From sequence record PZ445551.1: DNA of 64,000 bases; one strand, written 5' to 3'. Position numbers and translations under genes: made by a program. The stretch is from a phage. This document shows positions 1-64,000 of the stretch, in pieces (positions within the stretch are counted from its first letter, which is position 1; each line of letters starts with the position of its first letter). The notes under the pieces are model-generated. The model did no database searches. It saw only the letters and a list, made by a program, of their open reading frames with translations, and had not been told where the DNA came from.

Positions 1-115
1 AACAAGCAAAGAAACAACCGTTACCCGTGAGCGGGAAAATTATTGGTTATATATTGCAAGCATGATCGTAATCCTGGCAAAACAGCATAACGTGGCGTAA
101 TTAAGAGGAAGAAAC

Positions 116-253
116 ATGAACGCATCACAGCAGATCGAAAAATTCAACCGCAGCAAGGCGCGTAAAGATTGGAACGAAGAGATCACCAAAAAAGGCGACA
201 AGCGGAACAAAACAAAGAGAGATCGCAGCACAAAAAGATACTGGAACGAATAA
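116..253 (+). CDS. small basic protein (45 aa), not in ORF track
   Basis: ATG 116 after RBS aagaggaag; Lys/Arg-rich; followed by terminator hairpin. Confidence 0.4.
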   Translation: MNASQQIEKFNRSKARKDWNEEITKKGDKRNKTKRDRSTKRYWNE

Positions 254-259
254 CAAAAA

Positions 260-280
260 GGGCGCAATAAGCGCCCTTTT
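260..280 (+). terminator. rho-independent terminator
   Basis: gggcgc-aataa-gcgccc stem-loop followed by TTTT. Confidence 0.55.
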
Positions 281-370
281 AGCTTATATAGAGGCTTGTT
301 ACCCATAGGCAATGGTAACGCCAGGATAAGCCTATAAACCACGTTAGACAGCTTTACAGGAGCTTTAAAA

Positions 371-553
371 ATGAAATTAGACGAAATAAGCAAGGCACTA
401 GCCCAGGGGCAAAGGTTATGCGCCCGATATCGTGATCAATATGGCTTCATAACTAGCGGCGTGATCCTGGGGATTGAAGGCAATAAGATTTTTATTGACA
501 CGTTGAAAAACGTTGTATATAGTGACAATATAATCTCAATAAAACATATATGA
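371..553 (+). CDS. hypothetical protein (60 aa)
   Basis: track ORF; RBS caggag upstream. Confidence 0.5.
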   Translation: MKLDEISKALAQGQRLCARYRDQYGFITSGVILGIEGNKIFIDTLKNVVYSDNIISIKHI

Positions 554-561
554 GGCAAGAA

Positions 562-963
562 ATGAAAAAATTATTGATCGCTGGTTTAATCTCTTTTGGC
601 ATGGTTGGAACATCTAGCGCGGCGATATCCTCCACAGTAGCAGAATTAAGCGCCGTTGATGCAATGGAAAACGTCATGCTTATTAATAACGCGATCCCCG
701 ATGAAATCATGGAGGATTCACACATGATCGCTTATGGTGCTGTTACACAACTAACGGCAAAAATAGATAAATCTATTGTTAACGGCTTAAATGAAGATGT
801 GCCATGTGAAATTATTACCAGTGTGCTGACTACTCAAAATTTTACGCCGTGGTTAAAAAGTATTCAAAAAGTACACAGTACAGCCGCAGATCGTAGCAAT
901 GAAAAACTAGTGTCAGCACTTGCAACGTATACCCTAGCAAAATGCACCGAGATAAAAGATTGA
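562..963 (+). CDS. secreted/periplasmic hypothetical protein with signal peptide
   Basis: track ORF trimmed to MKKLLIAGLISFGMVGTSSA (signal-peptide-like); RBS gaggcaag. Confidence 0.55.
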   Translation: MKKLLIAGLISFGMVGTSSAAISSTVAELSAVDAMENVMLINNAIPDEIMEDSHMIAYGAVTQLTAKIDKSIVNGLNEDVPCEIITSVLTTQNFTPWLKSIQKVHSTAADRSNEKLVSALATYTLAKCTEIKD

Positions 964-1010
964 CAACATAGAAAGCACGTTATAAGATACACACAACAAA
1001 GGAGAACTAC

Positions 1011-1313
1011 ATGAACGGCATAGCTAAAACGTTTTTTCTTTTTTCTGGTGTAAATGATCCATCAATAAAAGTCGATAGTGTAAAAGAAAACAATACTATC
1101 ACCGCTAAATTGTTTCAAGATGAAACAAATAACGTGCTAATCATTAATCTTAAAGAAGTAACTAAAGGTTATTATACTATTGCTTACCATGCGATTTATC
1201 ATGCTGGTACTAGTGAGGAAGTGCAAACAAGCAACAACGAAAGCGCGGCGCTACCTGGTGATCTGGTGCTGGGCGTTATCAGTTTAATTGTCAATGATTT
1301 TTTTAAGGAGTAA
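1011..1313 (+). CDS. hypothetical protein (100 aa)
   Basis: track ORF; RBS aaggag 7 nt upstream. Confidence 0.55.
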   Translation: MNGIAKTFFLFSGVNDPSIKVDSVKENNTITAKLFQDETNNVLIINLKEVTKGYYTIAYHAIYHAGTSEEVQTSNNESAALPGDLVLGVISLIVNDFFKE

Positions 1314-1317
1314 AACC

Positions 1318-1413
1318 ATGCCCTATTTACATTTATTTTTCGGTATCTTATTGACAGGATCTTTTTTCTTCTGTATGCTTGTTTCTATTGTAAACCACGT
1401 TTTAAGACATTAA
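1318..1413 (+). CDS. small hydrophobic peptide (31 aa), not in track
   Basis: ATG 1318 after RBS aaggag; single predicted TM segment. Confidence 0.3.
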   Translation: MPYLHLFFGILLTGSFFFCMLVSIVNHVLRH

Positions 1414-1422
1414 GGAAACAGC

Positions 1423-1542
1423 ATGAAAATTATTCCCGTACAATATAGCGTAATAAATCCAGCATACGAGGAAGGAAGGAAAACAAGCATGGCTTTATGT
1501 TGTATTGCTACTATAGCCATGTTGTTATATATTGTGTTTTAA
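1423..1542 (+). CDS. small membrane peptide (39 aa), not in track
   Basis: ATG 1423 after RBS aaggaaac; hydrophobic C-terminus. Confidence 0.3.
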   Translation: MKIIPVQYSVINPAYEEGRKTSMALCCIATIAMLLYIVF

Positions 1543-1571
1543 TAGGTTTTATAGTTGTACGCTTTAAGGGC

Positions 1572-1627
1572 TTGACAATTTTTTGTTATGCTTTAAACTA
1601 TATCTTGAAAACGGCAAAGGCCGCAAA
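1572..1627 (+). promoter_or_regulatory. sigma70-like promoter (TTGACA-16-TAAACT) plus 5'-UTR hairpin cggc-aaag-gccg
   Basis: TTGACA at 1572-1577, -10 at 1594-1599, hairpin 1611-1627 upstream of ATG 1643. Confidence 0.4.
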
Positions 1628-1642
1628 CAAAAGGGTAAAATT

Positions 1643-1966
1643 ATGAAATCTGTGATCGGTGTTTATTTGGATAACTCTGATTTTTTCTATCATCGCGCTC
1701 GTTTCCTTGATGCGATTGAAATGATAGAATCAGGCTTTAAAGAGTATCGCCTTGCACATGATGACCTGGAAGCATTACAGGGCAATAGTGTTTTTACATT
1801 GCAAGCTAAAGCACTATGCAAAAGCCGGATCGACATTGCGAGCAAAAAGATAGAACGCGGCATGTCCTGGTTGCGCACCGCAGAAATCAACATGGGGCAA
1901 TGGTACGGCGAAAACTTAGAAAATAAACATACTTTTGTCAATGTAGAAAATATTGAAGATTATTGA
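1643..1966 (+). CDS. hypothetical protein (107 aa)
   Basis: track ORF 1583..1966 trimmed to Met with RBS aaaagggtaaaattATG. Confidence 0.5.
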   Translation: MKSVIGVYLDNSDFFYHRARFLDAIEMIESGFKEYRLAHDDLEALQGNSVFTLQAKALCKSRIDIASKKIERGMSWLRTAEINMGQWYGENLENKHTFVNVENIEDY

Positions 1967-2028
1967 TTGACAGCACACCTAACGGGTAGTATATTGTATC
2001 TCATAGAGCGGGGAAATGGTTTCCCCGC
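1967..2028 (+). promoter_or_regulatory. promoter + conserved 5'-UTR stem-loop cassette (PeSL-like), copy 1
   Basis: TTGACA 1967-1972, 17 nt spacer, TATATT 1990-1995; hairpin GCGGGGAAA-TGG-TTTCCCCGC 2008-2028. Confidence 0.6.
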
Positions 2029-2048
2029 CTTAAAAGAAGAGATAAGCT

Positions 2049-2333
2049 ATGAAGATCACAAAAGCACTTTCCAACTATGCAGCACGTCGCGGATTATGTT
2101 TAACCGTTGAAAATTTAGGGAAAGAAGATTTTTTGTGCTTTTGGGAGCTTGAGAATGATAATGAGTGGATCTTCTCTTATTCTATCTGCGAAGATCAAAA
2201 CGGTTGTTTATTAACCTGGCGCGGTAATATCTATTTACCGGAAGAAATCAAAGAAGAATTACCAGGCACGATCATGACTGAGAAACAGCTTAAGGAAGTG
2301 ATCAATTTTGTAGGGCAAAACATTAAAAAATAA
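2049..2333 (+). CDS. hypothetical protein (94 aa)
   Basis: track ORF downstream of promoter/hairpin cassette. Confidence 0.55.
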   Translation: MKITKALSNYAARRGLCLTVENLGKEDFLCFWELENDNEWIFSYSICEDQNGCLLTWRGNIYLPEEIKEELPGTIMTEKQLKEVINFVGQNIKK

Positions 2334-2334
2334 T

Positions 2335-2392
2335 TTGACACTAGGCAAACAACGTAGTAAAGTTTATCACATAGGGCGGCAATAGTGCCGCT
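2335..2392 (+). promoter_or_regulatory. promoter + conserved 5'-UTR stem-loop cassette, copy 2
   Basis: TTGACA 2335-2340, -10 TAAAGT 2358-2363, hairpin GGGCGGCAATAGTGCCGCTC 2374-2392. Confidence 0.55.
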
Positions 2393-2414
2393 CATAACAG
2401 AAGAGAAACAAATC

Positions 2415-2585
2415 ATGATCCCGACTATGTTTTATGTATCGCGCAAAGGTCACAATATTTTTTGGTCTGAAGATTTAAATGAAGCTATGACGTTTGCCCG
2501 TGATCGTGTCGCTATCGGTGGCGTTAACATCACTGTAACCGATGAAAACGGCATTGAATACTATAACGGCGACGATGAAGAGTAA
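2415..2585 (+). CDS. hypothetical protein (56 aa)
   Basis: track ORF 2385..2585 begins at GTG inside the hairpin; trimmed to ATG 2415 with RBS gaagag. Confidence 0.45.
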   Translation: MIPTMFYVSRKGHNIFWSEDLNEAMTFARDRVAIGGVNITVTDENGIEYYNGDDEE

Positions 2586-2592
2586 TCAACAA

Positions 2593-2610
2593 GGCGGGAT
2601 TAATCCCGCC
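2593..2610 (+). terminator. GC hairpin GGCGGGA-ttaa-TCCCGCC, terminator-like
   Basis: perfect 7-bp stem after stop of 2415..2585; weak T tract; stem sequence echoes the cassette hairpins. Confidence 0.35.
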
Positions 2611-2629
2611 TGTATTAAAGGGTAATATA

Positions 2630-2767
2630 ATGAAAACTTTCAACGCAACAGCCTCGACAATTGGTTATATTATTACAGTGCAAGCCGTTGACCTGGTAGC
2701 GGCAGCAAACAAGATTAAAAAGATGATCCCAACAGGCAGCGAATTTTCCGTTTGGGAAGTAAAATAA
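2630..2767 (+). CDS. small hypothetical protein (45 aa), not in track
   Basis: ATG 2630, in-frame stop 2765-2767; lies between two cassette units. Confidence 0.3.
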   Translation: MKTFNATASTIGYIITVQAVDLVAAANKIKKMIPTGSEFSVWEVK

Positions 2768-2770
2768 ATC

Positions 2771-2828
2771 TTGACAATAGTTTATTACTTGATAGAATGT
2801 ATTTCGTAGGGCGGCAATAGTGCCGCTC
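2771..2828 (+). promoter_or_regulatory. promoter + conserved 5'-UTR stem-loop cassette, copy 3
   Basis: TTGACA 2771-2776, -10 TAGAAT 2793-2798, hairpin GGGCGGCAATAGTGCCGCTC 2809-2828 (identical to copy 2). Confidence 0.6.
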
Positions 2829-2849
2829 ACAACTAAAAGAGAAATCATC

Positions 2850-3044
2850 ATGGCGCTTAAAAAATTAACAAGCAATACTCGTTGGGATGAAATCGACGGG
2901 GAAGTATACATTTTCGCCCGTAAACCAGGTGATCAAAAATGGTCAAAGGCTTTTACTTGCCACCCTGCAACAATAGATCTAATAAAAAGTAAAGGTTTAC
3001 GTGAAGCAGTAGCGAGAAGTTTACTGATCCCTTATAAAAAATAG
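2850..3044 (+). CDS. hypothetical protein (64 aa)
   Basis: track ORF trimmed to ATG 2850 after RBS aaaagagaaatc. Confidence 0.5.
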   Translation: MALKKLTSNTRWDEIDGEVYIFARKPGDQKWSKAFTCHPATIDLIKSKGLREAVARSLLIPYKK

Positions 3045-3107
3045 TTTGACAATATGCTGTTATCTGGTAAAGTGTACGACATAGGGCGGGGCAATAAGGC
3101 AACGCCC
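3045..3107 (+). promoter_or_regulatory. promoter + degenerate stem-loop cassette, copy 4
   Basis: TTGACA 3045-3050, -10 TAAAGT 3067-3072, GGGCGGGGCAATAAGGCAACGCCC variant hairpin. Confidence 0.45.
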
Positions 3108-3125
3108 ATTAATGAGGGTAGAATC

Positions 3126-3230
3126 ATGTTAGAGAAAATTTTCACGGTTGTAGTAGTTGGCCTGGCGTTATCGGTTGGATTGGTTGCAACTATGGCTAAC
3201 ATGATCCTATCTTCCCACGGTATTGGATAA
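3126..3230 (+). CDS. small membrane peptide (34 aa), not in track
   Basis: ATG 3126 after RBS gagggtagaatc; hydrophobic core VVVVGLALSVGLVATMA. Confidence 0.35.
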   Translation: MLEKIFTVVVVGLALSVGLVATMANMILSSHGIG

Positions 3231-3240
3231 GGTGAATCAA

Positions 3241-3456
3241 ATGATCACGAATAAGACAGGTAAAACAGAATTTTTACGCGGCTTGCAAATAGGTAAACCT
3301 GAGATCTGGCATTGCACTAAATCCGCGCATAATGAAATGAAAGATTTTACCGCTACTTTACAACGTGTTAAAATATCTATCACGCAGAAAAAAGCCTTGT
3401 TAGTAGTAGAAAACGAGATACCGCAAACCATTATTATTGTCGAGCGTACAGCATGA
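3241..3456 (+). CDS. hypothetical protein (71 aa)
   Basis: track ORF 3223..3456 trimmed to ATG 3241 with RBS aaggtg. Confidence 0.5.
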   Translation: MITNKTGKTEFLRGLQIGKPEIWHCTKSAHNEMKDFTATLQRVKISITQKKALLVVENEIPQTIIIVERTA

Positions 3457-3839
3457 AAACTGAAATCATTATTGAAATCATCAACGGTTATAAAGAAGCC
3501 TTTATTTTTGCTGAATCAGCCAGGGATCATGAAGGCTATTTTATTGATAACTTAGACGATTATGATTTTTCAGATCAAGCCCATCAGCGGATCATTCATG
3601 ACGTAGCGGCTTATTGTGATGCCAATGATGCTGCTATCTCTGAGGCAATGAGCGACGGCGCTACAGCAAACCAGATCGGGAATGATTTACATTTTACCCG
3701 TAACGGTCACGGCGTAGGCTTTTGGGATCGCCCTGAAATATACACTACTAACACCGCCAACCGCCTAACAAATGCAGCTAAATTAATGCCATCGGTGCAT
3801 GCTTACATTGGTGAAGATAATTTGATTTATATTGAATAA
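3453..3839 (+). CDS. hypothetical protein (128 aa)
   Basis: track ORF; ATGA start/stop overlap with upstream gene. Confidence 0.55.
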   Translation: MKTEIIIEIINGYKEAFIFAESARDHEGYFIDNLDDYDFSDQAHQRIIHDVAAYCDANDAAISEAMSDGATANQIGNDLHFTRNGHGVGFWDRPEIYTTNTANRLTNAAKLMPSVHAYIGEDNLIYIE

Positions 3840-3845
3840 AAAGTA

Positions 3846-3904
3846 TTGACACCGATCCCCCATATGGTATTATTTACCACGTAGGCGGGAAATGGTTTCC
3901 CGCC
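3846..3904 (+). promoter_or_regulatory. promoter + conserved 5'-UTR stem-loop cassette, copy 5
   Basis: TTGACA 3846-3851, -10 TATTAT 3868-3873, hairpin GGCGGGAAA-TGG-TTTCCCGCC 3884-3904. Confidence 0.6.
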
Positions 3905-3927
3905 AGGTAATCAAAAAGGTAAATACT

Positions 3928-4317
3928 ATGCGCAACCTGGTTTCTGTTTCTAACGTTGAAAAATTTCAATCCTTGCAGGGTATCGTTAACAACGTAGCGC
4001 CTTTTTTAGTCAATGGCTTGATTGCAAAGATGAAAAATAAACATCATGCGGCATGGTCTGCTTACTGCTTTGATAATGATGAAAAAGCGGCTGAAATGAT
4101 GTTAGATATGCTGTTAAATAGTGTAGAAACATCTTTACCGGAAAACATCGCAGAAGAGATCACCTATCGTTATAATATGGCGATCACTTACCAGGAGGTT
4201 GCGCAATTTAATATGATGGATGATGACGAACAACAGGATCAGGAAATGTTTTGGGAGTATGCAGATCGTCAATCGGCTTTTGATGAAAAGTTAGCGATGT
4301 ATTATAACGAATATTAA
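3928..4317 (+). CDS. hypothetical acidic protein (129 aa)
   Basis: track ORF 3892..4317 starts inside the hairpin loop; trimmed to ATG 3928. Confidence 0.5.
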   Translation: MRNLVSVSNVEKFQSLQGIVNNVAPFLVNGLIAKMKNKHHAAWSAYCFDNDEKAAEMMLDMLLNSVETSLPENIAEEITYRYNMAITYQEVAQFNMMDDDEQQDQEMFWEYADRQSAFDEKLAMYYNEY

Positions 4318-4333
4318 TACACGGTAAAAGAAA

Positions 4334-4357
4334 GGGGCGCACTAAGCGCCCTTTTTT
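4334..4357 (+). terminator. rho-independent terminator
   Basis: ggggcgc-actaa-gcgccc hairpin followed by TTTTTT. Confidence 0.65.
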
Positions 4358-4703
4358 GTATTCTTTTTTCACGATGGAAGTAACACGTAAAGAATAAACG
4401 TAAAAGGTGGTGTAAAACAGCCTAAAACCGATTATAACCGCTTAAACAAGGTAGTAATGACTAATCACCTTGCCAGGATGAAAAAGCTGTTATAAAGCTA
4501 TTTAGAGCGTTTAAAGCACATAGGAAATAATTTGCTTTTTATCTTGCCTTTTATCCTGCTTTTGATTATTATTATGGAACGGGCGGCACCTGGGGACAGG
4601 GGAAGGTAATCACCGGAAGATCCCGCTATATATTGATAGCTAATATCTATTAAACAACAAAACATCAAAGGAATAAACTATCAAATCTTTACAATTCTAC
4701 CTA

Positions 4704-4763
4704 TTGACACAGGATCACCCTTATAATAAGATGTATCCAGTAGGGCGGGAAATGGTTTCCCGC
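4704..4763 (+). promoter_or_regulatory. promoter + conserved 5'-UTR stem-loop cassette, copy 6
   Basis: TTGACA 4704-4709, 17 nt, TAAGAT 4727-4732; hairpin GCGGGAAATGGTTTCCCGC 4745-4763. Confidence 0.6.
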
Positions 4764-4782
4764 TTGATATAGGAATCATACC

Positions 4783-5016
4783 ATGATCGAACAAATTAAA
4801 AGCACTACACCAAATGTTAACGGCAATGTTTCACACTTTATCGGGGATAATGAAAGGGGTACACCATACGCCGCCGTAACCGTGCAACCTAATGGCGATT
4901 ATTGGTTTACCGTGTACGGATCATATTCTTTCGGACGCCCGGCACATGATAAGATCTTGCAAGCGGTTAAGCCTACTGGGAAGAATATCACAGCAGAAAA
5001 ATTTTATAAAAAATAG
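4783..5016 (+). CDS. hypothetical protein (77 aa)
   Basis: track ORF; RBS taggaatc. Confidence 0.55.
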   Translation: MIEQIKSTTPNVNGNVSHFIGDNERGTPYAAVTVQPNGDYWFTVYGSYSFGRPAHDKILQAVKPTGKNITAEKFYKK

Positions 5017-5091
5017 CTTGCTTTATAGTCTCTGTTAATTTATAGTTATCGTGTAGGGCAAACAATTTTAAACGGTAAACGAGGAATCACC

Positions 5092-5475
5092 ATGAGCAAT
5101 ATCAGCAACCTGGCGGCTACTGTAAACGGTAAAGATTTTAACGGCGCTGTAGATCGTGATCCTATGTGGTGCTTATCAGTGTTTAAAGGCGATCTGGTTG
5201 AAGTTAGAACAACCGAAGGGTATAGCGATGATTATAAATGCGAGATCCATTTACACAACTGGTACACGGGTAAAACTTATGCGCTGAATCATGCGTTTAT
5301 CGGCAAGGTTGAATATAGAGAAATGATCGACGAAGAAACGGGGCAAGATTTTAGCGAGCATGTTTATATTCGTTCCGAGACATTAGCCGAACGTTTGATC
5401 GAGAAAATGAAAGCAAAAAATAAAATTAATTTATCTCATTGGATTGATATAACAAACGATCCAGCTTATCAGTAA
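5092..5475 (+). CDS. hypothetical protein (127 aa)
   Basis: track ORF; RBS acgaggaatc. Confidence 0.55.
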   Translation: MSNISNLAATVNGKDFNGAVDRDPMWCLSVFKGDLVEVRTTEGYSDDYKCEIHLHNWYTGKTYALNHAFIGKVEYREMIDEETGQDFSEHVYIRSETLAERLIEKMKAKNKINLSHWIDITNDPAYQ

Positions 5476-5490
5476 ATAACATTTCATACC

Positions 5491-5516
5491 AGGGCGCACA
5501 AAGCGCCCTTTCTTTT
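5491..5516 (+). terminator. rho-independent terminator
   Basis: agggcgc-acaa-gcgccct hairpin followed by T-rich run. Confidence 0.6.
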
Positions 5517-5722
5517 TACCTAAATAAAGATGATAGCTTTTACCTATCAAAAACGTTCACCGAAAAAAGTGAATAGATCGCGGTATCGAGCTAATCAAGG
5601 AGCAGATGAACAACCATACCATGAAGATCATAAGGCGCTTACAACGTGTTTTAGACCGCTTATTTTTAATTTCTCAATGTAACTATCTGGCAAAAACAGC
5701 CTTTTTCTTGTCTTTCCTCTTA

Positions 5723-5740
5723 AATGATAATCATTCTTAT
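5723..5740. promoter_or_regulatory. Fur-box-like site AATGATAATCATTCTTAT
   Basis: near match to the enterobacterial Fur box GATAATGATAATCATTATC. Confidence 0.35.
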
Positions 5741-5780
5741 TTATAGCTGATTATTTATGCAATAAACTGAATAATGCAAT

Positions 5781-5797
5781 AATGATAATCATTCTTA
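5781..5797. promoter_or_regulatory. Fur-box-like site AATGATAATCATTCTTA
   Basis: second copy, preceded by ATAATGCAAT. Confidence 0.35.
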
Positions 5798-6090
5798 ACT
5801 TATGACCATCTAACCTATAAAATAATAAGTTATCTAACTAAATTAAAACTAATTATCTCACCTTTATTTATAACTTACTGTTACTATCTCATTGATAACC
5901 TTATATTAAACAACAATAACCAATATAAATCATTACTAAGCTAAATATAATCTATCTAACCTTTAAAACTATAACTATAATCTATCGAATTGTTGCACAA
6001 AGTAACTATTAAATTGTTAGTAACATTACTAAATAATTAATATCCTATCTATTTATGATCTAATCTTTATCTTCCTATCTATTACCTAAA

Positions 6091-6121
6091 TAATCATTTC
6101 ATACAGTAATCATTTCATACA
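6091..6121. repeat. tandem direct repeat AATCATTTCATACA x2
   Basis: two adjacent near-identical 15-16 bp units. Confidence 0.5.
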
Positions 6122-6157
6122 ATAATTATAACAAGAAATATAATTCGCAAGCGTATC

Positions 6158-6192
6158 ATTAGCAGCCTATGCCGGACACATAGGCGGCTAAT
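6158..6192. repeat. 14-bp inverted repeat ATTAGCAGCCTATG / CATAGGCGGCTAAT around 7-nt spacer
   Basis: one mismatch; GC-rich island in AT-rich context. Confidence 0.5.
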
Positions 6193-6663
6193 AATAACGC
6201 AACTACACACCCCACATAATAACCATCACCGATAGTTATTATTTGTGCTTATGTAGCTTGCAACAATTGCAAGCGCAACAATATACATGGTATATTGTAT
6301 CCCTTACATTGTTGCGGTGCGTTATTATTAGCTAATGTTTAGAACATTGGCTATAATATAAGCTAAGTAATAAGCTATGCAATAATAAACATGGTGAATA
6401 ATGACATTGATGATCATAATGCGCCACCTTCCAGGGGGCGCTATGTGAACACAAAGAAATCTTTCTTGTCAAGAAAAAATATTGCCATTATTGCGCAAAA
6501 TTATTTATATCTGAATAGATGATTTTTCATACTATTGCCCCATATAACATACCTCATTTGTTGAGCATAGTTATAGCCTATTTGTTGAGCCTACTTTCTT
6601 AAAAGCGCAATAAATCAGAATTATCTTGATTTTTAGTCTGTTTTATAGTATAGAAAGTATGCA

Positions 6664-6679
6664 AATGATAATCATTATC
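6664..6679. promoter_or_regulatory. Fur-box-like site AATGATAATCATTATC
   Basis: 16/16 identity to the 3' 16 nt of the Fur-box consensus. Confidence 0.4.
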
Positions 6680-6849
6680 AGCTATCTTCCACGGGTAGCA
6701 CTATTTCACGCCAGATCATTTCATTTGGCAAGGTGTATATAGATGTTTAGACTTGCCAAGCCATTGATTTACTTAGAATTTATCTGTTTTGTTGTGAGTA
6801 GAGCCTTTCTTGCTCAGAAAATAATCAAAAGTCTTATAAGTCATTGAAT

Positions 6850-6874
6850 GATAATGCAAATGATAATTATTCTC
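6850..6874. promoter_or_regulatory. Fur-box-like site GATAATGCAAATGATAATTATTCTC
   Basis: repeat of the ATAATGCAA-ATGATAAT unit seen at 5771-5797. Confidence 0.35.
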
Positions 6875-7236
6875 ATTGATATTTGAGGGGGACGGTCGGC
6901 AGAAATCGGGGGGCGCTGAAAATCGCGTTAAGCACCTCTCGCAAGCGAGCAGTATTTTGCGGCAAGTTATTGATATTATTGGCTTTACGCTTATGAAAAG
7001 GGGGTGTGTCGAAATAAATCGGGTATACCGGAAAATTTTTGTGGCATAGATATTTATTTGTCTATATTATGTACAAAAGGGTGTGTTAAAAATATTAGGT
7101 ATATATAGAATAATTGATAGGGAAATCCTATACTAATTCCTCCATTAATGATGTTTCTATGTTACTGTTCTTGTAACAGATGAAAAGACGCTGTATGATG
7201 TGTGGCATGAAACGTAAATTTATAAAGGAGTCTGAT

Positions 7237-7596
7237 ATGTGTGTTCCTCTTAGCAGTCCACTGCTGTTAGAATTTTACAAAGCATGGATGGAAGATCATT
7301 CCTCAATGCATCGTGAGAATGTTGGTTTGTGTAATTGCCTTATGGATTACCTGGCAACCACTATGTCAAAGAAAAAACCTACGGAAGAAGATATAGAATA
7401 TTTCAAGATGGTTCGTAGCAAAACGCTGGAAGAGATGAAACTGCAATTCACGTGTGCTGGGCTATCCTCCTTTCTACCCTTTAATTATGATCTTCTGTGT
7501 TATGAAGATGAAGGTAAGACACATTCTTGCCATACCAACCCAAAGAGATTGCAGTGGGTGAAAGATCGTATTGCCGATTCATGCAAGGGTGTGTAG
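7237..7596 (+). CDS. paralog family member 1 (LLxFYxxW...GLCxCL...QFxxAGL...LPFN...RxQWVxDRI)
   Basis: track ORF 7180..7596 trimmed to ATG 7237 after RBS aaggag; shares motif with 7743, 10034 and 11312 genes. Confidence 0.55.
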   Translation: MCVPLSSPLLLEFYKAWMEDHSSMHRENVGLCNCLMDYLATTMSKKKPTEEDIEYFKMVRSKTLEEMKLQFTCAGLSSFLPFNYDLLCYEDEGKTHSCHTNPKRLQWVKDRIADSCKGV

Positions 7597-7597
7597 A

Positions 7598-7753
7598 ATG
7601 TTGGAATTGATTGGGATAGTTTGGTTAATGATAAAAGCAGGTTTCGTCGGTTTCGGACTTCTTATAATTTTGTGTATGTTCCTTAGTGCAATACAGGCAT
7701 TCTTTTATCTGCTAGGTAGAATACTTAAGTTGGGAGGTGATAATGAAAAGTAA
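7598..7753 (+). CDS. small membrane protein (51 aa)
   Basis: track ORF 7571..7753 trimmed to ATG 7598; two hydrophobic segments. Confidence 0.4.
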   Translation: MLELIGIVWLMIKAGFVGFGLLIILCMFLSAIQAFFYLLGRILKLGGDNEK

Positions 7754-8111
7754 TATTCCGTTGAGTAGTGCAGCTTTAATACGATTCTATAAAGCATGGA
7801 TTGCCAACCATCCTGCAATGAATCGCACAACGAGTGGCTTATGTGGTTGTCTGGTAGATTATGTAGATGATTTTGTTGGTGAGATAACTAGAGAAGAAGA
7901 TAAAAGATGGCGTGATCGTTTGTTGGATAGTTTGAAATACGAAATGAGGAAACAATTTACATGTGCAGGACTGGACTACAATCTTCCGTTCAATGCAGAT
8001 TGCATGGATTACCTTTCAGAGTGTATAGACTTGGCGTGTCATACCAACACGTTACGTCTTCAATGGGTGAAAGACAGAATCGAAGATGCAAATAATGCTT
8101 GCATTGAATAG
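7743..8111 (+). CDS. paralog family member 2
   Basis: track ORF (GTG 7737) trimmed to ATG 7743 after RBS gggaggtg; conserved GLCGCL, QFTCAGL, LPFN, LQWVKDRI. Confidence 0.55.
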   Translation: MKSNIPLSSAALIRFYKAWIANHPAMNRTTSGLCGCLVDYVDDFVGEITREEDKRWRDRLLDSLKYEMRKQFTCAGLDYNLPFNADCMDYLSECIDLACHTNTLRLQWVKDRIEDANNACIE

Positions 8112-8181
8112 AAATGTCTGTACACTGTGTTCCATAAGATATACAATATCGCGCATAACAAACTACTAATGAGAGGTGTAA

Positions 8182-8640
8182 ATGAAAACTGTATCTTTGT
8201 ATCTTGCTAACACGGAGCGTGTACATAATCTTGTAAAAGAATGCGGTGTGAGTGTTCAATTTAATACAGGAAAGCCTTCCGTGGTGACAGGCAGTGAGAT
8301 ATGTGTTATTGATTTCCTCAATGAATATTTTCGTGGAAAACCTATTGCTCGTCACTTCATTCAAGAAATGCGAGATGTACTACAGGCTTATGAATTCTAC
8401 CCTGAAGTTTGTGAACGCTATGAAACGATTCTTAGCTCTGTAGAAGATCCAGATACTAGTGAAACAGGTGCTTCCCACTTGCTGTGGATGTTGAATGAAA
8501 TTCAGGATGGGTGTAATGGTATGTCTGAAACCAAACGCCATCGTTGGCTAGGCTATATTCAGGGTGTTATGGTTATGAAAAACCTTATTACAGTGAATGA
8601 TGAACGTAACGCTACACGCCCAGTCTTTAATGGAGCATAA
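8182..8640 (+). CDS. hypothetical protein (152 aa)
   Basis: track ORF; RBS gagaggtg. Confidence 0.55.
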   Translation: MKTVSLYLANTERVHNLVKECGVSVQFNTGKPSVVTGSEICVIDFLNEYFRGKPIARHFIQEMRDVLQAYEFYPEVCERYETILSSVEDPDTSETGASHLLWMLNEIQDGCNGMSETKRHRWLGYIQGVMVMKNLITVNDERNATRPVFNGA

Positions 8641-8641
8641 C

Positions 8642-8857
8642 ATGAAAAGCATTAGGGTGTGTATCGAAAATAATTGTGGTTATCTGGGGTTGACACACGT
8701 CGCTTTCCCTCTTATATTGGATGCCGATATAGCTTACAGCGGAGTTGCTTATGTGTCATTCAAAACAATGAGCCAAGTACCTGGCTGGAATTGGGAAGTG
8801 GTTGATGTTGTTGAAGGAGAAGACTATGTTTTCCTTCCACACGAATATACAGTTTAA
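8642..8857 (+). CDS. hypothetical protein (71 aa)
   Basis: track ORF 8597..8857 trimmed to ATG 8642 immediately after upstream stop. Confidence 0.45.
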   Translation: MKSIRVCIENNCGYLGLTHVAFPLILDADIAYSGVAYVSFKTMSQVPGWNWEVVDVVEGEDYVFLPHEYTV

Positions 8858-8871
8858 AAGAGGAAAAGAAG

Positions 8872-9048
8872 ATGGATAAACAAACTACTATGTACTTAGT
8901 AACAAAGAATACCCCAGGCTGGAGCCAATGCAGCACTGTTCCTTATAAGATCTGTGCAACATTAGAACTAGCACAACGTGCAGAAGCAGAAGTGAATGCC
9001 ATGCAATACAGCTATGGTGAAATCATTCCTTTTACTCTTGAACAATAA
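8872..9048 (+). CDS. small hypothetical protein (58 aa), not in track
   Basis: ATG 8872 after RBS aagaggaaaag; fills gap between track ORFs. Confidence 0.4.
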   Translation: MDKQTTMYLVTKNTPGWSQCSTVPYKICATLELAQRAEAEVNAMQYSYGEIIPFTLEQ

Positions 9049-9059
9049 GGATTTGTGTA

Positions 9060-9512
9060 ATGTTTGAAATTGGTAAAGTGTATCGTTTTAAGAACCCATC
9101 TTATATCCGTAAGTTTGCTAACGTGTCTGAGTGCAATAGCAGGATTGCTTCTTTCTTAGGTGATTCTTATTTTCGTGTATTAGATGTGGATGATTGGTAT
9201 GGTGTCACTGCTTTGCAATCCTTGGCAGGAGAACAAGAAATTATCGCTCAAAATGAAGGAGACTTTCTTCAGTGTTACACGTTGCTTGCAAAAAGTGAGT
9301 TTGAGTATTTTGTAGAAGTCTTAGAGGAAGCACCAAAAAGTAAACACGAAGAGAAATACCTGCTTGTAGTGGATGGAGTTCCGATCATGGAAACCATCTC
9401 CCGTGAGGAAGTTGAAAAAGAGGCGAAACGTTACAAACTGGATCGTACACAGAGTGTAGTTGAAATCTATTCTCTTGTTGGTGTTGCAGATATTAGTGTG
9501 AACATCGTATAA
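9060..9512 (+). CDS. hypothetical protein (150 aa)
   Basis: track ORF. Confidence 0.55.
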   Translation: MFEIGKVYRFKNPSYIRKFANVSECNSRIASFLGDSYFRVLDVDDWYGVTALQSLAGEQEIIAQNEGDFLQCYTLLAKSEFEYFVEVLEEAPKSKHEEKYLLVVDGVPIMETISREEVEKEAKRYKLDRTQSVVEIYSLVGVADISVNIV

Positions 9513-9515
9513 TAT

Positions 9516-9728
9516 ATGTGTAATGACAGATACATTCTCCGTGTATCTGATAAGTCTCCTATGTTTGACTGGCGGGGCTGGTGGCTACTAGCTCCGATGC
9601 AAGGTCTGACAGACGTGGAAAAGGAGGCTTATGTGTATACAAAAGAAGAGATAGAAGATAGCCTTTATTTGACAGATAACATTAAGAATGGTATCTTTGA
9701 GTGTAAATTGAAAGGAGAGGAAGAATGA
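9516..9728 (+). CDS. hypothetical protein (70 aa)
   Basis: track ORF; tight spacing. Confidence 0.5.
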   Translation: MCNDRYILRVSDKSPMFDWRGWWLLAPMQGLTDVEKEAYVYTKEEIEDSLYLTDNIKNGIFECKLKGEEE

Positions 9729-10024
9729 CTATTACAGAAAAACTGCGCTGTATTGCAAAGCAAAGTGGAGAAGGTTTATGGTTTCCTATTGAGGAAATTA
9801 TTCAGGACTGTTATGATCAGGCTAAGACTGGCAAATACTCCAAAGCATTTAAACCGTCTGTTTTCGGTTTGGATGACTATCCAAAAAATGAACAAGCAAA
9901 GAAACGACAAGTTGATTTGATTGATCTTGCTATGGAAGCACTACGAGAGCATGGGCTTAGTAAGGTGTATGCTTTAAACACCAAAGAGGGCTTTGTAGAT
10001 TCAGTGATCGTAGACTGGTATTAA
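9725..10024 (+). CDS. hypothetical protein (99 aa)
   Basis: track ORF; start overlaps upstream stop. Confidence 0.55.
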   Translation: MTITEKLRCIAKQSGEGLWFPIEEIIQDCYDQAKTGKYSKAFKPSVFGLDDYPKNEQAKKRQVDLIDLAMEALREHGLSKVYALNTKEGFVDSVIVDWY

Positions 10025-10033
10025 GGAGAAGCC

Positions 10034-10402
10034 ATGCAAGAAAATAATAAAGTGTGTAACATGAAAAGCAGCCCCTATTTGCTACAATTTTATGAGTGGT
10101 GGTTAGAACAAGAAGATACAAACTTTAGCAAAAAGCATTATGGTCTTTGCACGTGTCTTGTAGACTTCTTATACAATATTGCTTGGATAAAAGATGTTGA
10201 GAATGTAGCAAACCTCCAGTCCTCTGTACGAGAGGAAATGAAGGAACAGTTTAAGAAAGCAGGTTTGAACCATTTACACCCATTTAATACAGATTTCTCA
10301 CATTACTTTACGGAAACAGAGTTAGGCATTGCACACCTTAACAAAGAACGTGTACAATGGGTGATTGATCGTATTCGTGATATGGAGGAATATAATGGTT
10401 AA
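10034..10402 (+). CDS. paralog family member 3
   Basis: track ORF; LLQFYEWW, GLCTCL, QFKKAGL, HPFN, VQWVIDRI. Confidence 0.55.
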   Translation: MQENNKVCNMKSSPYLLQFYEWWLEQEDTNFSKKHYGLCTCLVDFLYNIAWIKDVENVANLQSSVREEMKEQFKKAGLNHLHPFNTDFSHYFTETELGIAHLNKERVQWVIDRIRDMEEYNG

Positions 10403-10604
10403 GTTTAAAACTTTCTGTGCAATCTCTGTTTGTCTTATTCTTGCATACGTGTTATTCTCTAGTATCATTCGTTTAGGTGAGTATATGGCAAGAGAAGCTC
10501 GTGAAAGTGAAGCTAAAAAAGAACAGTGCATCGTGTTAAAGCACCAAAGGGATGCTGAAAAATTTCTTGAACAGGATTGTGGGCGCTATGTGAATTATAA
10601 TTAG
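10395..10604 (+). CDS. small membrane protein; paralog of the 15393 gene
   Basis: track ORF 10365..10604 trimmed to ATG 10395 after RBS ggagg; N-terminal TM helix then KEQCIVLKHQRDAEKFLEQDC. Confidence 0.5.
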   Translation: MVKFKTFCAISVCLILAYVLFSSIIRLGEYMAREARESEAKKEQCIVLKHQRDAEKFLEQDCGRYVNYN

Positions 10605-10613
10605 GAGGGAAGT

Positions 10614-10862
10614 ATGTTAGATATTTTTACCTTTGATCGTGTTGGTACACCGATTACCGAAGAAGAACGTACCAAAATTGAACAAGAATTGGATGCTTTA
10701 CGTGCGTCTCTTACAGACACAGCCTCACTACAACGTGAAGCTGCACATCTCACAGAGATCACTGGTATTCAGTGGAGCACGGAGTGGGTTGTAATTACAA
10801 TTGAAGCGGATATTTGGGGACATGAAGAGACGCTACGTACCGGAGTAGTAACGGTTTGGTGA
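10614..10862 (+). CDS. hypothetical protein (82 aa)
   Basis: track ORF; RBS taggaggg. Confidence 0.55.
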   Translation: MLDIFTFDRVGTPITEEERTKIEQELDALRASLTDTASLQREAAHLTEITGIQWSTEWVVITIEADIWGHEETLRTGVVTVW

Positions 10863-10908
10863 TAGATGTTATTCTTTTGTGTTTCTTGATATATAAATAG
10901 GAGGGTTT

Positions 10909-11133
10909 ATGGTAAAACGTCTGGAATGGGATGCGTGTACTGCTCACGCTTGTCACTGTAATATTGTGGAAGATCCTAATGGAGAAATGGTGTATTATGA
11001 GGATTACGAAGCATTGCATAATGCTGTGATCGCTTTACTGGATGATATTAGCTCACGCTATCCAGGACAACAGTTTACGTGTCCACATATCCAACTATTA
11101 GCCAAACTTACGGAGTATCCAAGTGTTTCATAA
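10909..11133 (+). CDS. hypothetical protein (74 aa)
   Basis: track ORF; RBS taggaggg. Confidence 0.55.
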   Translation: MVKRLEWDACTAHACHCNIVEDPNGEMVYYEDYEALHNAVIALLDDISSRYPGQQFTCPHIQLLAKLTEYPSVS

Positions 11134-11134
11134 T

Positions 11135-11302
11135 ATGGGTGTCCCTGAACAACTCCTCTTTATTGTAGGATTAGTGGGCTTATTAGCGGCTGGAGCCAAA
11201 GCCGCTTCTCACACGCATCACATAATGTTAAGATTTCTGTTCCTACTCCCTTCTATCCTTGTATTATTAGTCATATTGATTGATAACATTTTTCACAATT
11301 AA
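11135..11302 (+). CDS. small membrane protein (55 aa), not in track
   Basis: ATG 11135; hydrophobic segments; weak RBS. Confidence 0.3.
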   Translation: MGVPEQLLFIVGLVGLLAAGAKAASHTHHIMLRFLFLLPSILVLLVILIDNIFHN

Positions 11303-11311
11303 GGAGAGGTT

Positions 11312-11896
11312 ATGAGTAAAATTATACCAAGCAGTTATGAATTATTGCAGTTTTATGTATATTACTTAGACTGGGTTAATAGATCGAATGTTAAAGACAA
11401 TGCGATGTTTAGTAAAAACATCTGTTTAACAGAAAGTATCTTCCGTTATTGGCACACAGGCAGAAAGTGTACACACAGTGAAGCTATGCGTATTGTAGGT
11501 GAATACCTGGAGCAATTGCAAAAAGCAGAACTTCCTGTCCTTCACCCATTCAACGAATCTAAAGAAGAATTAGAACAAGAGTGTAGAGAAGGTAAGTGCC
11601 ATTTAAATGAAAAACGTATCGAATGGGTGAGGCAACGTTTAGCCGATGCAGGAAAGACTCCTAGTGACTCTGACTATACGTGGTATGATGTAGAGGGTTT
11701 AGTTCAAGGTTTTGAGGCTTGTGCTATAGATAATACCAACTTTGCCAAAGTTTTATGTGAGGCTTATGATCTGGCAGATAAAATCCGAAATCACGGATGG
11801 AAACAAGAGCATAAAGAATCATATGAACGCCTTGACAAGATTTTCAAACAGATCTATTCTAACCACAAGAAGATGTTCCAAATGGAGGATGTGTAA
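11312..11896 (+). CDS. paralog family member 4 (extended C-terminus)
   Basis: track ORF; RBS aaggagagg; LLQFYVYYLDW, HPFN, IEWVRQRL. Confidence 0.55.
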   Translation: MSKIIPSSYELLQFYVYYLDWVNRSNVKDNAMFSKNICLTESIFRYWHTGRKCTHSEAMRIVGEYLEQLQKAELPVLHPFNESKEELEQECREGKCHLNEKRIEWVRQRLADAGKTPSDSDYTWYDVEGLVQGFEACAIDNTNFAKVLCEAYDLADKIRNHGWKQEHKESYERLDKIFKQIYSNHKKMFQMEDV

Positions 11897-12582
11897 TGAA
11901 AGAGATTATGTTTGAAGGGCATTGTTACGAAGTTCCAGACAATGCAAATTTCATGGCTCGTGATATCACTGGAGATGTGTTCTGGTTTGAAGATGAACCT
12001 ATGTTTTCTTCGAACAAACACTGGTTTTCACAACAATCTTCTTCGGAAAATATGACTTTTGGCTACGTAGAGTCTAAAGTACGTTGCAAAGCAGCTTCTT
12101 CTTTGGTAAAAATTTCCCAAGATGACCAAGAAAATACTCAAGATGTTGTTAGTGCGCTACTGAAGTACATTGCAGAACTTGAGAAGAAAATTAAAGAAGC
12201 AGAAACTAAGGTGAAAGCACGATCAGCAATCATCGAAACTATGTCTGAACGTATTTTAGAACTAGAAGATTTGTGTGGAGAGGCTTATCAAGTGGTTGGT
12301 GCGCTGGCGTGTGAAGCACAAATGTTTGAAACTTCAGAACAAGTTTCGCATATGTTAGATAATTTGAGTGAATGTAAAATGATTCATGATGATGTATTGC
12401 CATTTTGTTGCAATGTTAACAAAACAGAGCAAACACAAGATTCAGAAACAGTTTATGTTCCGCTAATGTGTGTTCCAGATCATCTAAAAGGTGTATTCTC
12501 TTGTAAATGGTCGCTGTTGAGCGTTACTAATTGTGGTGAAAACTATTCTGCCAACATTGAATTGCTAAAACACGTTAAATAA
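11896..12582 (+). CDS. hypothetical protein with central coiled-coil (228 aa)
   Basis: track ORF; ATGA overlap with upstream gene. Confidence 0.55.
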   Translation: MKEIMFEGHCYEVPDNANFMARDITGDVFWFEDEPMFSSNKHWFSQQSSSENMTFGYVESKVRCKAASSLVKISQDDQENTQDVVSALLKYIAELEKKIKEAETKVKARSAIIETMSERILELEDLCGEAYQVVGALACEAQMFETSEQVSHMLDNLSECKMIHDDVLPFCCNVNKTEQTQDSETVYVPLMCVPDHLKGVFSCKWSLLSVTNCGENYSANIELLKHVK

Positions 12583-12592
12583 GGAGAGTAAT

Positions 12593-12997
12593 ATGTGGTC
12601 TGTTAAAATCAAATATAATGCGCAGTATTATGGTGGAAAGCCTTACGAAGTTGTTATTTGTGATTGTATCTCTAAAGAAGTTGCACAGCTTTGTGGCGCT
12701 GGTGTTAGTGAAGCTATGAACAAAATGCATAACTCTACTGTGCGTTACTTGGATCAAGATATTCCAGAAGATGTAAATGACTATGCTTACGAAGTTATTT
12801 ACAGTGAAGGTAAGAAGCTCTCTATTGAAGATGCACTTAAAGCACTACCTGCTATGTGCAGCCCAACACCAAAAGCAGTTAAAGAGATTTTACCAGAATC
12901 CAACCCCGATGAATATGCTGCTATGGTTGCTTCGGACATGTGGAATCTCTGTCGAGAAACTATGATTAAAAATCTGGTGGAAATGGCGCATGAGTAA
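12593..12997 (+). CDS. hypothetical protein (134 aa)
   Basis: track ORF; RBS aaggagag. Confidence 0.55.
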   Translation: MWSVKIKYNAQYYGGKPYEVVICDCISKEVAQLCGAGVSEAMNKMHNSTVRYLDQDIPEDVNDYAYEVIYSEGKKLSIEDALKALPAMCSPTPKAVKEILPESNPDEYAAMVASDMWNLCRETMIKNLVEMAHE

Positions 12998-13208
12998 AAC
13001 GCACTTTATACATCCGTTTGATCCAAAGAACAAGGCGGTTATACACCGCCGTTGGACTGAAACGCGCATTACAAAATGTCCTGTGCCAGCAGCACAGGAA
13101 TATAACAAAACATATAAAGCAGAATTTGTGGAGTACACCTTTGTAAATAACAAAGGGAAGGAGGTTTATGTTCCAGAATACTGCCTTTGGATAAAATGGG
13201 AGGAATAA
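12990..13208 (+). CDS. hypothetical protein (72 aa)
   Basis: track ORF. Confidence 0.5.
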   Translation: MSKTHFIHPFDPKNKAVIHRRWTETRITKCPVPAAQEYNKTYKAEFVEYTFVNNKGKEVYVPEYCLWIKWEE

Positions 13209-13375
13209 TGCAAACATTTTTTATCGACAAGTTCAATAAAAGTATGAACACGTGGATGGCAACATTCACTATGCAATTTGCGTCATTTAAAGAAGCTCAA
13301 GAATGGTGCGATCAACACAAGGATTTTGATTTTTACTATCAAGTTAATGCAAACCTTTCTCCAGAGGAGAAATAA
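13208..13375 (+). CDS. hypothetical protein (55 aa)
   Basis: track ORF 13187..13375 trimmed to ATG 13208 after RBS gggagg. Confidence 0.45.
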   Translation: MQTFFIDKFNKSMNTWMATFTMQFASFKEAQEWCDQHKDFDFYYQVNANLSPEEK

Positions 13376-13376
13376 T

Positions 13377-13721
13377 ATGTTGGCTGATATTGAAATCCTT
13401 ATGTACCGACAAGGTATGATCAAAATGTGGCTAGATTCTTTTAGCAACATATACTGCACAGTACGATCAGCAGACGAGCGTAAAACGCTTATTTTATCTG
13501 CTATTGTTGATAAACAACGTTTCTTCAAAGAAATTTTGCAAACAGGCTTCTCCGATGCAGGAGTAGAGATTGCAACGCTTAGTCTTGGAGTGCTGTCTTA
13601 CTTGGAATCCGTTGTTTTATATGTCTTCTCTTTAGAAGAACACTTGCAATTTGAAGCATTAAAACTTATCTTAGATGCTGCAATTGACATAGAACAAAAT
13701 CGAATTGATTCTTTTGAATAA
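13377..13721 (+). CDS. hypothetical protein (114 aa)
   Basis: track ORF 13278..13721 trimmed to ATG 13377 after RBS gaggagaaa. Confidence 0.5.
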   Translation: MLADIEILMYRQGMIKMWLDSFSNIYCTVRSADERKTLILSAIVDKQRFFKEILQTGFSDAGVEIATLSLGVLSYLESVVLYVFSLEEHLQFEALKLILDAAIDIEQNRIDSFE

Positions 13722-13737
13722 AAATAAGGAGGAAACT

Positions 13738-14196
13738 ATGCAAGAGGTTAAACATTATCCACATGGTCGTAGTTTTGTAGCTGTATGGCATGTTCCTGCT
13801 CGTAATGAACTATTTTGCGCATCTTTTCATTACAAAGATGGACAATATTTCACCTATGACGAGACGATGGATGATTTCATCCCAGAGTGCGATCATGGGT
13901 ATACACCAATGTTCTTTAAACGTATGAAAGCTCGTTTCTTCGTTACAGATGTTGATGGTGAACCTACTTGGCACATCGAAGAAGATTGGCAAGATTCTGT
14001 GGATATTAAAGAAGCCCCAGAATGGGCTACATTACTGGTACACGTCAAAACCCCTACTCTTGACGTTATGGCGTGGGTTAATCATGATGATACCCATTAC
14101 CAATACATAAATGGTAGCACAGAGATTTCTGGTGAGATTATTGGTCGTTGGAAGCCTACGAATCAGGTTGCTATTGTCGGGTATAAGACAGTATAA
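13738..14196 (+). CDS. hypothetical protein (152 aa)
   Basis: track ORF 13705..14196 trimmed to ATG 13738 after RBS aaggagg. Confidence 0.55.
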   Translation: MQEVKHYPHGRSFVAVWHVPARNELFCASFHYKDGQYFTYDETMDDFIPECDHGYTPMFFKRMKARFFVTDVDGEPTWHIEEDWQDSVDIKEAPEWATLLVHVKTPTLDVMAWVNHDDTHYQYINGSTEISGEIIGRWKPTNQVAIVGYKTV

Positions 14197-14197
14197 T

Positions 14198-14392
14198 ATG
14201 AAAAATAGTGTAGATTGGGATGATTTATCCGATTTTGAAAAATGGTTCTTAGGTAGTGGTTGTTATGCAGATGGGGATCTCGAAAGAGATCCTTCTGGAA
14301 ACTACACTATGCCATTAACCCAAGGTTTTTATGAGTGCTGGTGCGCAGCACAAAACAACGTACTGAATAAGGAGACAACACAATGCAATTAA
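14198..14392 (+). CDS. hypothetical protein (64 aa)
   Basis: track ORF 14111..14392 trimmed to first non-overlapping ATG. Confidence 0.45.
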   Translation: MKNSVDWDDLSDFEKWFLGSGCYADGDLERDPSGNYTMPLTQGFYECWCAAQNNVLNKETTQCN

Positions 14393-14622
14393 ACATCGGA
14401 CAACCAATTTTTGATGCAGATACTGGTCAATATGCAGTGATTGTTGCTCGTATGAGCGGTGATGACCTTATTGTTTCAGAACTACTCGGATCAGATCCGC
14501 AACTGCGCGTAGTATGTGACCTATATCTTCGAGACGAAAGTGATCGCATTGCACTGAAAGAAGATGGTATGCTCTACTATACCTGGACTAGAGATCCTGG
14601 GGTAACGGAGGTAGAGGTATAA
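14383..14622 (+). CDS. hypothetical protein (79 aa)
   Basis: track ORF; RBS aaggagac. Confidence 0.55.
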   Translation: MQLNIGQPIFDADTGQYAVIVARMSGDDLIVSELLGSDPQLRVVCDLYLRDESDRIALKEDGMLYYTWTRDPGVTEVEV

Positions 14623-14921
14623 TGGTAAGGAATAGGGGTTTACATAAAAGAAGACACCTTACTTACTGGCATCGTAAAGTACATGAACCTGTATCAAAGA
14701 AAGAATGGCAATATCTGCCTTATGGGAAGGAGCGAAGAAAGTACCTGTTAGCTCACTTAAGGGTACATGGTTCTCTTCCTGTTAACAGTAAGTGGCAATT
14801 GCAAACAGCTTATGACGAAGATATGAAATATCTGTTAAAGAGAGGCATTATTTGCCTTGTTAAGATAGGACGATGGAAATCTCGTCAATCTTATATCGTA
14901 CTTAAACAGGAGAAACGATGA
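14622..14921 (+). CDS. basic hypothetical protein (99 aa)
   Basis: track ORF; Lys/Arg-rich. Confidence 0.5.
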   Translation: MVRNRGLHKRRHLTYWHRKVHEPVSKKEWQYLPYGKERRKYLLAHLRVHGSLPVNSKWQLQTAYDEDMKYLLKRGIICLVKIGRWKSRQSYIVLKQEKR

Positions 14922-15169
14922 ATATCAAAGATGTTGTAGCATACGTAGAAGATGAAGTTAAAAACCATACAAGTTTACTGAAAGTAATGGTTGTGGTTAA
15001 AGATGGTATTGGACAAGTAAACGTACAACATGTCTTATCTGACACTGTATATAATGTGTTTGAATGTAAAGAAACACCTCATGGAGTACGTGTGGTTTAT
15101 ATTGATAACAATTTCAAAGAATGTGTGAGACATACCTTAGAAAATGAACTAAGGATCACAATCTTATGA
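14918..15169 (+). CDS. hypothetical protein (83 aa)
   Basis: track ORF. Confidence 0.5.
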   Translation: MNIKDVVAYVEDEVKNHTSLLKVMVVVKDGIGQVNVQHVLSDTVYNVFECKETPHGVRVVYIDNNFKECVRHTLENELRITIL

Positions 15170-15339
15170 GTTATTATGTTGTACCTTATGCCAATAAGTG
15201 GAGAGTAAGAGAAACTTGTTTTCTATTCTCTTGGTGGGCTACGTTCGGAGATGGTTGTGGAAATGATACAGGAAAGCCTGTAGAGTACGACACAAAAGAA
15301 GAATGTGAACAGTGGATAAAATTAACACAAAGATGTTGA
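15166..15339 (+). CDS. small Cys/Trp-rich protein (57 aa), not in track
   Basis: ATG 15166 overlapping upstream stop (ATGA); in-frame TGA 15337-15339. Confidence 0.4.
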   Translation: MSYYVVPYANKWRVRETCFLFSWWATFGDGCGNDTGKPVEYDTKEECEQWIKLTQRC

Positions 15340-15392
15340 CACGATCTTAACTTCTTGTTAGTATCAATGTGTACTAACGATAAGGAGGGTTT

Positions 15393-15617
15393 ATGAAGTC
15401 TGTAAACAAGTTGCAACAATTTTTGTTATCAACAGCAATCTTTTTGCTTTTGTTAATTGGTATTCTGTATGGTGCATCTAACTTATACAATCTACATAAT
15501 GATGTAGAACAGAATAAAGAGAAGTGCATCATTCTAAAACACAAGAAACAAGCAGAAGATTTCTTAAAGAATAAGTGTTACAACTACATTGATTATGAGG
15601 AGACAAACAATGATTAA
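15393..15617 (+). CDS. small membrane protein; paralog of the 10395 gene
   Basis: track ORF; RBS aaggaggg; TM helix then KEKCIILKHKKQAEDFLKNKC. Confidence 0.55.
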   Translation: MKSVNKLQQFLLSTAIFLLLLIGILYGASNLYNLHNDVEQNKEKCIILKHKKQAEDFLKNKCYNYIDYEETNND

Positions 15618-15852
15618 AGAATTAGGTATGCGAGTATACAGTGAGTGGACTCCAAGCAATGGCCCAGGAGTTGTTGCAGCTAAATGTATCAATGGTCGTA
15701 TTGAGTACCTGGAAGGGTATGAAGATAATGAAGAGTTAGTAGATTATGCTAAATCTTTTATTGAAGATGATACAGACTTTATTGTATTATATGATACAGG
15801 AGAGTTAGAGTATGGGTATGATGGAGATGGGGATATCTTTGAACTTCAATAA
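15610..15852 (+). CDS. acidic hypothetical protein (80 aa)
   Basis: track ORF 15589..15852 trimmed to ATG 15610 after RBS gaggag. Confidence 0.5.
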   Translation: MIKELGMRVYSEWTPSNGPGVVAAKCINGRIEYLEGYEDNEELVDYAKSFIEDDTDFIVLYDTGELEYGYDGDGDIFELQ

Positions 15853-15872
15853 GAGTAGTAAGTAAGGTATAA

Positions 15873-15919
15873 AGAGTATATAGTTAGTTATAGAGTTAGT
15901 AACATTACATATACTCTTT
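15873..15919. repeat. perfect 11-bp inverted repeat AAAGAGTATAT / ATATACTCTTT flanking 25 nt
   Basis: read directly; loop contains AGTTAGT direct repeats. Confidence 0.55.
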
Positions 15920-16059
15920 CCATGTATAACATGGAATATTCTCTACCTCGCTATCGCTCGGTATATAAGATTAGGGTAGCATGTTTTTTACGAAAAGTAA
16001 AACTGTTTATACCGATTGATAGCAGGTTTTTAATAGATTCTATCTATGAGGAGTAGAAA

Positions 16060-16278
16060 GTGTACAAATTATATAAAGGAAAAGATAAGTTTACGGGTAA
16101 TACATCTGGTTTCTATGTAACACCACGTGGCGTTGCCGTATTTGATTGGATTCCTGGTACTCCAGATCGTGAAATGATCTCTCTTGTAAAACTGTCGGAA
16201 CAAGAGTACACTTACGGTGACATTACAACATTCTATTCTCGTGCAGAAAATCCAAAACTGATTGCGGAGTGGGAATAA
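16060..16278 (+). CDS. hypothetical protein (72 aa), GTG start
   Basis: track ORF; RBS gaggag 6 nt upstream of GTG 16060. Confidence 0.45.
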   Translation: MYKLYKGKDKFTGNTSGFYVTPRGVAVFDWIPGTPDREMISLVKLSEQEYTYGDITTFYSRAENPKLIAEWE

Positions 16279-16541
16279 TGGTTACACGATATGATTTAGA
16301 GGTGTACAGCCAAGGTGCTGCTGGTCAATGTGATATTGTACCAGATCCAGAAGGAGACTATGTTCTTCTTGCTGATTACAACAAGCTAGAAGAAAGACTT
16401 CTGGCTGTGTATGCTAAAGAGAACAAAACAATCTGTCCTTATTGCAATGGAATGGGTTGGGTGGTTGCAGATGTTGGACAAATGTATGAGTGTGTACCTT
16501 GTAAAACCACAGGCTTTATTGAAAAGGATACTGACAAATGA
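16269..16541 (+). CDS. hypothetical protein with CxxC...CxxC zinc-ribbon motif (90 aa)
   Basis: track ORF; CPYCNG ... CVPCKTTG. Confidence 0.5.
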   Translation: MGIMVTRYDLEVYSQGAAGQCDIVPDPEGDYVLLADYNKLEERLLAVYAKENKTICPYCNGMGWVVADVGQMYECVPCKTTGFIEKDTDK

Positions 16542-16786
16542 CTGTAGCAGATAAAATGAGAGAACTGGCAGAAAACGCAGAACTTAACAAAGCAAAGGAG
16601 AGTTTACAAAACATCTACGCGTATATTGAAAGAGCAGCTAAAGATGGAGACAGAGAAGCCGCTATATACACGCTTTATCCAACTTTTGTAAAAGTTAGTT
16701 TGGATGCTGAAGGTTTTTCAACTTTTATTGATACAGAAACATCTCATTACGATGAAAACTTTACTCGAATAGTTATTCGATGGTAA
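16538..16786 (+). CDS. hypothetical protein (82 aa)
   Basis: track ORF; ATGA overlap. Confidence 0.5.
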   Translation: MTVADKMRELAENAELNKAKESLQNIYAYIERAAKDGDREAAIYTLYPTFVKVSLDAEGFSTFIDTETSHYDENFTRIVIRW

Positions 16787-16891
16787 ATTTCTGATATTTA
16801 TGCGCCCTGGTTACCTGGGCGTAATAAATTCAGCTTATATTTGATCCGCGCCTTCGGCGCTTAGGCAAAGCCACGCCACACAGGAGAGTTT

Positions 16892-17302
16892 ATGTTCAAA
16901 TGGTTAAAAGAGTTTCTAACATCTTTGGTAGAACCTAAGCAAGACGTTATTAAAAGCTCTATCACAGGAAAACCGCTTGTTATAGTTACAGGCGGCTTTG
17001 GTCATGGGTTTTCTCTTAAACAAACAGATATAGGTTTACAGGGATCTTTGATTAGTTTTAGAATCACTCAATTAGGAGATAATAGACAAACAATCTTAGA
17101 CCTTTTCAATGGGGAATTTGATGACTATTTATCCAAGAGTGGTAAAGAACGTCTGATCGAGCATATAAAACACCGCTATGAGCATGGTGGTTACTACTTA
17201 GATACAAAACGTAATGCACAAGGTGATCTTGACATAGTTCGTATAGCGTGGGATAATGAATTTAAAACTAAACTTGGTAAACTTCTGGAGGAGTTATGGT
17301 AA
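16892..17302 (+). CDS. hypothetical protein (136 aa)
   Basis: track ORF; RBS caggagag. Confidence 0.55.
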   Translation: MFKWLKEFLTSLVEPKQDVIKSSITGKPLVIVTGGFGHGFSLKQTDIGLQGSLISFRITQLGDNRQTILDLFNGEFDDYLSKSGKERLIEHIKHRYEHGGYYLDTKRNAQGDLDIVRIAWDNEFKTKLGKLLEELW

Positions 17303-17478
17303 ATATTAAAACAGGTGATATTGTACGTCTTGCTAGTGAAGAAATGTTAATGACTGTAATGGTATCTACCTACGATACTTGCGAAGTGGTATGGTTTGAT
17401 GTTAATGAACAACTACAGAAAGCTACATTTGATAAACGTATGCTTCGTAAAGTTGAAGAAGTGAAGGAGGAAGAATAA
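17296..17478 (+). CDS. hypothetical protein (60 aa)
   Basis: track ORF. Confidence 0.45.
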   Translation: MVNIKTGDIVRLASEEMLMTVMVSTYDTCEVVWFDVNEQLQKATFDKRMLRKVEEVKEEE

Positions 17479-17479
17479 T

Positions 17480-17692
17480 ATGACAATGTTGCTTCGTATG
17501 TTTGTGTTTCTTATGTTCTGGATTATCGTTGGTAACGGTATTGTGTTTTTGATTTTTCCTGAAGTAATGACAGGTAATGAAAATAAGGCAGTGCCTTACA
17601 TTATGCTTATCGGTTACGGTATTGGTACACTCGGATTACTGTTTGCTGACTGGTTAGTCAATACTTTGTTCTCTAAGTACAGGAACAACTAA
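17480..17692 (+). CDS. two-TM membrane protein (70 aa)
   Basis: track ORF; hydrophobic segments. Confidence 0.5.
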   Translation: MTMLLRMFVFLMFWIIVGNGIVFLIFPEVMTGNENKAVPYIMLIGYGIGTLGLLFADWLVNTLFSKYRNN

Positions 17693-17693
17693 T

Positions 17694-17966
17694 ATGTCGG
17701 AAAAATTACCTAATGTTTTCTTTTGTTTTGTAGATTGTGTTACACAAGAAATTATAGTTGACGAAGAAGGTATGTTTACTTATTTTGCATCTGAAGAAGA
17801 GGCAAAACTGTCAGCTATGAAATGTATAAGCCAATTGTCAGTACCTGCTGTCAACAGGTTCGGTATTGCACAGGTGTATAAAACAGTAACAGAGTTTACA
17901 CCAGATCGAAAACTAACTTTTCTTAACGTTCACTTTGTTTGTAAGTTTAGTGAACTACGACATTAA
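17694..17966 (+). CDS. hypothetical protein (90 aa)
   Basis: track ORF. Confidence 0.5.
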   Translation: MSEKLPNVFFCFVDCVTQEIIVDEEGMFTYFASEEEAKLSAMKCISQLSVPAVNRFGIAQVYKTVTEFTPDRKLTFLNVHFVCKFSELRH

Positions 17967-17979
17967 ATCAGGAGTGAAA

Positions 17980-18579
17980 ATGAAAGAATATTGGAGTGGT
18001 GAGAAGGGCTTACTAAAGCCAGGAATGCTTTTGCGAGTGAAGAACATGTTGATCACACAAGATTACATAATGCCTAATCCTGGAGCATTAGTAGAATTCC
18101 TTACTGCGCGAGATCAACCTGGGGTTGGTGAAATGTGGATTGTAACGTGGATATCTCTCGATGGTAAATTGCGCGTTGCTCCTATTGACCCAAAACACCT
18201 AGAATCTCCTTACGCCAGTATTGATCCTCGGATCATAGATTTGGCTAGAGTTTATAAAGCTCGGACTGGTGTAGAATTAAATGTGGAAATTTTAAATCAA
18301 TGTATTGACTTCTTACCGGAAAAAGTGCATAATGCTCAACAAGAAGGTAACGGTTTAGAAGTTGTTCTTCTTAATGATGGGATGTTCTCTGGTTTGGCAT
18401 CCGTAGATTTTCCAATAACATTAAGATTGTTACCTGGAGAATATGTACTGGATGAAGATACTATTGCTATATCCTCTAAAATTTTAGAACTCATTCCAGG
18501 TGCAAGGTGTGTTGGTGATACATCTTCCTTGCTGTTTACTCTGAATGAAGAAGCCATTATAGTTAAAAAGGAGAAGTAA
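17980..18579 (+). CDS. hypothetical protein (199 aa)
   Basis: track ORF 17935..18579 trimmed to ATG 17980 after RBS caggagtg. Confidence 0.55.
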   Translation: MKEYWSGEKGLLKPGMLLRVKNMLITQDYIMPNPGALVEFLTARDQPGVGEMWIVTWISLDGKLRVAPIDPKHLESPYASIDPRIIDLARVYKARTGVELNVEILNQCIDFLPEKVHNAQQEGNGLEVVLLNDGMFSGLASVDFPITLRLLPGEYVLDEDTIAISSKILELIPGARCVGDTSSLLFTLNEEAIIVKKEK

Positions 18580-18684
18580 ATGATGACGTTTATTGTTGGT
18601 GTTGTTGTTGGTTATTTTGGTCACAAGTACCAGGATGTTATCATCGCTAAAGTTGACGAAGTAATCGAAAAATTTAAACACTAA
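18580..18684 (+). CDS. small membrane peptide (34 aa), not in track
   Basis: ATG 18580 after RBS aaggagaag. Confidence 0.3.
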   Translation: MMTFIVGVVVGYFGHKYQDVIIAKVDEVIEKFKH

Positions 18685-18735
18685 TTTTTTAAAAGGCTGT
18701 ACTGCTGTGCAGCCTATCTTTCAAAGGAGAGTAAA

Positions 18736-18909
18736 ATGTTCAAAGATACCAATTATAAATGTGTACATTGTGGTAAATCTTTTGGTGATCACAAAGCTAA
18801 AACATTCAATTGTCCACGAAAAGGGCGAGGTAGCTTTAAAGGTTTTAATCCATCCCACGTTTATTCTCCCAACTACGAGAAACCAGAAGAAGAAAAATTT
18901 GTAATCTGA
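18736..18909 (+). CDS. small zinc-ribbon-like protein (57 aa), not in track
   Basis: ATG 18736 after strong RBS aaaggagag; CVHCGK...CPRKG; preferred over track ORF 18707..18904 in another frame. Confidence 0.45.
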   Translation: MFKDTNYKCVHCGKSFGDHKAKTFNCPRKGRGSFKGFNPSHVYSPNYEKPEEEKFVI

Positions 18910-18918
18910 GGAGGCAAT

Positions 18919-19206
18919 ATGGAACTAGTGCAAGAAGTTTATGAAAAACTGAAAGAAGAGAATCTTGATTGGCCTGAACATGCTCTTATTGTCGTCAAAG
19001 ATACTAATGGTGAAATAAAATTCTCAAGTGTAAGTGAAGATGATGTTGTTTTAAGTCCTACAGGATATTATATGAGAGGTGTTACGTGTCTATTCAACAC
19101 CAAAGTGTATCCTGAAATTAAACTTAGTTACGGTGAACCTGATCATCCAGAAATCGTTACACGTAATGAATATGAAAATTATTATTTTGCTCGTGAAAGC
19201 AAATAA
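18919..19206 (+). CDS. hypothetical protein (95 aa)
   Basis: track ORF; RBS gaggagg. Confidence 0.55.
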   Translation: MELVQEVYEKLKEENLDWPEHALIVVKDTNGEIKFSSVSEDDVVLSPTGYYMRGVTCLFNTKVYPEIKLSYGEPDHPEIVTRNEYENYYFARESK

Positions 19207-19214
19207 GGAAAACT

Positions 19215-19538
19215 ATGCAAAAAATAAACACTGGTTCTCGTCCTAAACAGAAGCAAACAAAAGCAAGGGTATCTTATGTTGACAACTCTTGTTATAATTT
19301 CAAAAATGTTAAAGAAGTTATCATTGATGAAAAAGAAGGTTTGATTCACATTTCATCTGAACGTTTGAAAGGTAGTGTTACTCTTCGTGAGAATGTATCT
19401 ATACCTATGAAAGTTGTGGCTACACTCTGTGTTGATAAACCAGATGTTGTTAACTACTATGTGTTCCGTGATAGTTGTATTTCATTACATAATAAGATTT
19501 TTAAATCTTCGCACGTTAAAACAAAACACATTGTATAA
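19215..19538 (+). CDS. hypothetical protein (107 aa)
   Basis: track ORF. Confidence 0.55.
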   Translation: MQKINTGSRPKQKQTKARVSYVDNSCYNFKNVKEVIIDEKEGLIHISSERLKGSVTLRENVSIPMKVVATLCVDKPDVVNYYVFRDSCISLHNKIFKSSHVKTKHIV

Positions 19539-19544
19539 CACATA

Positions 19545-19567
19545 AACCCGCTTCGGCGGGTTTTCTT
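19545..19567 (+). terminator. rho-independent terminator
   Basis: cccgc-ttcg-gcggg hairpin followed by TTTTCTT. Confidence 0.6.
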
Positions 19568-19612
19568 GTATGTGTGTTTTTATTTGTCTTAGCATAAACA
19601 ATAGGAGGTATT

Positions 19613-19834
19613 ATGTCTGTAGTTGTAGAAGGTAGTATTGGCTTCTTAGTAGATAACCCTCACCCTTTCGTGGTTAAGGTTCATATTCAAGAAAAGGTAA
19701 GCAACAATACGTGGTTGTGCTTGTTAGATAGTAAGATACACTCTTACACAGAGGTTTATCTTCATACTTGGCAAATTGGTACGATAACAGCAGAGGATGA
19801 ATTGATAATTGAATTATATGAACGAGATCTATAG
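19613..19834 (+). CDS. hypothetical protein (73 aa)
   Basis: track ORF; RBS taggaggt. Confidence 0.55.
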   Translation: MSVVVEGSIGFLVDNPHPFVVKVHIQEKVSNNTWLCLLDSKIHSYTEVYLHTWQIGTITAEDELIIELYERDL

Positions 19835-19915
19835 ATGACTTTACTAGAGAGTATCGTAGTGTTAATCATCTTTATCATTGTTGTCATAGGATATTTTACA
19901 GAAGACTAAAATAAA

Positions 19916-19948
19916 GCCCCCTAGAAGCGATTCTAGGGGCTTTTGTTT
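19916..19948 (+). terminator. rho-independent terminator at end of plus-strand module
   Basis: gcccctagaa-gcga-ttctaggggc followed by TTTTGTTT. Confidence 0.6.
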
Positions 19949-20010
19949 GCATTAGATAGGGAAACGTATTACTAAAATAAAAAGTGCGTTAGAATGCGTT
20001 ACAGGAGGTT

Positions 20011-20268
20011 TTAGGAATGCATAAAATCTTCTTCAGGGCAGGTTGAGAGATAAGAGATGCACGTTGGGACAACAACAACATTATCTTTAAGGTTTGCAAC
20101 CAAGCCTTTTGTAATTCCAGCCACTGCCCCGTTAATATCTGCTTGACGGATACCAAAACCTTGTTGTGCGGATAGATAACAAAATCCCTCACCTTTCTGT
20201 TGATTATTATTGAAGTAATAAACGTAGTGCATCATAAAATGGTCTTTAACGATTTGTTCTGTGGTCAT
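20011..20268 (-). CDS. hypothetical protein (85 aa)
   Basis: track ORF; RBS aggag upstream on minus strand. Confidence 0.5.
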   Translation of the reverse strand: MTTEQIVKDHFMMHYVYYFNNNQQKGEGFCYLSAQQGFGIRQADINGAVAGITKGLVANLKDNVVVVPTCISYLSTCPEEDFMHS

Positions 20269-20283
20269 AATATTCTCCTATAA

Positions 20284-20306
20284 GAAAAAAGGGGCTTTCG
20301 CCCCTT
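20284..20306 (-). terminator. rho-independent terminator after Sir2-like gene
   Basis: minus strand reads GGGGC-gaaa-GCCCC then TTTTTT; same hairpin sequence recurs at 31572 and 45005. Confidence 0.6.
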
Positions 20307-20313
20307 GGTCAAG

Positions 20314-21126
20314 TTACTTAGTCAAATGATCTTCTATCATTTTTATGAAAGCAGGATTGCTAAAAGCATCTGCTGCCTTTTCTCTATAAACAAAGACTCC
20401 TCTATCTTCGTAAAGAAGAGTTTCTTCGTAATTAATTCCTGGGTTAACAACAATCATTTTTATACCCATAGTAAGTGCAGGGAATAATTCCCAATTAAAA
20501 TTGATAACTTGGTTTGAACATCCTACTACAACAACCAAATCTTGCATGGTCAAAGTATCAAACAAGTGAGCCATATCTGCATACAAAGGTGCAGCCTCAC
20601 CAAAAAATACAACATTAGGCTTCACCCAGTTATAATCATCTATGTTTATACTATTGTAACCAATGTCTACCAGTGTTTTGTAATCTCCAGGGTGCATACG
20701 GTAAACTACTTCAGGAAGATACCCGTGCACGTGAATAACAGAATCCCTGTCCACACCTGCTCGCTCTAGTAGATCATCAACGTTTGTTGTCAAGTTTACT
20801 ACTTGGTTAGGATATTCCTTAAACCACTTTGCTATTTGAATATGTGCAGCATTAGGTTGTACATCTTTAAGCTCAACACGTCTTTTGTTATAAAATTCGT
20901 GTGTTTTGGCATACAAGTCCATACCGTTCTCGTCTACACCACCGACCACTGGAAGATCTGGAGATGTTCTCACACGATAACCTGCTTGGAAAGCTCCAAT
21001 ATCGCAGACCTCTTCTAAATCATATTCTTCCCACAAGGCACGACCACTATCTGTGTCTGTTCGGAATGTTCGAATCCCACTGTCTGCACTTAAACCTGCG
21101 CCACTAACAAAAATTACTCTTCGCAT
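20314..21126 (-). CDS. Sir2-family (sirtuin-like) NAD+-dependent protein, no zinc-ribbon cysteines
   Basis: N-terminal GAGLSADSGIRTFR matches sirtuin GAGxSxxxGIPxFR; VIHVHG catalytic His; 270 aa. Confidence 0.7.
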   Translation of the reverse strand: MRRVIFVSGAGLSADSGIRTFRTDTDSGRALWEEYDLEEVCDIGAFQAGYRVRTSPDLPVVGGVDENGMDLYAKTHEFYNKRRVELKDVQPNAAHIQIAKWFKEYPNQVVNLTTNVDDLLERAGVDRDSVIHVHGYLPEVVYRMHPGDYKTLVDIGYNSINIDDYNWVKPNVVFFGEAAPLYADMAHLFDTLTMQDLVVVVGCSNQVINFNWELFPALTMGIKMIVVNPGINYEETLLYEDRGVFVYREKAADAFSNPAFIKMIEDHLTK

Positions 21127-21683
21127 TCAATATCCTCTTCGTAATCATCATCCCAAGAAGATGCGTCGTAACGCTCTTCCTCTTCGAAATCCCAATTAAT
21201 TTCTACTCCAAAATCTAAAAACAATTTAACAATGTTTTCTGTAGAGTAGTATTTATCATAAGCGTCAGCTAGTTCCCAATACTTGTCACTCAATTTTTTA
21301 TATTTAGGATCATTATAGTCATAATCTACTTTATAACCATAATCATACATCTCTTGTTCAGCTTTAAGCATAGCTTCTGGTGTAAGAAGATTAGGGAACG
21401 GACGATTTCTTTCTTTTAACTTAGAAACAATCCAGTTTGCAACATTTGCCACTTCACCATCTTGATTATCACCTAAACAACTTGCATAATCTCCATCTTC
21501 GTAAGTGCCTAAATCCCCACAGACCACATGTACAATACTTGAATACGATCCACACGTTTCACAATCTGAAAAAGTGTCTACTGTTGTAATATCAATAGAT
21601 AAAACTGGTAAAGCCATAGCTTCTTTCACACAAGCCTCCTCATATAATAACATATCATCAAAACCCATATATCCTCCACACAA
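21114..21683 (-). CDS. acidic hypothetical protein co-transcribed with Sir2-like gene
   Basis: track ORF; 13-nt overlap with Sir2-like start; very acidic C-terminus. Confidence 0.5.
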   Translation of the reverse strand: MCGGYMGFDDMLLYEEACVKEAMALPVLSIDITTVDTFSDCETCGSYSSIVHVVCGDLGTYEDGDYASCLGDNQDGEVANVANWIVSKLKERNRPFPNLLTPEAMLKAEQEMYDYGYKVDYDYNDPKYKKLSDKYWELADAYDKYYSTENIVKLFLDFGVEINWDFEEEERYDASSWDDDYEEDIECEE

Positions 21684-21687
21684 ATAA

Positions 21688-21708
21688 AGCCCCTGATTGG
21701 GGCTTTGG
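21688..21708 (-). terminator. hairpin terminator (agcccc/ggggct)
   Basis: GC hairpin between the 21723 and 21683 genes; moderate T tract. Confidence 0.35.
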
Positions 21709-21722
21709 TTAAGTTTTACGGA

Positions 21723-22331
21723 TTATACCAGACTTTTAAGGTACTTGTCAAGGGCTTCTTGATCACCTTGACAAACATAGCAACGGAAGTCTTGAGCAGA
21801 AGGTTCTTTGTCCTCGTCCCAATCCCAATAGACAGTACCTTTATAACGTGAGCCTGGGAACTCGAAATATGCTGTATGAGTAATATGATGTGGGCCACCC
21901 CAAAACTGTGTAAAAGTAAATTGAGGATACGCTGCTTTAACTGTATTTTCAAACCAAGTTTTACGATCTAATGCTTCGTTTATAAAATAAGCATGGCGTT
22001 CCATTTCATCCCAGTTTTTCCAAACGCATTTTTCATCCAGAGAAAAAACAAAATCTTCACTGTTGAATTCATCTGTATCTTCCAAAATATCATAATCATG
22101 TGCACTAGGTATCCACCATCCAGCTTCTAATAGTGCTTTCACGGGTACAAAACCTTTTTCAGCATATTGATCAAATTCTTTTACTCTACGTACAGTGCAG
22201 TATTCATCTTCACCACCAATGTCCAGTAGAAAAGCACCTTTGCGTCTTGCTGCAAGACCATGTGTATCAAAAACTACAACACTACCTTCACCATCTTCAC
22301 GATCTACTTGATATGCAACTTTTTGAGTCAT
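21723..22331 (-). CDS. hypothetical protein (202 aa)
   Basis: track ORF 21723..22487 trimmed to ATG 22331 so it no longer overlaps the methyltransferase gene. Confidence 0.45.
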   Translation of the reverse strand: MTQKVAYQVDREDGEGSVVVFDTHGLAARRKGAFLLDIGGEDEYCTVRRVKEFDQYAEKGFVPVKALLEAGWWIPSAHDYDILEDTDEFNSEDFVFSLDEKCVWKNWDEMERHAYFINEALDRKTWFENTVKAAYPQFTFTQFWGGPHHITHTAYFEFPGSRYKGTVYWDWDEDKEPSAQDFRCYVCQGDQEALDKYLKSLV

Positions 22332-22455
22332 ATTACCCCCCAATGTACATGGGAAATTAACCAAAAGATAAATTCCCAAAAACACCAACCAAGAAAAGTT
22401 AATGGAATTATAAAAGCTATCAGAGCAGTCTTCCAGCCTTTCCACAATGTTTCCA

Positions 22456-23445
22456 CTATTCCTCCATACATTTAAGAATATGTGCAATGACAGGTATAGT
22501 CCAACCGTTACCTAACATCTTATATGCTTGTGTGTTACTACTCACTTTAAAGTAATCATCTGGAACACCTTGTAAGCGGCAACACTCTTTAACCGTTAAC
22601 TTTCTATAATGTACGCCTTCACTCAATTTTTCAAAGGCATCTAGATATCTTCCAGGTGGAATGTAGGCTAATAGTACGTCTTTAGGCACAGTCGTGAGGC
22701 AACGAGTTTTTTCACTGTCCTGAACTTCCAAACAATGTACCAAACGATCAGTTTTAGATGTACTACGTTTGCCATTTTCATTAATTCTACGCCCATATAT
22801 TGCTGCCGGATAAAAAACCAGTTGTCTGCGACTCTTTTCAAAATACTGTTCTATATTACCACCTTTGGCATAATTTGCATCTATGCAATAAGCCTTATCT
22901 CTGTCTACAATACTATCATCTTCAATTATATCTTGCAACACTTCATTGGTAATCTCCCAGGGTTTTATTTCCCAGTTGCACCAGTATAAACGTTGTCTAT
23001 TCTGTGCCGTGAAATCTGCGGAGTTAATGAATACGGGATCAACACCTAAGTAACTTGTGATCACGTTTTCCCACTCCATTTTCATCTTAACGTTTTCAAG
23101 CATGAACTTAACATTAGGATTAAACTTTTTAATATGTTCAAGAATTTCAACATATTCGAAGAATAGCTTAGATCGTGGATCTTGAAAGTTCAAACCCTTA
23201 CCAGAAGAAGAGAAGCCTTGACACGGACTACCACCTAACAAAAGATCAATTTCTCCCCACGGGATATCCCATTCTCTCCATTTTGTAACATCACCTAACT
23301 GAATAATATCTGGAAAATTTGCTTGGCTTTCAGCTACGGCAAATTTGTCTAATTCTGAAGCGTAATATGTATCTACTTCAATACCTGCACTTTTTAGCGC
23401 AAGCATTCCTCCTGACATACCATCAAAAAGACTTAAAACTTTCAT
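22456..23445 (-). CDS. dcm: DNA (cytosine-5)-methyltransferase
   Basis: motif I LFDGMSGG, motif IV GGSPCQGFS, motif VI ENV; 329 aa. Confidence 0.85.
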   Translation of the reverse strand: MKVLSLFDGMSGGMLALKSAGIEVDTYYASELDKFAVAESQANFPDIIQLGDVTKWREWDIPWGEIDLLLGGSPCQGFSSSGKGLNFQDPRSKLFFEYVEILEHIKKFNPNVKFMLENVKMKMEWENVITSYLGVDPVFINSADFTAQNRQRLYWCNWEIKPWEITNEVLQDIIEDDSIVDRDKAYCIDANYAKGGNIEQYFEKSRRQLVFYPAAIYGRRINENGKRSTSKTDRLVHCLEVQDSEKTRCLTTVPKDVLLAYIPPGRYLDAFEKLSEGVHYRKLTVKECCRLQGVPDDYFKVSSNTQAYKMLGNGWTIPVIAHILKCMEE

Positions 23446-23447
23446 TA

Positions 23448-23858
23448 TTACTTCTTCTCCTTAACACTAGCTGGTAATTCTGCCTTGAGGCAGAAGTTTA
23501 AACGGTAAGCCTCATTCTCATTTAAAAGTACAGATTCACACGATAACCAGAACAAGAGATCCTCAATACCAGGACTGTTAAGCCAACAGTGCAGAAGAGA
23601 ATGTTGTTCTATATCAATGTAATTTAGTAACAAGGCTTGTAAGGCGTAACTAGTTCCTGTCGTTTTTGCTTTTTCAAGGATGATATTGTGTTTACTAACA
23701 ACTTTCTTCCTAAGACCAAACCATTTATTAACAACAACAGTCTCTTCTTGTAGTTGTTTTCTTATTTTCTCACATTCTTTAACTACAATCTGCATCTTAT
23801 CCACTGCTGATTGAAGTTGTTCTTTTGTTGGGTTTACAAAATAATCACTATAATACAT
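23448..23858 (-). CDS. hypothetical protein (136 aa)
   Basis: track ORF. Confidence 0.5.
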   Translation of the reverse strand: MYYSDYFVNPTKEQLQSAVDKMQIVVKECEKIRKQLQEETVVVNKWFGLRKKVVSKHNIILEKAKTTGTSYALQALLLNYIDIEQHSLLHCWLNSPGIEDLLFWLSCESVLLNENEAYRLNFCLKAELPASVKEKK

Positions 23859-23914
23859 GCTAAACTCCTCTTCTGTTTTTCTGTAGTCTATTCGAAAAAA
23901 CTGGTGTTGTCAAC

Positions 23915-23936
23915 AAAAAACCCGCCGAAGCGGGTT
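23915..23936 (-). terminator. bidirectional hairpin terminator
   Basis: cccgc-cgaa-gcggg flanked by A-run and T-run. Confidence 0.55.
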
Positions 23937-23940
23937 TATA

Positions 23941-24198
23941 TTATTCTACAGGAACTTCTTCACCAAGAGAAACTTCTAAACGGAATGCTTTACTTTCAAT
24001 ACATTCACTACCTTTTAGAAAATCAAATTGCACTATAGACTGACTTAATAGGATAGATAGAATCACATCACAATCTTCACTAGGAGCTAGATGTTTGTAT
24101 TCTTCCTTCAAGGTAACATCATAAAAACATAAATCCCCTACTCCTAGTTCATCCCATCCTTCCCACGCATCTACAAAGTTAAACTCTAAACCTTTCAT
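23941..24198 (-). CDS. hypothetical acidic protein (85 aa)
   Basis: track ORF. Confidence 0.5.
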   Translation of the reverse strand: MKGLEFNFVDAWEGWDELGVGDLCFYDVTLKEEYKHLAPSEDCDVILSILLSQSIVQFDFLKGSECIESKAFRLEVSLGEEVPVE

Positions 24199-24719
24199 AC
24201 AACCTCCTCGTAATTGTTATTGTGTTTTACTGTCTCAACATACAATAAAGATTCCATCTGTAATACATTACCAGAAATAATAAACCCATAAGCCATTTCA
24301 GATGTGTCTATATCATATGCCCCGTCTTCCGGTTTAGCAAAGTGTAAAACTATTTCATCTGGGTTTTCTTCATCCCATAGTTTAGAAATTTTCCGAACCA
24401 GAATGTTAGCTAAAATAGTTGACATTCGGGATAAAGCTGTATCCTCATATCTTTTAAAACCTAGCCAATAGAGGTTAAGAATTTCTACTTCTTCTTGTGT
24501 TAAGTTTTTGTCTAAAGTAATCAGATCTGTAGAGCACGGCGTTTTTGTTGAACCTACGGTTACAAAACCTGGAGTGTTATGAAAAACAATCTTAACTTTA
24601 TCACGTATAAAGTTTAAACCTTGTGCCTCAACTATATATTGTATTGTAGGTACAATATCGTTTGTTACATCAATAAAACTATCTTTAATGACGCTTATAT
24701 TATTTCTGGACAAGACCAT
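24195..24719 (-). CDS. hypothetical protein (174 aa)
   Basis: track ORF. Confidence 0.5.
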   Translation of the reverse strand: MVLSRNNISVIKDSFIDVTNDIVPTIQYIVEAQGLNFIRDKVKIVFHNTPGFVTVGSTKTPCSTDLITLDKNLTQEEVEILNLYWLGFKRYEDTALSRMSTILANILVRKISKLWDEENPDEIVLHFAKPEDGAYDIDTSEMAYGFIISGNVLQMESLLYVETVKHNNNYEEVV

Positions 24720-25278
24720 TCTCCTCTAAAATAGGCTTAATAAACTCGAAAATTTGTTTTTTACTTTTACCTCGAATATTAAAACAAGGAACATTAAACT
24801 TTTTAGCCAACATCCAAGCTGTTCTTGTACCACCTAAAGGATCTCCATTTTTATCTGTATTTGCACAAGCTAAAAGAAAACAAGATGGTTTTGGATTCTC
24901 AAGATCTCTTCCAAGAACTTGGTGAATATTTCTTTGATGTAATTTTTTAGAACCTTGAGATAATCTGTCCCAAGCTGGATGCAATTCTTTTGCATATTGC
25001 AAGGTTAGAGCATAGTTTACACTATCTGGTCTGTCAAGAACAATAACCTCTCCCTCTATTTCATTACCTTTAAACGAGAGCCAAGGGATGTATATTTCTT
25101 TCTTTGTATTGTTCCCACTATCATATACCCCGCATTCAAATGCGGAATCTGCACCTGCTGCTTTACCAGATCGCAAAATGAACCATGTAGATAACCATTT
25201 TGCAACAGATACCATAGTATCCCATTCTTCGTCTGTAATATCTCTGCTACCAACACCTGTGTAGAATAAATCGCTCAT
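24700..25278 (-). CDS. Rossmann-fold SLOG/DprA-like protein (192 aa)
   Basis: track ORF trimmed to MSDLF after RBS aaggag; YTGVGSR...RSGKAAGADSAFECG resembles the DprA/LOG/SLOG core. Confidence 0.4.
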   Translation of the reverse strand: MSDLFYTGVGSRDITDEEWDTMVSVAKWLSTWFILRSGKAAGADSAFECGVYDSGNNTKKEIYIPWLSFKGNEIEGEVIVLDRPDSVNYALTLQYAKELHPAWDRLSQGSKKLHQRNIHQVLGRDLENPKPSCFLLACANTDKNGDPLGGTRTAWMLAKKFNVPCFNIRGKSKKQIFEFIKPILEENGLVQK

Positions 25279-25288
25279 GGTTTTCTCC

Positions 25289-25609
25289 TTAACAAGTAAT
25301 ATTGGGAGTAACAATTGGATTAACAATTGGAGTAATAGGGTACGTAAACCAAGGGCTTCCAATTTCCCAAGGATTATAAGGTCTACGAGGATCAAATGGA
25401 GGAGTTACTTCAGGCTTTTTCCAAATCTCCGCTAGTTGTTTCTTCCATTTATCCCTTGCTGTCTCATTATCTTCATCCAACTGTTCATCATTATCTTTTA
25501 TTTCTGGTTTTGGAAATAAAAGCTCTTTGACTAACTCAACATCTTCCGTCTCAATAGTAGTTTCTTTCGTAAGTTCTCCTACTGTTTCTTTAATTGTGAT
25601 TTTATACAT
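25289..25609 (-). CDS. hypothetical protein (106 aa), Pro/Trp-rich C-terminus
   Basis: track ORF; RBS gaggagg; TAATG overlap. Confidence 0.5.
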   Translation of the reverse strand: MYKITIKETVGELTKETTIETEDVELVKELLFPKPEIKDNDEQLDEDNETARDKWKKQLAEIWKKPEVTPPFDPRRPYNPWEIGSPWFTYPITPIVNPIVTPNITC

Positions 25610-26355
25610 TAGTCCTCCTCTAAAGTAGAATAAAATTGTAACGTATTTGAATCATCAAAATATGCAAAGGTTAAATTACCATTGAAGCAAGATCCTGTGT
25701 CCATATATACCCTATTACTGCTAATCACAGGTTTAGGAACATAAGAATGCCCGTGAAATACATAATCTACTCCTGAAACCCTAGGGAGAAGAATTCCTTC
25801 AAGTGCGCAATCTATCATATCACGATCCCACATTAAAGATTCTGTGAATCGAGAAACTTGCTCTTTATTCATATTCAAACAAAATGGCAAAACTTCTGTC
25901 ACTGGTAAATGTTTCAAAACTGAAGGATACCCACCGTGAATAAAGCCTAGTTTCATATTACGATAATTGACAACAAGTACAACAGGTAAATCTTCTAGCA
26001 TCAAAGCAAGAGCAGTTGCACCCTCTTCTCCACACTCGTCTAGAACTGTATGGCCTCCGTTCTGAAACCAACATTCGTAATATCGTCTATCACCTTCTAG
26101 CAACCCTTTAATCATCATATCTTCATGATTTCCACGAATACCATAACGATTTAGCTTTCTGGTGAATTCAACAACACAACGAAAATTCTGCTTGCCGCGA
26201 TCTGTAAGATCTCCTAAAGATACAACAACATCTTGATCTCGGATACCTAAAGTATTAACACCTTTCTGGTACAAATCAAAGCAACCATGTAAATCACCAA
26301 TAATAAACAGGTCTTGATCATCTTTTACACTAATTTCTTGATATACTAGCATCAA
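25609..26355 (-). CDS. Ser/Thr protein phosphatase (PPP/lambda-phosphatase-like metallophosphoesterase)
   Basis: GDLHGC, GDLTDRG, GNHE motifs. Confidence 0.8.
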   Translation of the reverse strand: MMLVYQEISVKDDQDLFIIGDLHGCFDLYQKGVNTLGIRDQDVVVSLGDLTDRGKQNFRCVVEFTRKLNRYGIRGNHEDMMIKGLLEGDRRYYECWFQNGGHTVLDECGEEGATALALMLEDLPVVLVVNYRNMKLGFIHGGYPSVLKHLPVTEVLPFCLNMNKEQVSRFTESLMWDRDMIDCALEGILLPRVSGVDYVFHGHSYVPKPVISSNRVYMDTGSCFNGNLTFAYFDDSNTLQFYSTLEED

Positions 26356-26678
26356 CTCTCCTCAAAATCCATAAGTATAAAGATATTAACTTTACCTTCT
26401 ATATTATGTTCTACAACAAGATCTGCAAATTCTTTGTAGGCTTTTTCTTCTATTTGTTCAATGTGAGACGCTACATCTTTGTATATAGCGTCACCATCTA
26501 CTTTAACAAGGAGGAATAGAGATCTTACTTCAATCTCTTTATTTTTACGGGGTAGAAAATCGACGGCTTCTTGTATACGCCAGCCGAGATACCCTGGAGT
26601 CCTTTGAATATCCTCCAAATGACTTTCTAAGATTTCCCTTCCTTTGTCTATTAAAGCCTGTTCTGTCGTTATTTTCAT
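26352..26678 (-). CDS. hypothetical protein (108 aa)
   Basis: track ORF. Confidence 0.5.
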   Translation of the reverse strand: MKITTEQALIDKGREILESHLEDIQRTPGYLGWRIQEAVDFLPRKNKEIEVRSLFLLVKVDGDAIYKDVASHIEQIEEKAYKEFADLVVEHNIEGKVNIFILMDFEES

Positions 26679-26688
26679 CCCCTTCTCC

Positions 26689-27261
26689 TTAATGTGTTAA
26701 TGAAACTGCGTAACTAAACACAGGTTCAGATATTACATCGGCTACAGTAATAAAAACGTCTTCGTCTTGAGTTGTTTCTACACGACATACAGTTACACCA
26801 TTCACCACGAATTCAACGCAATGTGGAATATCTTCACAAACGAAGGTAGTGTAAGTAACACCCAAAGCATCATACAAAGATTTAACAGTGTTTGCAAGTG
26901 CCGCAGTTTCTTCTTTTTCTGAGACAATGAATGCTGTAACAACAAGATTGTTTGCATAGTTTAGACTGTCCTCTATAGCCAATGATTTACAAGGTAGTAA
27001 TGCAAAATATTTACCTGGTTTAATCAGACCTGCTTCCCATTGATTCAAAATTGCTTGGGATGGTTTAGTAATATAAAACAGATTTTCACTTGGGTTATCA
27101 ATATTACTTCTGGCGATACAACGTGAAGGATTATTAATATCAAACACATGATCAAAATCTACACAAACTGGTAAACTGAAAGGTGTGAATTTTTTACCTA
27201 ATAATCCTACTGCTGACAATATGTTTGCTGTGCTTATCTTCCCGTTAAAAGCTAAACGCAT
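26689..27261 (-). CDS. hypothetical protein (190 aa)
   Basis: track ORF. Confidence 0.5.
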   Translation of the reverse strand: MRLAFNGKISTANILSAVGLLGKKFTPFSLPVCVDFDHVFDINNPSRCIARSNIDNPSENLFYITKPSQAILNQWEAGLIKPGKYFALLPCKSLAIEDSLNYANNLVVTAFIVSEKEETAALANTVKSLYDALGVTYTTFVCEDIPHCVEFVVNGVTVCRVETTQDEDVFITVADVISEPVFSYAVSLTH

Positions 27262-27272
27262 ATTTAACTCCT

Positions 27273-27476
27273 TTAACTAGCAACCGTAACTTCCGAACTT
27301 TCTTCTTTCGTACTGTCTACGATATGCCTGGTGGCAATATACGAGACTTGCCAGTTACCATCTGGTGTAGTCTCAATAAGTACCCTATCTACTTCGAGAA
27401 AATGCAAAAATTCAACCATCGCTCGCTTCGATAGGAATTGTTTTTTAACAGTCTCCTCAAAAGATTGAACTGCCAT
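27273..27476 (-). CDS. hypothetical protein (67 aa)
   Basis: track ORF. Confidence 0.45.
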   Translation of the reverse strand: MAVQSFEETVKKQFLSKRAMVEFLHFLEVDRVLIETTPDGNWQVSYIATRHIVDSTKEESSEVTVAS

Positions 27477-27485
27477 GTTTCCTCC

Positions 27486-28148
27486 TTATTTAATATTCAA
27501 TTTTGCACAAAGACGTTGTACCGCTTTGGCATCGAACAAACTCCCACGAATAGTTCTCTTTCCTGATTCATTCAGATGTTTTGCAATCGTCATATATGGC
27601 GTTTTACAAGCTCTGTATGCAACTAAAGAATCTTTTAAAGAAAGCGCAAACTCTTTTGAGCGTTTTGCTTCTTCCGTTTTCGTATAATCTGTTCTTTTGT
27701 ATTTAGGGTTTGCTGCACCAAGAAGCGTTCCCTTCGCTTTTGCTACTTTAAGGCTCTTCTTAACACGATCAGATATTGCACGAGCCTCTTCTTCTGCCAG
27801 AACTGCTAAAATATTTATTATCATATTTTCAGCGGAGGGCATAGTTGCTATTCGTACATTAATCATCTCTAACAAGGTTGCAACAGAAGCTGTGTTACGT
27901 CCAAGACGGTCAACCTTAGCAACAACAAGTGTAGCACCTGTTTCTTTGCAAAGATTAACAGCTTTTACAAGCTCTCTACGTTGCTTCCAATCGCCTTTAC
28001 CCGAATAAAACTCTGCAAAGCTACCTACAATAGTATAATTTTCTTGTGAATCCAGGAAGCGTTGGATATCTGCTTCCTGTGATTCTATACCATACTGGTT
28101 GCCTTGTTGTTTCTTCTTAGAAAGTCGATGATACAGTACAAACTTCAT
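27486..28148 (-). CDS. serine recombinase (resolvase/invertase family)
   Basis: RLSKKKQ catalytic-Ser region, VVAKVDRLGRNTASVATLLE, AVLAEEEARAISDRVKKSLKVAKAKG, C-terminal HTH. Confidence 0.8.
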   Translation of the reverse strand: MKFVLYHRLSKKKQQGNQYGIESQEADIQRFLDSQENYTIVGSFAEFYSGKGDWKQRRELVKAVNLCKETGATLVVAKVDRLGRNTASVATLLEMINVRIATMPSAENMIINILAVLAEEEARAISDRVKKSLKVAKAKGTLLGAANPKYKRTDYTKTEEAKRSKEFALSLKDSLVAYRACKTPYMTIAKHLNESGKRTIRGSLFDAKAVQRLCAKLNIK

Positions 28149-28205
28149 AATACCCTCCTGTTCTGTTACAGGAAGTATGCACTACCTTAACGTTAAAGTC
28201 AACAG

Positions 28206-28421
28206 TTAAGTAGTGGTAATATCATCTTCTTGAATATCAGGATCAACTTCTGCAAAGATAGCTTCTACAGGAATTTCTTCACCTGCTATTCTAGAAAGAA
28301 GCACTGAACCAATAGCTTTTGCGTGTTCTTCGGATTCCGCATAAACATTAGTCCCTGTGTCTTTTTTCTTAGTTTCGTTAAAATATACCAGATAGTAATT
28401 GTATGCCATTATTCTTCCCAA
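28206..28421 (-). CDS. hypothetical protein (71 aa)
   Basis: track ORF. Confidence 0.45.
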   Translation of the reverse strand: MGRIMAYNYYLVYFNETKKKDTGTNVYAESEEHAKAIGSVLLSRIAGEEIPVEAIFAEVDPDIQEDDITTT

Positions 28422-28660
28422 TCGTTGTTACGAGCATTTTCAAGAACCTTGACAACTTCTGCATACTCTACAGCTAAACCAGCACACACTTCAGCTTGTT
28501 TTGCAATTGCTTGTTTAAAGAACATAGCGATTGCAACACTCTGTGTTGTGTGAATGTTATCTGCTTTAGTTGATACGTGAAGATCAAAATCTTCTTCATC
28601 AAAGGTGAGTTCCATAGTAACAATAAATTTCTCGGTCATAAAAATGCTCCTCTTAAACAA
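28409..28660 (-). CDS. hypothetical protein (83 aa)
   Basis: track ORF. Confidence 0.45.
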   Translation of the reverse strand: MFKRSIFMTEKFIVTMELTFDEEDFDLHVSTKADNIHTTQSVAIAMFFKQAIAKQAEVCAGLAVEYAEVVKVLENARNNDWEE

Positions 28661-29162
28661 AATAGAAAGGTTGAGTTAAACCCAGCCTGTTTTTTGGGTC
28701 GTAGACGTACCAAGCATATGCTGTCTTATCAGTACCACCTGCAACAAAAGATGGTCGTTCAGAAAGAACAATCAAATTTGTTGGTGGATTCTGTTTATGG
28801 AATTCCCTTCGTTTAATAGACTCTAGGAAACCAAGACGCAACAAGTATATGCAAACGTCTGCTTCTTTTAAGCTCTTTTGCAAGAACTCAAGTGCAAGTT
28901 TGAATGGGGGATTTGTGATTATAATATCCGGCTTAGTATGCCATTCGTGGTTAAAATAATCTTTCCCTTCTTCTAACTCACAATATTCTGATCCTTCTGG
29001 AAAATGTTGATAAATTGCAGCAGCAGCGCCTTTACACGGTTCTGCAAAAATAAAACCTTCTTCTTTAAGGTTATTAAAATCTATTACACTAAATAATGCA
29101 TTTATACATTTTTGTGGAGTAGGATAGTAATCAGTTGGTGGACGATCATACTTATTTGCCAC
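28653..29162 (-). CDS. putative N6-adenine methyltransferase (phage Dam-like, NPPF motif)
   Basis: DYYPTP and IIITNPPF motifs; 169 aa. Confidence 0.55.
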   Translation of the reverse strand: MANKYDRPPTDYYPTPQKCINALFSVIDFNNLKEEGFIFAEPCKGAAAAIYQHFPEGSEYCELEEGKDYFNHEWHTKPDIIITNPPFKLALEFLQKSLKEADVCIYLLRLGFLESIKRREFHKQNPPTNLIVLSERPSFVAGGTDKTAYAWYVYDPKNRLGLTQPFYFV

Positions 29163-29580
29163 TACTTAAAATCTCCTCTTTTGTGATTTCAGGGTCTTCT
29201 TCAAAAACCATAATATCTCTTAAGAACGTTAATTCTTCCATAGATACTGGTATTGTATCTTCTTCTGTTTTTCGTTTACATAAATCGTCAAGAAAGTTTT
29301 TAAAGTTTTCTGACAAATCGTAAAATTTCAACAGTTGATAATCACAGGAGGAGATCCTATCTAGTTCTAACATTCTTTCTAAGATATTTTCTGTGTTGCC
29401 ATACAGCACACGAACTTCTCCGAAAGGGTTGACTGAGTATTGTGAAGTTCTGAACCATCCCTTTTTAGATACAGTGTAACGCTGTTCTGCTAAACTTTCA
29501 ATAAAATTTTTAGCTCTTTTACAGTTTTGTTCTAAAGAGTAGTAGGCTTTTTCTACAAAGGTTACAGGTACTGGTAACAT
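29152..29580 (-). CDS. hypothetical protein (142 aa)
   Basis: track ORF. Confidence 0.5.
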   Translation of the reverse strand: MLPVPVTFVEKAYYSLEQNCKRAKNFIESLAEQRYTVSKKGWFRTSQYSVNPFGEVRVLYGNTENILERMLELDRISSCDYQLLKFYDLSENFKNFLDDLCKRKTEEDTIPVSMEELTFLRDIMVFEEDPEITKEEILSSGK

Positions 29581-29620
29581 ATCTCCTCCTAATAACCCCC
29601 TTGCGGGGGTTTATACTAGA

Positions 29621-30274
29621 TTAATTATCAGAGGACACTTTATCAAGTTTTTCAGAGACTGTCAATACTTTTTCTTGTGATTCTTTCATTTCTGCTAAAA
29701 TACTTTCAGCTTCATCACTATCAGGATCACCAGTCAACAGCATACTAATTAGTTGCTCCTTGCTGAAGTTCAGAATATCTTCCGCTGTTAGCTCCAGTTG
29801 TTCTTCGATCTCTTCAATAAAAGTTTCACCGCCGGAAAAAGCATCTCGTAGTTTTGCAACTTCCATCGCTTCTTCTGGAGTTGCCCCTGCATCTAAAGCT
29901 GCTAAAGCAAAATCTGCCCCACTACCAACAGCATAATAATCTTCAGTTAAAGGATATGCTCGCGTGGGATTATTACCCTCGTGCATATAAATTTTACCGT
30001 CTGGGTGAACAACCAATGCCACAAATTCTTCATCTTCTTTATCAGGATCTGACTGGATCACCAAACCTGGGATTGTCTCTTGTGCTGCTTGGCATTGTAA
30101 GTTTTGTTCGAACCAAGAAAAGAAAGTCAGGATAGAAGACAGACGTCCTGCACCACCAACAAGGTAGTCCCCAATTTTACGCACTTTCTTGAAATTTAAA
30201 GTGTCTACACGACTACCTACTGTTACTTTACCGTCAGACAGAATTTTGTTACGTGTTGCAATAATTGTTGTCAT
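29621..30274 (-). CDS. HslV-like Ntn-hydrolase (proteasome beta-type) protease subunit
   Basis: MTTIIATRN (Thr2), KVRKIGD, GGAG, AVGSGADFALAAL resemble HslV; acidic C-terminal extension. Confidence 0.6.
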   Translation of the reverse strand: MTTIIATRNKILSDGKVTVGSRVDTLNFKKVRKIGDYLVGGAGRLSSILTFFSWFEQNLQCQAAQETIPGLVIQSDPDKEDEEFVALVVHPDGKIYMHEGNNPTRAYPLTEDYYAVGSGADFALAALDAGATPEEAMEVAKLRDAFSGGETFIEEIEEQLELTAEDILNFSKEQLISMLLTGDPDSDEAESILAEMKESQEKVLTVSEKLDKVSSDN

Positions 30275-30765
30275 TGTACTTCCTCCTGTAGTGTTTTAAG
30301 GACTGCTTTACCACCGCTTACATATTTACGGAGGTAATCAATAGCTCTTAGTGTTTCTTTATCCACAAGAATTTTATTAGTTCTTGTTAGTGGATGATTT
30401 AGTAAATCACTGCAATTTCTTACTAACATAGATTTCTTGTGAAAGATACTGCTAAGAAAAAGAAGTTTAGAATCTTCTTCATCAATCAGGAGTAATTCTG
30501 AATTAGACCCAGCTATATTTATTATACACTCAAACAAGCCTTCTTGACTATCAGATAATTCCTGGTAATATTTAGTTAGCCAATCCTCGCCTTTTAACCA
30601 ACTAAAAAACATCTGAACTTTTTGCAAAGTTGTCATGTTCTCTAAACGAAGAGATATTTCTTTTTCAATCTTGTCAATATAAATCTGTCTAAACTCATTC
30701 GGCTTAACTAAGCCAGCTTGATAGCATTCATCAATACCATTGCGATCAATCTCAATTAGCGTCAT
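30271..30765 (-). CDS. hypothetical protein (164 aa)
   Basis: track ORF. Confidence 0.5.
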   Translation of the reverse strand: MTLIEIDRNGIDECYQAGLVKPNEFRQIYIDKIEKEISLRLENMTTLQKVQMFFSWLKGEDWLTKYYQELSDSQEGLFECIINIAGSNSELLLIDEEDSKLLFLSSIFHKKSMLVRNCSDLLNHPLTRTNKILVDKETLRAIDYLRKYVSGGKAVLKTLQEEVQ

Positions 30766-30801
30766 TTAACCTCCATAACAGGCATCCTTGCCTTGTAATT
30801 A

Positions 30802-31554
30802 TTAATATACTTCCGTGATGAACTGAGACAAACGGGAACGTTGGTTATCAGCAGTTGTCATTTCAACATAACCAATAAAATCCACAATAGCTTCCCTTTC
30901 TCCTTCTTCATTAATAGGAACAACACGATCTAACAAATCACCTAACCCGTTAGCTCTTCGTTTAATTGCATATGTTTGATTAACATCACCCATAATGACA
31001 ATACGTGTATTAAGACCTGCTCGCTCAAGGAGAAGTTTTACTGTATTTGGTGACATAAGTTGAACTTCATCAATAAGAATAATGCTGTTATCCCACGTAG
31101 CACCTAGTGCATAGTTTGGAATATTAAGTTCAATTTTGCCACTTGCAATATCGTTTTCCAATTTATTTGCAGTCATAAACTGTTGGAAAATTCTTTTAGT
31201 TGATTCGTAGTGTGCTGCTAGTTTATCAGTCTTATCTCCAGATAAGAAACCAATTTGATCATCACCTACTTCTGTCGGGTTTTTAAGGAAAATCAACTTT
31301 CTGAAATCACCAGCTTTAAGCATTTGCAATGCTTTCCACAGTGCTGTTGTCGTTTTTCCTGTTCCTGCTGGGGCATTAACAATGGTTAAATCATTCCAAA
31401 CCATGCTTCTTACAATAGCTTCTTGATTCCCAACAGGGGTAAATTCATCAAGACGGTAATCATCATTTCCTACTGCTTTAGCCGCATAACGACTGGCACG
31501 TTTGTCATCATTGGCTGCTGATTGACGACGAGCCTTTGCGGTTTTATTTCCCAT
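30802..31554 (-). CDS. phoH: PhoH-like ATPase
   Basis: Walker A NAPAGTGKTT and PhoH-like downstream region. Confidence 0.8.
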   Translation of the reverse strand: MGNKTAKARRQSAANDDKRASRYAAKAVGNDDYRLDEFTPVGNQEAIVRSMVWNDLTIVNAPAGTGKTTTALWKALQMLKAGDFRKLIFLKNPTEVGDDQIGFLSGDKTDKLAAHYESTKRIFQQFMTANKLENDIASGKIELNIPNYALGATWDNSIILIDEVQLMSPNTVKLLLERAGLNTRIVIMGDVNQTYAIKRRANGLGDLLDRVVPINEEGEREAIVDFIGYVEMTTADNQRSRLSQFITEVY

Positions 31555-31571
31555 GTTTGCACTCCTTATAA

Positions 31572-31590
31572 AAGGGGCTTTCGCCCCTTT
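31572..31590 (-). terminator. rho-independent terminator after lysozyme gene
   Basis: GGGGC-gaaa-GCCCC then TTTT on minus strand. Confidence 0.6.
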
Positions 31591-31592
31591 GT

Positions 31593-32093
31593 TTAGTTAT
31601 AAGCGTCTAATGTTCCAGTTTTAAGTACCTGAATTACACGCTCTGCGCGATTAGGCGTTTGGCGATACCATTTACTTTTACGTAAATTTATAGAGGCTTG
31701 AGTATAATATGAATTACTCACTAAAGTCAAGCTATTTTTGAAAGATTCTGCACCTTTCAATCCCATTTGAAATACCATATTGATAATAGCCATTTTACGA
31801 TTAGGACTTACTTTATCGTAAATAGGAGATAATATGGTACTTGAATGGATTTGTTGTATCGCTTTCTTTACGTCACTTTCAAAGATTCTTCTAGCTTCCG
31901 CTTCAGTAATAACTCCATTGGTTTTTCTACCTACTAAGTTATCAAGAATGCGTATAGCTTCTGCTTTATCTTTGAGTTTTGTCAGAAGGTGTCCAATACC
32001 AACTGTCCAATACCCTTCGGTATCAGGATATACAGTTAGCTTTAGTCCTTCATCAAAACGTAACATATCAAACACATCAACTACTTTAGCCAT
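31593..32093 (-). CDS. T4-type lysozyme (endolysin, GH24)
   Basis: MLRFDEGLKLTVYPDTEGYWTVGIGHLLTK matches the T4 e catalytic E/D/T region. Confidence 0.9.
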   Translation of the reverse strand: MAKVVDVFDMLRFDEGLKLTVYPDTEGYWTVGIGHLLTKLKDKAEAIRILDNLVGRKTNGVITEAEARRIFESDVKKAIQQIHSSTILSPIYDKVSPNRKMAIINMVFQMGLKGAESFKNSLTLVSNSYYTQASINLRKSKWYRQTPNRAERVIQVLKTGTLDAYN

Positions 32094-32105
32094 GTTTTCC
32101 TTATA

Positions 32106-32249
32106 TTAGTCGCCCTCCCCATGATCTAGCTCTTGAAACAGTAGGTGTTCAGGAGACATTTCACGTTTAGGCTTCGTCTTTTTAGTTTGGGACTTAAGCT
32201 CTGTTGCCAAAGCACGAGAAAAGATTTTACGTTTCTGTTTACCTTTCAT
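32106..32249 (-). CDS. small basic protein (47 aa), not in track
   Basis: ATG 32249 after RBS ggag; Lys-rich. Confidence 0.3.
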   Translation of the reverse strand: MKGKQKRKIFSRALATELKSQTKKTKPKREMSPEHLLFQELDHGEGD

Positions 32250-32253
32250 ATTG

Positions 32254-32520
32254 TTACTCCGCAATCTGAGCCATGAATTCACGTAGTTCAGAAAAACCTC
32301 CTACGTGGGTTAGCTGTTCACCATCTTCCACAAAAATCTGAGGAAATGTGCGTGGTAGAACACCTGTTTTCTCTAAAACCAGATTCTGAATCTGATCTAA
32401 AGAATAGTCTTCATCTAAGGTAAGGTATTTAAAATCCTGTTCACGCTGTTCTAGTAGAATCTTAGCGTTAGTGCAGAAAGGACAATTTGGTTTACCGTAG
32501 ATAATAAAATTCATTTTCAC
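32254..32520 (-). CDS. glutaredoxin/thioredoxin-like (NrdC/NrdH-type)
   Basis: CPFC active-site motif near N-terminus; 88 aa. Confidence 0.75.
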   Translation of the reverse strand: MKMNFIIYGKPNCPFCTNAKILLEQREQDFKYLTLDEDYSLDQIQNLVLEKTGVLPRTFPQIFVEDGEQLTHVGGFSELREFMAQIAE

Positions 32521-33347
32521 TCCTTGTTTAAAAGTATAGTTAAAGTTCTTACAATACCGCTATCAACACTTCGCGGATTTAAAGTAGGATCTGTTTTTAA
32601 ATAAGATGTTGCTGGTCTGACTGCTTTTGAATTATAGGTTGAAGCAGATACAGGATTAACTGTAACAGATAAATCTATAACAAGAAATATCTTTCGTGCA
32701 AAATCATACCAAGAAATATAATCTGCACCTGCATAGTGTACAATTTTACTATTTACACCATCTTTTACAAGTTTAAAAATTGTTTCTGCAAGATCAGGTG
32801 CATAAGTAGGACATGATAAATGATCACATACTACATTAAATTCTTTTTGACCACCGTTGTAGCGTTCCAACATAGTTTTCAAAAAGTTATGTCCAAATTC
32901 ACTATAAACAGAAGCTGTTCGGATAATAAGTGCTGTAGGACAAACTGTTTGTACTAAAGTTTCACCTAATTGTTTACTATAACCGTAGGTGTTCAAGGGG
33001 TTTGTTTTACTATCTTCTGTACCAGCAACATGCCCATCAAAAACATAGTCTGTTGAAATATGTACAAACTGTATCAGTAAATCATTACATGCTTTGGCAA
33101 TGTTTGTTGCACCGTATGCATTAACATTTATACAGGTGTTAACATCTTCTTCAGCTTTATCTACTGCCGTGTAAGCCGCACAATTCACAACAACATCAGG
33201 CACATGCTGTACAAGACTATTCATAACATCTTTAAAGTTGGTAATGTCTACATCACTTGCTTCAATCAAAATAACATCTTCGGGCGCAACTTTTGCCAAA
33301 GACTGTCCTAATTGACCTTTTGAACCAAAGACTAAAAATTTTGTCAA
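32517..33347 (-). CDS. rmlD: dTDP-4-dehydrorhamnose reductase
   Basis: N-terminal GxxGQLG Rossmann motif; position after rmlC. Confidence 0.75.
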   Translation of the reverse strand: MTKFLVFGSKGQLGQSLAKVAPEDVILIEASDVDITNFKDVMNSLVQHVPDVVVNCAAYTAVDKAEEDVNTCINVNAYGATNIAKACNDLLIQFVHISTDYVFDGHVAGTEDSKTNPLNTYGYSKQLGETLVQTVCPTALIIRTASVYSEFGHNFLKTMLERYNGGQKEFNVVCDHLSCPTYAPDLAETIFKLVKDGVNSKIVHYAGADYISWYDFARKIFLVIDLSVTVNPVSASTYNSKAVRPATSYLKTDPTLNPRSVDSGIVRTLTILLNKE

Positions 33348-33898
33348 AATATGATCTCCTTTAGTGTTTTGGCTTCCTGATCTTTTTGTGACAAGATAGG
33401 TTTAAAATTAATATCATTAAAGATTAAATCAAAACCCCAATCTATATTGATATCTGGATCATTCCACGCAAGACTACACTCTGAAGTCGGATCGTAATAT
33501 TCTGTACATTTGTATTCAAAATCAGCAATATCACTAATCACAACAAAGCCATGAGCGAAACCAGGAGGAATCCAAAATTGTGTTTTATTCTTTTCAGATA
33601 AGAGAACACCTACCCATTCTCCAAATGTTGGACTACCAACCCTAATATCTACAGCAACATCATAAACTTCACCACGAACACAGCGTACTAACTTCCCTTG
33701 TGGGTTTTTCTTTTGAAAATGAAGCCCACGTAGAACTCCTCGGATAGAACGTGAATGGTTATCTTGGACAAAGTTTTGTTTACCTATGTATTGATCATAT
33801 AAAGCCTGATTAAAACTTTCTAAGAAAAAGCCACGTTCATCTCCATAAACGTCAGGTTGAATGATCAACAAGTCTTCGATTTTTGTTGCTTGAATCAT
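33344..33898 (-). CDS. rmlC: dTDP-4-dehydrorhamnose 3,5-epimerase
   Basis: cupin-type RGLHFQ region; 184 aa. Confidence 0.8.
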   Translation of the reverse strand: MIQATKIEDLLIIQPDVYGDERGFFLESFNQALYDQYIGKQNFVQDNHSRSIRGVLRGLHFQKKNPQGKLVRCVRGEVYDVAVDIRVGSPTFGEWVGVLLSEKNKTQFWIPPGFAHGFVVISDIADFEYKCTEYYDPTSECSLAWNDPDINIDWGFDLIFNDINFKPILSQKDQEAKTLKEIIF

Positions 33899-33910
33899 TT
33901 AATTCCCCTT

Positions 33911-34780
33911 TTATTTTAATTTAAGTAAATACTTACCGTAGTCTGTTTTACTTAAAACCTCTCCAGAACTTTTTACAGAGTCTAAAGTAATCCATTCATT
34001 TTTAAAAGCAATCTCTTCCAGGCATGCAACCTTCATACCTTGTTGCTTCTCTATTGCATGAACAAATTGAGATGCTTCCATAAGACTTTCATGTGTTCCT
34101 GTATCCAGCCAAGTGAAACCTCTTCCTAGCTTACAGACACGTAAAGCCTTTTCTTTCCAGTACATCTCATTTATATCTGTGATCTCTAACTCCCCTCTAG
34201 CAGAAGGCTTAACGCTTTTAGCTTTCTGTATAACAGAATTATCGTAAAAGTACAAGCCTGTAATTGCATAGTTGCTTTTTGGTGCTTTTGGTTTTTCTTC
34301 AATACTTACCACTGTACCTTCAGAATCAAACTCAACAACACCAAATCTTTCAGGATCATTTACGTGATACCCAAAAATATTAGCTCCACCATTCTTTTCA
34401 ATATGTTCTTTAGCAGAATCTAAAATGCTACCAAAACTCTGACCAAAGAATAAATTATCACCTAGCACAAGTGCTACAGAATCTTCACCAATAAAGTTCT
34501 CACCAATAATAAACGCTTCTGCTAAACCTTTTGGGCTATCCTGTACTGCATACTGTAGGGAAATACCAAAAGAAGAACCGTCACCTAGAAGATTTACAAA
34601 ATTAATTTGATCTTCTGGTGTTGTAATTATTAGTATTTCCCTAATTCCAGAAAGCATTAGGACAGAGAGTGGATAATAAATCATAGGTTTATCGTAAATT
34701 GGTAATAGTTGTTTACTAACCCCTTTAGTAACTGGGTAAAGTCTTGTTCCACTACCACCTGCTAAGATAATACCTTTCAT
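33911..34780 (-). CDS. rmlA: glucose-1-phosphate thymidylyltransferase
   Basis: [19 protein letters not shown]-terminal signature. Confidence 0.85.
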
Positions 34781-34788
34781 ACTCCTCC

Positions 34789-35778
34789 TTAAACTTTATT
34801 TTCCCACCACTCTTTGTTATCTACATACCAATCAATGGTTGAATAAAGTTTTTCTTCAAATGTGCCTTTAGCTTTCCACCCTAATTCCTTTTCAATCTTA
34901 TAAGGATTCACTTCATATCTTAGATCATGCCCAGGCCTATCTGTAACCATCTCAATGAGGCTACAAGCATCTGTTTCAGATGGATATACCGCATCCATAT
35001 AATCACAAATCATATAGATTACATCAATATTAGTTCTAGGGTTTCTGCTCCCAATATTATATGTTTCTCCAGATTTGCCTTTAGTTACTACTAGGTGTAA
35101 TGCTTCTGCGTGATCGTCAACGTATAGCCAGTCTCTTACTTGAAGACCATTACCATAAACAGGGATTGGTTTATTCATTAAGATATTTGTTATCGTCTTA
35201 GGTATTAGTTTTTCTGGATGATGATATGCTCCAAAATTATTTGAACAATTTGTTATAACTGTCGGAATACCATAAGTACGATGCCACGCTCTTACCAAAT
35301 GATCGCTTGCAGCTTTAGATGCAGCATATGGACTACTTGGTTTATAAGGATTCTGTTCTGTAAACGGATAATCCCCTTCTTCCAGATCACCATACACTTC
35401 ATCTGTTGAAATATGATGGAACATTTTAAGATTTGATTTATCTCCCATTAAACGAACAGCTTCTAGAAGATTAAATGTCCCAACAATATTTGAATTTATA
35501 AAAACACTCGGTGATGCTATTGAATTATCTACGTGACTCTCTGCTGCAAGATGCATTATATAATCTGGATTAACATCTGCCACAATCTTAGCAGTTAACT
35601 GCGCATTTGTCAAGTCAACACGACAAAACTTTACATTAGGTGTTTCTGATAAATTCCTAGGGTCTGAAGCGTAACCCCATTTATCTATAACGTAAATATC
35701 ATTCTTAGTATTTTTAGCTAGGAAACGAACTACCGCACTTCCAATAAAGCCTAAACCACCTGTTACTAAGTATTTCAT
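34789..35778 (-). CDS. rmlB: dTDP-glucose 4,6-dehydratase
   Basis: TGGLGFIGS Rossmann motif, SDR YxxxK region. Confidence 0.85.
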
Positions 35779-35972
35779 TTAGTCTCCTTCCAATTATTCC
35801 CTTCAGTAAAAATAATACCTTCATAAAACAACCATCTGGAACCTTTTTCAACAGGAACAGGAAGCTCTTCTTCAGTAAAGTTATAAACCTCTCTAGCATC
35901 TTCTAAAAGTGATGCAAATGTTTTTGGACTTACTGTTACGCGAGGAGCATTGATCAGTTGATCTAGCATCAT
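35775..35972 (-). CDS. hypothetical protein (65 aa)
   Basis: track ORF 35775..36065 trimmed to MMLDQ after strong RBS aaggagg. Confidence 0.45.
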   Translation of the reverse strand: MMLDQLINAPRVTVSPKTFASLLEDAREVYNFTEEELPVPVEKGSRWLFYEGIIFTEGNNWKETK

Positions 35973-35985
35973 TCTACTATCCTCC

Positions 35986-36312
35986 TTACCAAACGTGTTG
36001 AGAAATAATAGTTTCCGTTTCAATGTTATATTTTTCAAGAAGTTGTGCATAGGCTTCTTTTGCATTTTTATTTAGTTGCTCAAGATCTACAGCTACACTT
36101 CCTTCGCCACCTTCTAAATAAATGCCATATATGCAATAAGATTCATCAGCATCATAGAAAGGAGAGATACGACTTAAATCAAGACCTTCTTGTAAGAACC
36201 AGTTAAAGTCTCCATCAAATTCTTCTTCAATTCTAGGATCTTCTCCTACAGCTTCTTCCCATTTATTAAAAGGTGCGCCCTGTAACATACGCCATTCAAT
36301 ATTAGTCCCCAT
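35986..36312 (-). CDS. hypothetical acidic protein (108 aa)
   Basis: track ORF. Confidence 0.5.
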   Translation of the reverse strand: MGTNIEWRMLQGAPFNKWEEAVGEDPRIEEEFDGDFNWFLQEGLDLSRISPFYDADESYCIYGIYLEGGEGSVAVDLEQLNKNAKEAYAQLLEKYNIETETIISQHVW

Positions 36313-36442
36313 TATCTTCCTCTTCTTCTTCAGTATGAACGAAACCTAAACCGTTACAATTCCAACAAGGAATAAATTGTTCCATACTAACAATAAAATT
36401 CCCAGTACCACCGCAGATAGGACAAATACTTACATCATCCAT
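36302..36442 (-). CDS. small zinc-ribbon protein (46 aa), not in track
   Basis: ATG 36442 after RBS gaggag; CPICGG ... CWNCNG. Confidence 0.35.
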   Translation of the reverse strand: MDDVSICPICGGTGNFIVSMEQFIPCWNCNGLGFVHTEEEEEDNGD

Positions 36443-36444
36443 TA

Positions 36445-36651
36445 TTAAAGCTCCTCAATCTTTTCTAACATCTGTTTTAACTCATTCTCTGTTAACAGAA
36501 TTTCTGTGATACCATCATAAGTTTCTACCATCAGAGTAAAACATTTCTCTCCATCTGAACACACAAAAGCACCACCTTCATCTTCTGTTAAGTCAGAATT
36601 AATATCTACATCAACAAAATCAATCATCTTTTTCTCCTTTGATAATTTCAA
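36445..36651 (-). CDS. hypothetical acidic protein (68 aa)
   Basis: track ORF; start uncertain. Confidence 0.4.
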   Translation of the reverse strand: MKLSKEKKMIDFVDVDINSDLTEDEGGAFVCSDGEKCFTLMVETYDGITEILLTENELKQMLEKIEEL

Positions 36652-36838
36652 ACTTGGCTACACCATTAACTATAATGTGACCGCAAGACATAACTCCTAG
36701 CCAATGATCACCATTCTTTTTTAAACGTTTACCGTAAACATCACAGAAACCATTCTGTAATTCGGAAGCCTCATAAGAGGCTCCCTTTTCGAAAACGTCT
36801 TTGAAGTCAGAAATTAATCCAACACAAAGTAGTTTCAT
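36620..36838 (-). CDS. hypothetical protein (72 aa)
   Basis: track ORF. Confidence 0.45.
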   Translation of the reverse strand: MKLLCVGLISDFKDVFEKGASYEASELQNGFCDVYGKRLKKNGDHWLGVMSCGHIIVNGVAKFEIIKGEKDD

Positions 36839-37923
36839 TAAAAGTCTAACTCCTCGTCATCACTTACATCTTTATTTGCTGAATTCAGTTTGTAAGCTGT
36901 AATTTGGATCTCCTGTGCTGCTGCTTGAATTTGATCTGGATTTAACCAAACATCCATCCAAGGCAGTGGACTTTTCTTCGGTGCACGGAATTTGTGTTTC
37001 ATTTTCAGTCTGCGATAGATAGGCGCAGCATTGAAGTAAACCCAAAGTTTGAACAACTCTGCGTTACCACCAACGATAATCCTTCCTTCACTAAACAGAT
37101 AGTCACACCAATCTTCCTCTTGTCCAACTACCGTGTCAAGAATTTCTGTCAGAACGTCGATATTATCTTCGTATACTTTTCTCCAGACAGGATCTTTCAG
37201 CAGTGCATCAATAATAGCATAATCCATTTTAACGTGCAATAGTTCATCCAACATAATTTTTTGAATGAGTTTAGCTGCACCTACAAACAGTTGCTGCTCT
37301 GCTAAGGCAAATGTTGCAGCAAAAGATGATATGAATTGAATGCCTTCCAGACCGATAAGTGCAATCATTCCTTTCAGAATCAGTAGACGAAGGTTATCAT
37401 CCTTCTCAATCAGACCTAGAGCATATTTATGCCCTGCCTCTGCCAGATCACTCATTATCTCTTCAACTATACCCATCCTCTGGAAGATTCTTTCGTTCTC
37501 CATAATCTGATCGATAACTTCATTTGGATTAGGGATACACTGACGAATAATTTCAGAATATGTCAAAGCGTGTAAAACTTCCATTTCTGATTGCTTCATC
37601 ATCATTGCACATGCTTCGTTGTTGCTTAAAAATGGTGCAAACAAAGTGATGATTGATTTAGCAAGTGAATCATTTTCCCACTGGAAAGATAGGTTTTTGA
37701 TCATAACATCATAGTTGCTTTTAGAACAAGCTACGAAATCTTTTCGTGTCTGATCTAAGTTTACTTCGTTTTCATCCCAGTCTTGCTGTTTTTGTAGTTT
37801 GTACAGACGATGCATTTCTGGGTATGTTACATTAATAGAATCAAAAATACCTAACTGTTCTCCCAAAAACACAGGGTAGAAACCTTCTTTGTAAGTGTCG
37901 TTGTATAAGTTAATTGCTGCCAT
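36838..37923 (-). CDS. nrdB: ribonucleotide reductase class Ia beta subunit
   Basis: ferritin-like di-iron protein of the right size (361 aa), adjacent to nrdA. Confidence 0.85.
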   Translation of the reverse strand: MAAINLYNDTYKEGFYPVFLGEQLGIFDSINVTYPEMHRLYKLQKQQDWDENEVNLDQTRKDFVACSKSNYDVMIKNLSFQWENDSLAKSIITLFAPFLSNNEACAMMMKQSEMEVLHALTYSEIIRQCIPNPNEVIDQIMENERIFQRMGIVEEIMSDLAEAGHKYALGLIEKDDNLRLLILKGMIALIGLEGIQFISSFAATFALAEQQLFVGAAKLIQKIMLDELLHVKMDYAIIDALLKDPVWRKVYEDNIDVLTEILDTVVGQEEDWCDYLFSEGRIIVGGNAELFKLWVYFNAAPIYRRLKMKHKFRAPKKSPLPWMDVWLNPDQIQAAAQEIQITAYKLNSANKDVSDDEELDF

Positions 37924-37945
37924 TTAAAAATTCTCCTCAATAAAA

Positions 37946-37965
37946 AGGGGCCGAAACCCCTTGAT
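37946..37965 (-). terminator. rho-independent terminator
   Basis: GGGG-tttcgg-CCCC then TTTTT on minus strand. Confidence 0.5.
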
Positions 37966-37967
37966 GT

Positions 37968-38624
37968 TTAGCCTTGGAACACTGTTTTTGTTTCTGCCAA
38001 GTGATAGTATAAATCTGCCTTGTTTATAAGAGTGTTGTATACCTCTTGACAAAAATGTTCTTCCTCTTTGTAACGATTCGCTGTTTCCCTGATCGACTTG
38101 GCTTTATCTTTTAACCAAGCGAAGTGTGCCTCTTCCTCTGTAGCGAAATAGCCTAAATGCTTGCTTTTGCTTCCAGAAGTTTTGGCATAAATCTTGCCAT
38201 CTTTCCTAATATGCGCTCCGAGTAAGTATTTCCTTTTATGTCTCTTGGCATAACTTAAAAGTGTATTGATATAGGGAGGAACAAACCTACAATATTCAGG
38301 ACAATAGACAGTATTTCCCTCAAGAACAAGATCTTTGTCTAAAACAAAACCTTCGACATTGTGTTCTTGATACCAATTATCAAAATTTGAAAAAGTAAAC
38401 CAAGCATCACAGACGGTAACATCTTTATACCCTGGTCTAATATCTTCCATCTTATATGCACGATGAAACATGCCTTTCCAAGCTGCATAGGAAGGGTCTA
38501 TGAATGTGTTAACCCTTTTCCCGTTGACAACGCCACCTTCCCACAATCTACGTTCAACATCCACAATCAAGGGGATTTCTCCCCTCTCTGTGAGAACAGT
38601 AACTTTACGTTTACCCTTCTTCAC
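37968..38624 (-). CDS. putative homing endonuclease with AP2-like DNA-binding domain
   Basis: HLGYFATEEEAHFAW AP2-like motif; free-standing between nrdA and nrdB. Confidence 0.55.
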   Translation of the reverse strand: MKKGKRKVTVLTERGEIPLIVDVERRLWEGGVVNGKRVNTFIDPSYAAWKGMFHRAYKMEDIRPGYKDVTVCDAWFTFSNFDNWYQEHNVEGFVLDKDLVLEGNTVYCPEYCRFVPPYINTLLSYAKRHKRKYLLGAHIRKDGKIYAKTSGSKSKHLGYFATEEEAHFAWLKDKAKSIRETANRYKEEEHFCQEVYNTLINKADLYYHLAETKTVFQG

Positions 38625-38632
38625 CTGTCCTC

Positions 38633-40897
38633 CTACATTTTACAGGCGCTACACCCCTCGTCTTCAGAATCTTCTTGAGCGAGTGAGGATGCCGATTTTG
38701 TTCTGCTATTTAGATAGTACAAAGATTTACCACCAAGTTTTGCAAACTGAAGAATATATTGCATTTCTGATTTAATGGATAAACGACCACCTTCCATCTT
38801 AGAGTAGTCAATCCACTTATCACATGATGCACCTTGATCTAAGAATTTAGTCAACAGGCCATATGCTTCAGCCATATCTTTATCTGGCGTATCCCAAGCC
38901 GATTGGTAAATATCTTTTAGTTTATCGTAATCTGGCACAATAAACAGAACATTACCTTTTTGGCTTTGTTTATAAACTATAGTATCACGTACAGGATACA
39001 CAGAGTTAGTCGTATTACTTACAAGACTACTGGACTCATTTGGAGCAATAGCTGCTAATACGCTATTTCGGATACCACCTTGTGCAATGATATCTTGTCG
39101 TAAACCTTCCCAATCCATTTTAAGTTTAAAATTGCCAATATCGTCTACAGCTTTAGCGTAGGTGTCAATAGGCAACCATCCTTCAGGCCATTTGGTTTTA
39201 TGCATCCATTCTGCATTACCTTTCTCTTTTGCCAAACGAAGAGAAGCTCTTGCTAACCAATAATAATGTCTTTCTGCTAATTCGTGAATTAGTTTTTTGC
39301 CGTAAGGATCTGAATAAGTAACAAAATTACTTGCCAGATAATGTGCAAGGTTTGTAATACCTACACCGATAGACCTACGTGCTTTAGCAGTGATTTCGTT
39401 ATGTTTAAACGGATACTGCATTGTTTCAATAACATTATCAATAGTCAGAACGGTATAATATGCAACATCTTCATATTCTTCTGGTGTAACACGACCAGCT
39501 ACAATAGAAGACAGGAAGCATAATGCCAATTCTTGATCTTCTGTATTCTCACCTGTGAAAAGATCAGTCATATTGTGAAATGCTTTCGTAGGTAAGAAAA
39601 TTTCTTGGCACAAGTTTGACTGGTAAATAACATCCTTAAACGGAGTATGTTTATTAGCATTATCCGCAAAGAACATATAAATACGTCCTGTCTCTGCTCT
39701 TTGTGTAATAATTTCTGCCAGAAGATCTCGTGCTTTTACAAACTTCTTCTTAATTCGTTTGCGACTAACTTTTTCATATACTTCTTCAAACTCTTCCTCG
39801 CTTTTATAAAGCGCCTCATAGAGTTCTGGTGCTTCGTCATAACTGACTAGCATCCAATCTTTACCTTTTGCTGCACGGCGCAGGAAAGCATTGTTTACTA
39901 CAATAGAGTAATCAAGTTTATCTACTCGTTTTTCACTAACAGTAGTTGGGTTTTTCAAACGTACCAGATCTTCAAAATCAGGTTCTAGTATTGTAAACGT
40001 TACTGTTGCACTTCCACCACGGCTTGCTTGTTTTGATGCTCCAACACTTGTTTCCATCCATTTCAGATATGGTAAAAGACCACCGTGAACGATACGGTTG
40101 TTCTTAACACCTTGTCCTGTAGCACGGGTTTGGAGGTTAACACCAATACCTGCATTATTCAATGTATATTCATGAGCAAGATAGTTAGCAATTGCTAAAG
40201 ATTCTGCTGTATCATCTGCTCTAAACAGGCAACAAGAAGCACTACCTTTAATCTTAGTACGCAAAGTTGTTAAATAAGGTGATGGTAAGTTAATCTTAAG
40301 ATCACTTACGTAGGTATATAGACGTTTAATGTCTTCTACTCTGCGATCTTTTGGTTGAATTTCCATTACCTTCATTGCTACACCAATGAATAAAAACTGT
40401 GGTGATTCAAAAACAACATCATTGATCGCATCTTTCACAAGATACTTATCAACCATCTGGCGCAGTACGGAATAACCATAAGTTAGGTTTTTATCGTGAT
40501 TGACAATTTTACCAATCTCAATAATTTCTTCTTCTGTATAATCCATTTTTCCCCAATAGCCTTTACTTACAGCCATATTGTAGAAATCCAGGAGGGAGGG
40601 GATATTATGATATCCCCCATGAGCCTGTTTATAAATCATACCAAGAAGTAACCGACCTGCCATATCACTATATGCCTGATCTTTCTTATCAATACATGCT
40701 GCTATCATAGCTTTATGTAAATCACGAGTAGGCACACCGTCGTAACAACGTTTAACAGCTTCAAGTTCAATTTCAGACCAATTTAATTTACCAGCAGCAA
40801 ACTCTGACCATTTACGAAGTTTTTCTGGATTAAATTCTTCTTTCTTGCCGTTTGTTTTTGTTACATAACGGATAGATTTGCTTAGATACTGAGTCAC
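38633..40897 (-). CDS. nrdA: ribonucleotide reductase class Ia alpha subunit
   Basis: 754 aa; conserved RNR large-subunit core with catalytic Cys and C-terminal CSAC. Confidence 0.9.
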   Translation of the reverse strand: MTQYLSKSIRYVTKTNGKKEEFNPEKLRKWSEFAAGKLNWSEIELEAVKRCYDGVPTRDLHKAMIAACIDKKDQAYSDMAGRLLLGMIYKQAHGGYHNIPSLLDFYNMAVSKGYWGKMDYTEEEIIEIGKIVNHDKNLTYGYSVLRQMVDKYLVKDAINDVVFESPQFLFIGVAMKVMEIQPKDRRVEDIKRLYTYVSDLKINLPSPYLTTLRTKIKGSASCCLFRADDTAESLAIANYLAHEYTLNNAGIGVNLQTRATGQGVKNNRIVHGGLLPYLKWMETSVGASKQASRGGSATVTFTILEPDFEDLVRLKNPTTVSEKRVDKLDYSIVVNNAFLRRAAKGKDWMLVSYDEAPELYEALYKSEEEFEEVYEKVSRKRIKKKFVKARDLLAEIITQRAETGRIYMFFADNANKHTPFKDVIYQSNLCQEIFLPTKAFHNMTDLFTGENTEDQELALCFLSSIVAGRVTPEEYEDVAYYTVLTIDNVIETMQYPFKHNEITAKARRSIGVGITNLAHYLASNFVTYSDPYGKKLIHELAERHYYWLARASLRLAKEKGNAEWMHKTKWPEGWLPIDTYAKAVDDIGNFKLKMDWEGLRQDIIAQGGIRNSVLAAIAPNESSSLVSNTTNSVYPVRDTIVYKQSQKGNVLFIVPDYDKLKDIYQSAWDTPDKDMAEAYGLLTKFLDQGASCDKWIDYSKMEGGRLSIKSEMQYILQFAKLGGKSLYYLNSRTKSASSLAQEDSEDEGCSACKM

Positions 40898-40908
40898 TTC
40901 CTCTCCTA

Positions 40909-41169
40909 TTAATTATGCATATTTAGAACATCTACATCATAACCGCCACGCATCTCGTTATATAAGCCATTTGCGTATAGAAAACCTTCAAAATGATCTA
41001 TACCTTCAAAACCTTTTGCCTTTGCTTTGCGGTCTGCTTCTTGTCTTTTTGGAGATAATCTTTTAGATGTATCAAGGATAACTGTTACATTGCAACCTAA
41101 TGTTTCATCAAAATAGACTTCAATTTCACAGCCTTCATATTTATTACTTTCTGTCATTTGGCCTCTCAA
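40909..41169 (-). CDS. hypothetical protein (86 aa)
   Basis: track ORF. Confidence 0.5.
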   Translation of the reverse strand: MRGQMTESNKYEGCEIEVYFDETLGCNVTVILDTSKRLSPKRQEADRKAKAKGFEGIDHFEGFLYANGLYNEMRGGYDVDVLNMHN

Positions 41170-41580
41170 TTAGAATTCAGAATCATCATCTCGTGATGGA
41201 TCATGTTCATTTCCGAAGTCTTCCATTTTGATATGAGAGCTACCCCAACCTGTAAAATCTTCTTCTCCAAAGTGCAAAATATCCACACCTTGATAGATTC
41301 GTTTATATTTATAGTCTTGACGAACTGGGAAAGTATACAATGTAGTATTTGCAAACACCACACGTCGATTGTTGTTACTACGAATATTAACACCACGTTC
41401 TACTGTATAATGTCCATCGGTAGACATACCAAGCATTACTAATGCTGCTCGCAATGTAGTGTTATGATACTCGTGAGGAATTTTTCCTCCGTGCTTTTTA
41501 GCCATTTCTTTCCAGATCGGTGTAGCCTTAATGGTAGACATACTTACGGTCGCCCAAATGGTTGTATTAATTAGTGACAT
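41170..41580 (-). CDS. hypothetical protein (136 aa)
   Basis: track ORF. Confidence 0.5.
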   Translation of the reverse strand: MSLINTTIWATVSMSTIKATPIWKEMAKKHGGKIPHEYHNTTLRAALVMLGMSTDGHYTVERGVNIRSNNNRRVVFANTTLYTFPVRQDYKYKRIYQGVDILHFGEEDFTGWGSSHIKMEDFGNEHDPSRDDDSEF

Positions 41581-41677
41581 AAATTCTCCTTCTCTCTTTT
41601 AAGGAGAGCATAGCTCTCCTAACGTTAGCCTATACTACACGAATCTCAATTAAAAGTCAACTATAATTTTAAGTTGA

Positions 41678-42649
41678 TCACCATTTTGTATGGTTAGTCA
41701 AAAGTTGACGATGTTGAATCCAACCACAGAAGTTTCCACTCCACAAACGATGTTTACGATCCATATGTGTAATACCTTCTTCCCAAGAGGAAGGGAACGG
41801 AGGAATATTAATACCACCTTTCTGTTGTTTTAATCCTGACAAATCCATTTCTTTCATTGGCGTTGCCTGGTGTTCAAACGGAGATGCATGTACCTTTTGT
41901 CCAGACAGCAAACGAGAATAGATATCCAATGCTTTATCTTTAGTATCATTCAACTTACGATAACTTACCTGAGCGCAACAAGAAGCTGAAATAGCTTTTG
42001 CTTCATCTTCTGTCAACATTTTCTCGTTGGAGAAGGTTTCACCCAAGAAATAACGGATCATACCAGTTTCTGGATCTCGATCACGATTAACGTAAGGTGT
42101 ATGCCACTCCCCTGGGAAAAGAAGATATGGTTCAGAAGATTCATACAGTTTTTTAATTTCTTTAGCAAGAGCCTCAATAGTAGGATCTGCATCAGCATCT
42201 ACGCGCAACCACAAGAAGTTTTCTAATTCTGTAGTGGTTACTACAGTCTTCATACGCTGGAATGGTTCTAGTAGTCGGTTTGCAACCTGTTTATGATAAC
42301 CAGCAAGGGCAAACTCTTCTGCAAAACGTGCAGCACTTAGTGCAGCCAAGTCCCACCATTCTTTTGCAGTGTAACCTGCATCAATCAGGGCATCGTGATC
42401 TGTGCCTTTATCTTGCATACCTGGTTGGTTAGCACCAAAACGATAAGGACGTGCTGGAGATTGCCGTACCATTTCAATCAGGGTTTTAACAGGGATAGCT
42501 CGACTTGATGCGGCATTACGAGAAAACAAACGATGCGTCATCAACTCAGAGTGAATGATTCGAGGATATTCAAGTTCAAAGGTAACAATATCCTTACCTT
42601 CAGATGTTTGAGAGTGTGCAATAATTTTTGCTGAAATAGAATCTGTCAT
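41678..42649 (-). CDS. thyX: flavin-dependent thymidylate synthase
   Basis: ThyX signature HRLFSRNAASSRAIP (RHR...S motif). Confidence 0.85.
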   Translation of the reverse strand: MTDSISAKIIAHSQTSEGKDIVTFELEYPRIIHSELMTHRLFSRNAASSRAIPVKTLIEMVRQSPARPYRFGANQPGMQDKGTDHDALIDAGYTAKEWWDLAALSAARFAEEFALAGYHKQVANRLLEPFQRMKTVVTTTELENFLWLRVDADADPTIEALAKEIKKLYESSEPYLLFPGEWHTPYVNRDRDPETGMIRYFLGETFSNEKMLTEDEAKAISASCCAQVSYRKLNDTKDKALDIYSRLLSGQKVHASPFEHQATPMKEMDLSGLKQQKGGINIPPFPSSWEEGITHMDRKHRLWSGNFCGWIQHRQLLTNHTKW

Positions 42650-42658
42650 TGTTTCTCC

Positions 42659-43249
42659 TTAAGGTAGTAAAATACTTTCAATTTCTTCCCACTGATTATC
42701 TAAACCAGTGATAATTACATTAGGAAGTTTCTTTAACTCTTCCAAATATGGATCTTCGTAAATAGTGTTGAAATATATTTTCAACGTTTCATCTGGAAAC
42801 AGGACAAGATTTTCAGCCCTATCATCAATAGTTACGTCGCAAGGCAATAAGTATTTTTCTTTTGTTGCGAAAAAACCATTACCAGATGTTCTACTAAAAT
42901 CCACTTTATCTAAAGACCGTGTTACGTGTCTATATTTAGAACTAAGGTGTCCACCCTTAGTGTGGCTTGCTATAGATATATTAGCTCCATTTGCAATTAT
43001 ACGATGAACAACATCTGTACTATTAGGTACTACTCCCATAGTATCATATAGATGTTGGTTATCCCAAAAAGAGTAAGGATCAACACCAAATTGCTTTTTA
43101 AAATCAGGGAAATATTTCGTAATATCATAATGCACAGTTTTATGTGTATTATCAAATTTGATATTAGATCTACTTACCGCATTTAACCAATTTAACCACT
43201 CTATATCCGCAGGAGCTATTACTAAATCCCAATCACATACTAGACGCAT
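42659..43249 (-). CDS. HAD-family 5'(3')-deoxyribonucleotidase-like protein
   Basis: track ORF trimmed to MRLVCDWDLV after RBS aggag; DxDxV-like motif I and IDDR motif. Confidence 0.45.
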   Translation of the reverse strand: MRLVCDWDLVIAPADIEWLNWLNAVSRSNIKFDNTHKTVHYDITKYFPDFKKQFGVDPYSFWDNQHLYDTMGVVPNSTDVVHRIIANGANISIASHTKGGHLSSKYRHVTRSLDKVDFSRTSGNGFFATKEKYLLPCDVTIDDRAENLVLFPDETLKIYFNTIYEDPYLEELKKLPNVIITGLDNQWEEIESILLP

Positions 43250-43796
43250 TATTTCTCCTGTTATAACATTTTCTACACATTGTTTCGTAAATGTCTTCTC
43301 CCCCAATAACAATCTGTTCTTTAGAGTCGATAAGTCTAGCATTGAAAATAGCTTTTCTTCCACATTTACAAATGCTTTTCAATTCTGTAATTGAATCTGC
43401 TATGGCTAATAACCGTTCAGAACCTTCAAACAATTCTGTAGCAAAATCTGTTTTAAGTCCATAACAGAATACAGGAATATCGTAATTATCTACCACATCT
43501 CCAAGAATGTCAACCATATCTTTAGTTAGGAATTGTGATTCGTCCACAAATACTGCATCTACTGGATTTTCTTTAAGCTGTGTATAAATTTCCAGCATAT
43601 CTTCTTTTGTTTTAACTGGTTTTGCTTCCTCTTTAATACCTATCCTAGAAGCAATAGCACTACCAGATCTGGTATCTAAAGCTGAAGTTAAAAGAAGAAC
43701 TTTCATATTTCTTTCTTTATAGTTCCAAGCTGTTTGTAGAAGATGTGTGCTTTTACCACTGTTCATTGGACTATATCGGAAATAAAGTTTAGCCAT
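43233..43796 (-). CDS. tdk: thymidine kinase
   Basis: Walker A SPMNSGKST, CxxC zinc pairs in C-terminus. Confidence 0.85.
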   Translation of the reverse strand: MAKLYFRYSPMNSGKSTHLLQTAWNYKERNMKVLLLTSALDTRSGSAIASRIGIKEEAKPVKTKEDMLEIYTQLKENPVDAVFVDESQFLTKDMVDILGDVVDNYDIPVFCYGLKTDFATELFEGSERLLAIADSITELKSICKCGRKAIFNARLIDSKEQIVIGGEDIYETMCRKCYNRRNNASSM

Positions 43797-43841
43797 ATTT
43801 TCTCCTCTAACGCTCCCATTTGTGGGAGCGATAATACTTTA

Positions 43842-44417
43842 TTATTTCTCTTCGTCAAGAAGAATTTTTACTATCTGTTTTCTTCGCTTATTTACTGTAC
43901 TTTCTGGTGAAATTCCGCGCTTCGTTAGCCAATTTTTATCCTTTTTAGACTGGCACAAAGCTATCGCTTCCTTCTCCGCTTTTGCTTCCCTGAATGTCAT
44001 ATCGTGCTTGTCAGCATAAGCCAGGATAGCGTTACACTGCTTACAAACTACACGCAGGTCGTCTTCTGTTACATACAATAGGCGTAAAACAAAACTTGGG
44101 ATATCTTCATAACAGGTTAATGTACCTGCTGCATTAATATGGTCTACTTGAAAGTCTTTCATACCTCCTGTGTGTCCACACAATTCACATTTACAATTCC
44201 AAACCTGTTTCGGTTTGCCTGTTTTCTTATCTAAAACTATATTGCCATCTTTATCCAATCTATCGGCTTTAAATCGTACAGATTGGATCTTTTTTATCTT
44301 ATTCGGGTGTCTCACCCATGCTTTCCTTAAGCAACCCCTTAAATATGTATAAAAGGCTGCTTGAGTTTTCCAAGGTGTTCCATCTCCCCAAATAACTTTA
44401 GGTTCTTTATTTTCCAA
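43842..44417 (-). CDS. HNH endonuclease
   Basis: CKCELCGH...DHINA...CKQCN HNH/zinc motif. Confidence 0.65.
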   Translation of the reverse strand: MENKEPKVIWGDGTPWKTQAAFYTYLRGCLRKAWVRHPNKIKKIQSVRFKADRLDKDGNIVLDKKTGKPKQVWNCKCELCGHTGGMKDFQVDHINAAGTLTCYEDIPSFVLRLLYVTEDDLRVVCKQCNAILAYADKHDMTFREAKAEKEAIALCQSKKDKNWLTKRGISPESTVNKRRKQIVKILLDEEK

Positions 44418-44601
44418 TAGTGCTCACCTTTTTAGCTACATAATCTCCAGGTGGAATGTTATACTTAAAGAAAAGCATACGGTCTAAACCAGCCTTACAC
44501 ATGTTTTCTGGGATTGTGATTGTATATAAGAGTTTATCTCCACGTTTATTGTATATTTTATATACTTCACCCTCTCCGTATTGTTTACCGTGAGAAGCCA
44601 T
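44407..44601 (-). CDS. hypothetical protein (64 aa)
   Basis: track ORF. Confidence 0.45.
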   Translation of the reverse strand: MASHGKQYGEGEVYKIYNKRGDKLLYTITIPENMCKAGLDRMLFFKYNIPPGDYVAKKVSTIGK

Positions 44602-44986
44602 CTACACTCTCCTTCAATTGTTCAATAGCATCTGCTGCTTCAATGTACTTACCTTTATACATTGCTTTTAAAGCCTTACGAACAAGATCATCGTCTGTGT
44701 ATAAATCAATTAGCTGGTTAGCTAACTCAATTTTTACAGGGTTTTTTAGATTAGGGTAGGCTTCATACAACATATTGTAATACTTATCACTTAATTCTTT
44801 TTCAATATGAATAACGTGAATCGCTTTGTTTAGGTTGATCACACGATCACCTTTGTTTCGACAAGCATACTTAGCTAACTTAGTGAAACAAGGAGTTGCA
44901 CCAATTAGATATGCAAGTTCCAAAGGTTGCATACGCATACGTTTGTAGTGATCACCATCAATTTGAATATCCAGTGCTGTAGTCAT
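44585..44986 (-). CDS. hypothetical protein (133 aa)
   Basis: track ORF. Confidence 0.5.
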   Translation of the reverse strand: MTTALDIQIDGDHYKRMRMQPLELAYLIGATPCFTKLAKYACRNKGDRVINLNKAIHVIHIEKELSDKYYNMLYEAYPNLKNPVKIELANQLIDLYTDDDLVRKALKAMYKGKYIEAADAIEQLKESVDGFSR

Positions 44987-45004
44987 AAATCCTCCAAAAA
45001 TAAA

Positions 45005-45024
45005 GGGGCTTTCGCCCCTTTTTA
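45005..45024 (-). terminator. bidirectional rho-independent terminator
   Basis: GGGGC-tttc-GCCCC flanked by A-run and T-run. Confidence 0.6.
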
Positions 45025-45987
45025 TTAAATTCCAATAACAGTGTTTACACGCTTCTCTTTGCTACGCAAATTAACACGTCCACGAGACAGGCTATTACAT
45101 GATGTGCATCTTAGCACTTGGAATGTACTAACCGCTGTTGTGTAAACCTTACCAGGAACAACTTCAAGGTGCTCTTTACCGCAACGAGGACAACGAAGTT
45201 TTTCATCGTCATAGAATGCAGATACGTTAGGATGTTGTGGAATCCATGCACGAAGTTTGATGTAAAGATCTCTAAGAGAAACAACATCACCATCATTGTA
45301 TGTTTGCATACGGAAGAAGGCATGTCTATCTCCTTCACAACATGCTTTCCACAAAGGAAAACCTTCATTATCAAGTTTAAAGTTTTCTGTATCAAAATAC
45401 AAACACATTTCTTTAAGCGCATTAGAAGGTAGTGCAAACTGCTTCTTAGCTGCCTTGAGTGTATCAATTACAACATAATGTGATGGTGGCTCCATACCGT
45501 GAAAAGCAAAACGTTGGTTAATATAAGCCTTATCAAACTTAATACCATTGTGCGCGATCACAATATCTGCATCGTCAAGTAAGTGCCAGAGATCTTGACA
45601 TAATTCCCAATCATCTGTATGATCTATGTCAAACAAAGGGTAATTGCTAAGGTTCTTACCTTCTACTTCCCCTGTTTCTAAATCAGCAGATGAATAGGAA
45701 AGCAAGTAACCTCGACGAATAACTTGTTCAGGTGCAATAAAGGCTTTGAAACGTGAGAAGCTATACACAATCTCCGGTGCTGTCTCTACGTCAATAATTT
45801 TAATTACTGGCCCACCTTTATCTTGCGGAGCACCGCGATGTGGTGAATTTACACGAGCTAAGTAATCATTTACTGTGCTCTTCTTAGTAGAACTTCCCAA
45901 CACCTCTTGTGCAATCTTACGCGAAGAATAACCTTGTGCTTTCATAGATACAATCAAGGCTTTCTGTTCGTCTGTTAATTTACTCAA
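45025..45987 (-). CDS. DnaQ-like 3'-5' exonuclease with N-terminal HTH and C-terminal zinc ribbon
   Basis: IIDVETA and AHNGIKFD exonuclease motifs; CPRCG...CTSCN. Confidence 0.6.
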   Translation of the reverse strand: MSKLTDEQKALIVSMKAQGYSSRKIAQEVLGSSTKKSTVNDYLARVNSPHRGAPQDKGGPVIKIIDVETAPEIVYSFSRFKAFIAPEQVIRRGYLLSYSSADLETGEVEGKNLSNYPLFDIDHTDDWELCQDLWHLLDDADIVIAHNGIKFDKAYINQRFAFHGMEPPSHYVVIDTLKAAKKQFALPSNALKEMCLYFDTENFKLDNEGFPLWKACCEGDRHAFFRMQTYNDGDVVSLRDLYIKLRAWIPQHPNVSAFYDDEKLRCPRCGKEHLEVVPGKVYTTAVSTFQVLRCTSCNSLSRGRVNLRSKEKRVNTVIGI

Positions 45988-47018
45988 TGTTCCTCCTGCT
46001 CTGAAATATATGCTTGTAGCATACTTTCAAAAGTTGTTTCATCATTCGCCCAACGTTTCATATATACCAACTGAAAAATTGTCTCTATCCATTCATCAGT
46101 TGTCATTTCTACTTCTTCACCATCCCAAGAAGTAAATTTAACGCCATCTGGGAACCATTCATAATACTGATCTTTAACTGTCTGAAAAAGTTCAGCCTGT
46201 GTTTTACATTTGGAAATAAGATTAAAGCAAGTAATATCTCCAAACTTAACATCGAAATCTTGGTAAGGTCGAATACTATCTGTCTTATCGCCCATTAGCA
46301 TTTGATAAGCTAACCAGTAACTACCCCAACCCTTAATTTCTTTTTTCTTACCTTTTTCTACGATCCAGATATCACCGATAGATTCATCAATCAGAATAAT
46401 ACAAGGATTTTTATAAACACCATCCTCTTTATAAAAGTTAAAGAGTAAACTTGGTGTGTGCAAGCTATCTTTGTCGATAGATGCTACAATATGAGAAAAC
46501 TTACCAGTTTCCTTGTAGGCTTTATACCCTGCATATCCATAGATTTCTAAAGCATCATCTGCCTCAATACCAGTAACAACGTCACCGTTATGTTTTTCAA
46601 CTAGATAATCTTTAGTATCTGATAAATGGATTGGTCTTAAATCTGATCGTTCTGATTTATATTCTTTTGGCATTTTGAAAGAATGCCGGAAGGTTTTTCC
46701 TACCCCAATGACACCGCAATACTTTTGAAGTTTTAGGTGATCCATCATCTGGGTTATTTTTGTCTTTGCAGCTTGAAACGTAAAAGAAATATTATCTGGG
46801 ACTATTTGAACATCTTTTATTTCAAAATCTTCTCTAGAGAACAACTTCTTACCAGCAGCTTCGCGTTGCGCGTTAAGTGCTCCTAACCATCCTCCAATAT
46901 TTTTTGAAGATTTACCCCAAAAATCTGTTCTTGTTTCAAACTCTTTTACATTACCGGAAGCCTTGTGTACAGCGTGGATTTTTCTTTGTTCTAAAGCTGA
47001 AGACGCTTGGAACGCCAC
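45984..47018 (-). CDS. FEN-family 5'-3' exonuclease / RNase H-like
   Basis: GIEADDAL, SIDKDSLH, LMGDKTDSI motifs; divergent N-terminus. Confidence 0.55.
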   Translation of the reverse strand: MAFQASSALEQRKIHAVHKASGNVKEFETRTDFWGKSSKNIGGWLGALNAQREAAGKKLFSREDFEIKDVQIVPDNISFTFQAAKTKITQMMDHLKLQKYCGVIGVGKTFRHSFKMPKEYKSERSDLRPIHLSDTKDYLVEKHNGDVVTGIEADDALEIYGYAGYKAYKETGKFSHIVASIDKDSLHTPSLLFNFYKEDGVYKNPCIILIDESIGDIWIVEKGKKKEIKGWGSYWLAYQMLMGDKTDSIRPYQDFDVKFGDITCFNLISKCKTQAELFQTVKDQYYEWFPDGVKFTSWDGEEVEMTTDEWIETIFQLVYMKRWANDETTFESMLQAYISEQEEH

Positions 47019-47110
47019 TTGATCGTAGTCTATTGCAAGAATTGTGTTCTCGTCAACATATTTGTGCAGGTCTTCCGGTTGGATTAAAATGTAACCGCTA
47101 ATATTACCTC

Positions 47111-47323
47111 CTATTCATCATCTGAACTCTCTGTTGAGAATGTTCGTGTATAGGGACACTGACGACTTGCAGAAACCTCTATAACCTTGTCGTACATACC
47201 GTTAGAGTAAAAACAGTATTTTGTACTTCCAGAAACTTGTTCTCCAGAATTAATTAAAGTTATTTGACCAGCATAAGAATAAGAACTGATTACTAAAAGT
47301 AAACCGACAAGAAGTTTTTTCAT
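47111..47323 (-). CDS. small secreted protein with signal peptide (70 aa)
   Basis: MKKLLVGLLLVISSYSYA signal-peptide-like N-terminus. Confidence 0.5.
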   Translation of the reverse strand: MKKLLVGLLLVISSYSYAGQITLINSGEQVSGSTKYCFYSNGMYDKVIEVSASRQCPYTRTFSTESSDDE

Positions 47324-47397
47324 GGTGTGTCTCCTTAAAAGCCCACCTAACTAAGTAGGTAGGCATATTAACACATATTAAATTAGTAAGTCAAGTA

Positions 47398-48282
47398 TTA
47401 TTTTTGAATAGTTGACTTAATAAGGTCTTGCATAATACCACGGATTTCATTAAAGCACAGAAGAACAGATGCTTCAAAAGATCCTTCTTCATCGTTAAAG
47501 TATTTAGGGAATTTAATACCACTCAACTTAAATTCTTTATCAACAATAAAGTTAACGAAACCGTCATATTCCAGGCCAATGGCAACAACGTGCTTACCAT
47601 CTTCCATAAGTTCTACTGCACGAGATTCATAAAGGGATTCTTTACTCCATACAACCACACCTTCCGAATCTTCAAGTTTAATATAATTACCAAGGGTCAG
47701 TCGTTCAGCCTCATGTTCTTCTAAGATGGTGTCAAAACCTTTAATAATGGCTTCTTCGTGTACACTAAACGGCAGAACTGGGAAAGTACCCAACACCTCA
47801 CGAAGAAACACAGCAATATCTTCACTAATTTTCTTAGAACCATTAAGAACGTAGGTAATACTGTTTTCAGTGTCTACAACAACATAGTTATAGAAATCAT
47901 CTGCCTCTGTTTCTGGGAGCAGAGAAAACACGATATCAGCCTCAATTGCTTTTTTACTTTCTTTGTCCAGGAAGAATTCTTTAGTAGGGTTTGCAGCAAT
48001 AAACTCTTGTTCCATCTCCTGGAGTTTTTCATTAAGAATGCGTTTAACTTTTTTCTTGTTAACTTTCTTAACAGATTGCCCTACTTTAATAACCTCTAAA
48101 CCAGAGAACACTTTTACATAGGAGCCATCATCTTCAAAACGAACAAGACCAATGGTATGTGCTTGTTGCCCCTGTGCCACAACAAAATCCAGCGGTTTGT
48201 CTGTTACTGTGTTCAGTGCTGAAATAGACAGACCATCACCAGAAATCAGGGTTACGCAAGATTTGAAATTTTTAGCAAACAT
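47398..48282 (-). CDS. hypothetical protein (294 aa)
   Basis: track ORF. Confidence 0.55.
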   Translation of the reverse strand: MFAKNFKSCVTLISGDGLSISALNTVTDKPLDFVVAQGQQAHTIGLVRFEDDGSYVKVFSGLEVIKVGQSVKKVNKKKVKRILNEKLQEMEQEFIAANPTKEFFLDKESKKAIEADIVFSLLPETEADDFYNYVVVDTENSITYVLNGSKKISEDIAVFLREVLGTFPVLPFSVHEEAIIKGFDTILEEHEAERLTLGNYIKLEDSEGVVVWSKESLYESRAVELMEDGKHVVAIGLEYDGFVNFIVDKEFKLSGIKFPKYFNDEEGSFEASVLLCFNEIRGIMQDLIKSTIQK

Positions 48283-48292
48283 AGTTTTCTCC

Positions 48293-48571
48293 TCAAATAA
48301 TAACTACAAAATATTTTACACCATCATATTCGACAATATGATCAGGATATTTAAATCCTTTATAAGATTTACCAAACAGACTAACAGCTTCATTAGCTTT
48401 GTTTTGCGGATTACTCAACCACTGTTCTTCTGTGTAAAACTTAAACTCTGTTCTCTTACCTTCTTTTTCTAAACCAACAATTTCCTGTGTGATATCTTCA
48501 ATACCTGCATTCTTCAAGGATTTGATTACCTGACGCAAACCGTGTTTAAAGATATCTTCTGCTGTTAACAT
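48293..48571 (-). CDS. hypothetical protein (92 aa)
   Basis: track ORF. Confidence 0.5.
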   Translation of the reverse strand: MLTAEDIFKHGLRQVIKSLKNAGIEDITQEIVGLEKEGKRTEFKFYTEEQWLSNPQNKANEAVSLFGKSYKGFKYPDHIVEYDGVKYFVVII

Positions 48572-48607
48572 AATACCTCCAATAAGCCCCCGAAGGGGCT
48601 TTATTTC

Positions 48608-49330
48608 TTAAGCAATGATTGCTGCGATATTAGGTTTAACAAAGGTAGATGGTTTCATAATTTTACCTTTGTCATCAAAGAATACGTACACCTTTTGAAC
48701 TTCGTTATATACAGCATGTACCCCAGTATAAGAACCTTCTGCACGATCTTTGCTTCGCATCTCGATAGCATCGCATTCTTTTTCAAGAGCTTCAATAATA
48801 TCCTTAGTTTCCCAAATAGCCAGGATTTGCTTCTTGGTAGGATACTTGGACTCATTGCTATTCAACACTTCACGCATAACCTTCTTCTCGTTATAGACAG
48901 AACGTACCAAAGTATCTCGTGCCATACGTGTAAGTGTAAGAGACATTAGGGCAAATTGCAAGTCATTTTCTACCATTTTATCAAATTCAATGATAACATC
49001 GTAAATGTTTTCTGCCAGAACATCCCCTGTCGGCATTTCCAGAGCTTTATCAACACCTTCTTTACCAAAGAACATAAATGCCAGGTAGGAGGCTACCACA
49101 AAAATATCTGCTGCTGCATCAAGTAATTCAACGTGATCATTTTCCTGTGCTGCTGCTTGGAACTCTTTAAGTTCTTCTCGTACAAAAGAAAGTTGAGCTT
49201 CAAACATCTCTTGAGTAAATTCTGGAGTTACTCCACCACGTGCCTTAGCATTCCAAGCAACAATTTGATCGGCAGCTTTGATAAAGAAGCTATTGTCCAC
49301 TTTTACTTGTTTGAAAAAATTCTCGATCAT
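48608..49330 (-). CDS. MazG-like nucleoside triphosphate pyrophosphohydrolase
   Basis: EExxE...ELLDAAADIFVV metal-binding region. Confidence 0.55.
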   Translation of the reverse strand: MIENFFKQVKVDNSFFIKAADQIVAWNAKARGGVTPEFTQEMFEAQLSFVREELKEFQAAAQENDHVELLDAAADIFVVASYLAFMFFGKEGVDKALEMPTGDVLAENIYDVIIEFDKMVENDLQFALMSLTLTRMARDTLVRSVYNEKKVMREVLNSNESKYPTKKQILAIWETKDIIEALEKECDAIEMRSKDRAEGSYTGVHAVYNEVQKVYVFFDDKGKIMKPSTFVKPNIAAIIA

Positions 49331-49339
49331 TGTTTCTCC

Positions 49340-49546
49340 TTATTTAAAATATTGTTCTAACAAAACACTAATGCGAACTACAGATTCGCCCATATACGCC
49401 CCAGCACAGAGGAAAACAACAAATCTACAAAAATTGCAGTACCATTTGTCCACTGGAAACGACGCTAACATTATAATTGCAATAGCAATTAACATCATAA
49501 GAACTGTTACTAATACCATATTACCTCTTACTCTGCTGGTTCCCAA
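49340..49546 (-). CDS. small membrane protein (68 aa)
   Basis: track ORF; hydrophobic. Confidence 0.45.
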   Translation of the reverse strand: MGTSRVRGNMVLVTVLMMLIAIAIIMLASFPVDKWYCNFCRFVVFLCAGAYMGESVVRISVLLEQYFK

Positions 49547-50643
49547 GTACCTGGAATCATCTTACGTACACGTACCCCAACAGGCTTGGTAGGAATACCT
49601 TCATCTGAAAATTCTTCGTACTCAATTTCAACAAATTGACCAATAAGTGTCAAAGCATTTTCTTCTTTACGATAGTTAATGGTTTCATCTGAATCCTTAC
49701 GCATCAGGAATTCGACTACTTTACCATTTTCCATCTCGCCTGTCAATACCCCGTCACCATTTTTATCACGCTTTGCACTTACCACTTTAACTTCAAGCGT
49801 CTGCCGTGGTTTACGTTTAATAACATCATAAGAACGTTTATCAAACTCGTAAACACCTTGTGCATTACGATACACAACACCTTCCGCTTTCTCACGCAGA
49901 GCTTTTGCATAGAATTCATCAAACTGCTCTTGGTTTTCAATGTACTCTGTATGTACTACACAAATAAGTTCATCTAAACCTTTATCTTCAACAACGTCTT
50001 TTAGAGCAGCCAAAACTTCAACCCTCTTCTCAAATGGTACAGATGGCACAGGAACATCATATACATAGTATTTAAGAAGCGGAGTGTTAGCATTATGCTT
50101 TTTCCACGCACTATTAATTTGTTGAAGGCTAAGGACACCCAAACCAGCAAAAACTTCACCGTCAAGAGGATGACCAACTACTTCTTTAATGAAGGTTGGA
50201 ATTTCTTTCCAGTGAGGTGGAAGTTTATATACTTCCCCAGCTTTAGATAAACATTCACCTTGCATGTTAATCATTGAACGTAGACCATTCAATTTATATT
50301 GTGCATAACCTGGGAACAAAACACGATCAGCATAATCTTTATAATCCTGACATTTCATGGGTGTGGAAGGAACATGGTTTTCAGCTTCCTCTTTTGTTTT
50401 ATAATACCCATTCTTAAGTTGTTTTGTCCATTTGGCAAGAGCTTCTATTTCAGCTTGTTCTTCTGCTGTTGTTTCATTTGAGCGACCAATATTTTTAGGT
50501 TCTGCTGTATAAGATTTGCTAGTGATCTTTCCACCTAATTGACCATGAGCAACAGTTACAACACTACCTTCGGTATAGACTGACCACTGTTTAATTTTAC
50601 CTGTAGAAGTTTTACCATACAATGTAGGATTAGTTTGTTTCAT
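49528..50643 (-). CDS. ATP-dependent polynucleotide ligase-like nucleotidyltransferase (DNA ligase candidate)
   Basis: track ORF trimmed to MKQTNP after RBS ggagg; motif I KLNGLR, LDGEVF, EGVVYR, KRKP. Confidence 0.55.
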   Translation of the reverse strand: MKQTNPTLYGKTSTGKIKQWSVYTEGSVVTVAHGQLGGKITSKSYTAEPKNIGRSNETTAEEQAEIEALAKWTKQLKNGYYKTKEEAENHVPSTPMKCQDYKDYADRVLFPGYAQYKLNGLRSMINMQGECLSKAGEVYKLPPHWKEIPTFIKEVVGHPLDGEVFAGLGVLSLQQINSAWKKHNANTPLLKYYVYDVPVPSVPFEKRVEVLAALKDVVEDKGLDELICVVHTEYIENQEQFDEFYAKALREKAEGVVYRNAQGVYEFDKRSYDVIKRKPRQTLEVKVVSAKRDKNGDGVLTGEMENGKVVEFLMRKDSDETINYRKEENALTLIGQFVEIEYEEFSDEGIPTKPVGVRVRKMIPGTWEPAE

Positions 50644-50833
50644 CTTTAACCTCCAGTTGCGAAAGAACCCATTTAGCCATTTCAATTTCACCGTGTAGTC
50701 TGCCTAGTTCATAGGCATCATCAATATTACCACCAGTGTAATCATCCACCATAAAGTAAGGATCTTCACTACTGTTAGGCGCGTTTGCAATTCTCGTTAG
50801 TTCTTCAATAAATGTCATAGTTAACCTTACCAA
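50630..50833 (-). CDS. hypothetical protein (67 aa)
   Basis: track ORF. Confidence 0.45.
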   Translation of the reverse strand: MVRLTMTFIEELTRIANAPNSSEDPYFMVDDYTGGNIDDAYELGRLHGEIEMAKWVLSQLEVKDETN

Positions 50834-51051
50834 TTATACACAAGAGTTTGAATTTCTTCCATCAAGTCTTCAAGATCTGTATCAACATATTCAGAAGATG
50901 TTGCCATAAAGTATGTAATCATTGTGAACCCTTCAGAAGAAAGGGCATCAAGGATATCATTAAACATATCTTCCATTTCAGTATTCTCACCAAATGAAAA
51001 TAACATTTGTTGATCTTCGCTTACACCTTTAACATAGATAGCTGTACTCAT
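50827..51051 (-). CDS. hypothetical acidic protein (74 aa)
   Basis: track ORF. Confidence 0.45.
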   Translation of the reverse strand: MSTAIYVKGVSEDQQMLFSFGENTEMEDMFNDILDALSSEGFTMITYFMATSSEYVDTDLEDLMEEIQTLVYNW

Positions 51052-51054
51052 ATA

Positions 51055-51375
51055 TTAATCCTTAAGACGTTCATTTAAATCTGCAATAACATCACCTAAA
51101 TCTTCACATTCTAGGGTTAACTCTGAAACTTGTCCATTCAAATAACAAACTTCTTCATTTAGATCTGAAATAATGTTTTCTAATGAATCTACTTGGTCAT
51201 CATATGAACGTTTTGTTTCTTCAAGGTCTTCCATAAGACTATCAATCAAATGCAGCAAAGATAAGATATAGCCGTCTCCTGTCTCGTTCCTCCACTCACT
51301 TCCGTAGCGATAAATAATAATTTCACCATTATCGACTACTGTAAAATACTTACCTTCACCAGAATAAATTTCCAT
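51055..51375 (-). CDS. hypothetical coiled-coil protein (106 aa)
   Basis: track ORF. Confidence 0.5.
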   Translation of the reverse strand: MEIYSGEGKYFTVVDNGEIIIYRYGSEWRNETGDGYILSLLHLIDSLMEDLEETKRSYDDQVDSLENIISDLNEEVCYLNGQVSELTLECEDLGDVIADLNERLKD

Positions 51376-51384
51376 ACACTCTCC

Positions 51385-51789
51385 TTATTGTAGCTTAAGT
51401 GAACTGCGAAGACGTTTTTCTTGCTGATCACGAATATGTTTTGGAACCTCATGAATTGAATCGTTACCGTGCCTATTTTCAACTACTAAAGAGATAACTT
51501 GATAACCAAACTCTTCAGCAAGAGTTAAATAAGGTTTAAGTTCTTTCTCTGTGGTTGAAGTGTTAGAGACAATAATCTTTTTAATATTAGATGCCATAGC
51601 ATCACGAACAATACTCTGACACCATGCGTGTGCTTTACCTACATTCTCTGGCTTCCAATCGTAAACACCACTTTCTGTGTAATGATATTGATCTGCCTCA
51701 CAGATAGGCCAATAACCTTCAGAAATAATTTCTGCTACTGTAGATTTACCTGCACCTGAAACACCACGTAAGATGATAAGTTGTTTCAT
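51385..51789 (-). CDS. P-loop polynucleotide kinase-like protein
   Basis: Walker A GVSGAGKST; 134 aa; directly upstream-adjacent to the RNA ligase-like gene. Confidence 0.55.
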   Translation of the reverse strand: MKQLIILRGVSGAGKSTVAEIISEGYWPICEADQYHYTESGVYDWKPENVGKAHAWCQSIVRDAMASNIKKIIVSNTSTTEKELKPYLTLAEEFGYQVISLVVENRHGNDSIHEVPKHIRDQQEKRLRSSLKLQ

Positions 51790-52722
51790 TTAGCCTCCAA
51801 AGAAGTTTTCTATTTCTTTACGTCTCTCTTGTGGATCGAGAGCAGCCCATTGAGCCTTCGTAAATTTATTTCGAAGCCATTCTAGCAAAGTATAATATTC
51901 TTCGTCAACAATTTGTTTAGCATTGTTTGGGTTGTCCCAAATCATATCCCACTTCTTATTGCCACCACGCATAAGGAATTTCTTAGCAAGATAGTATGGT
52001 GACTTAATCTTTAACAGTAAGTTAAACGGGTAGTTTGTTTCACGAACAACAAACCCTTCGTGTTTACAATGTTTAGACATTTCAACAACATCTGAAAATT
52101 TAATCATCGGATAAACTTCAGGACGTTTAAACTTTGTAATAGATGCAATCCCATCAAGAACACCTTCAGGTAACATGAAACTTGTCCCATCAAGATTTTG
52201 AATTCTTGCTCCAATTAAGTATGCGCCTGGTTCTTCTTCGACAATATGTGGATCAGAAGGATCACAGATTTCAAAAAGAAAAGTTGCTTTTGCACTTTCT
52301 GTCCACTTAATGAAATACTCTATGTCGTCACACTCGGAAACAATACGGTTCTTTGCCATAATTGCAAAATCTGATTCTAGACTCCCTGTTGTTGATACAA
52401 CAAGTTTCCCTTTGTACACACCTACAGATGCCATAAAACCGTTTACTTTACGGACAGCATCTACAATTTCGTCTGCTGGAAGATCTGTACCATTTTCAAA
52501 ACGATTAAAGATTTTAGTAAAAGGCCAAATAACAACATTGTCTTCTGAGTCAACAACCAACCCACGACAATCTAAAAGTCGTTTGTCAACGTTCCACAAG
52601 TTATCCCAGAATACATTGTTTTTGTATTTAAGTACAGCAAGACCAGCATACTCTCCAGATTTAACTTCTTTTTTATGCACTAAACCTTTTGCAATCAGGT
52701 CATCACAATTGAACTTAGCCAC
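51790..52722 (-). CDS. RNA ligase-like nucleotidyltransferase (Rnl2-type candidate)
   Basis: motif I KVNGFM, EGFVVRE, KIKSPYY. Confidence 0.55.
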   Translation of the reverse strand: MAKFNCDDLIAKGLVHKKEVKSGEYAGLAVLKYKNNVFWDNLWNVDKRLLDCRGLVVDSEDNVVIWPFTKIFNRFENGTDLPADEIVDAVRKVNGFMASVGVYKGKLVVSTTGSLESDFAIMAKNRIVSECDDIEYFIKWTESAKATFLFEICDPSDPHIVEEEPGAYLIGARIQNLDGTSFMLPEGVLDGIASITKFKRPEVYPMIKFSDVVEMSKHCKHEGFVVRETNYPFNLLLKIKSPYYLAKKFLMRGGNKKWDMIWDNPNNAKQIVDEEYYTLLEWLRNKFTKAQWAALDPQERRKEIENFFGG

Positions 52723-52723
52723 C

Positions 52724-53275
52724 TTAATCTCCTTTGATTATCTTATGATGATCTACAACAATAATATCACGCTTATCCATAATAGAAATGATTTCGTCAA
52801 AATGCAAGATTTTCCCGTGTGCATCCCAACCAACATCCAACATTTTCCCATACAAATGATCAGGGAATGATCCGTGAGAGTGTCCGTGTAGCATGATTGA
52901 TCCATGCCCTTGTTTATTCCAGGCAGCCATAGGGTAATGACTTAAGACGAAGAACAGCTTCTGATATTTCACTTCGTCATAATACACAACTTCTCCATAC
53001 TCTGCAAGCACTTTTCTGTGTTTACTATAATCATGGTTCCCAACACAGTAAGTAATATCCCCTTGGAGACGGGAAGCAATCTTACGGGTATCTTCTTCAG
53101 TCCCGAAACAGAAGTCCCCAAGATGGTACATCTTTACTCCTGGTGTTGTGGCACATTTATTCCATGCTTCGATCAGTGCTTCTGTCATATGCTCCATATC
53201 TTCCCACGGACGATATTCAGGAGCAAACTCTCGGATACGTTTGTGCATAAAATGCAAATCACTTGTAATAAACAT
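52724..53275 (-). CDS. calcineurin-like metallophosphoesterase (candidate 2',3'-phosphatase)
   Basis: SDLHF, HLGDFCFG, VGNHDY motifs. Confidence 0.65.
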   Translation of the reverse strand: MFITSDLHFMHKRIREFAPEYRPWEDMEHMTEALIEAWNKCATTPGVKMYHLGDFCFGTEEDTRKIASRLQGDITYCVGNHDYSKHRKVLAEYGEVVYYDEVKYQKLFFVLSHYPMAAWNKQGHGSIMLHGHSHGSFPDHLYGKMLDVGWDAHGKILHFDEIISIMDKRDIIVVDHHKIIKGD

Positions 53276-53634
53276 TAGTATAATCCCTCGCTGAATAGTT
53301 CACTGTTGTGACCATTTCTTTCGTAGTTAATTTGTTTGGCGTTATCTGCAATGATATAAGCATCTTTGCGACTCCACCAGTTATAATACTGATCAATAAA
53401 CCCTTGATTATCAGGTAAGCAAAACAGTTTATCAATCAATCCTGCATCTTTTAAAACATTAAGTTGTGCAGATAGTACAGGATTTGCATGCCTAACACAA
53501 GGAATAATTAACTCTTCGCCATTATTGAGAATATACTTATTCGCAGCGCAGACTATAACACGTTGAGCATAGTGATCCTCACCAAGCCAAGTAAGAGGTT
53601 GGTAACAAATATCATGTTGATTAGTAGCGCACAT
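53275..53634 (-). CDS. hypothetical protein (119 aa)
   Basis: track ORF (TTG 53637) trimmed to ATG 53634. Confidence 0.5.
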   Translation of the reverse strand: MCATNQHDICYQPLTWLGEDHYAQRVIVCAANKYILNNGEELIIPCVRHANPVLSAQLNVLKDAGLIDKLFCLPDNQGFIDQYYNWWSRKDAYIIADNAKQINYERNGHNSELFSEGLY

Positions 53635-53792
53635 CAATTTTCCCCATACTCTTTTAATCTATCAGCGAAAAAACTGTAATCAGGAAGTAAAAGATCATTA
53701 CTCGTATCGCTACAGTTTTCTTCCTCTTTATAGATAAAATGCCCTTCATCCTCTTCTTGCTCTGACCAAACTGAGTAATGCATAATACCTAC

Positions 53793-54134
53793 TTAATAGT
53801 TAACACGTTTAATTTCAACACCATAGGATGAAATAAAATTTTCCTTAGCTAACATATATTTACCAGCAGCAGAAGGATTTGATGTATGAACATAGATAGT
53901 TTTAAGAGCATCCCATTCACCCGCGTACAACATACATTCTACGTCTAAGAACGCATGATATCCTTCTTGATCTTCTCCAAGATCATTATCGAAGTGTATC
54001 TCTGAGATATTATTGAAATTATCTTCATCTGAAACAAAAGATAACCAATCCTCAAAAGATTTTAACCAAATGGCATCCTCATAACCATAATCTTTAGGAT
54101 CTCTTAAATCGTCTAACCAAAGAATTTTAGCCAC
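53793..54134 (-). CDS. hypothetical acidic protein (113 aa)
   Basis: track ORF. Confidence 0.5.
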   Translation of the reverse strand: MAKILWLDDLRDPKDYGYEDAIWLKSFEDWLSFVSDEDNFNNISEIHFDNDLGEDQEGYHAFLDVECMLYAGEWDALKTIYVHTSNPSAAGKYMLAKENFISSYGVEIKRVNY

Positions 54135-54137
54135 TAT

Positions 54138-54329
54138 CTACCCCCCTTCCTGTTTCTCTTCTTTCCAAGTTTTACCATTATCTACCAACTTCTTAGAAAC
54201 AGCAAATCTTTCTCCATTGATATAAAACAAATAAAGAATAAAGGATTTTCCTATAGTTACAGTATCTGCTACTTCTACACGCTTTACACCTTGCATGTAT
54301 TTGGCTTTACCTGAATAAATAAGAAACAT
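54138..54329 (-). CDS. hypothetical protein (63 aa)
   Basis: track ORF. Confidence 0.45.
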   Translation of the reverse strand: MFLIYSGKAKYMQGVKRVEVADTVTIGKSFILYLFYINGERFAVSKKLVDNGKTWKEEKQEGG

Positions 54330-54607
54330 TACTTATTCCTTTTGTTGTTGATCACATCTAAAGCTGTGTAAGGTTTGTTTGTACCGCTGTATTCAAGAAT
54401 AATTGGTACATATTCATAGACCAACTCAAAAGTGCCATACACAGAATCTGCAACTGAAATAAGCATTTCAGTGCCTTCGTCGTTCTTAATTAATGAAAAT
54501 CTTGCCCCTGGTTTATTGAGCACTTCATATTTCTTACCTGCTGTCAGCAAACCTGAATACCATTCATTTTGCACAACAGACAAACACTTCAGATAAGTTT
54601 TTCTCAT
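54329..54607 (-). CDS. hypothetical protein (92 aa)
   Basis: track ORF. Confidence 0.5.
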   Translation of the reverse strand: MRKTYLKCLSVVQNEWYSGLLTAGKKYEVLNKPGARFSLIKNDEGTEMLISVADSVYGTFELVYEYVPIILEYSGTNKPYTALDVINNKRNK

Positions 54608-54945
54608 TTCTTTTTGCTCCTTCTTTTAGGCTTCTCGTATAAACCTAACACAGCCGATTCTTTTGCACAAATAGGAACTGACTTCATTCCTCGTTTTTTA
54701 GCTTCTGGTAGATTCAAAACCCACCAGCCAAACCAGTACAATTCATCTTCTGTGAAAGGATCTGCCATAGGATCTGCATCACGTGCTTCAAATTTAGCAA
54801 GAGCTTCTTCTATCTTTTCTATTGGAGTATCAAAGACAAAAGCCTCTGTGTCAAATTTTTGTTTCTTAGGAGCGGCTTTTGCCGCCCCATCTTTAGATGC
54901 GCGCTTTGTTACGGATCGCTTCTTCGGTGTTTTCGCCATCAACAA
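54604..54945 (-). CDS. hypothetical protein with Lys-rich N-terminus (113 aa)
   Basis: track ORF; KKRSVTKRASKDGAAKAAPKKQK tail. Confidence 0.5.
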   Translation of the reverse strand: MLMAKTPKKRSVTKRASKDGAAKAAPKKQKFDTEAFVFDTPIEKIEEALAKFEARDADPMADPFTEDELYWFGWWVLNLPEAKKRGMKSVPICAKESAVLGLYEKPKRRSKKK

Positions 54946-55132
54946 CCTCCATGCGGTGTAAGAAATCTTGCTGGAATCGCCAATACTGTTGACCAGTCCT
55001 TACATCTTCGTAGATCACAACAGGATCAAATACTTTAGATACACCCGCTGGTTTAGGAAAGCCAACTACACGATATAAACCGCCTTTGCTAATACAAGAA
55101 TATGTTACATCAGTTAAAATTTCTTTTTTCAT
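54893..55132 (-). CDS. hypothetical protein (79 aa)
   Basis: track ORF; overlaps downstream gene by about 50 nt. Confidence 0.4.
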   Translation of the reverse strand: MKKEILTDVTYSCISKGGLYRVVGFPKPAGVSKVFDPVVIYEDVRTGQQYWRFQQDFLHRMEVVDGENTEEAIRNKARI

Positions 55133-55326
55133 TTCTTAATAAACTCCAATACAGGTACGTGATCAGCAGTTAAAGTTACACAATTGTAACTCACCTTTTC
55201 AACTTCAGAGAATGCTTCAACCCAAAGCAAGAAATTCTCTTTAGCTTCTTCATAATTCAATGTTGACTTAACAACATGGAACTCACCAAGGATGACTCTA
55301 TAGATTGTTTGCATAGTTTGATTCAT
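55129..55326 (-). CDS. hypothetical protein (65 aa)
   Basis: track ORF. Confidence 0.45.
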   Translation of the reverse strand: MNQTMQTIYRVILGEFHVVKSTLNYEEAKENFLLWVEAFSEVEKVSYNCVTLTADHVPVLEFIKK

Positions 55327-55392
55327 TTATTTTTCCTTTGTTTAAAATGTGTTAAACAATCGCAAATGCTTGTGACGCACTTTGTGATCCCA

Positions 55393-55761
55393 CTAATTAA
55401 TGTCAGCACTATGATTGTTGAGAGTATAGGATACTCCATCGCCCAAGTCAACATGAATCTCAACTCCTAACTGTCTTTCTAATGGTAAACGTTTTGAGAA
55501 TTGATAATTACAAAGTTTACAGTCTAAGTCAAGCAATTCATGTTTGCTTAAACCTAGGATGATAACTTTGCTTCCCACTGTCCACTCAATACCTTCAAAG
55601 TTATCTCTTCTTTTCAAAATGTCAAGTAAGAAGATGATTTGTTGCCATTCCGTAGACAAGTCTTCTTCATAGAACGCAGAACAAAAAGTTTTATCATCGT
55701 AGAAAGCATACATTATGCCTCCATCTATTGTTTCACTTCTAACGTAACGTGTGACCCTCAT
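55393..55761 (-). CDS. hypothetical protein (122 aa), first gene of the minus-strand module
   Basis: track ORF; RBS aggagg upstream. Confidence 0.5.
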   Translation of the reverse strand: MRVTRYVRSETIDGGIMYAFYDDKTFCSAFYEEDLSTEWQQIIFLLDILKRRDNFEGIEWTVGSKVIILGLSKHELLDLDCKLCNYQFSKRLPLERQLGVEIHVDLGDGVSYTLNNHSADIN

Positions 55762-56102
55762 TATTTCCTCCTGTACGGCTCTGTAACGAGCTAATAGCCT
55801 CTAAGATATGCAATCACCTTACCTCACAGTAAAACTCGTTACAATCGTTTTTAGGAGGTTTAGGTTGTACTTAAAAATAATCTAAAAAGGTGTTGACAAA
55901 CGCAAAAAAGTATGCTACCCTAACCCCCGAAAAACGCCGAGCGCAGCGAGGGGGTGTTATCTAATCTTGTGATACATGATCTAACAGACAACTGAGTAGT
56001 CTACATATAGCACTATGTTATGTCTATAATACTAACATACATACTCTATACTAACAATAGATTCTTTATTAATTTTATTATTAATTAAATAATAAATATC
56101 TA

Positions 56103-56131
56103 TTGACTTTAGATCTATCTGTATGTAGAGT
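56103..56131 (+). promoter_or_regulatory. sigma70-like promoter TTGACT-17-TAGAGT
   Basis: read directly upstream of the Prs-like gene. Confidence 0.5.
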
Positions 56132-56170
56132 AGAGAACATAAAGTCCTAACTCAACTAAGGAGATAAACA

Positions 56171-57064
56171 ATGAAAGTTAGTATTCTACATGGTGTTGAC
56201 TGTTATGTTACTGATGTAGACGTTAAAGTCTTTACATTCTCTGGTGGAGAACAACATGTTCAACTAGATACGAATCTATCAGGTTTCAATCATGCTACAG
56301 ACAGAATCTTACTCTCTTTAGAAGTAAGATCTGCTAAAGACTTGATGACTTTGGTTATGACTAAGAATGCATTGGACAATATGCTATATCATAAACCATA
56401 TTGTGTTGATTTACTCATGCTGTATGTGCCATATGCACGACAAGACAGAGTGTGTGAACCTGGGGAAGCATTCGGAGTTAAAGCATTTGCTTCTATAATT
56501 AATTCATTAAATTTCTCACGTGTTATCGTTGCTGATCCACATAGTGATGTTACTCCAGCAGTGTTTGACAGACTCTGTGTAATACCTCAAGAAGAGATTG
56601 CTTACGAAACTTTAAAATGGAAGTTACGTATGGAGAATTTTGCTCTTGTTAGCCCTGATGGTGGTGCTCTTAAGAAAATATTTAAATTATCTAAGAAAAT
56701 GTCTTTAGATGTGTTCTGTGCAGAGAAGGTTAGAGATACCGCAACAGGTGCTATTGTTCGTACAGACATTTCTGTACAGGATTTCAATAAGCGTAACCTG
56801 ATGATCGTAGATGATATCTGTGATGGTGGTAGAACTTTTATCGAATTGGCTAAAGTGCTACGTGCTCGTAACGCAGGTAAGATTGAGTTATATGTTACAC
56901 ACGGTATCTTTTCTAAAGGTCTTAAAGAGTTAAGTGAGCACTTTGACTGCATTCATTCTCTTAATGTGTGGGAAGATAACATCCAAGAAGATTCCGGTGT
57001 TCTTGTTAAGAATCAGTCAGATTTGCAACAACAAATTGTATCTCCATACGTGTGGAATTTTTAA
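56171..57064 (+). CDS. ribose-phosphate pyrophosphokinase (Prs) family protein; candidate ADP-ribose pyrophosphate synthetase (Adps-like)
   Basis: VPYARQDR, VSPDGGA, MIVDDICDGGRT, VTHGIFS motifs of the PRPP synthetase fold. Confidence 0.75.
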   Translation: MKVSILHGVDCYVTDVDVKVFTFSGGEQHVQLDTNLSGFNHATDRILLSLEVRSAKDLMTLVMTKNALDNMLYHKPYCVDLLMLYVPYARQDRVCEPGEAFGVKAFASIINSLNFSRVIVADPHSDVTPAVFDRLCVIPQEEIAYETLKWKLRMENFALVSPDGGALKKIFKLSKKMSLDVFCAEKVRDTATGAIVRTDISVQDFNKRNLMIVDDICDGGRTFIELAKVLRARNAGKIELYVTHGIFSKGLKELSEHFDCIHSLNVWEDNIQEDSGVLVKNQSDLQQQIVSPYVWNF

Positions 57065-57074
57065 ATAATAAGTG

Positions 57075-57103
57075 TTGACAACAGGGAGTATGCTTAGTAA
57101 GAT
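57075..57103 (+). promoter_or_regulatory. sigma70-like promoter TTGACA-17-TAAGAT overlapped by 7-bp inverted repeat GGGAGTA/TACTCCC
   Basis: read directly upstream of the NAMPT-like gene. Confidence 0.5.
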
Positions 57104-57135
57104 ACTCCCACACTAACAAACAAGGAGACATAACT

Positions 57136-58884
57136 ATGAATATTTTTGCACCTTTTGCTACTGATTGGTATAAACCTGGTCACAAGCAGATGTACAACCA
57201 AAATACAAAACTCATTTTCTCTAATTTAACTCCTCGTAATGATAAAAACTTTGCACACTATGCAGATCGTGAAGCACGTGGTGTGATTGTTTTAGGTATT
57301 CGTCGAGCAGTCACCGATGCCCTTGTAACTATGTGGGACAGCTTCTTTAAAATGTCTCGTAGTGCAGCAGTAAATAAATTTTATCGTATGTCTAAAAATG
57401 CATTAGGTGCTTCTGCTCCTTCTGCTGAATGTTGGGGAGAATTGCACGATTTAGGTTATCTTCCGCTAGAAGTTCGATCTCTGCCAGAAGGTGTTTTGTG
57501 TCCTATTGGTGTTCCTGTGTTTACTGTGCATAACACTTTAGAAAAATTCTTTTGGTTAACTAACTATGTGGAAACACTATTGTCAGATGAAACTTGGAAG
57601 ACAATGACTAACGCCACAGCAGCTTTTCAGTATAAGCGTATCGCTATGGCGTATGCGATGGCAACGTGTGATAACATTGATCACGTTAATTTCCAGTGTC
57701 ATGACTTTAGTCTACGTGGCTTAAGCAATATCGAAGATGGTTATAAGAGTGGTATCGCTCATTTGGCATCTTTCACAGGAACAGATAATATTCTGGCTAT
57801 TGAAACTGTGCATGATTACTATGGTATTGATTATGATCAATTTGTTGCAGGTTCTATTCCGGCAACAGAACATTCAGTAGCAACGACTAACATTGGAGCT
57901 ATTGTTGAAGATCTGAAGAAACATTTCCCACATCTTAAAGATGATGTTGATGGGCTTCGTTATGTAGCAGAGAAAGAGTTTCTTCGCCGCTATATTGAAG
58001 AAATTGTCCCAGAAGGTTTTTGTTCATATGTAGCAGATTCTTATGATTACTGGGCTGTCTTGACTCGCATTCTGGTAGAATTGAAAGAGTCCATTATGTC
58101 ACGAAATGGTCGTCTTGTTATTCGTCCAGATTCAGGAGATCCGGTTAAAGTTGTTGCAGGATACAATGTTGAATCTTTTGATAACTATGAAGACCTTTTA
58201 AATAATGGTATTGCTACAGCCACTGAAGTAGTACATTTGGCTGATGTTAATAAGTATTACAATGTTCTTCAGGATTGCAGTGTTGCTGATTGTATCGATG
58301 AAACTTATGAGATTCCTTATTGTGAAGCAGTAGGTTCTATTCAAATCCTTTGGGAAGTGTTTGGCGGTACTATCAACCGAAAAGGCTACAAGGTTCTTGA
58401 TCAGCACATCGGTATGATTTATGGTGATTCTATTACTGTTGAACGAGAACACGAAATCTTACGCCGACTGAAGAAGAAAGGCTTTGCTGCTTCCAATATT
58501 GTATTTGGTGTTGGTAGTTATACTTATCAGTTCAATACACGAGATACTTTTGGTTTTGCTGTTAAAGCAACAGGTAGTATCATCGGTGAACACGAAATTT
58601 TGGTAAGTAAGGAGCCTAAAACTGATCCTGGTAAACGCTCTGCAAAAGGTTTTATTAAGGTTGTTAAGGATACAAATGGTAAACTTTCTCTTGTGGATAA
58701 TCTTTCTTTTAAAGATATCCAAGATGAAGACAATGAGTTAAAAGTTATCTTCAGGGATGGTACGGTTATTACACCACAAGTAGAAGGACGTGATGAAACA
58801 TTTACTGATATCCGTAACCGTGTTGATGTAGAGGTTCTTCGTACTATGGGAACCATCCAGGTTGACTACATAAAAACTTCGTGA
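57136..58884 (+). CDS. nicotinamide phosphoribosyltransferase (NAMPT/NadV) family protein; candidate nicotinamide ADPR transferase (Namat-like)
   Basis: N-terminal TDWYKPGHKQMY matches the NAMPT TDSYK.TH motif; 582 aa. Confidence 0.75.
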   Translation: MNIFAPFATDWYKPGHKQMYNQNTKLIFSNLTPRNDKNFAHYADREARGVIVLGIRRAVTDALVTMWDSFFKMSRSAAVNKFYRMSKNALGASAPSAECWGELHDLGYLPLEVRSLPEGVLCPIGVPVFTVHNTLEKFFWLTNYVETLLSDETWKTMTNATAAFQYKRIAMAYAMATCDNIDHVNFQCHDFSLRGLSNIEDGYKSGIAHLASFTGTDNILAIETVHDYYGIDYDQFVAGSIPATEHSVATTNIGAIVEDLKKHFPHLKDDVDGLRYVAEKEFLRRYIEEIVPEGFCSYVADSYDYWAVLTRILVELKESIMSRNGRLVIRPDSGDPVKVVAGYNVESFDNYEDLLNNGIATATEVVHLADVNKYYNVLQDCSVADCIDETYEIPYCEAVGSIQILWEVFGGTINRKGYKVLDQHIGMIYGDSITVEREHEILRRLKKKGFAASNIVFGVGSYTYQFNTRDTFGFAVKATGSIIGEHEILVSKEPKTDPGKRSAKGFIKVVKDTNGKLSLVDNLSFKDIQDEDNELKVIFRDGTVITPQVEGRDETFTDIRNRVDVEVLRTMGTIQVDYIKTS

Positions 58885-58940
58885 TAAGATTAAGGTAAGG
58901 AGAGCCTGCAACTGCCCTGGATGGGCTTCACGAAGGATTT

Positions 58941-59162
58941 ATGAAACAACATAATTTTTATTTTCGTTGCCGAGCCTGTAACAGACACTTGACTAATCAC
59001 TCCCGTAGAGACAGGAATGGTAATATTCAAGAGTCGGATCTATGCTCGATTTGTACAAGTTTGGCATTCGACGACAGTCCCGAAAGGGTTTATCAACATC
59101 AAAGTGTAACTGATCTTCTTCTAAATTACACAGCACCAGAGGAGGAATTAGATTTCACATAA
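58941..59162 (+). CDS. small zinc-ribbon protein (73 aa)
   Basis: track ORF; CRACN ... CSIC. Confidence 0.5.
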   Translation: MKQHNFYFRCRACNRHLTNHSRRDRNGNIQESDLCSICTSLAFDDSPERVYQHQSVTDLLLNYTAPEEELDFT

Positions 59163-59175
59163 TTAAGGAAACAGT

Positions 59176-59286
59176 ATGTCTACAGAAATTATTTTTGGCT
59201 TATCTGTTTTTATTGCTCTTGTATCTTTTGTATGCGGTTATACACTAGGTTACAGATCAAGAAAAAATATTGTAAAAACTAGTTGA
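59176..59286 (+). CDS. small membrane peptide (36 aa), not in track
   Basis: ATG 59176 after RBS aaggaaacag; one TM segment. Confidence 0.35.
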   Translation: MSTEIIFGLSVFIALVSFVCGYTLGYRSRKNIVKTS

Positions 59287-59342
59287 CAACATAGCTAGTT
59301 ATTTGCTAAGATAAGCCCAAGTTAAACAAAAAGGAGAAAACT

Positions 59343-59609
59343 ATGACAGAACGTACTTATGGTAAAGAATTGATTGAGAAGCACGTATTGATTGATAATA
59401 AAGGTGGAGCAATCTTTATTTTTGAACCTGAATCAGTTCTTACTGAAAACGAAAATGGTAGCGTTAGCCTTAAAACAGAAAGTTTGGTAATTGACTTCCT
59501 TGCTCTTCTGGATGAAATGGGGCTTCCTCACGAAGAAGAAGCAGCTATTGCTTTGATTGCAGTTCTTCTGGAGAAACGCGAAGCTGGTGAAATGACCCAG
59601 TATGCTTAA
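59343..59609 (+). CDS. hypothetical protein (88 aa)
   Basis: track ORF; RBS aaggagaaa. Confidence 0.55.
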   Translation: MTERTYGKELIEKHVLIDNKGGAIFIFEPESVLTENENGSVSLKTESLVIDFLALLDEMGLPHEEEAAIALIAVLLEKREAGEMTQYA

Positions 59610-59616
59610 TATTCAA

Positions 59617-59692
59617 GGTTCCATAGCTCACTGACGAGAGCGCACACCTCATAAGTGTCGAGGGCAGGGATTGTAACCCTGGGGAACCTCCA
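59617..59692 (+). tRNA. tRNA-Met(CAT) (or Ile2), atypical T-loop ATTGTAA
   Basis: manual cloverleaf: acceptor GGTTCCA/GGGAACC, D-arm GCTC..GAGC, anticodon loop CTCATAA, CCA encoded. Confidence 0.6.
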
Positions 59693-59723
59693 TTTAAAAG
59701 GAGGTGCTATGCATCTCCTATAT

Positions 59724-59809
59724 GCAAGTGTGGTGGAATTGGTGATACACATTGTGCTTAAAACGCAACGCTTAAATGCTTGAGGGTTCGAATCCCTCCA
59801 CTTGCACCA
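59724..59809 (+). tRNA. tRNA-Leu(TAA), type II
   Basis: acceptor GCAAGTG/CACTTGC, anticodon loop CTTAAAA, long variable arm, T-arm GAGGG-TTCGAAT-CCCTC. Confidence 0.75.
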
Positions 59810-59824
59810 ACACCTAAAAATATC

Positions 59825-59853
59825 TTGACATTTACTTAGTTTTTTGTTATAGT
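59825..59853 (+). promoter_or_regulatory. sigma70-like promoter TTGACA-17-TATAGT
   Basis: read directly; 11 nt upstream of the tRNA-like element. Confidence 0.5.
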
Positions 59854-59864
59854 TACTATGAAAA

Positions 59865-59946
59865 CGGGGTGTATCTCACCTGACTTCTAATCAGGCGTTA
59901 ACCGAGTAATTGGAGTATGCAGGTTCGAATCCTGTCACCCCGGCCA
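59865..59946 (+). tRNA. atypical tRNA-Arg(TCT)-like element lacking a D-arm
   Basis: perfect acceptor CGGGGTG/CACCCCG, T-arm GCAGG-TTCGAAT-CCTGT, anticodon hairpin CCTGA-CTTCTAA-TCAGG, but only 7 nt between acceptor and anticodon stem and a 23-nt insert before the T-arm. Confidence 0.4.
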
Positions 59947-60009
59947 AAAAGTTTTAAAAACTACTTGACAAGCAAGATAGTTTTATGTTAGATTTAAAGT
60001 ATAATAACT

Positions 60010-60099
60010 GGAAGGTAGGGCGCAGCGGTGCGCAACCAGGTTTGAACCCTGGCCCATTGTAGCGATACGGTGATGGTTCGACTCCATTATCTTCCTCCA
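60010..60099 (+). tRNA. tRNA-Ser(TGA), type II
   Basis: acceptor GGAAGGT/ATCTTCC, anticodon loop TTTGAAC, long variable arm, CCA encoded. Confidence 0.75.
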
Positions 60100-60117
60100 A
60101 ATTCTCTTAGGAGCTTT

Positions 60118-60270
60118 ATGAATTATAAAACTATTGGACAGGTTGTTACCGGAGTTAAGATTGTAAATAATAAAGTTGTTTATGAGTATTCTAATCTTCA
60201 ACAATCTGAAGATGGTAAGAATATTCGTATGGTAAAAACAGAACAAAAAGATTCCGGTTGTTTTGAATAA
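60118..60270 (+). CDS. small hypothetical protein (50 aa) embedded in tRNA array
   Basis: track ORF 60070..60270 trimmed to ATG 60118 after RBS aggag so it no longer overlaps tRNA-Ser. Confidence 0.45.
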   Translation: MNYKTIGQVVTGVKIVNNKVVYEYSNLQQSEDGKNIRMVKTEQKDSGCFE

Positions 60271-60278
60271 TTAAAAAC

Positions 60279-60364
60279 GGTAGATTGGTGAAATGGTAGC
60301 CACAACAGTTTGCTAAACTGTCGTCGGAAACGGCGTGTAGGTTCAAGTCCTACATCTACCGCCA
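60279..60364 (+). tRNA. tRNA-Ser(GCT), type II
   Basis: acceptor GGTAGAT/ATCTACC, anticodon loop TTGCTAA, long variable arm, T-arm GTAGG-TTCAAGT-CCTAC. Confidence 0.8.
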
Positions 60365-60498
60365 AGTTATCTTTAATGTAGCTTGTAATCTTACTTTAGC
60401 AGAGTAAATCTTCGGCAAGTGGCGGTAACCACTTTACCGATACCCCAATACTTCATAGCTAAGTGCCGCAAACACTGGCTATTTTAAAGATAATTTAT

Positions 60499-60574
60499 AC
60501 ATCGTTAGCTTAGTTGGTAGAGCAAGGGGCTTTTAACTCCAAGGTCGAAGGTTCGAATCCTTCACGATGTACCA
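60499..60574 (+). tRNA. tRNA-Lys(TTT)
   Basis: acceptor ACATCGT/ACGATGT, D-arm GCTT..GAGC, anticodon loop CTTTTAA, T-arm GAAGG-TTCGAAT-CCTTC. Confidence 0.85.
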
Positions 60575-60579
60575 AACAC

Positions 60580-60666
60580 GTAGGTATCGCATAGCGGCAA
60601 TTGCTGGAGACTGTAAATCTCCTGCCCTTCGGGGCTTCGTTGGTTCGAGTCCAACTACCTGCACCA
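60580..60666 (+). tRNA. tRNA-Tyr(GTA), type II
   Basis: anticodon arm GGAGA-CTGTAAA-TCTCC, variable-arm hairpin GCCCC-TTCG-GGGC, T-arm GTTGG-TTCGAGT-CCAAC. Confidence 0.8.
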
Positions 60667-60673
60667 AATTAAA

Positions 60674-60758
60674 GATGGATTGGCCTAGTGGTTGGGCGAC
60701 GGACTGTTAATCCGTGAACGAAAGTTCTAGCAAGGTTCAAATCCTTGATCCATCGCCA
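60674..60758 (+). tRNA. tRNA-Asn(GTT) with unusually long (15-nt) variable arm
   Basis: acceptor GATGGAT/ATCCATC, anticodon arm ACGGA-CTGTTAA-TCCGT, variable hairpin GAAC-GAAA-GTTC, T-arm CAAGG-TTCAAAT-CCTTG. Confidence 0.7.
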
Positions 60759-60837
60759 AATAGTGCTTGTAGAGTTAATAGAAACCTCTAGAATTTTCTA
60801 GAATTGTAGGTATCAAATCCTACCAAGCAAATATTTT

Positions 60838-60912
60838 GCTCCTATCGTATAACGGCTATTACGGTTGCCTTGTAAGCAACTTATCAGGGTTCGAGTCCTT
60901 GTGGGAGCACCA
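60838..60912 (+). tRNA. tRNA-Thr(TGT)
   Basis: acceptor GCTCCTA/TGGGAGC, anticodon arm GTTGC-CTTGTAA-GCAAC, T-arm CAGGG-TTCGAGT-CCTTG. Confidence 0.8.
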
Positions 60913-60935
60913 ATTTTAACTCTAAAGGAGTGTAT

Positions 60936-61259
60936 GTGACAGAAAAAGAGTTAGAGAAATATTTTAATATCAATGTTTTCGATGGTTTTGATGATATTGA
61001 AGATGTTGAAAGATATTATGAAGTAGAGTTAGATAAGGATAACATTGTAATTCTTTCTGCCACTTATGATTGTGCATATTATGAAGGCGAATCTCACGTT
61101 TATTTTTATGATATGAAAACATCTTTGTTTTATGAAGTACACGCATATCATTGTTCTTGTTATGGCTTAGAAGGTCAGTGGGAACCTGAAGAAATAGGTG
61201 ATTTGGACTTTACTATTGCATATCTAAACAGACGTGGTTCATCTACTATTTTAAAATAA
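60936..61259 (+). CDS. hypothetical acidic protein (about 107 aa) embedded in tRNA array
   Basis: track ORF 60930..61259; likely GTG start at 60936, 5 nt after RBS aaggag. Confidence 0.5.
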   Translation: MTEKELEKYFNINVFDGFDDIEDVERYYEVELDKDNIVILSATYDCAYYEGESHVYFYDMKTSLFYEVHAYHCSCYGLEGQWEPEEIGDLDFTIAYLNRRGSSTILK

Positions 61260-61273
61260 ATATCAAAAGCCTC

Positions 61274-61303
61274 TTGACAAAGGGGCTAATAATATGTTAG
61301 AGT
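61274..61303 (+). promoter_or_regulatory. sigma70-like promoter TTGACA-18-TAGAGT
   Basis: read directly; about 12 nt upstream of tRNA-Gly. Confidence 0.5.
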
Positions 61304-61314
61304 AATATTATTAA

Positions 61315-61389
61315 GCGGGTATAGTGTTAATGGTAGCATATGAGGTTTCCACCCTCCAGGTGCAGGTTCAAGTCCTGTTACTCGCTCCA
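61315..61389 (+). tRNA. tRNA-Gly(TCC)
   Basis: acceptor GCGGGTA/TACTCGC, anticodon loop TTTCCAC, T-arm GCAGG-TTCAAGT-CCTGT. Confidence 0.8.
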
Positions 61390-61488
61390 AGATTATTTAA
61401 ATGGAATCGTTAGAGAAAATTTCTCTTTTCGCTCATGGTTTTCTCCTTCAAACTCTAGCGGTTCTTTTTAAGTGATTTTTTAGTTTAT

Positions 61489-61563
61489 TGGAGATTAGCC
61501 TAGTGGGAAGGCAACGGCCTTTGAAGTCGTGATGACTAGGTTCGATTCCTAGATCTCCAGCCA
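61489..61563 (+). tRNA. tRNA-Gln(TTG)
   Basis: acceptor TGGAGAT/ATCTCCA, anticodon arm ACGGC-CTTTGAA-GTCGT, T-arm CTAGG-TTCGATT-CCTAG. Confidence 0.8.
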
Positions 61564-61570
61564 ATATTTA

Positions 61571-61646
61571 CAGTGCGTAGCGCAGTTGGTAGCGTGGGAG
61601 CCTTGGACGCTTCAGGTCGCAGGTTCGAGTCCTGCCGCACTGACCA
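61571..61646 (+). tRNA. tRNA-Pro(TGG)
   Basis: acceptor CAGTGCG/CGCACTG, D-arm GCGC-AGTTGGTA-GCGT, anticodon loop CTTGGAC, T-arm GCAGG-TTCGAGT-CCTGC. Confidence 0.85.
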
Positions 61647-61651
61647 AATTT

Positions 61652-61726
61652 GCAGAGATAGCTGAGACGGATTAGTGCTACCCTGAAAAGGTAGAAAGGA
61701 TGGATCGTTACCATCTCTCTGCACCA
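61652..61726 (+). tRNA. tRNA-Phe(GAA), atypical T-loop ATCGTTA
   Basis: acceptor GCAGAGA/TCTCTGC, anticodon arm CTACC-CTGAAAA-GGTAG, T-stem GATGG/CCATC. Confidence 0.75.
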
Positions 61727-61803
61727 AATAACACCATCCAAGGAGTAGACTTGGTTAACTGTCAATAGCACATTGAGGCTTCTTACAGTGGTGTACTTAT
61801 TAT

Positions 61804-61888
61804 GGCTAAGTGGTGGAATGGTATACACGATACGCTTAGAACGTATTGCCCCAAGGGATTGTGAGTTCGAGTCTCACCTTAGCTACCA
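61804..61888 (+). tRNA. tRNA-Leu(TAG), type II
   Basis: acceptor GGCTAAG/CTTAGCT, anticodon arm ATACG-CTTAGAA-CGTAT, long variable arm, T-arm GTGAG-TTCGAGT-CTCAC. Confidence 0.8.
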
Positions 61889-61903
61889 AATTATTACAGA
61901 TTG

Positions 61904-61982
61904 TGCGGGATAGAGGAGTCTGGTCGTCCTCGCCAGTTTCATATGCTGGAGATCATCGGTTCGAATCCGATTCCCGCCTCCA
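61904..61982 (+). tRNA. tRNA-Met(CAT) (second CAT tRNA; elongator Met, initiator or Ile2)
   Basis: anticodon arm CCAGT-TTCATAT-GCTGG, T-arm ATCGG-TTCGAAT-CCGAT, acceptor with mismatched 1-72 pair. Confidence 0.7.
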
Positions 61983-62040
61983 ATAAATACCTCCCTTCTG
62001 GTGTAATGATTAAGTTACATTGACACTTCAAGGAACTCAT

Positions 62041-62123
62041 AGCCGGGTAGATTTAAAAGAGTATGGTACTCAATATGGCTCCAAACCATAGATCAAGGGG
62101 TTCGATTCCTCACCTTGCTGCCA
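62041..62123 (+). tRNA. atypical tRNA-Trp(CCA)-like element (possible pseudo-tRNA)
   Basis: anticodon arm TATGG-CTCCAAA-CCATA and T-loop TTCGATT present, but 11-nt insert between acceptor 5' strand and D-arm and imperfect acceptor/T stems. Confidence 0.3.
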
Positions 62124-62128
62124 ATTAT

Positions 62129-62204
62129 TGTGGTATCGTACAGATGGTTAGTACACTCGACCGATAATCGAGAAACAACGGTTCGACTCCGTTTACCACG
62201 ACCA
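62129..62204 (+). tRNA. tRNA-Ile(GAT)
   Basis: acceptor TGTGGTA/TACCACG, D-arm GTAC-AGATGGTTA-GTAC, anticodon arm CTCGA-CCGATAA-TCGAG, T-arm AACGG-TTCGACT-CCGTT. Confidence 0.8.
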
Positions 62205-62312
62205 AACTCCGTGCCAGCGGTGTCTTCGAAGAACAAGCCTAGTTCCTTCTGAGATGGAGGGGTGCGACTCCTTAACGCACATACTACTACTAAATACTTA
62301 TCAGGAGATATT

Positions 62313-62582
62313 ATGTATACTTTAAAAGTAATTCGCAAGTTTCCTCAAGAAGAGGAAGTAAGAATTTATAACACTGTCCCATTCGTAGTAAATGAAGAAG
62401 AATTCTTTTATTGCTTAGAAGATGAAGTGATTATTCAATATCATTGGGAAGGTTATGACAGACCAGATGGTGTTGTAGCTTCTGTGATTGCTGGTGAAAG
62501 AGTGTTATTCATTCACAAAACTGAATCAGCATATTTAATGAATGATAAAGGACAAACTGTTAAAGTAATTAACAGACCATAA
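62313..62582 (+). CDS. hypothetical protein (89 aa)
   Basis: track ORF 62262..62582 trimmed to ATG 62313 after RBS caggag. Confidence 0.5.
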   Translation: MYTLKVIRKFPQEEEVRIYNTVPFVVNEEEFFYCLEDEVIIQYHWEGYDRPDGVVASVIAGERVLFIHKTESAYLMNDKGQTVKVINRP

Positions 62583-62595
62583 AGAATTTTATAAA

Positions 62596-62619
62596 AGCCT
62601 CCTTTTTGGAGGTTTTTTA
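62596..62619 (+). terminator. rho-independent terminator
   Basis: agcctcc-ttttt-ggaggtt followed by TTTTTT. Confidence 0.65.
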
Positions 62620-62688
62620 TTATCTATAAAATAAAGATCTTTACAAAACGTATAAAATATGTTATCCTTAAGTAAGGAGGTGCATATT

Positions 62689-62979
62689 ATGCCTAAATTG
62701 AAAAGAGGTCGAGGTAGACCTACAGCCGAAATGCAACAGATTTATGCTATGGATGCTGCACAGGCGCAAGTAAAAGAAATTTTTGCTGGTCGTTATTTAG
62801 ATGCTATGCGTTACATTGCAGATCTTGTTGTAGATGAAAAGGCTTCTGCTAATATTAAGTTGACTGCTTCTAAGATCATCAAAGAACAAGTAGAAGAATG
62901 GCTGGAAGAACATTATGAATCTATGGAAGAAGAAGATATTCTTCCAGAAAATTCTCCCCCTCAAAAAATCGTTATCTAA
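62689..62979 (+). CDS. small protein with N-terminal AT-hook (KRGRGRP) and acidic C-terminus
   Basis: track ORF 62659..62979 trimmed to ATG 62689 after RBS aaggagg. Confidence 0.5.
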   Translation: MPKLKRGRGRPTAEMQQIYAMDAAQAQVKEIFAGRYLDAMRYIADLVVDEKASANIKLTASKIIKEQVEEWLEEHYESMEEEDILPENSPPQKIVI

Positions 62980-63026
62980 TTCTCCTCTCTTGGGAACTTT
63001 GTTCCCCCTCTCCTTGTTAATTAACA

Positions 63027-63056
63027 CCCCTTTCCGAAAGGTTAGGGGGTTTTTTA
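63027..63056 (+). terminator. rho-independent terminator
   Basis: cccc...ggggg hairpin followed by TTTTTT. Confidence 0.5.
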
Positions 63057-63116
63057 TTTATACCTATTGCTTTTATATATGTTTTTATGATATGATTAAT
63101 ACAGGAGGATTATAAA

Positions 63117-63290
63117 ATGAGAAACTATGTAGCTAAACACGATTTCAATAGGGCTTCTTATCACAGAGATAAGAAGAACAGTTATTCGCGTAAATGGGAT
63201 CTGGAGGAAGAGTTAGACTATGATTACAGAAGAACAATGGAAGGAGATTTTGGAGAATGCACAACCGATGGTAGTGAAGAAGATAGTTAA
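63117..63290 (+). CDS. small hypothetical protein (57 aa), not in track
   Basis: ATG 63117 after strong RBS caggagga. Confidence 0.45.
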   Translation: MRNYVAKHDFNRASYHRDKKNSYSRKWDLEEELDYDYRRTMEGDFGECTTDGSEEDS

Positions 63291-63325
63291 TAATTCACCA
63301 AGTCTCCCTAAAGTAAAATTTAAAG

Positions 63326-63757
63326 ATGATGATACTGACTATGTTAATAAACCTACTGAAGAATAAATGGGTTAGGTATTTTGTTCTTATTATAGCACTG
63401 TTTGGTGGTTTGTATGTTGGTTTAAACAAATTACACGATGACGTGTATGCACAAGGCTACAACGCAGGTGTTGCTAAACAAGAACAAATATTACAACAAA
63501 ACCAAATTAAAGCAAAACAGCAATTCGATATCTTACAAGCAAAAGCAGATGCAGAAAGATCTAAATTGAATGAAAAAATTCATTCATTAACGAAAGAAAG
63601 AAATGATCTTCTTACACAACTGGATAAGAAGAGTAATAACATAACACAAGAGAGAATAGATTATGCGAAAACATCTTCTGGCGCTATGTCTTGTTTTAGC
63701 CCTAATGATGACGGGTTGCGCATCATCAACAACAGCTTCCCAGCCTCTACTGATTGA
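63326..63757 (+). CDS. i-spanin (Rz-like): N-terminal TM anchor plus periplasmic coiled-coil
   Basis: hydrophobic VRYFVLIIALFGGLYVGL then Gln/Lys/Glu-rich helical region; o-spanin gene overlaps its 3' end. Confidence 0.55.
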   Translation: MMILTMLINLLKNKWVRYFVLIIALFGGLYVGLNKLHDDVYAQGYNAGVAKQEQILQQNQIKAKQQFDILQAKADAERSKLNEKIHSLTKERNDLLTQLDKKSNNITQERIDYAKTSSGAMSCFSPNDDGLRIINNSFPASTD

Positions 63758-63992
63758 GCAGTGTAAAGCTGTAGCAACACAACAAATAAAAGCCCCTGAT
63801 TCTGTCAGTATGGAAAAACCATCTACCCCTGTTTTATATACCCCTAATCAAATAAAAAAAGGAGTTACAAGATCAGAGGTAGTTGATAATCAAACTTTAA
63901 ATAACGCTTTGTGGGAGAAGGATAGGATAAAACTTATCAGTTTACAAAATTATATTAAAACATTACAAAGCGAAGGAATAATTTCTAATTAG
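63663..63992 (+). CDS. o-spanin (Rz1-like outer-membrane lipoprotein)
   Basis: lipoprotein signal MRKHLLALCLVLALMMTGC (lipobox MTGC); starts inside the i-spanin gene in another frame. Confidence 0.55.
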   Translation: MRKHLLALCLVLALMMTGCASSTTASQPLLIEQCKAVATQQIKAPDSVSMEKPSTPVLYTPNQIKKGVTRSEVVDNQTLNNALWEKDRIKLISLQNYIKTLQSEGIISN

Positions 63993-64000
63993 GAGGAGAT

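Follow-up and report, generated by a model that had tools for sequence, protein, structure and literature searches.

What use does a phage have for a nucleotide-sugar pathway of its own, and onto what is the sugar placed? The question is raised by a window of 64,000 nucleotides, the whole stretch of DNA analysed here (sequence record PZ445551.1), in which a preliminary description, made from the letters alone, had noticed genes for the route from glucose-1-phosphate to dTDP-L-rhamnose. The window belongs to Escherichia phage VivaForever (Justusliebigvirus, phi92-like; 100% identity), and its rml segment is matched at 95-99% identity by 55 records besides VivaForever. The presence of the pathway in a phage is not new: because the genes have been annotated in GenBank records since phAPEC8 (JX561091), and the operon was discussed in 2020, when it was called "peculiar" (PMC7552041), and again in 2021 as a "putative dTDP glycosylation machinery" (PMC8594841), the observation was already known. 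The explanation favoured here, with a probability of roughly 0.45, is that the phage's rmlBACD operon feeds the phage's own glycosyltransferases and that the virion surface is the acceptor.

The rml operon and its neighbourhood

Identity of the four Rml proteins was judged against curated NCBIfam equivalog cut-offs, all of which were exceeded (RmlB, 444.1 bits against 365.1; RmlA, 473.7 against 360.65; RmlC, 259.8 against 155.75; RmlD, 253.5 against 224.05, a narrow margin). Comparison with solved structures gave full-length alignments for RmlA (1IIM, E 4e-125), in which GGSGTRL, LGDN, EEKP and WLDTGT are kept, and for RmlB (1G1A, E 4e-117), with GGxGFIG, STDEVYG (the TDE motif) and YxxxK. RmlC (1DZR, E 6e-64) retains RGLHFQ, GKLVRC and YK-T-YY; its C-terminal SxKD lies outside the 1DZR-aligned stretch but is invariant in a separate RmlC alignment, and H60, K69, Y129/Y135 and D173 are likewise invariant. 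RmlD, which has a TTG start and overlaps rmlC by 4 nt, aligned to 3SC6 (E 7e-44; GxxGQLG, STDYVF and YGxSK, here YGYSK, kept) and to 1KBZ (E 4e-35). Judged from these alignments, the set is a complete, intact and functional-looking pathway of canonical enzymes from glucose-1-phosphate to dTDP-L-rhamnose. The four consecutive genes of the preliminary description, in the order rmlB-rmlA-rmlC-rmlD, are thus confirmed at the positions given there, on the minus strand, as is their embedding in a block of nucleotide-metabolism genes (Table 1).

Table 1. Features of the rml region, in window coordinates
Feature	Position	Strand	Basis
GC-rich hairpin directly 3' of the endolysin gene	31571..31590		terminator-like element search
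Glutaredoxin (CPFC motif)	32254..32514 (GenBank ATG start) or 32254..32520 (mechanical GTG start)	-	PF00462
rmlD, dTDP-4-dehydrorhamnose reductase, 276 aa	32517..33347	-	TIGR01214; 3SC6 and 1KBZ alignments
rmlC, dTDP-4-dehydrorhamnose 3,5-epimerase, 184 aa	33344..33898	-	TIGR01221; 1DZR alignment
rmlA, glucose-1-phosphate thymidylyltransferase, 289 aa	33911..34780	-	TIGR01207; 1IIM alignment
rmlB, dTDP-glucose 4,6-dehydratase, 329 aa	34789..35778	-	TIGR01181; 1G1A alignment
Five small ORFs between nrdB and rmlB	35775..36838	-	ORF list
nrdB, beta subunit of class Ia ribonucleotide reductase (borders the rml insertion on its upstream side)	36838..37923	-	annotation
nrdA, alpha subunit of class Ia ribonucleotide reductase	38633..40897	-	annotation
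thyX, flavin-dependent thymidylate synthase	41678..42649	-	PF02511, 37 bits against a cut-off of 24.8
tdk	43233..43796		annotation

On the minus strand no terminator-like site was found between 37945 and 31590, the hairpin being the first such element downstream of the nrdB-rml-grx-endolysin gene run. The glutaredoxin was recognised by Pfam (45.4 bits against a cut-off of 22.9) and fell under every NCBIfam glutaredoxin equivalog cut-off, Grx1 and Grx3 included. Its position after the rml cassette was correctly described, but it is not part of the sugar pathway. In the related phage rV5, which has no rml genes, nrdB and grx are adjacent, the glutaredoxin gene (product 39% identical, E 3e-19) starting 4 nt past nrdB; it follows that the glutaredoxin is the reductant of the nrdAB module, and hence belongs with ribonucleotide reductase, and that rml was inserted between nrdB and grx. 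The five small ORFs are also absent at the corresponding position of rV5. Two of them were tested and gave no Pfam or NCBIfam match, and the 108-aa ORF at 35986-36312 has a phAPEC8 counterpart by size and position only.

Origin of the cassette

The rml operon is kept in about 56 close relatives and occupies the same position in Phapecoctavirus, where phAPEC8 shows an identical order (nrdA-nrdB-small ORFs-rmlBACD-grx-lysozyme-phoH). Between Justusliebigvirus and Phapecoctavirus the Rml proteins are 55-72% identical, and NrdB is 84% identical to that of phAPEC8. Against the best 80 bacterial loci (GTDB), maximum identities were 47-69%, below the identity between the phage genera, with RmlA reaching at most 69% to any of the best 80 GTDB genome hits. 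These comparisons indicate that the cassette entered a single time, in a distant common ancestor of the two genera, as an insertion that separated nrdB from the glutaredoxin gene of the ribonucleotide reductase operon. The rml genes of VivaForever and EmilieFrey differ by 31 synonymous and 8 non-synonymous codons, and their GC content of 0.35-0.36 matches the remainder of the window; purifying selection acts on the genes, whose base composition is that of the phage itself.

Glycosyltransferases encoded elsewhere in the genome

The preliminary description had recognised no glycosyltransferase in the window and held that the acceptor could not be read from it. This remains so: both GenBank annotations lack one there, and HMMs built from the four glycosyltransferase families of the phage itself match nothing in it. 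The check that it had proposed, a search of the rest of the genome, yielded four consecutive annotated glycosyltransferase genes at VivaForever 129644-132820, approximately 68 kb from rml and outside the window, adjoining primase/helicase and DNA polymerase genes. They are labelled here GT1 to GT4, in reverse gene order and with no relation to CAZy family numbers. GT4 is a small DxD protein, GT3 a GT-A enzyme with a DDD motif, and GT1 and GT2 are GT-B paralogs resembling CAZy family GT4. None of the four has a transmembrane segment, no 19-residue window exceeding 1.21 on the Kyte-Doolittle scale. Fold searches returned generic GT-A or GT-B matches, which are not diagnostic of the acceptor, and GT1 and GT2 weakly match PF13524, a family that includes the spore-maturation protein CgeB.

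The phage records with RmlC and those with GT3 are almost the same ones (RmlC/GT3 counts: Escherichia 106/107, Klebsiella 8/9, Justusliebigvirus 3/3, Phapecoctavirus 3/3), and the glycosyltransferases are inherited together with rml. Four IMG/VR contigs bear both genes. In none of the loci examined, though, were rml and the glycosyltransferase module adjacent, and the lineage of module carriers whose GT3 is 57-59% identical was not represented among the best 80 RmlC hits.

Three of the four enzymes, GT4-GT3-GT2, form a phage-specific module. An NDP-hexose 4,6-dehydratase gene lies inside or beside it in two divergent large-phage lineages and one prophage, which suggests that the module recurrently travels with a supply of 6-deoxyhexose. 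Its location differs between carriers. In unrelated prophages it is found within the head genes or next to them: in one of Pseudomonas GT4-GT3-GT2 directly follow the gene for the major capsid protein, and in one of Enterobacter, as in E217-like contigs, the module lies between lysis and terminase genes. In large myoviruses the glycosyltransferases lie among replication genes, away from structural genes. In siphovirus-type carriers the capsid and tail-tube proteins terminate in -TT, an ending found in 7/617 background ORFs, and four prophage carriers (L120, L119, L111 and L108) combine -TT ends with a head-module location. The capsid protein of E217-like carriers lacks the -TT tag.

The acceptor

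During infection the Rml enzymes would, very probably, turn host glucose-1-phosphate and dTTP into dTDP-L-rhamnose, the dTTP supply being raised by the phage's NrdAB, ThyX and thymidine kinase, and a phage that makes this donor would be independent of host rhamnose synthesis. The most likely consumers are the phage's four glycosyltransferases, predicted to be soluble. As acceptor we propose the virion surface, where the major capsid protein and probably the tail sheath would be O-glycosylated. Mycobacteriophages such as Che8 have a glycan coat, and by analogy with it a virion-surface acceptor, rather than DNA or host polysaccharide, is put forward tentatively, at somewhat less than even odds.

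Several features of the structural proteins bear on this proposal. The major capsid protein ends in ...KLTTA in both rml-bearing genera, compared with ...KATLKGGE in rV5. The sheath ends in ...SNSSTVSS in Justusliebigvirus only, the Ser-rich tail being missing in Phapecoctavirus, and in EmilieFrey Ser/Thr-rich C-termini are found on the capsid, sheath, tape measure and one other protein as well as on three further ORFs. The C-terminal tag is weak in the phi92-like family, where the capsid ends in -TTA, unlike the -TT of siphovirus-type module carriers. Further afield, the GT3 family HMM matches mycobacteriophage Bobi gp102 and MooMoo gp94 (83 bits), genes that share a locus with orthologs of Che8 gp110 (88% and 50% identical); Che8 gp110 is itself reported to be essential for capsid glycosylation (PMC12363180). 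GT3 has no homologue in Che8, with no significant match to Che8 gp108-110, and in the searchable literature neither biochemistry nor mass spectrometry was found to show a glycan on the virion of a phi92-like phage. That GT4-GT3-GT2 use phage-made dTDP-rhamnose to build a coat of rhamnose-containing O-glycans on the capsid, and probably the tail sheath, of phi92- and phAPEC8-like coliphages, and that the same module glycosylates -TT tags in many temperate phages, is a wider proposal, which we hold to be slightly less likely still. The temperate phages meant are those of Enterobacterales and Pseudomonas, and the tagged proteins those of the capsid and tail tube.

The preliminary description had offered DNA, virion proteins and host polysaccharide as acceptors. 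Of these, virion proteins are best supported, circumstantially, and DNA is the least likely, given ThyX, the lack of a recognised TET/JBP enzyme and sensitivity to restriction. The DNA idea, put forward in PMC7552041, is that rhamnose would be moved from dTDP-rhamnose onto a modified base, in the manner of T4 glucosyl-hydroxymethylcytosine, and so evade restriction; the placing of the rml cassette in a nucleotide-metabolism block and of the glycosyltransferases beside primase/helicase and DNA polymerase genes would suit it. GT3 also weakly matches phrog_842, the PHROG of the T-even beta-glucosyl-HMC alpha-glucosyltransferase (E 5e-5), and the TET-associated DNA glycosyltransferase family PF20691 (E 7e-5), but the latter match is sub-threshold (23.3 bits against a cut-off of 27.5) and confined, at residues 16-75, to the generic N-terminal Rossmann-DxD part of the protein. 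A phage Dcm-like C5-methyltransferase could in principle provide 5mC for an oxidase; no TET/JBP dioxygenase was found by Pfam among the proteins tested near that gene, and none is named in either genome annotation, nor is a dCMP/dUMP hydroxymethylase. Because the thymidylate synthase is ThyX, and not of the ThyA type to which a hydroxymethylase would be akin, it offers no candidate for the latter activity either. The glycosyltransferase module occurs, moreover, in head-gene blocks of small prophages, which also counts against DNA as its target. [quoted passage not shown] Glycosylated DNA is, on balance, very unlikely.

Remodelling of the host envelope would see rhamnose added to precursors of LPS, enterobacterial common antigen or capsule, or dTDP-4-keto-6-deoxyglucose diverted from them, with the benefit that superinfection is blocked or that progeny are kept from sticking to cell debris. 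Rhamnose is a typical O-antigen sugar, and the route to the dTDP-Fuc4NAc of enterobacterial common antigen branches off at dTDP-4-keto-6-deoxyglucose, which likewise speaks for such a role. The receptors of these phages are enterobacterial common antigen and LPS core (PMC8594841), a gene for a SleB-like cell-wall hydrolase is found just upstream of the four glycosyltransferase genes, and the structures nearest GT2 include the lipid- or polymer-directed GT4-family enzymes PglA, TarM and PimB. Against this, none of GT1-GT4 is membrane-spanning, the phage is strictly lytic, the phage-specific module sits within or next to the prophage head-morphogenesis block and not at moron positions, and the homology to mycobacteriophage transferases spans a completely different type of envelope. 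No flippase, polymerase, acetylase or Gtr-type (GtrA/GtrB/GtrC) component is present in either genome annotation. We regard an envelope target as unlikely. A soluble or non-structural acceptor, be it a small molecule or a non-virion protein, or a pathway that serves mainly as a sink for dTTP or glucose-1-phosphate, seems quite unlikely too. It draws on the gene order, the cluster lying directly downstream of TerC/TelA/vWA-TerF/TerD in all Stephanstirmvirinae-like contigs whose sequence ahead of the module was examined, with PRTase, HAD and macrodomain genes nearby, and on the presence among the structures nearest GT2 of small-molecule GT4-family enzymes (BshA, MshA, GlgM and tetrahydrobiopterin glucosyltransferase). 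In prophages, however, the module occurs without the Ter genes; a metabolic sink would need neither RmlC and RmlD nor four co-conserved transferases, and no particular acceptor is positively supported. Candidates of this kind include a nucleoside-like compound made by the neighbouring Ter/PRTase/HAD genes and a host or phage regulatory protein.

Comparison with known systems

As carried by phi92, phAPEC8 and other Stephanstirmvirinae, the operon is a published feature (PMC7552041, 2020; PMC8594841, 2021). That of phi92 is 99% identical to VivaForever's and shares its position and gene order; nothing substantive differs from phi92 or phAPEC8, save that VivaForever has an extra HNH endonuclease between nrdA and nrdB. 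Bacterial RmlABCD systems (rfb of Salmonella enterica and E. coli, rml of Pseudomonas aeruginosa) have the same four enzymes with the same catalytic residues, and the phage order B-A-C-D is the commonest among the best 80 bacterial hits, although E. coli's own order is B-D-A-C. Whereas bacterial rml genes lie in polysaccharide gene clusters, those of the phage lie inside the ribonucleotide reductase operon of a lytic phage, with no adjacent glycosyltransferase, flippase or polymerase, and the phage RmlD, at 276 aa, is short and the most divergent of the four. T-even and TET-associated systems resemble the present one in having a phage sugar transferase near DNA-metabolism genes, and GT3 has a weak GT-A similarity to TAGT; the T-even donor is UDP-glucose, whereas here it would be a dTDP-sugar.

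Rhamnose is supplied to particle surfaces by the UDP-rhamnose pathway of Mimivirus and, on spores, by the sps genes of B. subtilis and rml-bclA of B. anthracis. By analogy, these are particles with their own 6-deoxyhexose nucleotide pathway that glycosylate an outer protein layer, although with other enzymes and nucleotide carriers than those of phi92-like phages.

A parallel to the proposed virion glycosylation is that of Che8, Corndog and Myrna (Freeman et al. 2023, as summarised in PMC12363180 and PMC11256854), which, as would be the case here, relies on phage-encoded soluble glycosyltransferases. The Bobi and MooMoo transferases, in a Che8-type locus, are homologous to the phi92-like GT3, and a common C-terminal dipeptide marks capsid and tail proteins in both settings, -GS in Che8 and -TT in siphovirus-type module carriers. 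Che8's own three transferases show no detectable kinship to GT1-GT4, and the right ends of Che8, Bobi and MooMoo that were examined contain no nucleotide-sugar pathway genes, unlike phi92-like phages. The latter also differ from the mycobacteriophage systems in having a Gram-negative host; were the virion to carry rhamnose as proposed, no earlier case of virion glycosylation would precede theirs among phages that infect Gram-negative bacteria. It would also be of relevance to phage therapy, in which such phages see wide use for their broad host range, since antibodies recognise a virion differently once it bears a glycan coat.

Identity and setting of the rhamnose cassette

The rml gene set is real, ordinary and canonical. 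Its four minus-strand genes, rmlB-rmlA-rmlC-rmlD, are separated by gaps of 8 and 12 nt, with a 4-nt overlap between rmlC and rmlD. Each product exceeds its NCBIfam equivalog cut-off, Pfam is concordant with these assignments, and RmlA-D each align over their full length with a crystallised enzyme, catalytic motifs included. These scores and alignments, far beyond chance, confirm the four genes as placed by the preliminary description. The cassette is also already published, so the gene set itself leaves knowledge unchanged. The window matches Escherichia phage VivaForever (PP925843; Justusliebigvirus, subfamily Stephanstirmvirinae) at 100% identity, as the reverse complement of its positions 30105–94104, and phi92 at 99%; 55 further records are 95–99% identical. 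The feature appears in GenBank annotation, for example that of phAPEC8 (JX561091; Phapecoctavirus), and has been discussed by Olsen et al.; Maffei et al. (2021; PMC8594841) remarked on ‘a putative dTDP glycosylation machinery’ in phi92-like phages, which are nevertheless ‘exceptionally susceptible’ to restriction systems. Canonical, annotated and discussed in the literature, the cassette is therefore an already known observation of modest interest.

Coordinates of the features discussed, on the window unless another sequence is named.
Feature	Position	Strand	Details
rmlB	34789-35778	minus	NCBIfam equivalog 444.1 (cut-off 365.1); 1G1A, E 4e-117
rmlA	33911-34780	minus	NCBIfam equivalog 473.7 (cut-off 360.65); 1IIM, E 4e-125
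rmlC	33344-33898	minus	NCBIfam equivalog 259.8 (cut-off 155.75); 1DZR, E 6e-64
rmlD	32517-33347	minus	NCBIfam equivalog 253.5 (cut-off 224.05); 3SC6, E 7e-44
Glutaredoxin	32254-32514/32520	minus	86-88 aa; directly after rml genes
Hairpin after endolysin gene	31571-31590
HNH endonuclease ORF	37968-38624	minus
Dcm-like C5-cytosine methyltransferase	22456-23445	minus	PF00145, E 2e-43
N6-adenine methyltransferase	28653-29162	minus	small
DNA invertase/site-specific recombinase	27486-28148	minus
NAD+ salvage pair	56171-58884	plus	PRPP synthetase, nicotinamide phosphoribosyltransferase
Sir2-family protein	20314-21126	minus
HslV/proteasome-like peptidase	29621-30274	minus
Aminoacyl-tRNA-synthetase-fragment-like protein	26689-27261	minus	short
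tRNA array	~59700-62300	plus	~15 genes
tRNA-OTHER, VivaForever	34162-34240
Glycosyltransferase cluster, VivaForever	129644-132820		GT4-GT1
Ter/SleB cluster, VivaForever	~121000-129000
Ter/SleB cluster, contig L089	1201-8941
Ter/SleB cluster, contig L130	1-7020
GT3-GT2 locus, L131	9394-15346
Capsid, L119	13650-15608		...GANTTT
Tail tube, L119	19960-20487		...ANPTT
Capsid, L120	7863-8819		...TSSSTT
Tail tube, L120	13299-13961		...SEPTT
Capsid, L111	10608-12548		...ANPTT
Tail tube, L108	4559-5131		...GEATT

The gene order of the window (nrdA, nrdB, small ORFs, rmlB-A-C-D, grx, small ORF, T4-type lysozyme, phoH) recurs in phAPEC8. Between Justusliebigvirus and Phapecoctavirus the Rml proteins are 63% (B), 72% (A), 63% (C) and 55% (D) identical, and the flanking NrdB, lysozyme and PhoH 84%, 77% and 76%. 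Bacterial identities, at best 55, 69, 61 and 47% for B, A, C and D among 80 bacterial loci retrieved with RmlA, fall below these inter-genus values, so that no recent cellular donor is indicated; one old acquisition is the simplest reading. In rV5 (Vequintavirinae), from which the rml genes are absent, thyX, nrdA and nrdB are followed 4 nt on by a glutaredoxin 39% identical to that of the window (E 3e-19). This arrangement indicates that the cassette and five small ORFs were inserted between nrdB and grx, and, with the identity, that the glutaredoxin is the reductant of the ribonucleotide-reductase module. The preliminary description placed the glutaredoxin correctly after the rml genes; as the rV5 homolog directly follows nrdB, it is to be counted with the reductase module and not with the sugar pathway. 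A tblastn search with the endolysin for the rV5 syntenic region was swamped by T4-like lysozymes.

The GC content of the cassette (0.35–0.36) is that of the phage background. Of its codon differences from EmilieFrey (Bas61, a phi92-like phage of the BASEL collection), 31 are synonymous and 8 are not, indicating purifying selection. No terminator-like site was found from nrdB to the hairpin after the endolysin gene; a promoter scan performed at chance level (39 sites found, 39.7 expected), and conclusions on promoters are therefore withheld. Among 80 RmlC-bearing IMG/VR loci, complete rml sets (or three of four genes where locus or match was partial) were present only in Stephanstirmvirinae-like loci, B and C being found in 45 loci and C alone in 24; the complete pathway is therefore a hallmark of the subfamily.

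In VivaForever an HNH endonuclease ORF separates nrdA from nrdB; the corresponding place in EmilieFrey and phAPEC8 holds just a short hypothetical ORF, a difference suggestive of a mobile homing endonuclease within the reductase operon. Elsewhere the window of this lytic phage encodes cytosine and adenine methyltransferases, a DNA invertase, NAD+ salvage and Sir2-family proteins (other parts of the genome have macrodomain, PRTase and HAD genes), a proteasome-like peptidase, a synthetase-fragment-like protein and a tRNA array that includes one ‘tRNA-OTHER’.

Glycosyltransferases of the same genome

For the stretch covered by the window, no glycosyltransferase is listed in the Pharokka annotation of VivaForever or in the manual BASEL annotation of EmilieFrey, in agreement with the preliminary description; the search it proposed of the rest of the genome recovered four, encoded consecutively in VivaForever directly upstream of the genes for primase/helicase and DNA polymerase. 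They are labelled GT1–GT4 in reverse gene order, names that do not refer to CAZy families. With 187 aa, GT4 (phrog_14179) carries DxD motifs, GT3 has 228 aa (phrog_2456), and GT2 and GT1 (~324 and ~314 aa) are both phrog_7162, with a weak Pfam match to Glyco_trans_1_2. No transmembrane segment was found in GT1–GT4, and sequence searches of GT1, GT3 and GT4 against the PDB gave no significant match. For GT3, a homolog of 78% identity was modelled with AlphaFold (pLDDT 88); the model has the GT-A fold and an FDDD motif that is invariant, its weak structural neighbours including GT-A proteins of viruses, the Listeria wall-teichoic-acid rhamnosyltransferase RmlT, TarP and polypeptide GalNAc-transferases. 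The GT2 model (AlphaFold, pLDDT 95) adopts a GT-B fold and most resembles enzymes of CAZy family GT4 (such as GlgM, BshA, MshA, SdgB, PglA, TarM and Gtf3). As a clue to the acceptor these searches were discarded, having returned generic glycosyltransferase folds and named no acceptor. Immediately upstream of the cluster is a tellurite-resistance-like group (TerC, TelA, vWA-TerF-like, TerD) with a SleB-like cell-wall hydrolase, an arrangement present in every Stephanstirmvirinae-like contig examined upstream.

Co-occurrence of rml genes and the transferase module

Phage records with RmlC and with GT3 nearly coincide: 106 and 107 respectively for Escherichia, 8 and 9 for Klebsiella, 5 and 5 for ‘Campylobacter’, 3 and 3 for Justusliebigvirus and 3 and 3 for Phapecoctavirus. 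The rV5-like genomes, though many, are in neither list, and four IMG/VR contigs carry both genes. Three ‘Campylobacter phage’ genomes, A150 (MG065639), A110a (MG065689) and B15 (MG065650), are essentially phi92-/phAPEC8-like coliphage, with RmlC 100% identical and GT3 99% (A150, A110a) or 75% (B15) identical; their host label is probably wrong.

In L088 (a divergent relative of 135 kb), contig L104 and L119 (a prophage of Enterobacter), the phage-specific module GT4-GT3-GT2 has a gene for an NDP-hexose 4,6-dehydratase lodged between GT4 and GT3, and in L127 a homolog lies just upstream of the module. The best match of this dehydratase is TIGR01181 (171 bits, sub-threshold), and it is 27–30% identical to RmlB. 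Such dehydratases in several lineages indicate that the module has recurrently been accompanied by its own source of 6-deoxyhexose, a role that in Stephanstirmvirinae the full rml operon would plausibly fill. No adjacency of rml genes and module was found in 24 module loci or 80 RmlC loci of IMG/VR, so the link rests on co-occurrence and on the embedded dehydratase of other lineages; one module-bearing lineage is absent from the best RmlC matches.

A third Stephanstirmvirinae lineage comprises Klebsiella and Citrobacter phages and metagenomic contigs. Two pairs of loci (L110/L134 and L112/L137) have rml genes (RmlC 76–77% identical) and, surrounded by small early ORFs, a solitary GT3-like gene (35–39%) from which any further module gene is more than 10 kb away; Citrobacter phage Tr1 and Klebsiella phage FKP3 have the same solitary gene. 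L131, from another viral lineage, has GT3-GT2 followed by four unannotated proteins of 280–360 aa and a cytidylyltransferase-like gene (PF01467), a hint that the module may use another activated substrate there.

Candidate acceptors

The remaining puzzle is the use made of self-made activated rhamnose by a strictly lytic coliphage. Glycosylation of DNA is a quite unlikely fate for the sugar, and the least likely of the acceptors offered by the preliminary description, whose interpretation was right in part. The thymidylate synthase is ThyX; no hydroxymethylase or TET/JBP enzyme was seen among the proteins tested or in either of the two genome annotations; the similarity of GT3 to TAGT is sub-threshold (23.3 against 27.5 bits) and confined to the generic N-terminal part; and phi92-like phages are restriction-sensitive (PMC8594841), a measured property that conflicts with the published suggestion of anti-restriction DNA glycosylation, although sparse modification at Dcm sites would be compatible with restriction assays. 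Remodelling of the host envelope is improbable too, if less so than DNA modification, and a soluble or other acceptor lies between these two in likelihood.

Comparative evidence shifts the question towards virion proteins, and towards the C-termini of capsid and sheath. Virion-protein glycosylation is the best acceptor hypothesis, unproven and given a probability of roughly 0.4 on genomic comparison. The GT3 family HMM matches mycobacteriophage Bobi gp102 and MooMoo gp94 at 83 bits; both adjoin orthologs (88% and 50% identical) of Che8 gp110, reported to be essential for capsid glycosylation (PMC12363180). In a prophage of Pseudomonas alliivorans, GT4-GT3-GT2 homologs (HMM E 1e-73 to 1e-126) come directly after the gene for the major capsid protein; in one of Enterobacter huaxiensis the module lies between the lysis genes and terS/TerL/capsid, and in E217-like contigs between holin and terminase.

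In siphovirus-type carriers of the module, -TT is the ending of major capsid and tail-tube proteins, six of them in L119, L120, L111 and L108. Among 617 ORFs with 100 or more codons in the examined loci, only 7 have this ending. No capsid-protein tag was found in E217-like carriers. The phage of the window gives a weaker signal than siphovirus-type carriers do: the major capsid protein of both rml-bearing genera (333 aa in phi92-like phages) ends ...KLTTA, that of rV5 ...KATLKGGE, and the sheath (468 aa in phi92-like phages) ends ...NRTANSQNSNSSTVSS in Justusliebigvirus, against ...NRTAN in Phapecoctavirus, so that a Ser/Thr-rich sheath tail was rejected as a shared tag. Across the EmilieFrey genome, Ser/Thr-rich C-termini belong to the capsid protein, sheath, tape measure and one uncharacterised protein, and to three more mechanically called ORFs. 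With short Gly-X-Y stretches that are not rich in Thr, the collagen-like tail fibre was dropped as a possible BclA-like acceptor, and a paper on phage JEP7 describing no glycoprotein bands was set aside, as the taxonomy of JEP7 is unstated there.

The residual value of the cassette is a sharpened, testable hypothesis on function. Were virion proteins the acceptor, virion glycosylation, to our knowledge so far shown only for mycobacteriophages, would extend to Gram-negative phages prominent in therapy cocktails, and a recognisable module and an acceptor tag would be defined for annotation. In module-carrying prophages, -TT after a Thr/Ser/Pro-rich stretch is the candidate C-terminal glycosylation tag; in Che8, too, the capsid and major tail proteins have a common C-terminal dipeptide, -GS.

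Follow-up and report, generated by a model that had tools for sequence, protein, structure and literature searches.

Do three adjacent genes of Escherichia phage VivaForever (Justusliebigvirus, phi92-like) encode enzymes that heal and seal broken RNA, and how does this set compare with the repair systems of phage T4 and of bacteria? The stretch of DNA analyzed here, referred to as the window, comprises 64,000 nucleotides (sequence record PZ445551.1) and is 100% identical to PP925843.1. A preceding reading of the sequence alone had proposed that three consecutive minus-strand genes, located about 6 kb from a tRNA array, represent a split Pnkp-like cassette of kinase, RNA ligase and phosphoesterase. 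In GenBank records the genes already carry the labels RNA ligase, polynucleotide kinase and phosphoesterase; the cassette type is thus known, and the VivaForever branch is a new member of it. We assign a probability of roughly 0.72 to the explanation that the three enzymes would jointly repair RNA (tRNA) breaks and thereby counter host defence nucleases.

Gene layout of the locus

The cassette consists of three abutting or near-abutting ORFs on the minus strand at 51385–53275. Together with the genes lying upstream of them and a second ligase-like ORF, the features of the locus are as follows:

49528–50691 (deposited CDS equivalent 49528–50643): second ligase-like ORF with KLNGLR, DNA ligase (PF01068, phrog_114)
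51385–51789, minus strand: stand-alone P-loop kinase, polynucleotide-kinase-like, 134 aa; predicted RNA 5'-OH kinase (AAA_33, phrog_2071, phrog_505)
51790–52722, minus strand: ATP-dependent RNA ligase of the Rnl1/Trl1 type, 310 aa, GTG start; adenylylation site Lys92 (PF09511, phrog_562)
52724–53275, minus strand: binuclear metallophosphoesterase of the Aquifex aq_1665 type, 183 aa; predicted to heal 2',3'-cyclic phosphate/3'-phosphate ends (phrog_547, 1XM7)
53275–53637, minus strand: phrog_839 protein, 120 aa, encoded between the cREC and phosphoesterase genes
53634–53783, minus strand: 49-aa ORF overlapping neighbour genes, annotated as hypothetical, without family match
53793–54134, minus strand: 113-aa protein with a cREC (cyclic-phosphate processing receiver) domain (PF20274)

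The ATG of the kinase gene lies directly 3' of the ligase stop codon (TAA), a single nucleotide separates the phosphoesterase stop codon from the GTG of the ligase gene, and each of the three genes is preceded by a Shine-Dalgarno-like sequence. Promoter and terminator counts in a scan of 47–57 kb did not exceed those of shuffled sequences, so that the transcription unit could not be delimited. All motifs on which the sequence-only reading had relied were found at their positions in the three genes; since each protein also matched its expected profile, these motifs are not chance matches. The array of about 16 tRNA genes (ARAGORN, Rfam) starts at 59617, i.e., 6.3 kb from 53275, in agreement with the proposed distance. 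Its tRNAs were called complete, and neither introns nor split tRNAs were seen by the same programs. The cassette is embedded in a long block of DNA-metabolism genes (DNA ligase, RdgC-like and exonuclease genes), and the phage also encodes NAMPT, PRPP synthetase and Sir2 genes. NCBIfam holds no model for the ligase, the phosphoesterase, the cREC protein or the phrog_839 protein.

Relatives and catalytic residues of the three proteins

The ligase, with KVNGFM as motif I (residues 92–97), matched the Pfam family PF09511 (RNA_lig_T4_1) at 2.8e-14 (54 bits, cut-off 28.3) and phrog_562 at 1.6e-68. A single-sequence phmmer search against the PDB gave nothing meaningful, and a family profile (A1) was required. 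Among solved structures this profile matched only T4 Rnl1 (2C5U, 3e-9) and not the Pnkp ligase domain. The nucleotidyltransferase motifs I (Lys-x-x-Gly), III (Glu), IV (Glu-Gly) and V (Lys-x-Lys) were all present, and residues R53/K70/F72/K92/G95/E151/E222-G223/K238/K240 aligned with R54/K75/F77/K99/G102/E159/E227-G228/K240/K242 of T4 Rnl1, the aligned catalytic residues being invariant in 27 homologues. The invariant R53, K70 and F72 are the counterparts of T4 Arg54, Lys75 and Phe77, which are Rnl1-specific upstream residues that proved essential in mutational work on the T4 enzyme. As proposed beforehand, the ligase was also compared with T4 Rnl1 and Rnl2 at the level of structure. Its AF2 model (pLDDT 90) returned T4 Rnl1 and fungal Trl1 ligase domains as top Foldseek matches in the PDB (E 5e-14 to 3e-11), followed by archaeal Rnl3 (5e-11 to 2e-7), while Rnl2, Rnl5 and DNA ligases scored 2.5e-7 or weaker. 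The modelled fold is thus closest to Rnl1/Trl1, not to Rnl2, Rnl3, Rnl5 or DNA ligases.

This ranking, in which the relatives by fold and by sequence are RNA ligases and DNA ligases stand far lower, bears on the idea that the enzymes act on DNA ends (nicks with 5'-OH or 3'-phosphate) in replication or recombination, or that the ligase is a tail-fibre attachment factor like T4 gp63. We regard such roles as extremely unlikely. The surrounding DNA ligase, RdgC-like and exonuclease genes would suit them, T4 Pnk acts on DNA as well, and phrog_562 bears the label 'RNA ligase and tail fiber protein attachment catalyst'; the tail-fibre part of this label, however, is inherited from T4 gp63 and found no support here, and a dedicated DNA ligase is encoded only 1.1 kb away. 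The latter is the ORF with KLNGLR, which matched PF01068 (6.6e-11), phrog_114 (1.4e-75) and, below the cut-off, the DNA ligase model NF006592 (6e-19). Its PDB matches were the LigE-type ligase 4D05 and the DNA ligase of ASFV, and it showed a weak match to an OB_2 domain (0.0066). The sequence-only reading had described the motif and location of this gene correctly, but as a candidate second RNA ligase of the cassette it was rejected: judged by these matches, it is a standard ATP-dependent DNA ligase outside the cassette.

The KxNG form of motif I had been considered uncommon, which did not hold. Asn94 is invariant in the ligase family, for Trl1 ligases, motif I is given as KxNG (PMC10946426), and KRNG occurs in the DNA ligase of ASFV. 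The motif is thus normal for the family, and we discarded it as a mark of unusual chemistry. The HMM alignment with T4 Rnl1 ends at motif V, beyond which ~70 helical residues follow in the phage ligase as compared with ~130 in T4 Rnl1. This tail is kept as far as the cyanobacterial homologues, with matches reaching residue about 308. Since the C-terminal domain of T4 Rnl1 (about 120 aa) confers specificity for broken tRNA, the tRNA specificity of the T4 enzyme cannot be assumed for the shorter ligase. The family as a whole is large, with 2574 database proteins at E ≤ 0.001, including proteins from many large enterobacterial phages and environmental viral contigs.

The kinase, whose P-loop reads RGVSGAGKST (residues 8–17), matched Pfam AAA_33 (7e-10), phrog_2071 (1.6e-57) and phrog_505, labelled 'polynucleotide kinase' (5e-9). 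Single-sequence searches against the PDB were marginal (T4 Pnk at 0.23). The family profile A2 matched T4 Pnk (1LY1/1LTQ) over the full length at 4e-9, and further Pnkp1 (4XRP, 6e-8), CthPnk (4GP7, 7e-7), mammalian PNKP and PSTK. The best full-length PDB matches were thus polynucleotide or RNA 5'-kinases, and the expected relationship to both T4 Pnk and Clostridium Pnkp was borne out, with T4 Pnk, Pnkp1 and CthPnk all matched over their full length. In 47 sequences, G9, G14 and K15 of the P-loop (GxxxxGK[ST]) and Asp33, which aligns with the catalytic Asp35 of T4 Pnk, were invariant. Arg38 and Arg126 of T4 Pnk, which bind polynucleotide and NTP, have no positional equivalents in the family alignment, R38 lying in an insertion relative to the family and R126 lying opposite a variable position. 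Near the latter, R106 (29/47 sequences) aligns with T4 R122. Residues R8, Y43, Y87 and H113 are invariant and specific to the family. Taken together, the protein is predicted to be a 5'-OH polynucleotide kinase.

The phosphoesterase contains the motifs DLH (residues 6–8), GDFCFG (53–58) and GNHD (79–82) and matched phrog_547 at 8.5e-55, while its match to Pfam Metallophos_2 (5e-4, 20.6 bits) fell below the cut-off of 27. The full calcineurin-like set (DxH, GD, GNH[DE], H, GH, GHxH) was present. Of the metal ligands, H8, D54, N80-H81, H113, H132 and H134 were invariant in 45 sequences and D6 was conserved in at least 90%. Searching the PDB with the family profile A3 gave 1XM7 (aq_1665) at 8e-24, followed by GpdQ at 1e-3. 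The calcineurin-like assignment made from the sequence was therefore correct. Likeness to Clostridium Pnkp, in contrast, was not found for this protein: profile A3 matched neither the CthPnkp phosphatase (4J6O) nor lambda phosphatase (1G5B), and motif II is GDFCFG, not the GDxxDR of the lambda-phosphatase/CthPnkp clade. On these criteria the phosphoesterase belongs to the Aquifex aq_1665 type, distinct from Pnkp/lambda. We predict that it heals 2',3'-cyclic phosphate or 3'-phosphate ends; CthPnkp and lambda phosphatase, members of the same superfamily, hydrolyse 2',3'-cyclic phosphates (PMC2190708). The nearest solved relative, aq_1665, has no assigned function, which counts against an end-healing role.

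Gene linkage and fusions in other genomes

Neighbourhoods of 6 kb were analyzed for 80 viral loci seeded with the ligase (40–96% identity) and for 80 loci seeded with the phosphoesterase. The kinase gene accompanied the ligase gene in 72 of the 80 ligase-seeded loci, and the phosphoesterase gene was found within 6 kb in 64, mostly adjacent to the ligase gene on either side. All three genes were present in 59 loci, ligase and kinase in 13, and ligase and phosphoesterase in five; two different gene orders occurred. Conversely, 41 of the 80 phosphoesterase-seeded loci contained the ligase within 6 kb and 39 did not; three of the latter carry cREC. Eleven viral contigs encode a fusion of kinase (N-terminal) and ligase, in ORFs of 421–432 aa or, in one case, in an ORF of 338 aa that lies at the edge of its contig (L061). 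Neither an aq_1665-type phosphoesterase (within 5–6 kb) nor a recurrent alternative phosphatase (within 5 kb) was found near the viral fusion loci. Four loci of Cardiobacteriaceae, however, combine the kinase–ligase fusion with an adjoining aq_1665-type phosphoesterase. In cyanobacteria, most of 29 loci encode kinase–phosphatase–ligase proteins of 703–781 aa with the homologous ligase as C-terminal domain (31–35% identical to the phage ligase); their phosphatase and kinase domains match those of CthPnkp (4J6O, 2.5e-24, and 4GP6, 3.5e-11, respectively). Judged from these arrangements, kinase and ligase form a tight functional core, and the phosphoesterase, a common partner that can be dispensed with, is the most loosely linked member.

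The upstream cREC protein matched PF20274 (cREC_REC) at 2.3e-14 (54.3 bits, cut-off 27). Its HMM hit 13 of the 80 ligase-seeded and eight of the 80 phosphoesterase-seeded loci, and in L004–L008 and L013 the cREC gene lies directly between ligase and kinase. According to Iyer et al. (2021, PMC7824862), cREC domains are predicted to open cyclic phosphates and occur in operons with RNA ligases, but are also tied to NAD/ADP-ribose-processing systems. The cREC protein is thus probably an accessory end-healing factor in a subset of lineages. The phrog_839 protein is possibly a lineage-specific accessory, and the 49-aa ORF is conserved in close relatives only.

In the syntenic contig L082, a close relative, cREC, phrog_839 and a 91%-identical phosphoesterase are kept, while ligase and kinase are missing together. 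One may accordingly ask whether the locus comprises two side-by-side units, with kinase and ligase devoted to RNA repair and phosphoesterase, cREC and phrog_839 forming an independent module for substrates other than RNA 3' ends, such as free 2',3'-cyclic nucleotides, further signalling nucleotides, or cyclic phosphates derived from NAD/ADP-ribose. Besides L082, the 39 loci with a solitary phosphoesterase (three with cREC), the viral fusion loci without aq_1665-type phosphoesterase, the link of cREC to NAD/ADP-ribose processing (Iyer et al., PMC7824862) and the NAMPT, PRPP synthetase and Sir2 genes of the phage are compatible with such a division. It accounts poorly, on the other hand, for the phosphoesterase lying ≤6 kb from the ligase, usually adjacent, in 64/80 ligase-seeded loci, and for its retention beside the fusion gene in Cardiobacteriaceae. 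Moreover, in the fused cyanobacterial enzymes and in Clostridium Pnkp this place is taken by a metallophosphoesterase, and repair starting at 2',3'-cyclic phosphate ends requires such an activity. We therefore consider two independent units unlikely and favor joint repair by the three enzymes.

The absence of kinase and ligase from L082 points to an accessory role in preference to one in essential processing. It thereby argues against a function of both enzymes on the phage's own RNA (maturation of tRNA or mRNA, circularisation, splicing, or mending of mRNAs cut by host toxin RNases) and not on host tRNA that anticodon nucleases have cleaved. Such a function would be in line with a ligase that appears to lack the long C-terminal domain underlying T4 Rnl1 tRNA specificity and with a phage that encodes its own array of about 16 tRNA genes, yet this array showed no introns or split tRNAs, and all characterised relatives operate in break repair or tRNA splicing. 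We rate it as very improbable and retain the repair of host tRNA as the preferred reading.

The predicted pathway and its known counterparts

The assignment of the 5'-kinase, phosphoesterase and ligase steps to three separate genes, as originally proposed, is supported by profile and fold homology, catalytic residues, linkage and fusions. From these data we infer the enzymatic activities, RNA (tRNA) as their substrate and a counter-defence role. In the first step, the metallophosphoesterase, possibly aided by the upstream cREC protein, would convert a 2',3'-cyclic phosphate or 3'-phosphate to a 3'-OH. The small P-loop kinase would then phosphorylate the 5'-OH at the expense of an NTP, Asp33 presumably acting as general base. 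Finally, the Rnl1-type ligase would become adenylylated on Lys92, transfer AMP to the 5'-phosphate and seal the break. The array of about 16 tRNA genes 6 kb away is consistent with pressure from tRNA-targeting defences.

The predicted pathway follows the same logic as that of T4, in which Pnkp and Rnl1 counteract the anticodon nuclease PrrC by healing 5'-OH termini as well as those with a 2',3'-cyclic phosphate before sealing. The phage ligase shares the PF09511 family, the aligned catalytic residues and the best fold match with T4 Rnl1, and full-length homology links the kinase to the kinase domain of T4 Pnk. Unlike T4 Pnkp, however, the kinase is a stand-alone kinase domain of 134 aa without a fused C-terminal HAD (DxDxT) 3'-phosphatase and without equivalents of Arg38/Arg126, 3' healing being assigned to the binuclear metallophosphoesterase. 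The ligases differ in motif I (KEDG in T4, KxNG here) and in the shorter extension after motif V.

Clostridium thermocellum Pnkp/Hen1 and the split Pnkp1-Rnl-Hen1 systems combine the same three activities as predicted here, likewise with a metallophosphoesterase as 3' healer, and split Pnkp systems are already known (PMC4411300). CthPnkp differs in being one polypeptide instead of three ORFs, the phage phosphoesterase is of the aq_1665 type and the phage ligase of the Rnl1 type, and no Hen1 or other methyltransferase was found among the ORFs from 47398 to 55761. The term 'split Pnkp-like' is hence apt for ligase and kinase, whose homologous domains are fused with a CthPnkp-type phosphatase in cyanobacteria, but not for the phosphoesterase, which belongs to a different clade. 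Fungal and plant Trl1 resembles the cassette in its KxNG motif I (PMC10946426), in the combination of ligase with polynucleotide kinase, and in the ligase domains 9QW7, 6N0T, 8RBJ and 6N67 being among the top structural matches. Trl1, by contrast, employs a 2H cyclic phosphodiesterase and needs a junction 2'-phosphate, which is later removed by Tpt1; the annotated window showed no 2H and no Tpt1/KptA gene.

A further possibility is that the genes from 51385 to 54134 (cREC, 49-aa ORF, phrog_839, phosphoesterase, ligase and kinase) form a single repair machine mechanistically unlike T4 and Pnkp, with cREC and the fold-orphan phrog_839 protein as new end-processing or targeting subunits. These two might supply the tRNA recognition that the short-tailed ligase may lack, or might open cyclic phosphates to the 2'-phosphate required by a Trl1-like KxNG ligase. 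We consider such a six-gene machine improbable and adhere to the three-enzyme pathway.

Burroughs and Aravind reportedly described phage RNA-repair gene sets by comparative genomics in 2016. Iyer et al. (2021, PMC7824862) found that phage ATP-dependent RNA ligases (Rnl1/Rnl2) co-occur with polynucleotide kinases and phosphoesterases, the phosphatase in some cases being a calcineurin-like domain. The cassette belongs to the same class as their gene sets (Rnl1/Rnl2, kinase, phosphoesterase and cREC); their comparative survey dealt with jumbo phages, and neither phi92 nor rV5-like phages are named in it. The conceptual gain is thus small, given the existing GenBank annotation and the published comparative genomics that anticipates the pathway. 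We found no biochemical or genetic study of the cassette clade in the literature searched on phi92, Stephanstirmvirinae, Vequintavirinae and Justusliebigvirus.

Defences that cleave tRNA are a widespread form of bacterial immunity, which phages answer with replacement tRNAs and repair enzymes; to our knowledge, T4 provides the only phage repair pathway studied in detail. The small kinase and the short Rnl1-type ligase are potential reagents, and relatives of the L082 type, which lack ligase and kinase, may serve as natural controls. Standing for a large ligase family, the VivaForever cassette would offer a compact and naturally modular set of kinase, ligase and phosphoesterase to set against defined anticodon nucleases.

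Genes of the cassette and their setting

The three minus-strand ORFs that the sequence-only reading had ascribed to a kinase, a ligase and a phosphoesterase were found precisely where it had placed them, with every motif it quoted, and the tRNA array was likewise located at about 6 kb from the cassette.

Features in the window
51385-51789, minus strand: kinase, 134 aa
51790-52722, minus strand: ligase, 310 aa, GTG start
52724-53275, minus strand: phosphoesterase, 183 aa
53275-53637, upstream of the cassette: phrog_839 protein, 120 aa, fold-orphan
Upstream of the cassette: 49-aa ORF
Upstream of the cassette: cREC (cyclic-phosphate processing receiver domain) protein, 113 aa, Pfam cREC_REC PF20274, 54 bits
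49528-50691: second ligase, PF01068, phrog_114
59617-62204, plus strand: tRNA array, about 16 genes

The kinase ATG directly follows the ligase stop codon, the phosphoesterase stop lies a single base ahead of the ligase GTG, and a Shine-Dalgarno-like sequence accompanies each of the three starts. GC skew placed the cassette within a 36-kb co-directional gene block, and a consensus scan around it revealed no promoters or terminators above chance. Escherichia phage VivaForever (PP925843.1) is 100% identical to the window, while phi92, BASEL phage Bas62 and other Justusliebigvirus share 97-99% identity across the cassette stretch.

Within the array, ARAGORN predicted 15 tRNAs, including Met (59617-59692) and Ser(UGA) (60010-60099), neither of which was recovered by Rfam at gathering score. 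A further tRNA-like gene missed by ARAGORN (59865-59943) scored 38.6 bits in Rfam and is deposited as 'tRNA-OTHER'. Members of the array include tRNAs for Lys(UUU), Tyr and Asn, which are known targets of anticodon nucleases. Between the gene block of the cassette and the array lies an NAD salvage pair (56171-58884, plus strand) comprising ribose-phosphate pyrophosphokinase and nicotinamide phosphoribosyltransferase genes. The deposited annotation also lists a Sir2-like gene at about 20314-21126, and a 190-aa gene (26689-27261, minus strand) annotated 'histidyl tRNA synthetase' is far below the length of a complete synthetase.

Family assignment of the three proteins

The ligase passed Pfam PF09511 (RNA_lig_T4_1) with 54 bits (cut-off 28.3 bits) and matched phrog_562. 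Its single sequence gave no match in the PDB; a profile of 27 homologues matched T4 Rnl1 (2C5U) at 3e-9. In the profile alignment, R53, K70, F72, K92, G95, E151, E222-G223, K238 and K240, all invariant in the family, aligned with T4 R54, K75, F77, K99, G102, E159, E227-G228, K240 and K242, which are the residues essential in T4. Foldseek placed the AlphaFold model (pLDDT 90) nearest to T4 Rnl1 and the ligase domains of fungal Trl1 (E 5e-14 to 3e-11), followed by archaeal Rnl3, with Rnl2, Rnl5 and DNA ligases far weaker. Only about 70 helical residues follow motif V, a region that the T4 Rnl1 alignment does not reach and that is about half as long as the C-terminal domain of T4 Rnl1. The KxNG form of motif I, initially regarded as uncommon, proved to be the rule: Asn94 was invariant among the 27 homologues, 223 of 276 family members showed KxNG in a pattern search, and the motif I of Trl1 is stated as KxNG (PMC10946426). 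The second ligase-like gene is indeed a ligase, but it was rejected as a cassette member with a role in RNA repair, its PF01068 and phrog_114 assignments and its PDB matches (a LigE-type ligase and the ASFV ligase, which likewise carries KxNG) marking it as an ordinary ATP-dependent DNA ligase.

The kinase matched Pfam AAA_33 (7e-10); its match to phrog_505 'polynucleotide kinase' was weaker. Searched against the PDB, a profile of 47 sequences bore out the proposed relationship to T4 Pnk (4e-9) and the Clostridium Pnkp kinase domain (7e-7), both matched over the full length, as were Pnkp1 of the Pnkp1-Rnl-Hen1 complex (6e-8), mammalian PNKP and the tRNA kinase PSTK; similarity to nucleotide and sugar kinases was confined to the P-loop surroundings. 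The P-loop is invariant, as is Asp33, which aligns with Asp35, the general base in T4. Since positional equivalents of T4 Arg38 and Arg126 are absent from the family alignment and the family has invariant residues of its own (R8, Y43, Y87, H113), the kinase represents a branch of its own among polynucleotide-kinase-like kinases.

The phosphoesterase displayed a complete binuclear metal ligand set across 45 sequences, with H8, D54, N80, H113, H132 and H134 invariant and D6 nearly so. Its profile matched aq_1665, a structural-genomics protein from Aquifex (1XM7, 8e-24), and, second, the phosphodiesterase GpdQ (1e-3), and did not match Clostridium Pnkp phosphatase or lambda phosphatase in the PDB. 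This enzyme and the Pnkp 3' healer share a superfamily and belong to different clades, so that the suggested Pnkp counterpart held for superfamily and metal ligands but not for clade (aq_1665 rather than Pnkp/lambda). Members of this superfamily hydrolyse 2',3'-cyclic phosphates (PMC2190708). A NinI-like serine/threonine phosphatase of the lambda-phosphatase type, the clade of the Pnkp 3' healer, is annotated 25 kb from the cassette (25609-26352, minus strand).

Linkage and fusion in viral and cellular relatives

Family HMMs were applied to 80 viral contigs encoding ligase relatives of 40-96% identity. All three genes lay within 6 kb in 59 contigs, in either order (phosphoesterase-ligase-kinase or kinase-ligase-phosphoesterase), ligase and kinase in 13, ligase and phosphoesterase in 5, and the ligase alone in 3. 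Among 80 phosphoesterase-seeded loci, 41 encoded the ligase (39 with the kinase too) and 39 did not; these linkage frequencies are rough, since some contigs belong to both sets and near-duplicates are present. Four ligase-less loci (L105/L110/L113/L155 region) contain an ORF of 370 aa that bears a KLDG motif (e.g., L155:8358-9470) and, by eye, resembles an RNA ligase of another family. Contig L082 (IMGVR_UViG_3300014004_000001, 153 kb) is syntenic with the window at 5145-8995 and retains cREC (46%), phrog_839 (79%) and phosphoesterase (91%). Both ligase and kinase are missing; about 365 bp without window homologue occupy their place, and after the phosphoesterase come directly the genes that succeed the kinase in the window, making the pair of genomes a natural two-gene indel. 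From these counts and L082, kinase and ligase form a tight unit, with the phosphoesterase as a frequent yet separable partner.

Fusion loci
L043, L045, L055-L057, L061-L066 (e.g., L063:5530-6825): viral kinase-ligase fusions
L166-L197 (e.g., L184:4768-6906): cyanobacterial trifunctional proteins

A kinase fused to the ligase N-terminus is encoded in 11 viral contigs (Pfam AAA_33 plus RNA_lig_T4_1; ORFs of 421-432 aa and one of 338 aa at a contig edge), none of which has an aq_1665-type phosphoesterase within 5-6 kb. Scanning prokaryotes at one genome per species yielded 34 cellular loci. Most of the 29 cyanobacterial ones, chiefly Leptolyngbyaceae with a few truncated contigs, encode a single 703-781-aa protein with kinase, metallophosphoesterase and ligase domains. 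In L184, the one example checked, Pfam detected AAA_33, Metallophos and RNA_lig_T4_1; the central domain matched Clostridium Pnkp phosphatase (4J6O, 2.5e-24), and the kinase domain matched CthPnk (3.5e-11). These proteins share the Pnkp architecture, but in their ligase domain they are homologous to the phage enzyme rather than to Clostridium Pnkp. An ORF about 1.6 kb downstream in L184 (8508-9689) appears RtcB-like by eye. Four Cardiobacteriaceae loci carry a kinase-ligase fusion adjoining an aq_1665-type phosphoesterase, and a Flavobacteriaceae MAG contig (L164) has three separate genes like the window. Among the computational results, the strongest evidence that the phage proteins act, all three, in one pathway comes from the cellular fusions. 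They justify the label 'split Pnkp-like' for kinase and ligase, but not for the phosphoesterase, whose clade differs from that of Pnkp.

The cREC gene lies directly between ligase and kinase in six loci (L004-L008, L013), and an iterated HMM detected it in 13/80 ligase-seeded and 8/80 phosphoesterase-seeded loci; it is a plausible accessory of the cassette. Iyer et al. (2021) predicted that cREC opens cyclic phosphates and noted it in operons with RNA ligases (PMC7824862).

Proposed repair pathway

We assign a probability of about 0.72 to the whole RNA repair pathway. In the model with most support, the phosphoesterase, perhaps aided by cREC, would remove a 2',3'-cyclic or 3'-phosphate, the kinase would phosphorylate the 5'-OH, and the ligase, adenylylated at Lys92, would then seal the break. 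Kinase and ligase very probably act on RNA ends, and the phosphoesterase is a reasonable, somewhat favoured candidate for their 3' healer. We infer the substrate and biological role: tRNAs cleaved by host anticodon nucleases are the likely targets, which fits the nearby array and published phage RNA repair logic (PMC7824862).

In GenBank records the cassette genes already bear the names RNA ligase, polynucleotide kinase and phosphoesterase, one record reading 'RNA ligase/RNA repair', and surveys by the Aravind group (e.g., PMC7824862) described Rnl1/Rnl2 of phages alongside kinases, phosphoesterases (at times calcineurin-like) and cREC. No experimental work on this clade was found in the literature searched. 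Some freshness attaches to the fusions of kinase and ligase, to the Pnkp-like enzymes of cyanobacteria, whose ligase domain is Rnl1-type, to the natural relative devoid of ligase and kinase, and to the fold-orphan neighbour.

Follow-up and report, generated by a model that had tools for sequence, protein, structure and literature searches.

A Prs-like and NAMPT-like gene pair in a phi92-like coliphage, very probably a NARP1 module already catalogued in its relatives

A phage that carries a Prs-like gene next to a NAMPT-like gene could be using the pair in two ways. The enzymes could form NAD+ reconstitution pathway 1 (NARP1), or they could be a plain nicotinamide salvage pair, in which a true PRPP synthetase and a true NAMPT/NadV would make NMN and host NadR or PncC/NadD would finish the NAD+. 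The original prediction favored NARP1 for such a pair in the stretch of phage DNA analyzed here, which is 64,000 bases long and is called the window below. The window is the reverse complement of positions 30105..94104 of VivaForever (PP925843.1), with one mismatch over the 64,000 bases; VivaForever is an Escherichia phage, a phi92-like Justusliebigvirus with a genome of 146 kb. The features of the locus, in window coordinates, are as follows.

56103..56131, plus strand: sigma70-like promoter 5' of adps, TTGACT-17-TAGAGT (9/12 consensus; function predicted)
56158..56163, plus strand: AAGGAG ribosome-binding site, 7 nt 5' of the adps ATG (read from the sequence)
56171..57064, plus strand: adps, putative ADP-ribose pyrophosphate synthetase, Prs family, 297 aa (open reading frame and family matches)
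57075..57103, plus strand: sigma70-like internal promoter 5' of namat, TTGACA-17-TAAGAT (10/12 consensus)
57084..57109, unstranded: 8-bp inverted repeat or hairpin, GGGAGTAT-N10-ATACTCCC, over the spacer and -10 box of the namat promoter (sequence)
57122..57127, plus strand: AAGGAG ribosome-binding site, 8 nt 5' of the namat ATG (read from the sequence)
57136..58884, plus strand: namat, putative nicotinamide ADP-ribose transferase, NAMPT family, 582 aa (open reading frame and family matches)

The two genes are neighbors on the same strand, separated by 71 nt, and both lie exactly where the original prediction placed them. All motifs that had been named were recovered as well: YARQDR (aa 88-93), VSPDGGA (aa 160-166) and MIVDDICDGGRT (aa 211-222) in the first protein, and TDWYKPGHK (aa 9-17) in the NAMPT-like protein. 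The pair heads a plus-strand block that extends into the phage tRNA cluster, its neighbors belong to PHROGs of unknown function, and it probably lies in a region that host RNA polymerase transcribes early. Across the 3-kb locus, 55 other phage records are 97-99% identical (56 matching records including VivaForever). The phage's own Sir2 is encoded elsewhere in the window, at 20314..21126 on the minus strand.

Both family assignments held in Pfam, NCBIfam and PHROG searches, with matches to PF00156, PF14572, TIGR01251 and PHROG 619 (E 5e-91) for the Prs-like protein and to PF04095 (E 3e-37), NF006629 (460 bits) and PHROG 448 (E 1.5e-187) for the NAMPT-like protein. Taken at face value these matches favor salvage, as the names of the models say exactly salvage enzymes and GenBank annotates the genes in this way in all 56 related phages. 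The Prs-like protein nevertheless fell below every NCBIfam Prs equivalog cut-off (e.g., NF002095, an equivalog model with a cut-off of 296, gave 98.0 bits), and likewise below that of the subfamily model NF002320 (99.6 against 297); the sole Prs model that it passed was the broad subfamily TIGR01251 (118.8 against 113). It scored 191.9 bits on an Adps HMM from which all Stephanstirmvirinae sequences had been left out vs. 73.1 bits on a Prs HMM, and in a neighbor-joining tree it clustered with the Bas63, SPbetaL1 and Pseudomonas-phage Adps proteins, apart from E. coli and actinobacterial Prs; the local sample behind both the tree and the HMMs was small (6 Adps and 4 Prs). In pairwise comparison SPbetaL1 Adps (82.8 bits) scored only slightly higher than E. 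coli Prs (72.8 bits), and because of this near-tie the clade placement rests on the small-sample tree and HMMs, plus the published tree. The protein matches the Bas61 EmilieFrey entry in Table S1 of Osterman et al. at 100% identity and differs by one residue from that of phi92, whereas the characterized Adps homologs of Bas63 and SPbetaL1 are only 35% identical to it and that of ICP1 about 40%.

The catalytic lysine is conserved in the alignment, K186 of the window protein corresponding to K162 in SPbetaL1, K190 in Bas63 and K194 in E. coli Prs. In SPbetaL1 Adps the K162A substitution inactivated the enzyme and abolished NAD+ formation, and the wild-type protein yielded no PRPP-synthetase product (Osterman et al., bioRxiv 10.1101/2024.02.11.579819), which argues against salvage. 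Neither a PDB sequence search nor a literature search returned a published Adps structure. Together, the tree and profile scores support membership of the window protein in the phage Adps clade rather than among cellular Prs enzymes.

For the second protein, the best PDB matches were 9w5x and 9w5w (397 bits, E 1e-117), compared with 168 bits (approximately E 3e-48) for canonical NAMPT from human and other sources. These two entries are Namat structures, whose numbering agrees with that given for SPbetaL1 Namat residues in PMC12774641. Identity to Bas63 Namat is 39% (399 bits); judged by bit score, SPbetaL1 Namat is closer. Namat enzymes carry an adenine-clamp helix (SCH) with the signature G-S-X-Phi1-X-Phi2-X-Phi3-T-R-D, in which X is aromatic (PMC12774641). 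The window protein matches it exactly with GSYTYQFNTRD at aa 460-470 (X = Y, Y and F; Phi1 = T, Phi2 = Q and Phi3 = N), whereas KVP40 Nampt, whose nadV gene we located in the genome by the published cloning primer, has GGGLLQQLDRD at this position and no adenine clamp. This difference, too, counts against a plain NAMPT.

The catalytic core described for SPbetaL1 Namat (D13, Y15, F189, R192, D215, R306, D308, G360 and D361 plus the catalytic His; PMC12774641) is likewise kept in the window protein, as D10, Y12, F191, R194, D217, A243, H246, R330, D332, G430 and D431, with the catalytic H246 lying in ATEHSV. The protein also has a 57-aa insertion at aa 343-399. In the clamp loop (SCL), Arg, Lys or Tyr occupies the third position, and this residue either stacks on adenine itself or precedes the one that does (PMC12774641). 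The window loop, PR-N-D-K37-N-F, has Lys in third place as does Bas63 (PR-S-D-K-W), followed by Asn and, one position further, Phe, so that the stacking residue is not assignable from sequence. In vitro, Namat enzymes retain roughly half of the NMN activity that NAMPT shows with PRPP (PMC12774641), a point in favor of salvage, and some NMN synthesis is therefore possible.

On the salvage reading the product is NMN, and the original prediction had seen no NMN adenylyltransferase (NMNAT) in the window. This holds for the whole 146-kb genome: none is annotated, and phmmer searches, in which E. coli NadD and NadR were compared with every stop-to-stop segment of 50 aa or longer, found no NMNAT of these two types (best E 1.1). 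A VivaForever protein labeled “nucleotidyltransferase” was considered as a hidden NMNAT and rejected, having only a sub-threshold match to a PolyA_pol head domain. By comparison, 94% of phages carrying a KVP40-type Nampt also encode an NMNAT, and no phage was found to have both NARP1 and NARP2 (Osterman et al., bioRxiv 10.1101/2024.02.11.579819). A salvage route completed by the host also sits poorly with the behavior of Bas63, in which deletion of genes 79-80 caused a roughly 20-fold loss of plating efficiency on SIR2-HerA, in a pncC nadR double-mutant host as well (bioRxiv 10.1101/2024.02.11.579819), so that the intact phage overcame the defense even in that host. We consider plain salvage highly improbable.

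NARP1 phages, 859 in all, were originally called by the presence of adps within 10 genes of a Namat homolog (Osterman et al., bioRxiv 10.1101/2024.02.11.579819); in the window the two are adjacent. This gene structure, the family and clade membership, the catalytic and clamp residues, the lack of any NMNAT homolog in the searches and the identity to catalogued NARP1 proteins are established here, and all sequence-level discriminators tested agree with the Adps/Namat reading over salvage. The pair is thus, very probably, the NARP1 module of a phi92-like coliphage.

In the proposed mechanism, NAD+-depleting defenses (for example SIR2-HerA/Nezha, DSR1/2, type I Thoeris and SEFIR) split NAD+ into ADP-ribose and nicotinamide. 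Adps would then transfer pyrophosphate from ATP to the ribose of ADP-ribose, yielding ADPR-pyrophosphate (ADPR-PP), and Namat would replace the pyrophosphate with nicotinamide to form NAD+ directly, a route that would need neither an NMN intermediate nor an NMN adenylyltransferase. Both reactions, ADPR + ATP to ADPR-PP and ADPR-PP + nicotinamide to NAD+, were demonstrated with the SPbetaL1 enzymes (bioRxiv 10.1101/2024.02.11.579819), and ADPR-PP was detected in infected cells (Osterman et al., bioRxiv 10.1101/2024.02.11.579819). The enzymology, including a preference for ADPR-PP over PRPP, has been demonstrated with enzymes from three sources only (SPbetaL1, P. foliorum and DyoEdafos) and, in vivo, with Bas63; escape from NAD+-depleting defenses has been demonstrated for Bas63, Fado, SBSphiJ knock-ins and ICP1, whose homologs NrsAB counter Nezha in Vibrio cholerae. 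By analogy with these homologs, which are about 35-40% identical (Bas63, SPbetaL1 Adps and ICP1), the window pair is predicted to share both the chemistry and the anti-defense phenotype. The literature searched contained no report of an anti-defense phenotype for any phi92-like phage.

Expression of the two genes was also considered. Each had been credited with its own TTGACA-17 promoter; promoter-like sites are present upstream of both, but only that of namat has TTGACA, the adps site reading TTGACT. Sigma70-like matches across 55700-59400 are not above chance (17 vs. 13.1 ± 3.8 expected). The specific form TTGAC-N17-19-TAAGAT, on the other hand, occurs six times in the window vs. 0.24 expected, and is for this reason a genuine, repeatedly occurring type of phage promoter.

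The only unpublished detail of the locus is the inverted repeat over the namat -10 box. It had been described as a 7-bp repeat enclosing the -10 box; the repeat is real, but its arms are 8 bp (GGGAGTAT at 57084-57091 and ATACTCCC at 57102-57109, with 10 nt between), and the loop contains the -10 box, which overlaps the 3' arm by 2 nt. It is invariant in four phi92-like phages, and the Klebsiella phages KP13-26 and phi1_175008 have an element of the same position and geometry but different sequence, related by compensatory changes. 05F01 and Tr1 lack it; in both, small ORFs with no promoter link adps and namat. An exact 16-mer scan of IMG/VR returned 43 loci, only four of them homologous (three phi92-like and one KP13-26-like), with no new variants.

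One possible, though tentative, explanation is a hairpin in the adps-namat intercistronic read-through mRNA, acting as a stabilizer, processing site or pause site, with its overlap of the promoter being incidental. The element folds stably as RNA in both lineages (-12.9 kcal/mol, z -3.8 in the window; -13.7 kcal/mol, z -3.6 in the KP13-26/phi1_175008 lineage), and one of the compensatory changes is G.U-compatible. A transcript from the internal promoter would start 3' of the hairpin, which would therefore occur only in read-through RNA; lacking a U-tract, it is not an intrinsic terminator. Against this explanation, the covariation comes from only two independent lineages, to which the IMG/VR scan added none, and an Rfam scan of 55500-59700 found no family for the hairpin.

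The operator control suggested in the original prediction, in which a dimeric phage or host protein would bind the repeat and gate Namat expression apart from Adps, appears unlikely. The perfect 8-bp palindromic arms straddling the spacer and -10 box, and the retention of position and geometry with another sequence in KP13-26 and phi1_175008, would suit an operator and support the idea in part. The repeat itself is real and, through compensatory changes, kept in a second lineage, but this fits an RNA hairpin equally well and does not bear out protein binding. One KP13-26 change creates a G.T pair that fits RNA but breaks the DNA palindrome, no candidate regulator was identified, GGGAGTAT is not recurrent at other promoters (three occurrences, two of them the arms of this repeat, vs. 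1.2 expected), and the absence of the element from 05F01 and Tr1 also speaks against an operator.

The pair is real and correctly read as NARP1, but it is already catalogued, ordinary and not new. NARP1 accounts for the survival of about 3-4% of sequenced phages against NAD+-depleting defenses (SIR2-HerA, DSR, Thoeris, SEFIR and others); we found an Adps homolog in 1,567 of 50,697 phage records, and the figure in the discovery paper is 4.3% (Osterman et al., bioRxiv 10.1101/2024.02.11.579819). The practical value of the window instance is annotation, and it opens no long-standing question: the GenBank labels “ribose-phosphate pyrophosphokinase” and “nicotinamide phosphoribosyl transferase” predict the wrong chemistry, and the genes are better read as adps and namat. 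The module also predicts that phi92-like phages used in therapy would be robust to the NAD+-depleting defenses of clinical E. coli. A broader scheme seems distinctly doubtful to us, namely that phi92-like NARP1 is one arm of a dispersed phage NAD+/ADP-ribose toolkit (with Sir2, macrodomain and NADAR proteins) that recycles ADP-ribose from the phage's own enzymes as well as from host NADases, with the hairpin letting Namat be dosed independently of Adps.

Compared with cellular Prs (e.g., E. coli PDB 4s2u), the window Adps shares the fold family and the RQDR, D-x-H, K-x-R and DD..D.GG.T motifs, but it is 28% identical, lacks about 20 N-terminal and 35 C-terminal Prs residues in the alignment, adjoins a Namat gene and, as noted, scores below all equivalog cut-offs. 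NARP2 (KVP40 NadV/Nampt and NatV/Nmnat) resembles the window pair in that its NAMPT-superfamily enzyme uses nicotinamide, yet KVP40 Nampt, without the clamp, reaches only 136 bits against the window Namat, and NARP2 has no Adps and requires the Nmnat that was not found in this genome. NARP1-AP of Vibrio phage Gary (Adps - Macro-domain Adpp - Namat; Osterman et al. 2026 preprint) has the same Adps/Namat core, but no Macro-domain gene lies in or beside the window operon. The phage has a single Macro protein, which is approximately 83 kb from adps-namat; that this distal “phosphatase” might be an unlinked Adpp of a split NARP1-AP is unsupported, its PDB relatives being of TARG1/OARD1 type, with Poa1p (6LFQ) not among the matches.

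The NARP1 module of Bas63 (JohannRWettstein, MZ501086, genes 79-80) has the same gene order, adps then namat on one strand, and its Adps has the catalytic Lys of the window protein as well as the DDICDGGRT and THGIFSKG blocks. The catalytic core and the GS-aromatic-T-aromatic-Q-aromatic-x-TRD adenine clamp of Bas63 and SPbetaL1 Namat match the window Namat, and two insertions are common to the Bas63 and window proteins but missing from SPbetaL1 Namat. The differences from Bas63 lie in the low identities (35% for Adps and 39% for Namat) and in the intergenic gap, 45 nt in Bas63 vs. 71 nt with a promoter-like site and hairpin in the window; the window clamp loop is also longer, and its conserved Lys is followed by Asn instead of Trp. 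The phage families also differ, the window belonging to Stephanstirmvirinae, Bas63 to Felixounavirus and SPbetaL1 being SPbeta-like. VivaForever is a later isolate that is not in Osterman Tables S1 and S2, and a NADAR protein has been reported for Bas60-62. The closest known systems are those of phi92, Bas60 PaulScherrer, Bas61 EmilieFrey and Bas62 JohannJBalmer, whose Prs-like proteins are listed as “Namat within 10 genes = Yes” in Table S1 and whose Namat proteins are listed as “Adps-associated” in Table S2 (bioRxiv 10.1101/2024.02.11.579819); these are essentially the same genes as in the window, and nothing of substance differs.

With a single mismatch in 64,000 bases, the window corresponds to positions 30105..94104 of Escherichia phage VivaForever (PP925843.1) in reverse complement. 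The 3-kb adps-namat locus (56000-59000) is 97-99% identical in 55 further records (56 with VivaForever), almost all of them from phi92-like coliphages (genus Justusliebigvirus), including phi92 and the BASEL phages PaulScherrer (Bas60), EmilieFrey (Bas61) and JohannJBalmer (Bas62). Four records with phi92-like genome sizes (MG065639, MG065645, MG065656, and MG065689), 98.6% identical to the coliphage locus, carry the name "Campylobacter phage" and give Campylobacter jejuni as host; these host labels look doubtful. Both open reading frames of the original prediction were recovered exactly and every peptide motif it quoted is present; the observed gene pair is confirmed, with small corrections to its surroundings:

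56103-56131, plus strand: promoter-like site 5′ of adps, TTGACT-17-TAGAGT, 9/12
56171..57064, plus strand: adps ORF (Prs family), 297 aa
57075-57103, plus strand: promoter-like site 5′ of namat, TTGACA-17-TAAGAT, 10/12
57084-57091 and 57102-57109: 8-bp arms GGGAGTAT and ATACTCCC of an inverted repeat
57136..58884, plus strand: namat ORF (NAMPT family), 582 aa

The genes are 71 nt apart, each with AAGGAG 7-8 nt 5′ of its ATG, and start a plus-strand block, divergent from the upstream minus-strand genes, that leads into a cluster with 15 tRNA calls. ARAGORN also called a tRNA-Met(CAT) at 59617-59692 (plus strand), where the VivaForever record annotates none; an Rfam scan of 55500-59700 gave no tRNA match at E ≤ 1, and the call is possibly a false positive, or else picks up a degenerate tRNA-like sequence.

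The 297-aa protein matches PF00156 and PF14572 (phosphoribosyltransferase and PRPP-synthetase domains), the broad model TIGR01251 (118.8 bits, cut-off 113), and PHROG 619 (E 5e-91); it falls far under all NCBIfam Prs equivalog cut-offs (top equivalog NF002095, 98.0 bits vs. 296). It shares 35% identity with both the Adps of Bas63 (JohannRWettstein; 136 bits) and that of SPbetaL1 (83 bits), and 28% with E. coli Prs (73 bits). Because such pairwise scores alone discriminate Adps from Prs poorly, an alignment of six Adps proteins with four cellular Prs was built. Its neighbor-joining tree places the window protein within the Adps group, and it scores 191.9 bits on an Adps HMM (Bas63, SPbetaL1, and a Pseudomonas-phage Adps; Stephanstirmvirinae sequences excluded) vs. 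73.1 bits on a Prs HMM. In the same alignment, Adps proteins lack ∼20 N-terminal and ∼35 C-terminal residues of Prs and have in common DDICDGG(R/A)T and THGIFSKG, whereas Prs has DDM(I/V)DT(G/A)GT and THP/A. The catalytic lysine is K186, aligned with SPbetaL1 K162 and E. coli K194. Profile comparison with canonical Prs, proposed earlier as a check, thus favors Adps by both tree and HMM.

The 582-aa protein matches PF04095 (E 3e-37), NF006629 (460 bits), and PHROG 448 (E 1.5e-187). Its top PDB matches are 9w5x/9w5w (E 1e-117, 397 bits), then 9ke8 (E 3e-100), vs. ∼E 3e-48 and 168 bits for canonical NAMPTs. All three entries are named "Nicotinamide phosphoribosyltransferase" in the PDB table; because 9w5x chain numbering agrees with the residues that PMC12774641 names for SPbetaL1 Namat, we take 9w5x/9w5w to be that study's structure. 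The window protein scores 399 bits against Bas63 Namat vs. 136 bits against KVP40 Nampt. The structural study defined a Namat-specific adenine "selectivity clamp," with helix consensus G-S-X-Phi1-X-Phi2-X-Phi3-T-R-D, X being aromatic (PMC12774641). GSYTYQFNTRD at residues 460-470 fits it perfectly, unlike GGGLLQQLDRD in KVP40 Nampt, and the catalytic-core residues are conserved throughout. The comparison with NadV/Nampt thus also came out for Namat, by clamp motif and best-matching structures. In the variable clamp loop, the diagnostic third position is Lys, as in Bas63; Asn-Phe follows in place of the Bas63-type Trp, so the stacking residue is not assignable by sequence. The protein carries two insertions that SPbetaL1 Namat and KVP40 Nampt lack, of ∼25 aa after catalytic ATEHSV (57883-57990, residues 250-285) and ∼57 aa after DSGDPVKVVAG (58156-58332, residues 341-399); Bas63 Namat has insertions at both sites.

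Homology and diagnostic motifs support the predicted NARP1 reading, NAD+ rebuilt from ADP-ribose and nicotinamide, and the pair very probably encodes this pathway. Plain nicotinamide salvage through PRPP and NMN is very unlikely, since it would need an NMN adenylyltransferase: the 146-kb genome has none annotated, and when E. coli NadD and NadR were run by phmmer against every stop-to-stop segment of 50 aa or more (884 in all), the best E was 1.1. The absence noted earlier for the window thus extends to the whole genome by annotation and NadD/NadR search. The lone annotated "nucleotidyltransferase" was rejected as a candidate, having only a weak poly(A)-polymerase-head match.

The prediction also gave each gene a TTGACA-17 promoter, which stands for namat; the adps site reads TTGACT. 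Generic sigma70-like matches are not enriched around adps-namat. Given that the TTGAC-N17-19-TAAGAT form occurs six times in the window (0.24 expected) and that the early-gene region has many consensus TTGACA promoters, it is plausible that host RNA polymerase transcribes the pair from these predicted promoters. Two more TTGAC-17/18-TAAGAT sites, both TG-extended, lie just downstream of namat (58862-58890 and 59283-59312, plus strand), preceding a 73-aa ORF (CxxC...CxxC, PHROG 37033) and an 88-aa ORF (PHROG 15056). At 1900-4800 (plus strand) there is a series of consensus TTGACA-16/17-TAnnnT promoters (e.g., 1967-1995, 2335-2363, 2771-2798, 3046-3073, 3846-3873, and 4704-4732), each with a conserved GC-rich hairpin, starting RTAGGGCGG (e.g., ATAGGGCGGCAATAGTGCCGCTC), ∼8-10 nt past its -10 box. 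The arrangement resembles a promoter plus 5′-leader hairpin cassette repeated in the early-gene region; IMG/VR contig L027 has a similar one. Upstream of adps, in the gap between the divergent genes, a promoter-like TTGACA-17-TACCCT precedes a CCCCC...GGGGG hairpin (55893-55965, plus strand), where ARAGORN found no tRNA and Rfam gave just a sub-threshold GA-cis match (E 0.37). In the phi92 record, the matched 3-kb stretch includes an annotated "hypothetical tRNA."

The inverted repeat over the namat promoter is present as predicted, with arms of 8 rather than 7 bp. Its folding energy is -12.9 kcal/mol (z -3.8), and its sequence is unchanged in four phi92-like phages. Klebsiella phages KP13-26 and phi1_175008 (flanks ∼76% identical) have TTGACT-ttgt-GGAGAGGAT-gaatta-ATCTTCTCC at the equivalent position, with pairing kept through T-A to A-T, T-A to G-C, and A-T to G.T changes. 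Klebsiella phage 05F01 and Citrobacter phage Tr1 lack the repeat, the space between their two genes being taken up by small ORFs, and a 16-mer scan of IMG/VR found no further variants. With two independent lineages only, the evidence for a function is suggestive rather than strong. Because of the G.T-compatible change, and because a transcript from the internal promoter would start past the hairpin, we favor a putative RNA element on read-through mRNA over the DNA operator originally suggested. Related Stephanstirmvirinae phages have one or two small ORFs between the genes (segments L010:2717-2920, KP13-26; L016:385-866, 05F01); that of KP13-26 has no PHROG match. Tr1 Namat (L011:2961-5618) is annotated at 885 aa; the extra ∼300 aa point to an insertion or a fused element.

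The phage encodes other NAD+ and ADP-ribose enzymes. A Sir2-family protein lies at 20314-21126, minus strand (PP925843.1 72979..73791; PF02146, E 1.3e-22); an NAD+-rebuilding phage thus also carries an NAD+-consuming enzyme. A 244-aa Macro-domain protein annotated "phosphatase" lies outside the window (PP925843.1 119778..120512; L004:19778-20509). Among solved structures it is closest to TARG1/OARD1-type macrodomains (E about 1e-15 to 1e-10), whereas the Adpp of the three-gene NARP1-AP variant is Poa1p-like, and it is not an obvious unlinked Adpp. The literature also reports a NADAR protein in Bas60-62 and Atd1 in Justusliebigvirus.

The two-gene operon was spotted in four BASEL phages (Osterman et al., bioRxiv 10.1101/2024.02.11.579819). 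In that work, deleting Bas63 genes 79-80 cost ∼20-fold in plating efficiency on SIR2-HerA and deepened the NAD+ drop, wild-type Bas63 escaped even in a host mutant for both pncC and nadR, and ADPR-pyrophosphate (ADPR-PP) was detected in infected cells. SPbetaL1 Adps converts ADPR and ATP to ADPR-PP, from which Namat, preferring it to PRPP, makes NAD+ with nicotinamide; Adps K162A and Namat R306G are inactive. Scoring Adps homologs next to Namat homologs, the authors counted 859 NARP1-positive phage genomes, none with both NARP1 and the Nampt-Nmnat pathway NARP2, and their Table S2 lists the NAMPT-like proteins of phi92 and Bas60-62 as "Adps-associated." The window's 297-aa protein equals the EmilieFrey catalog entry at every residue and differs from that of phi92 solely at residue 10. 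As NARP1, the module has been described and catalogued before; what is left as new is the conserved hairpin that lies over the internal namat promoter.
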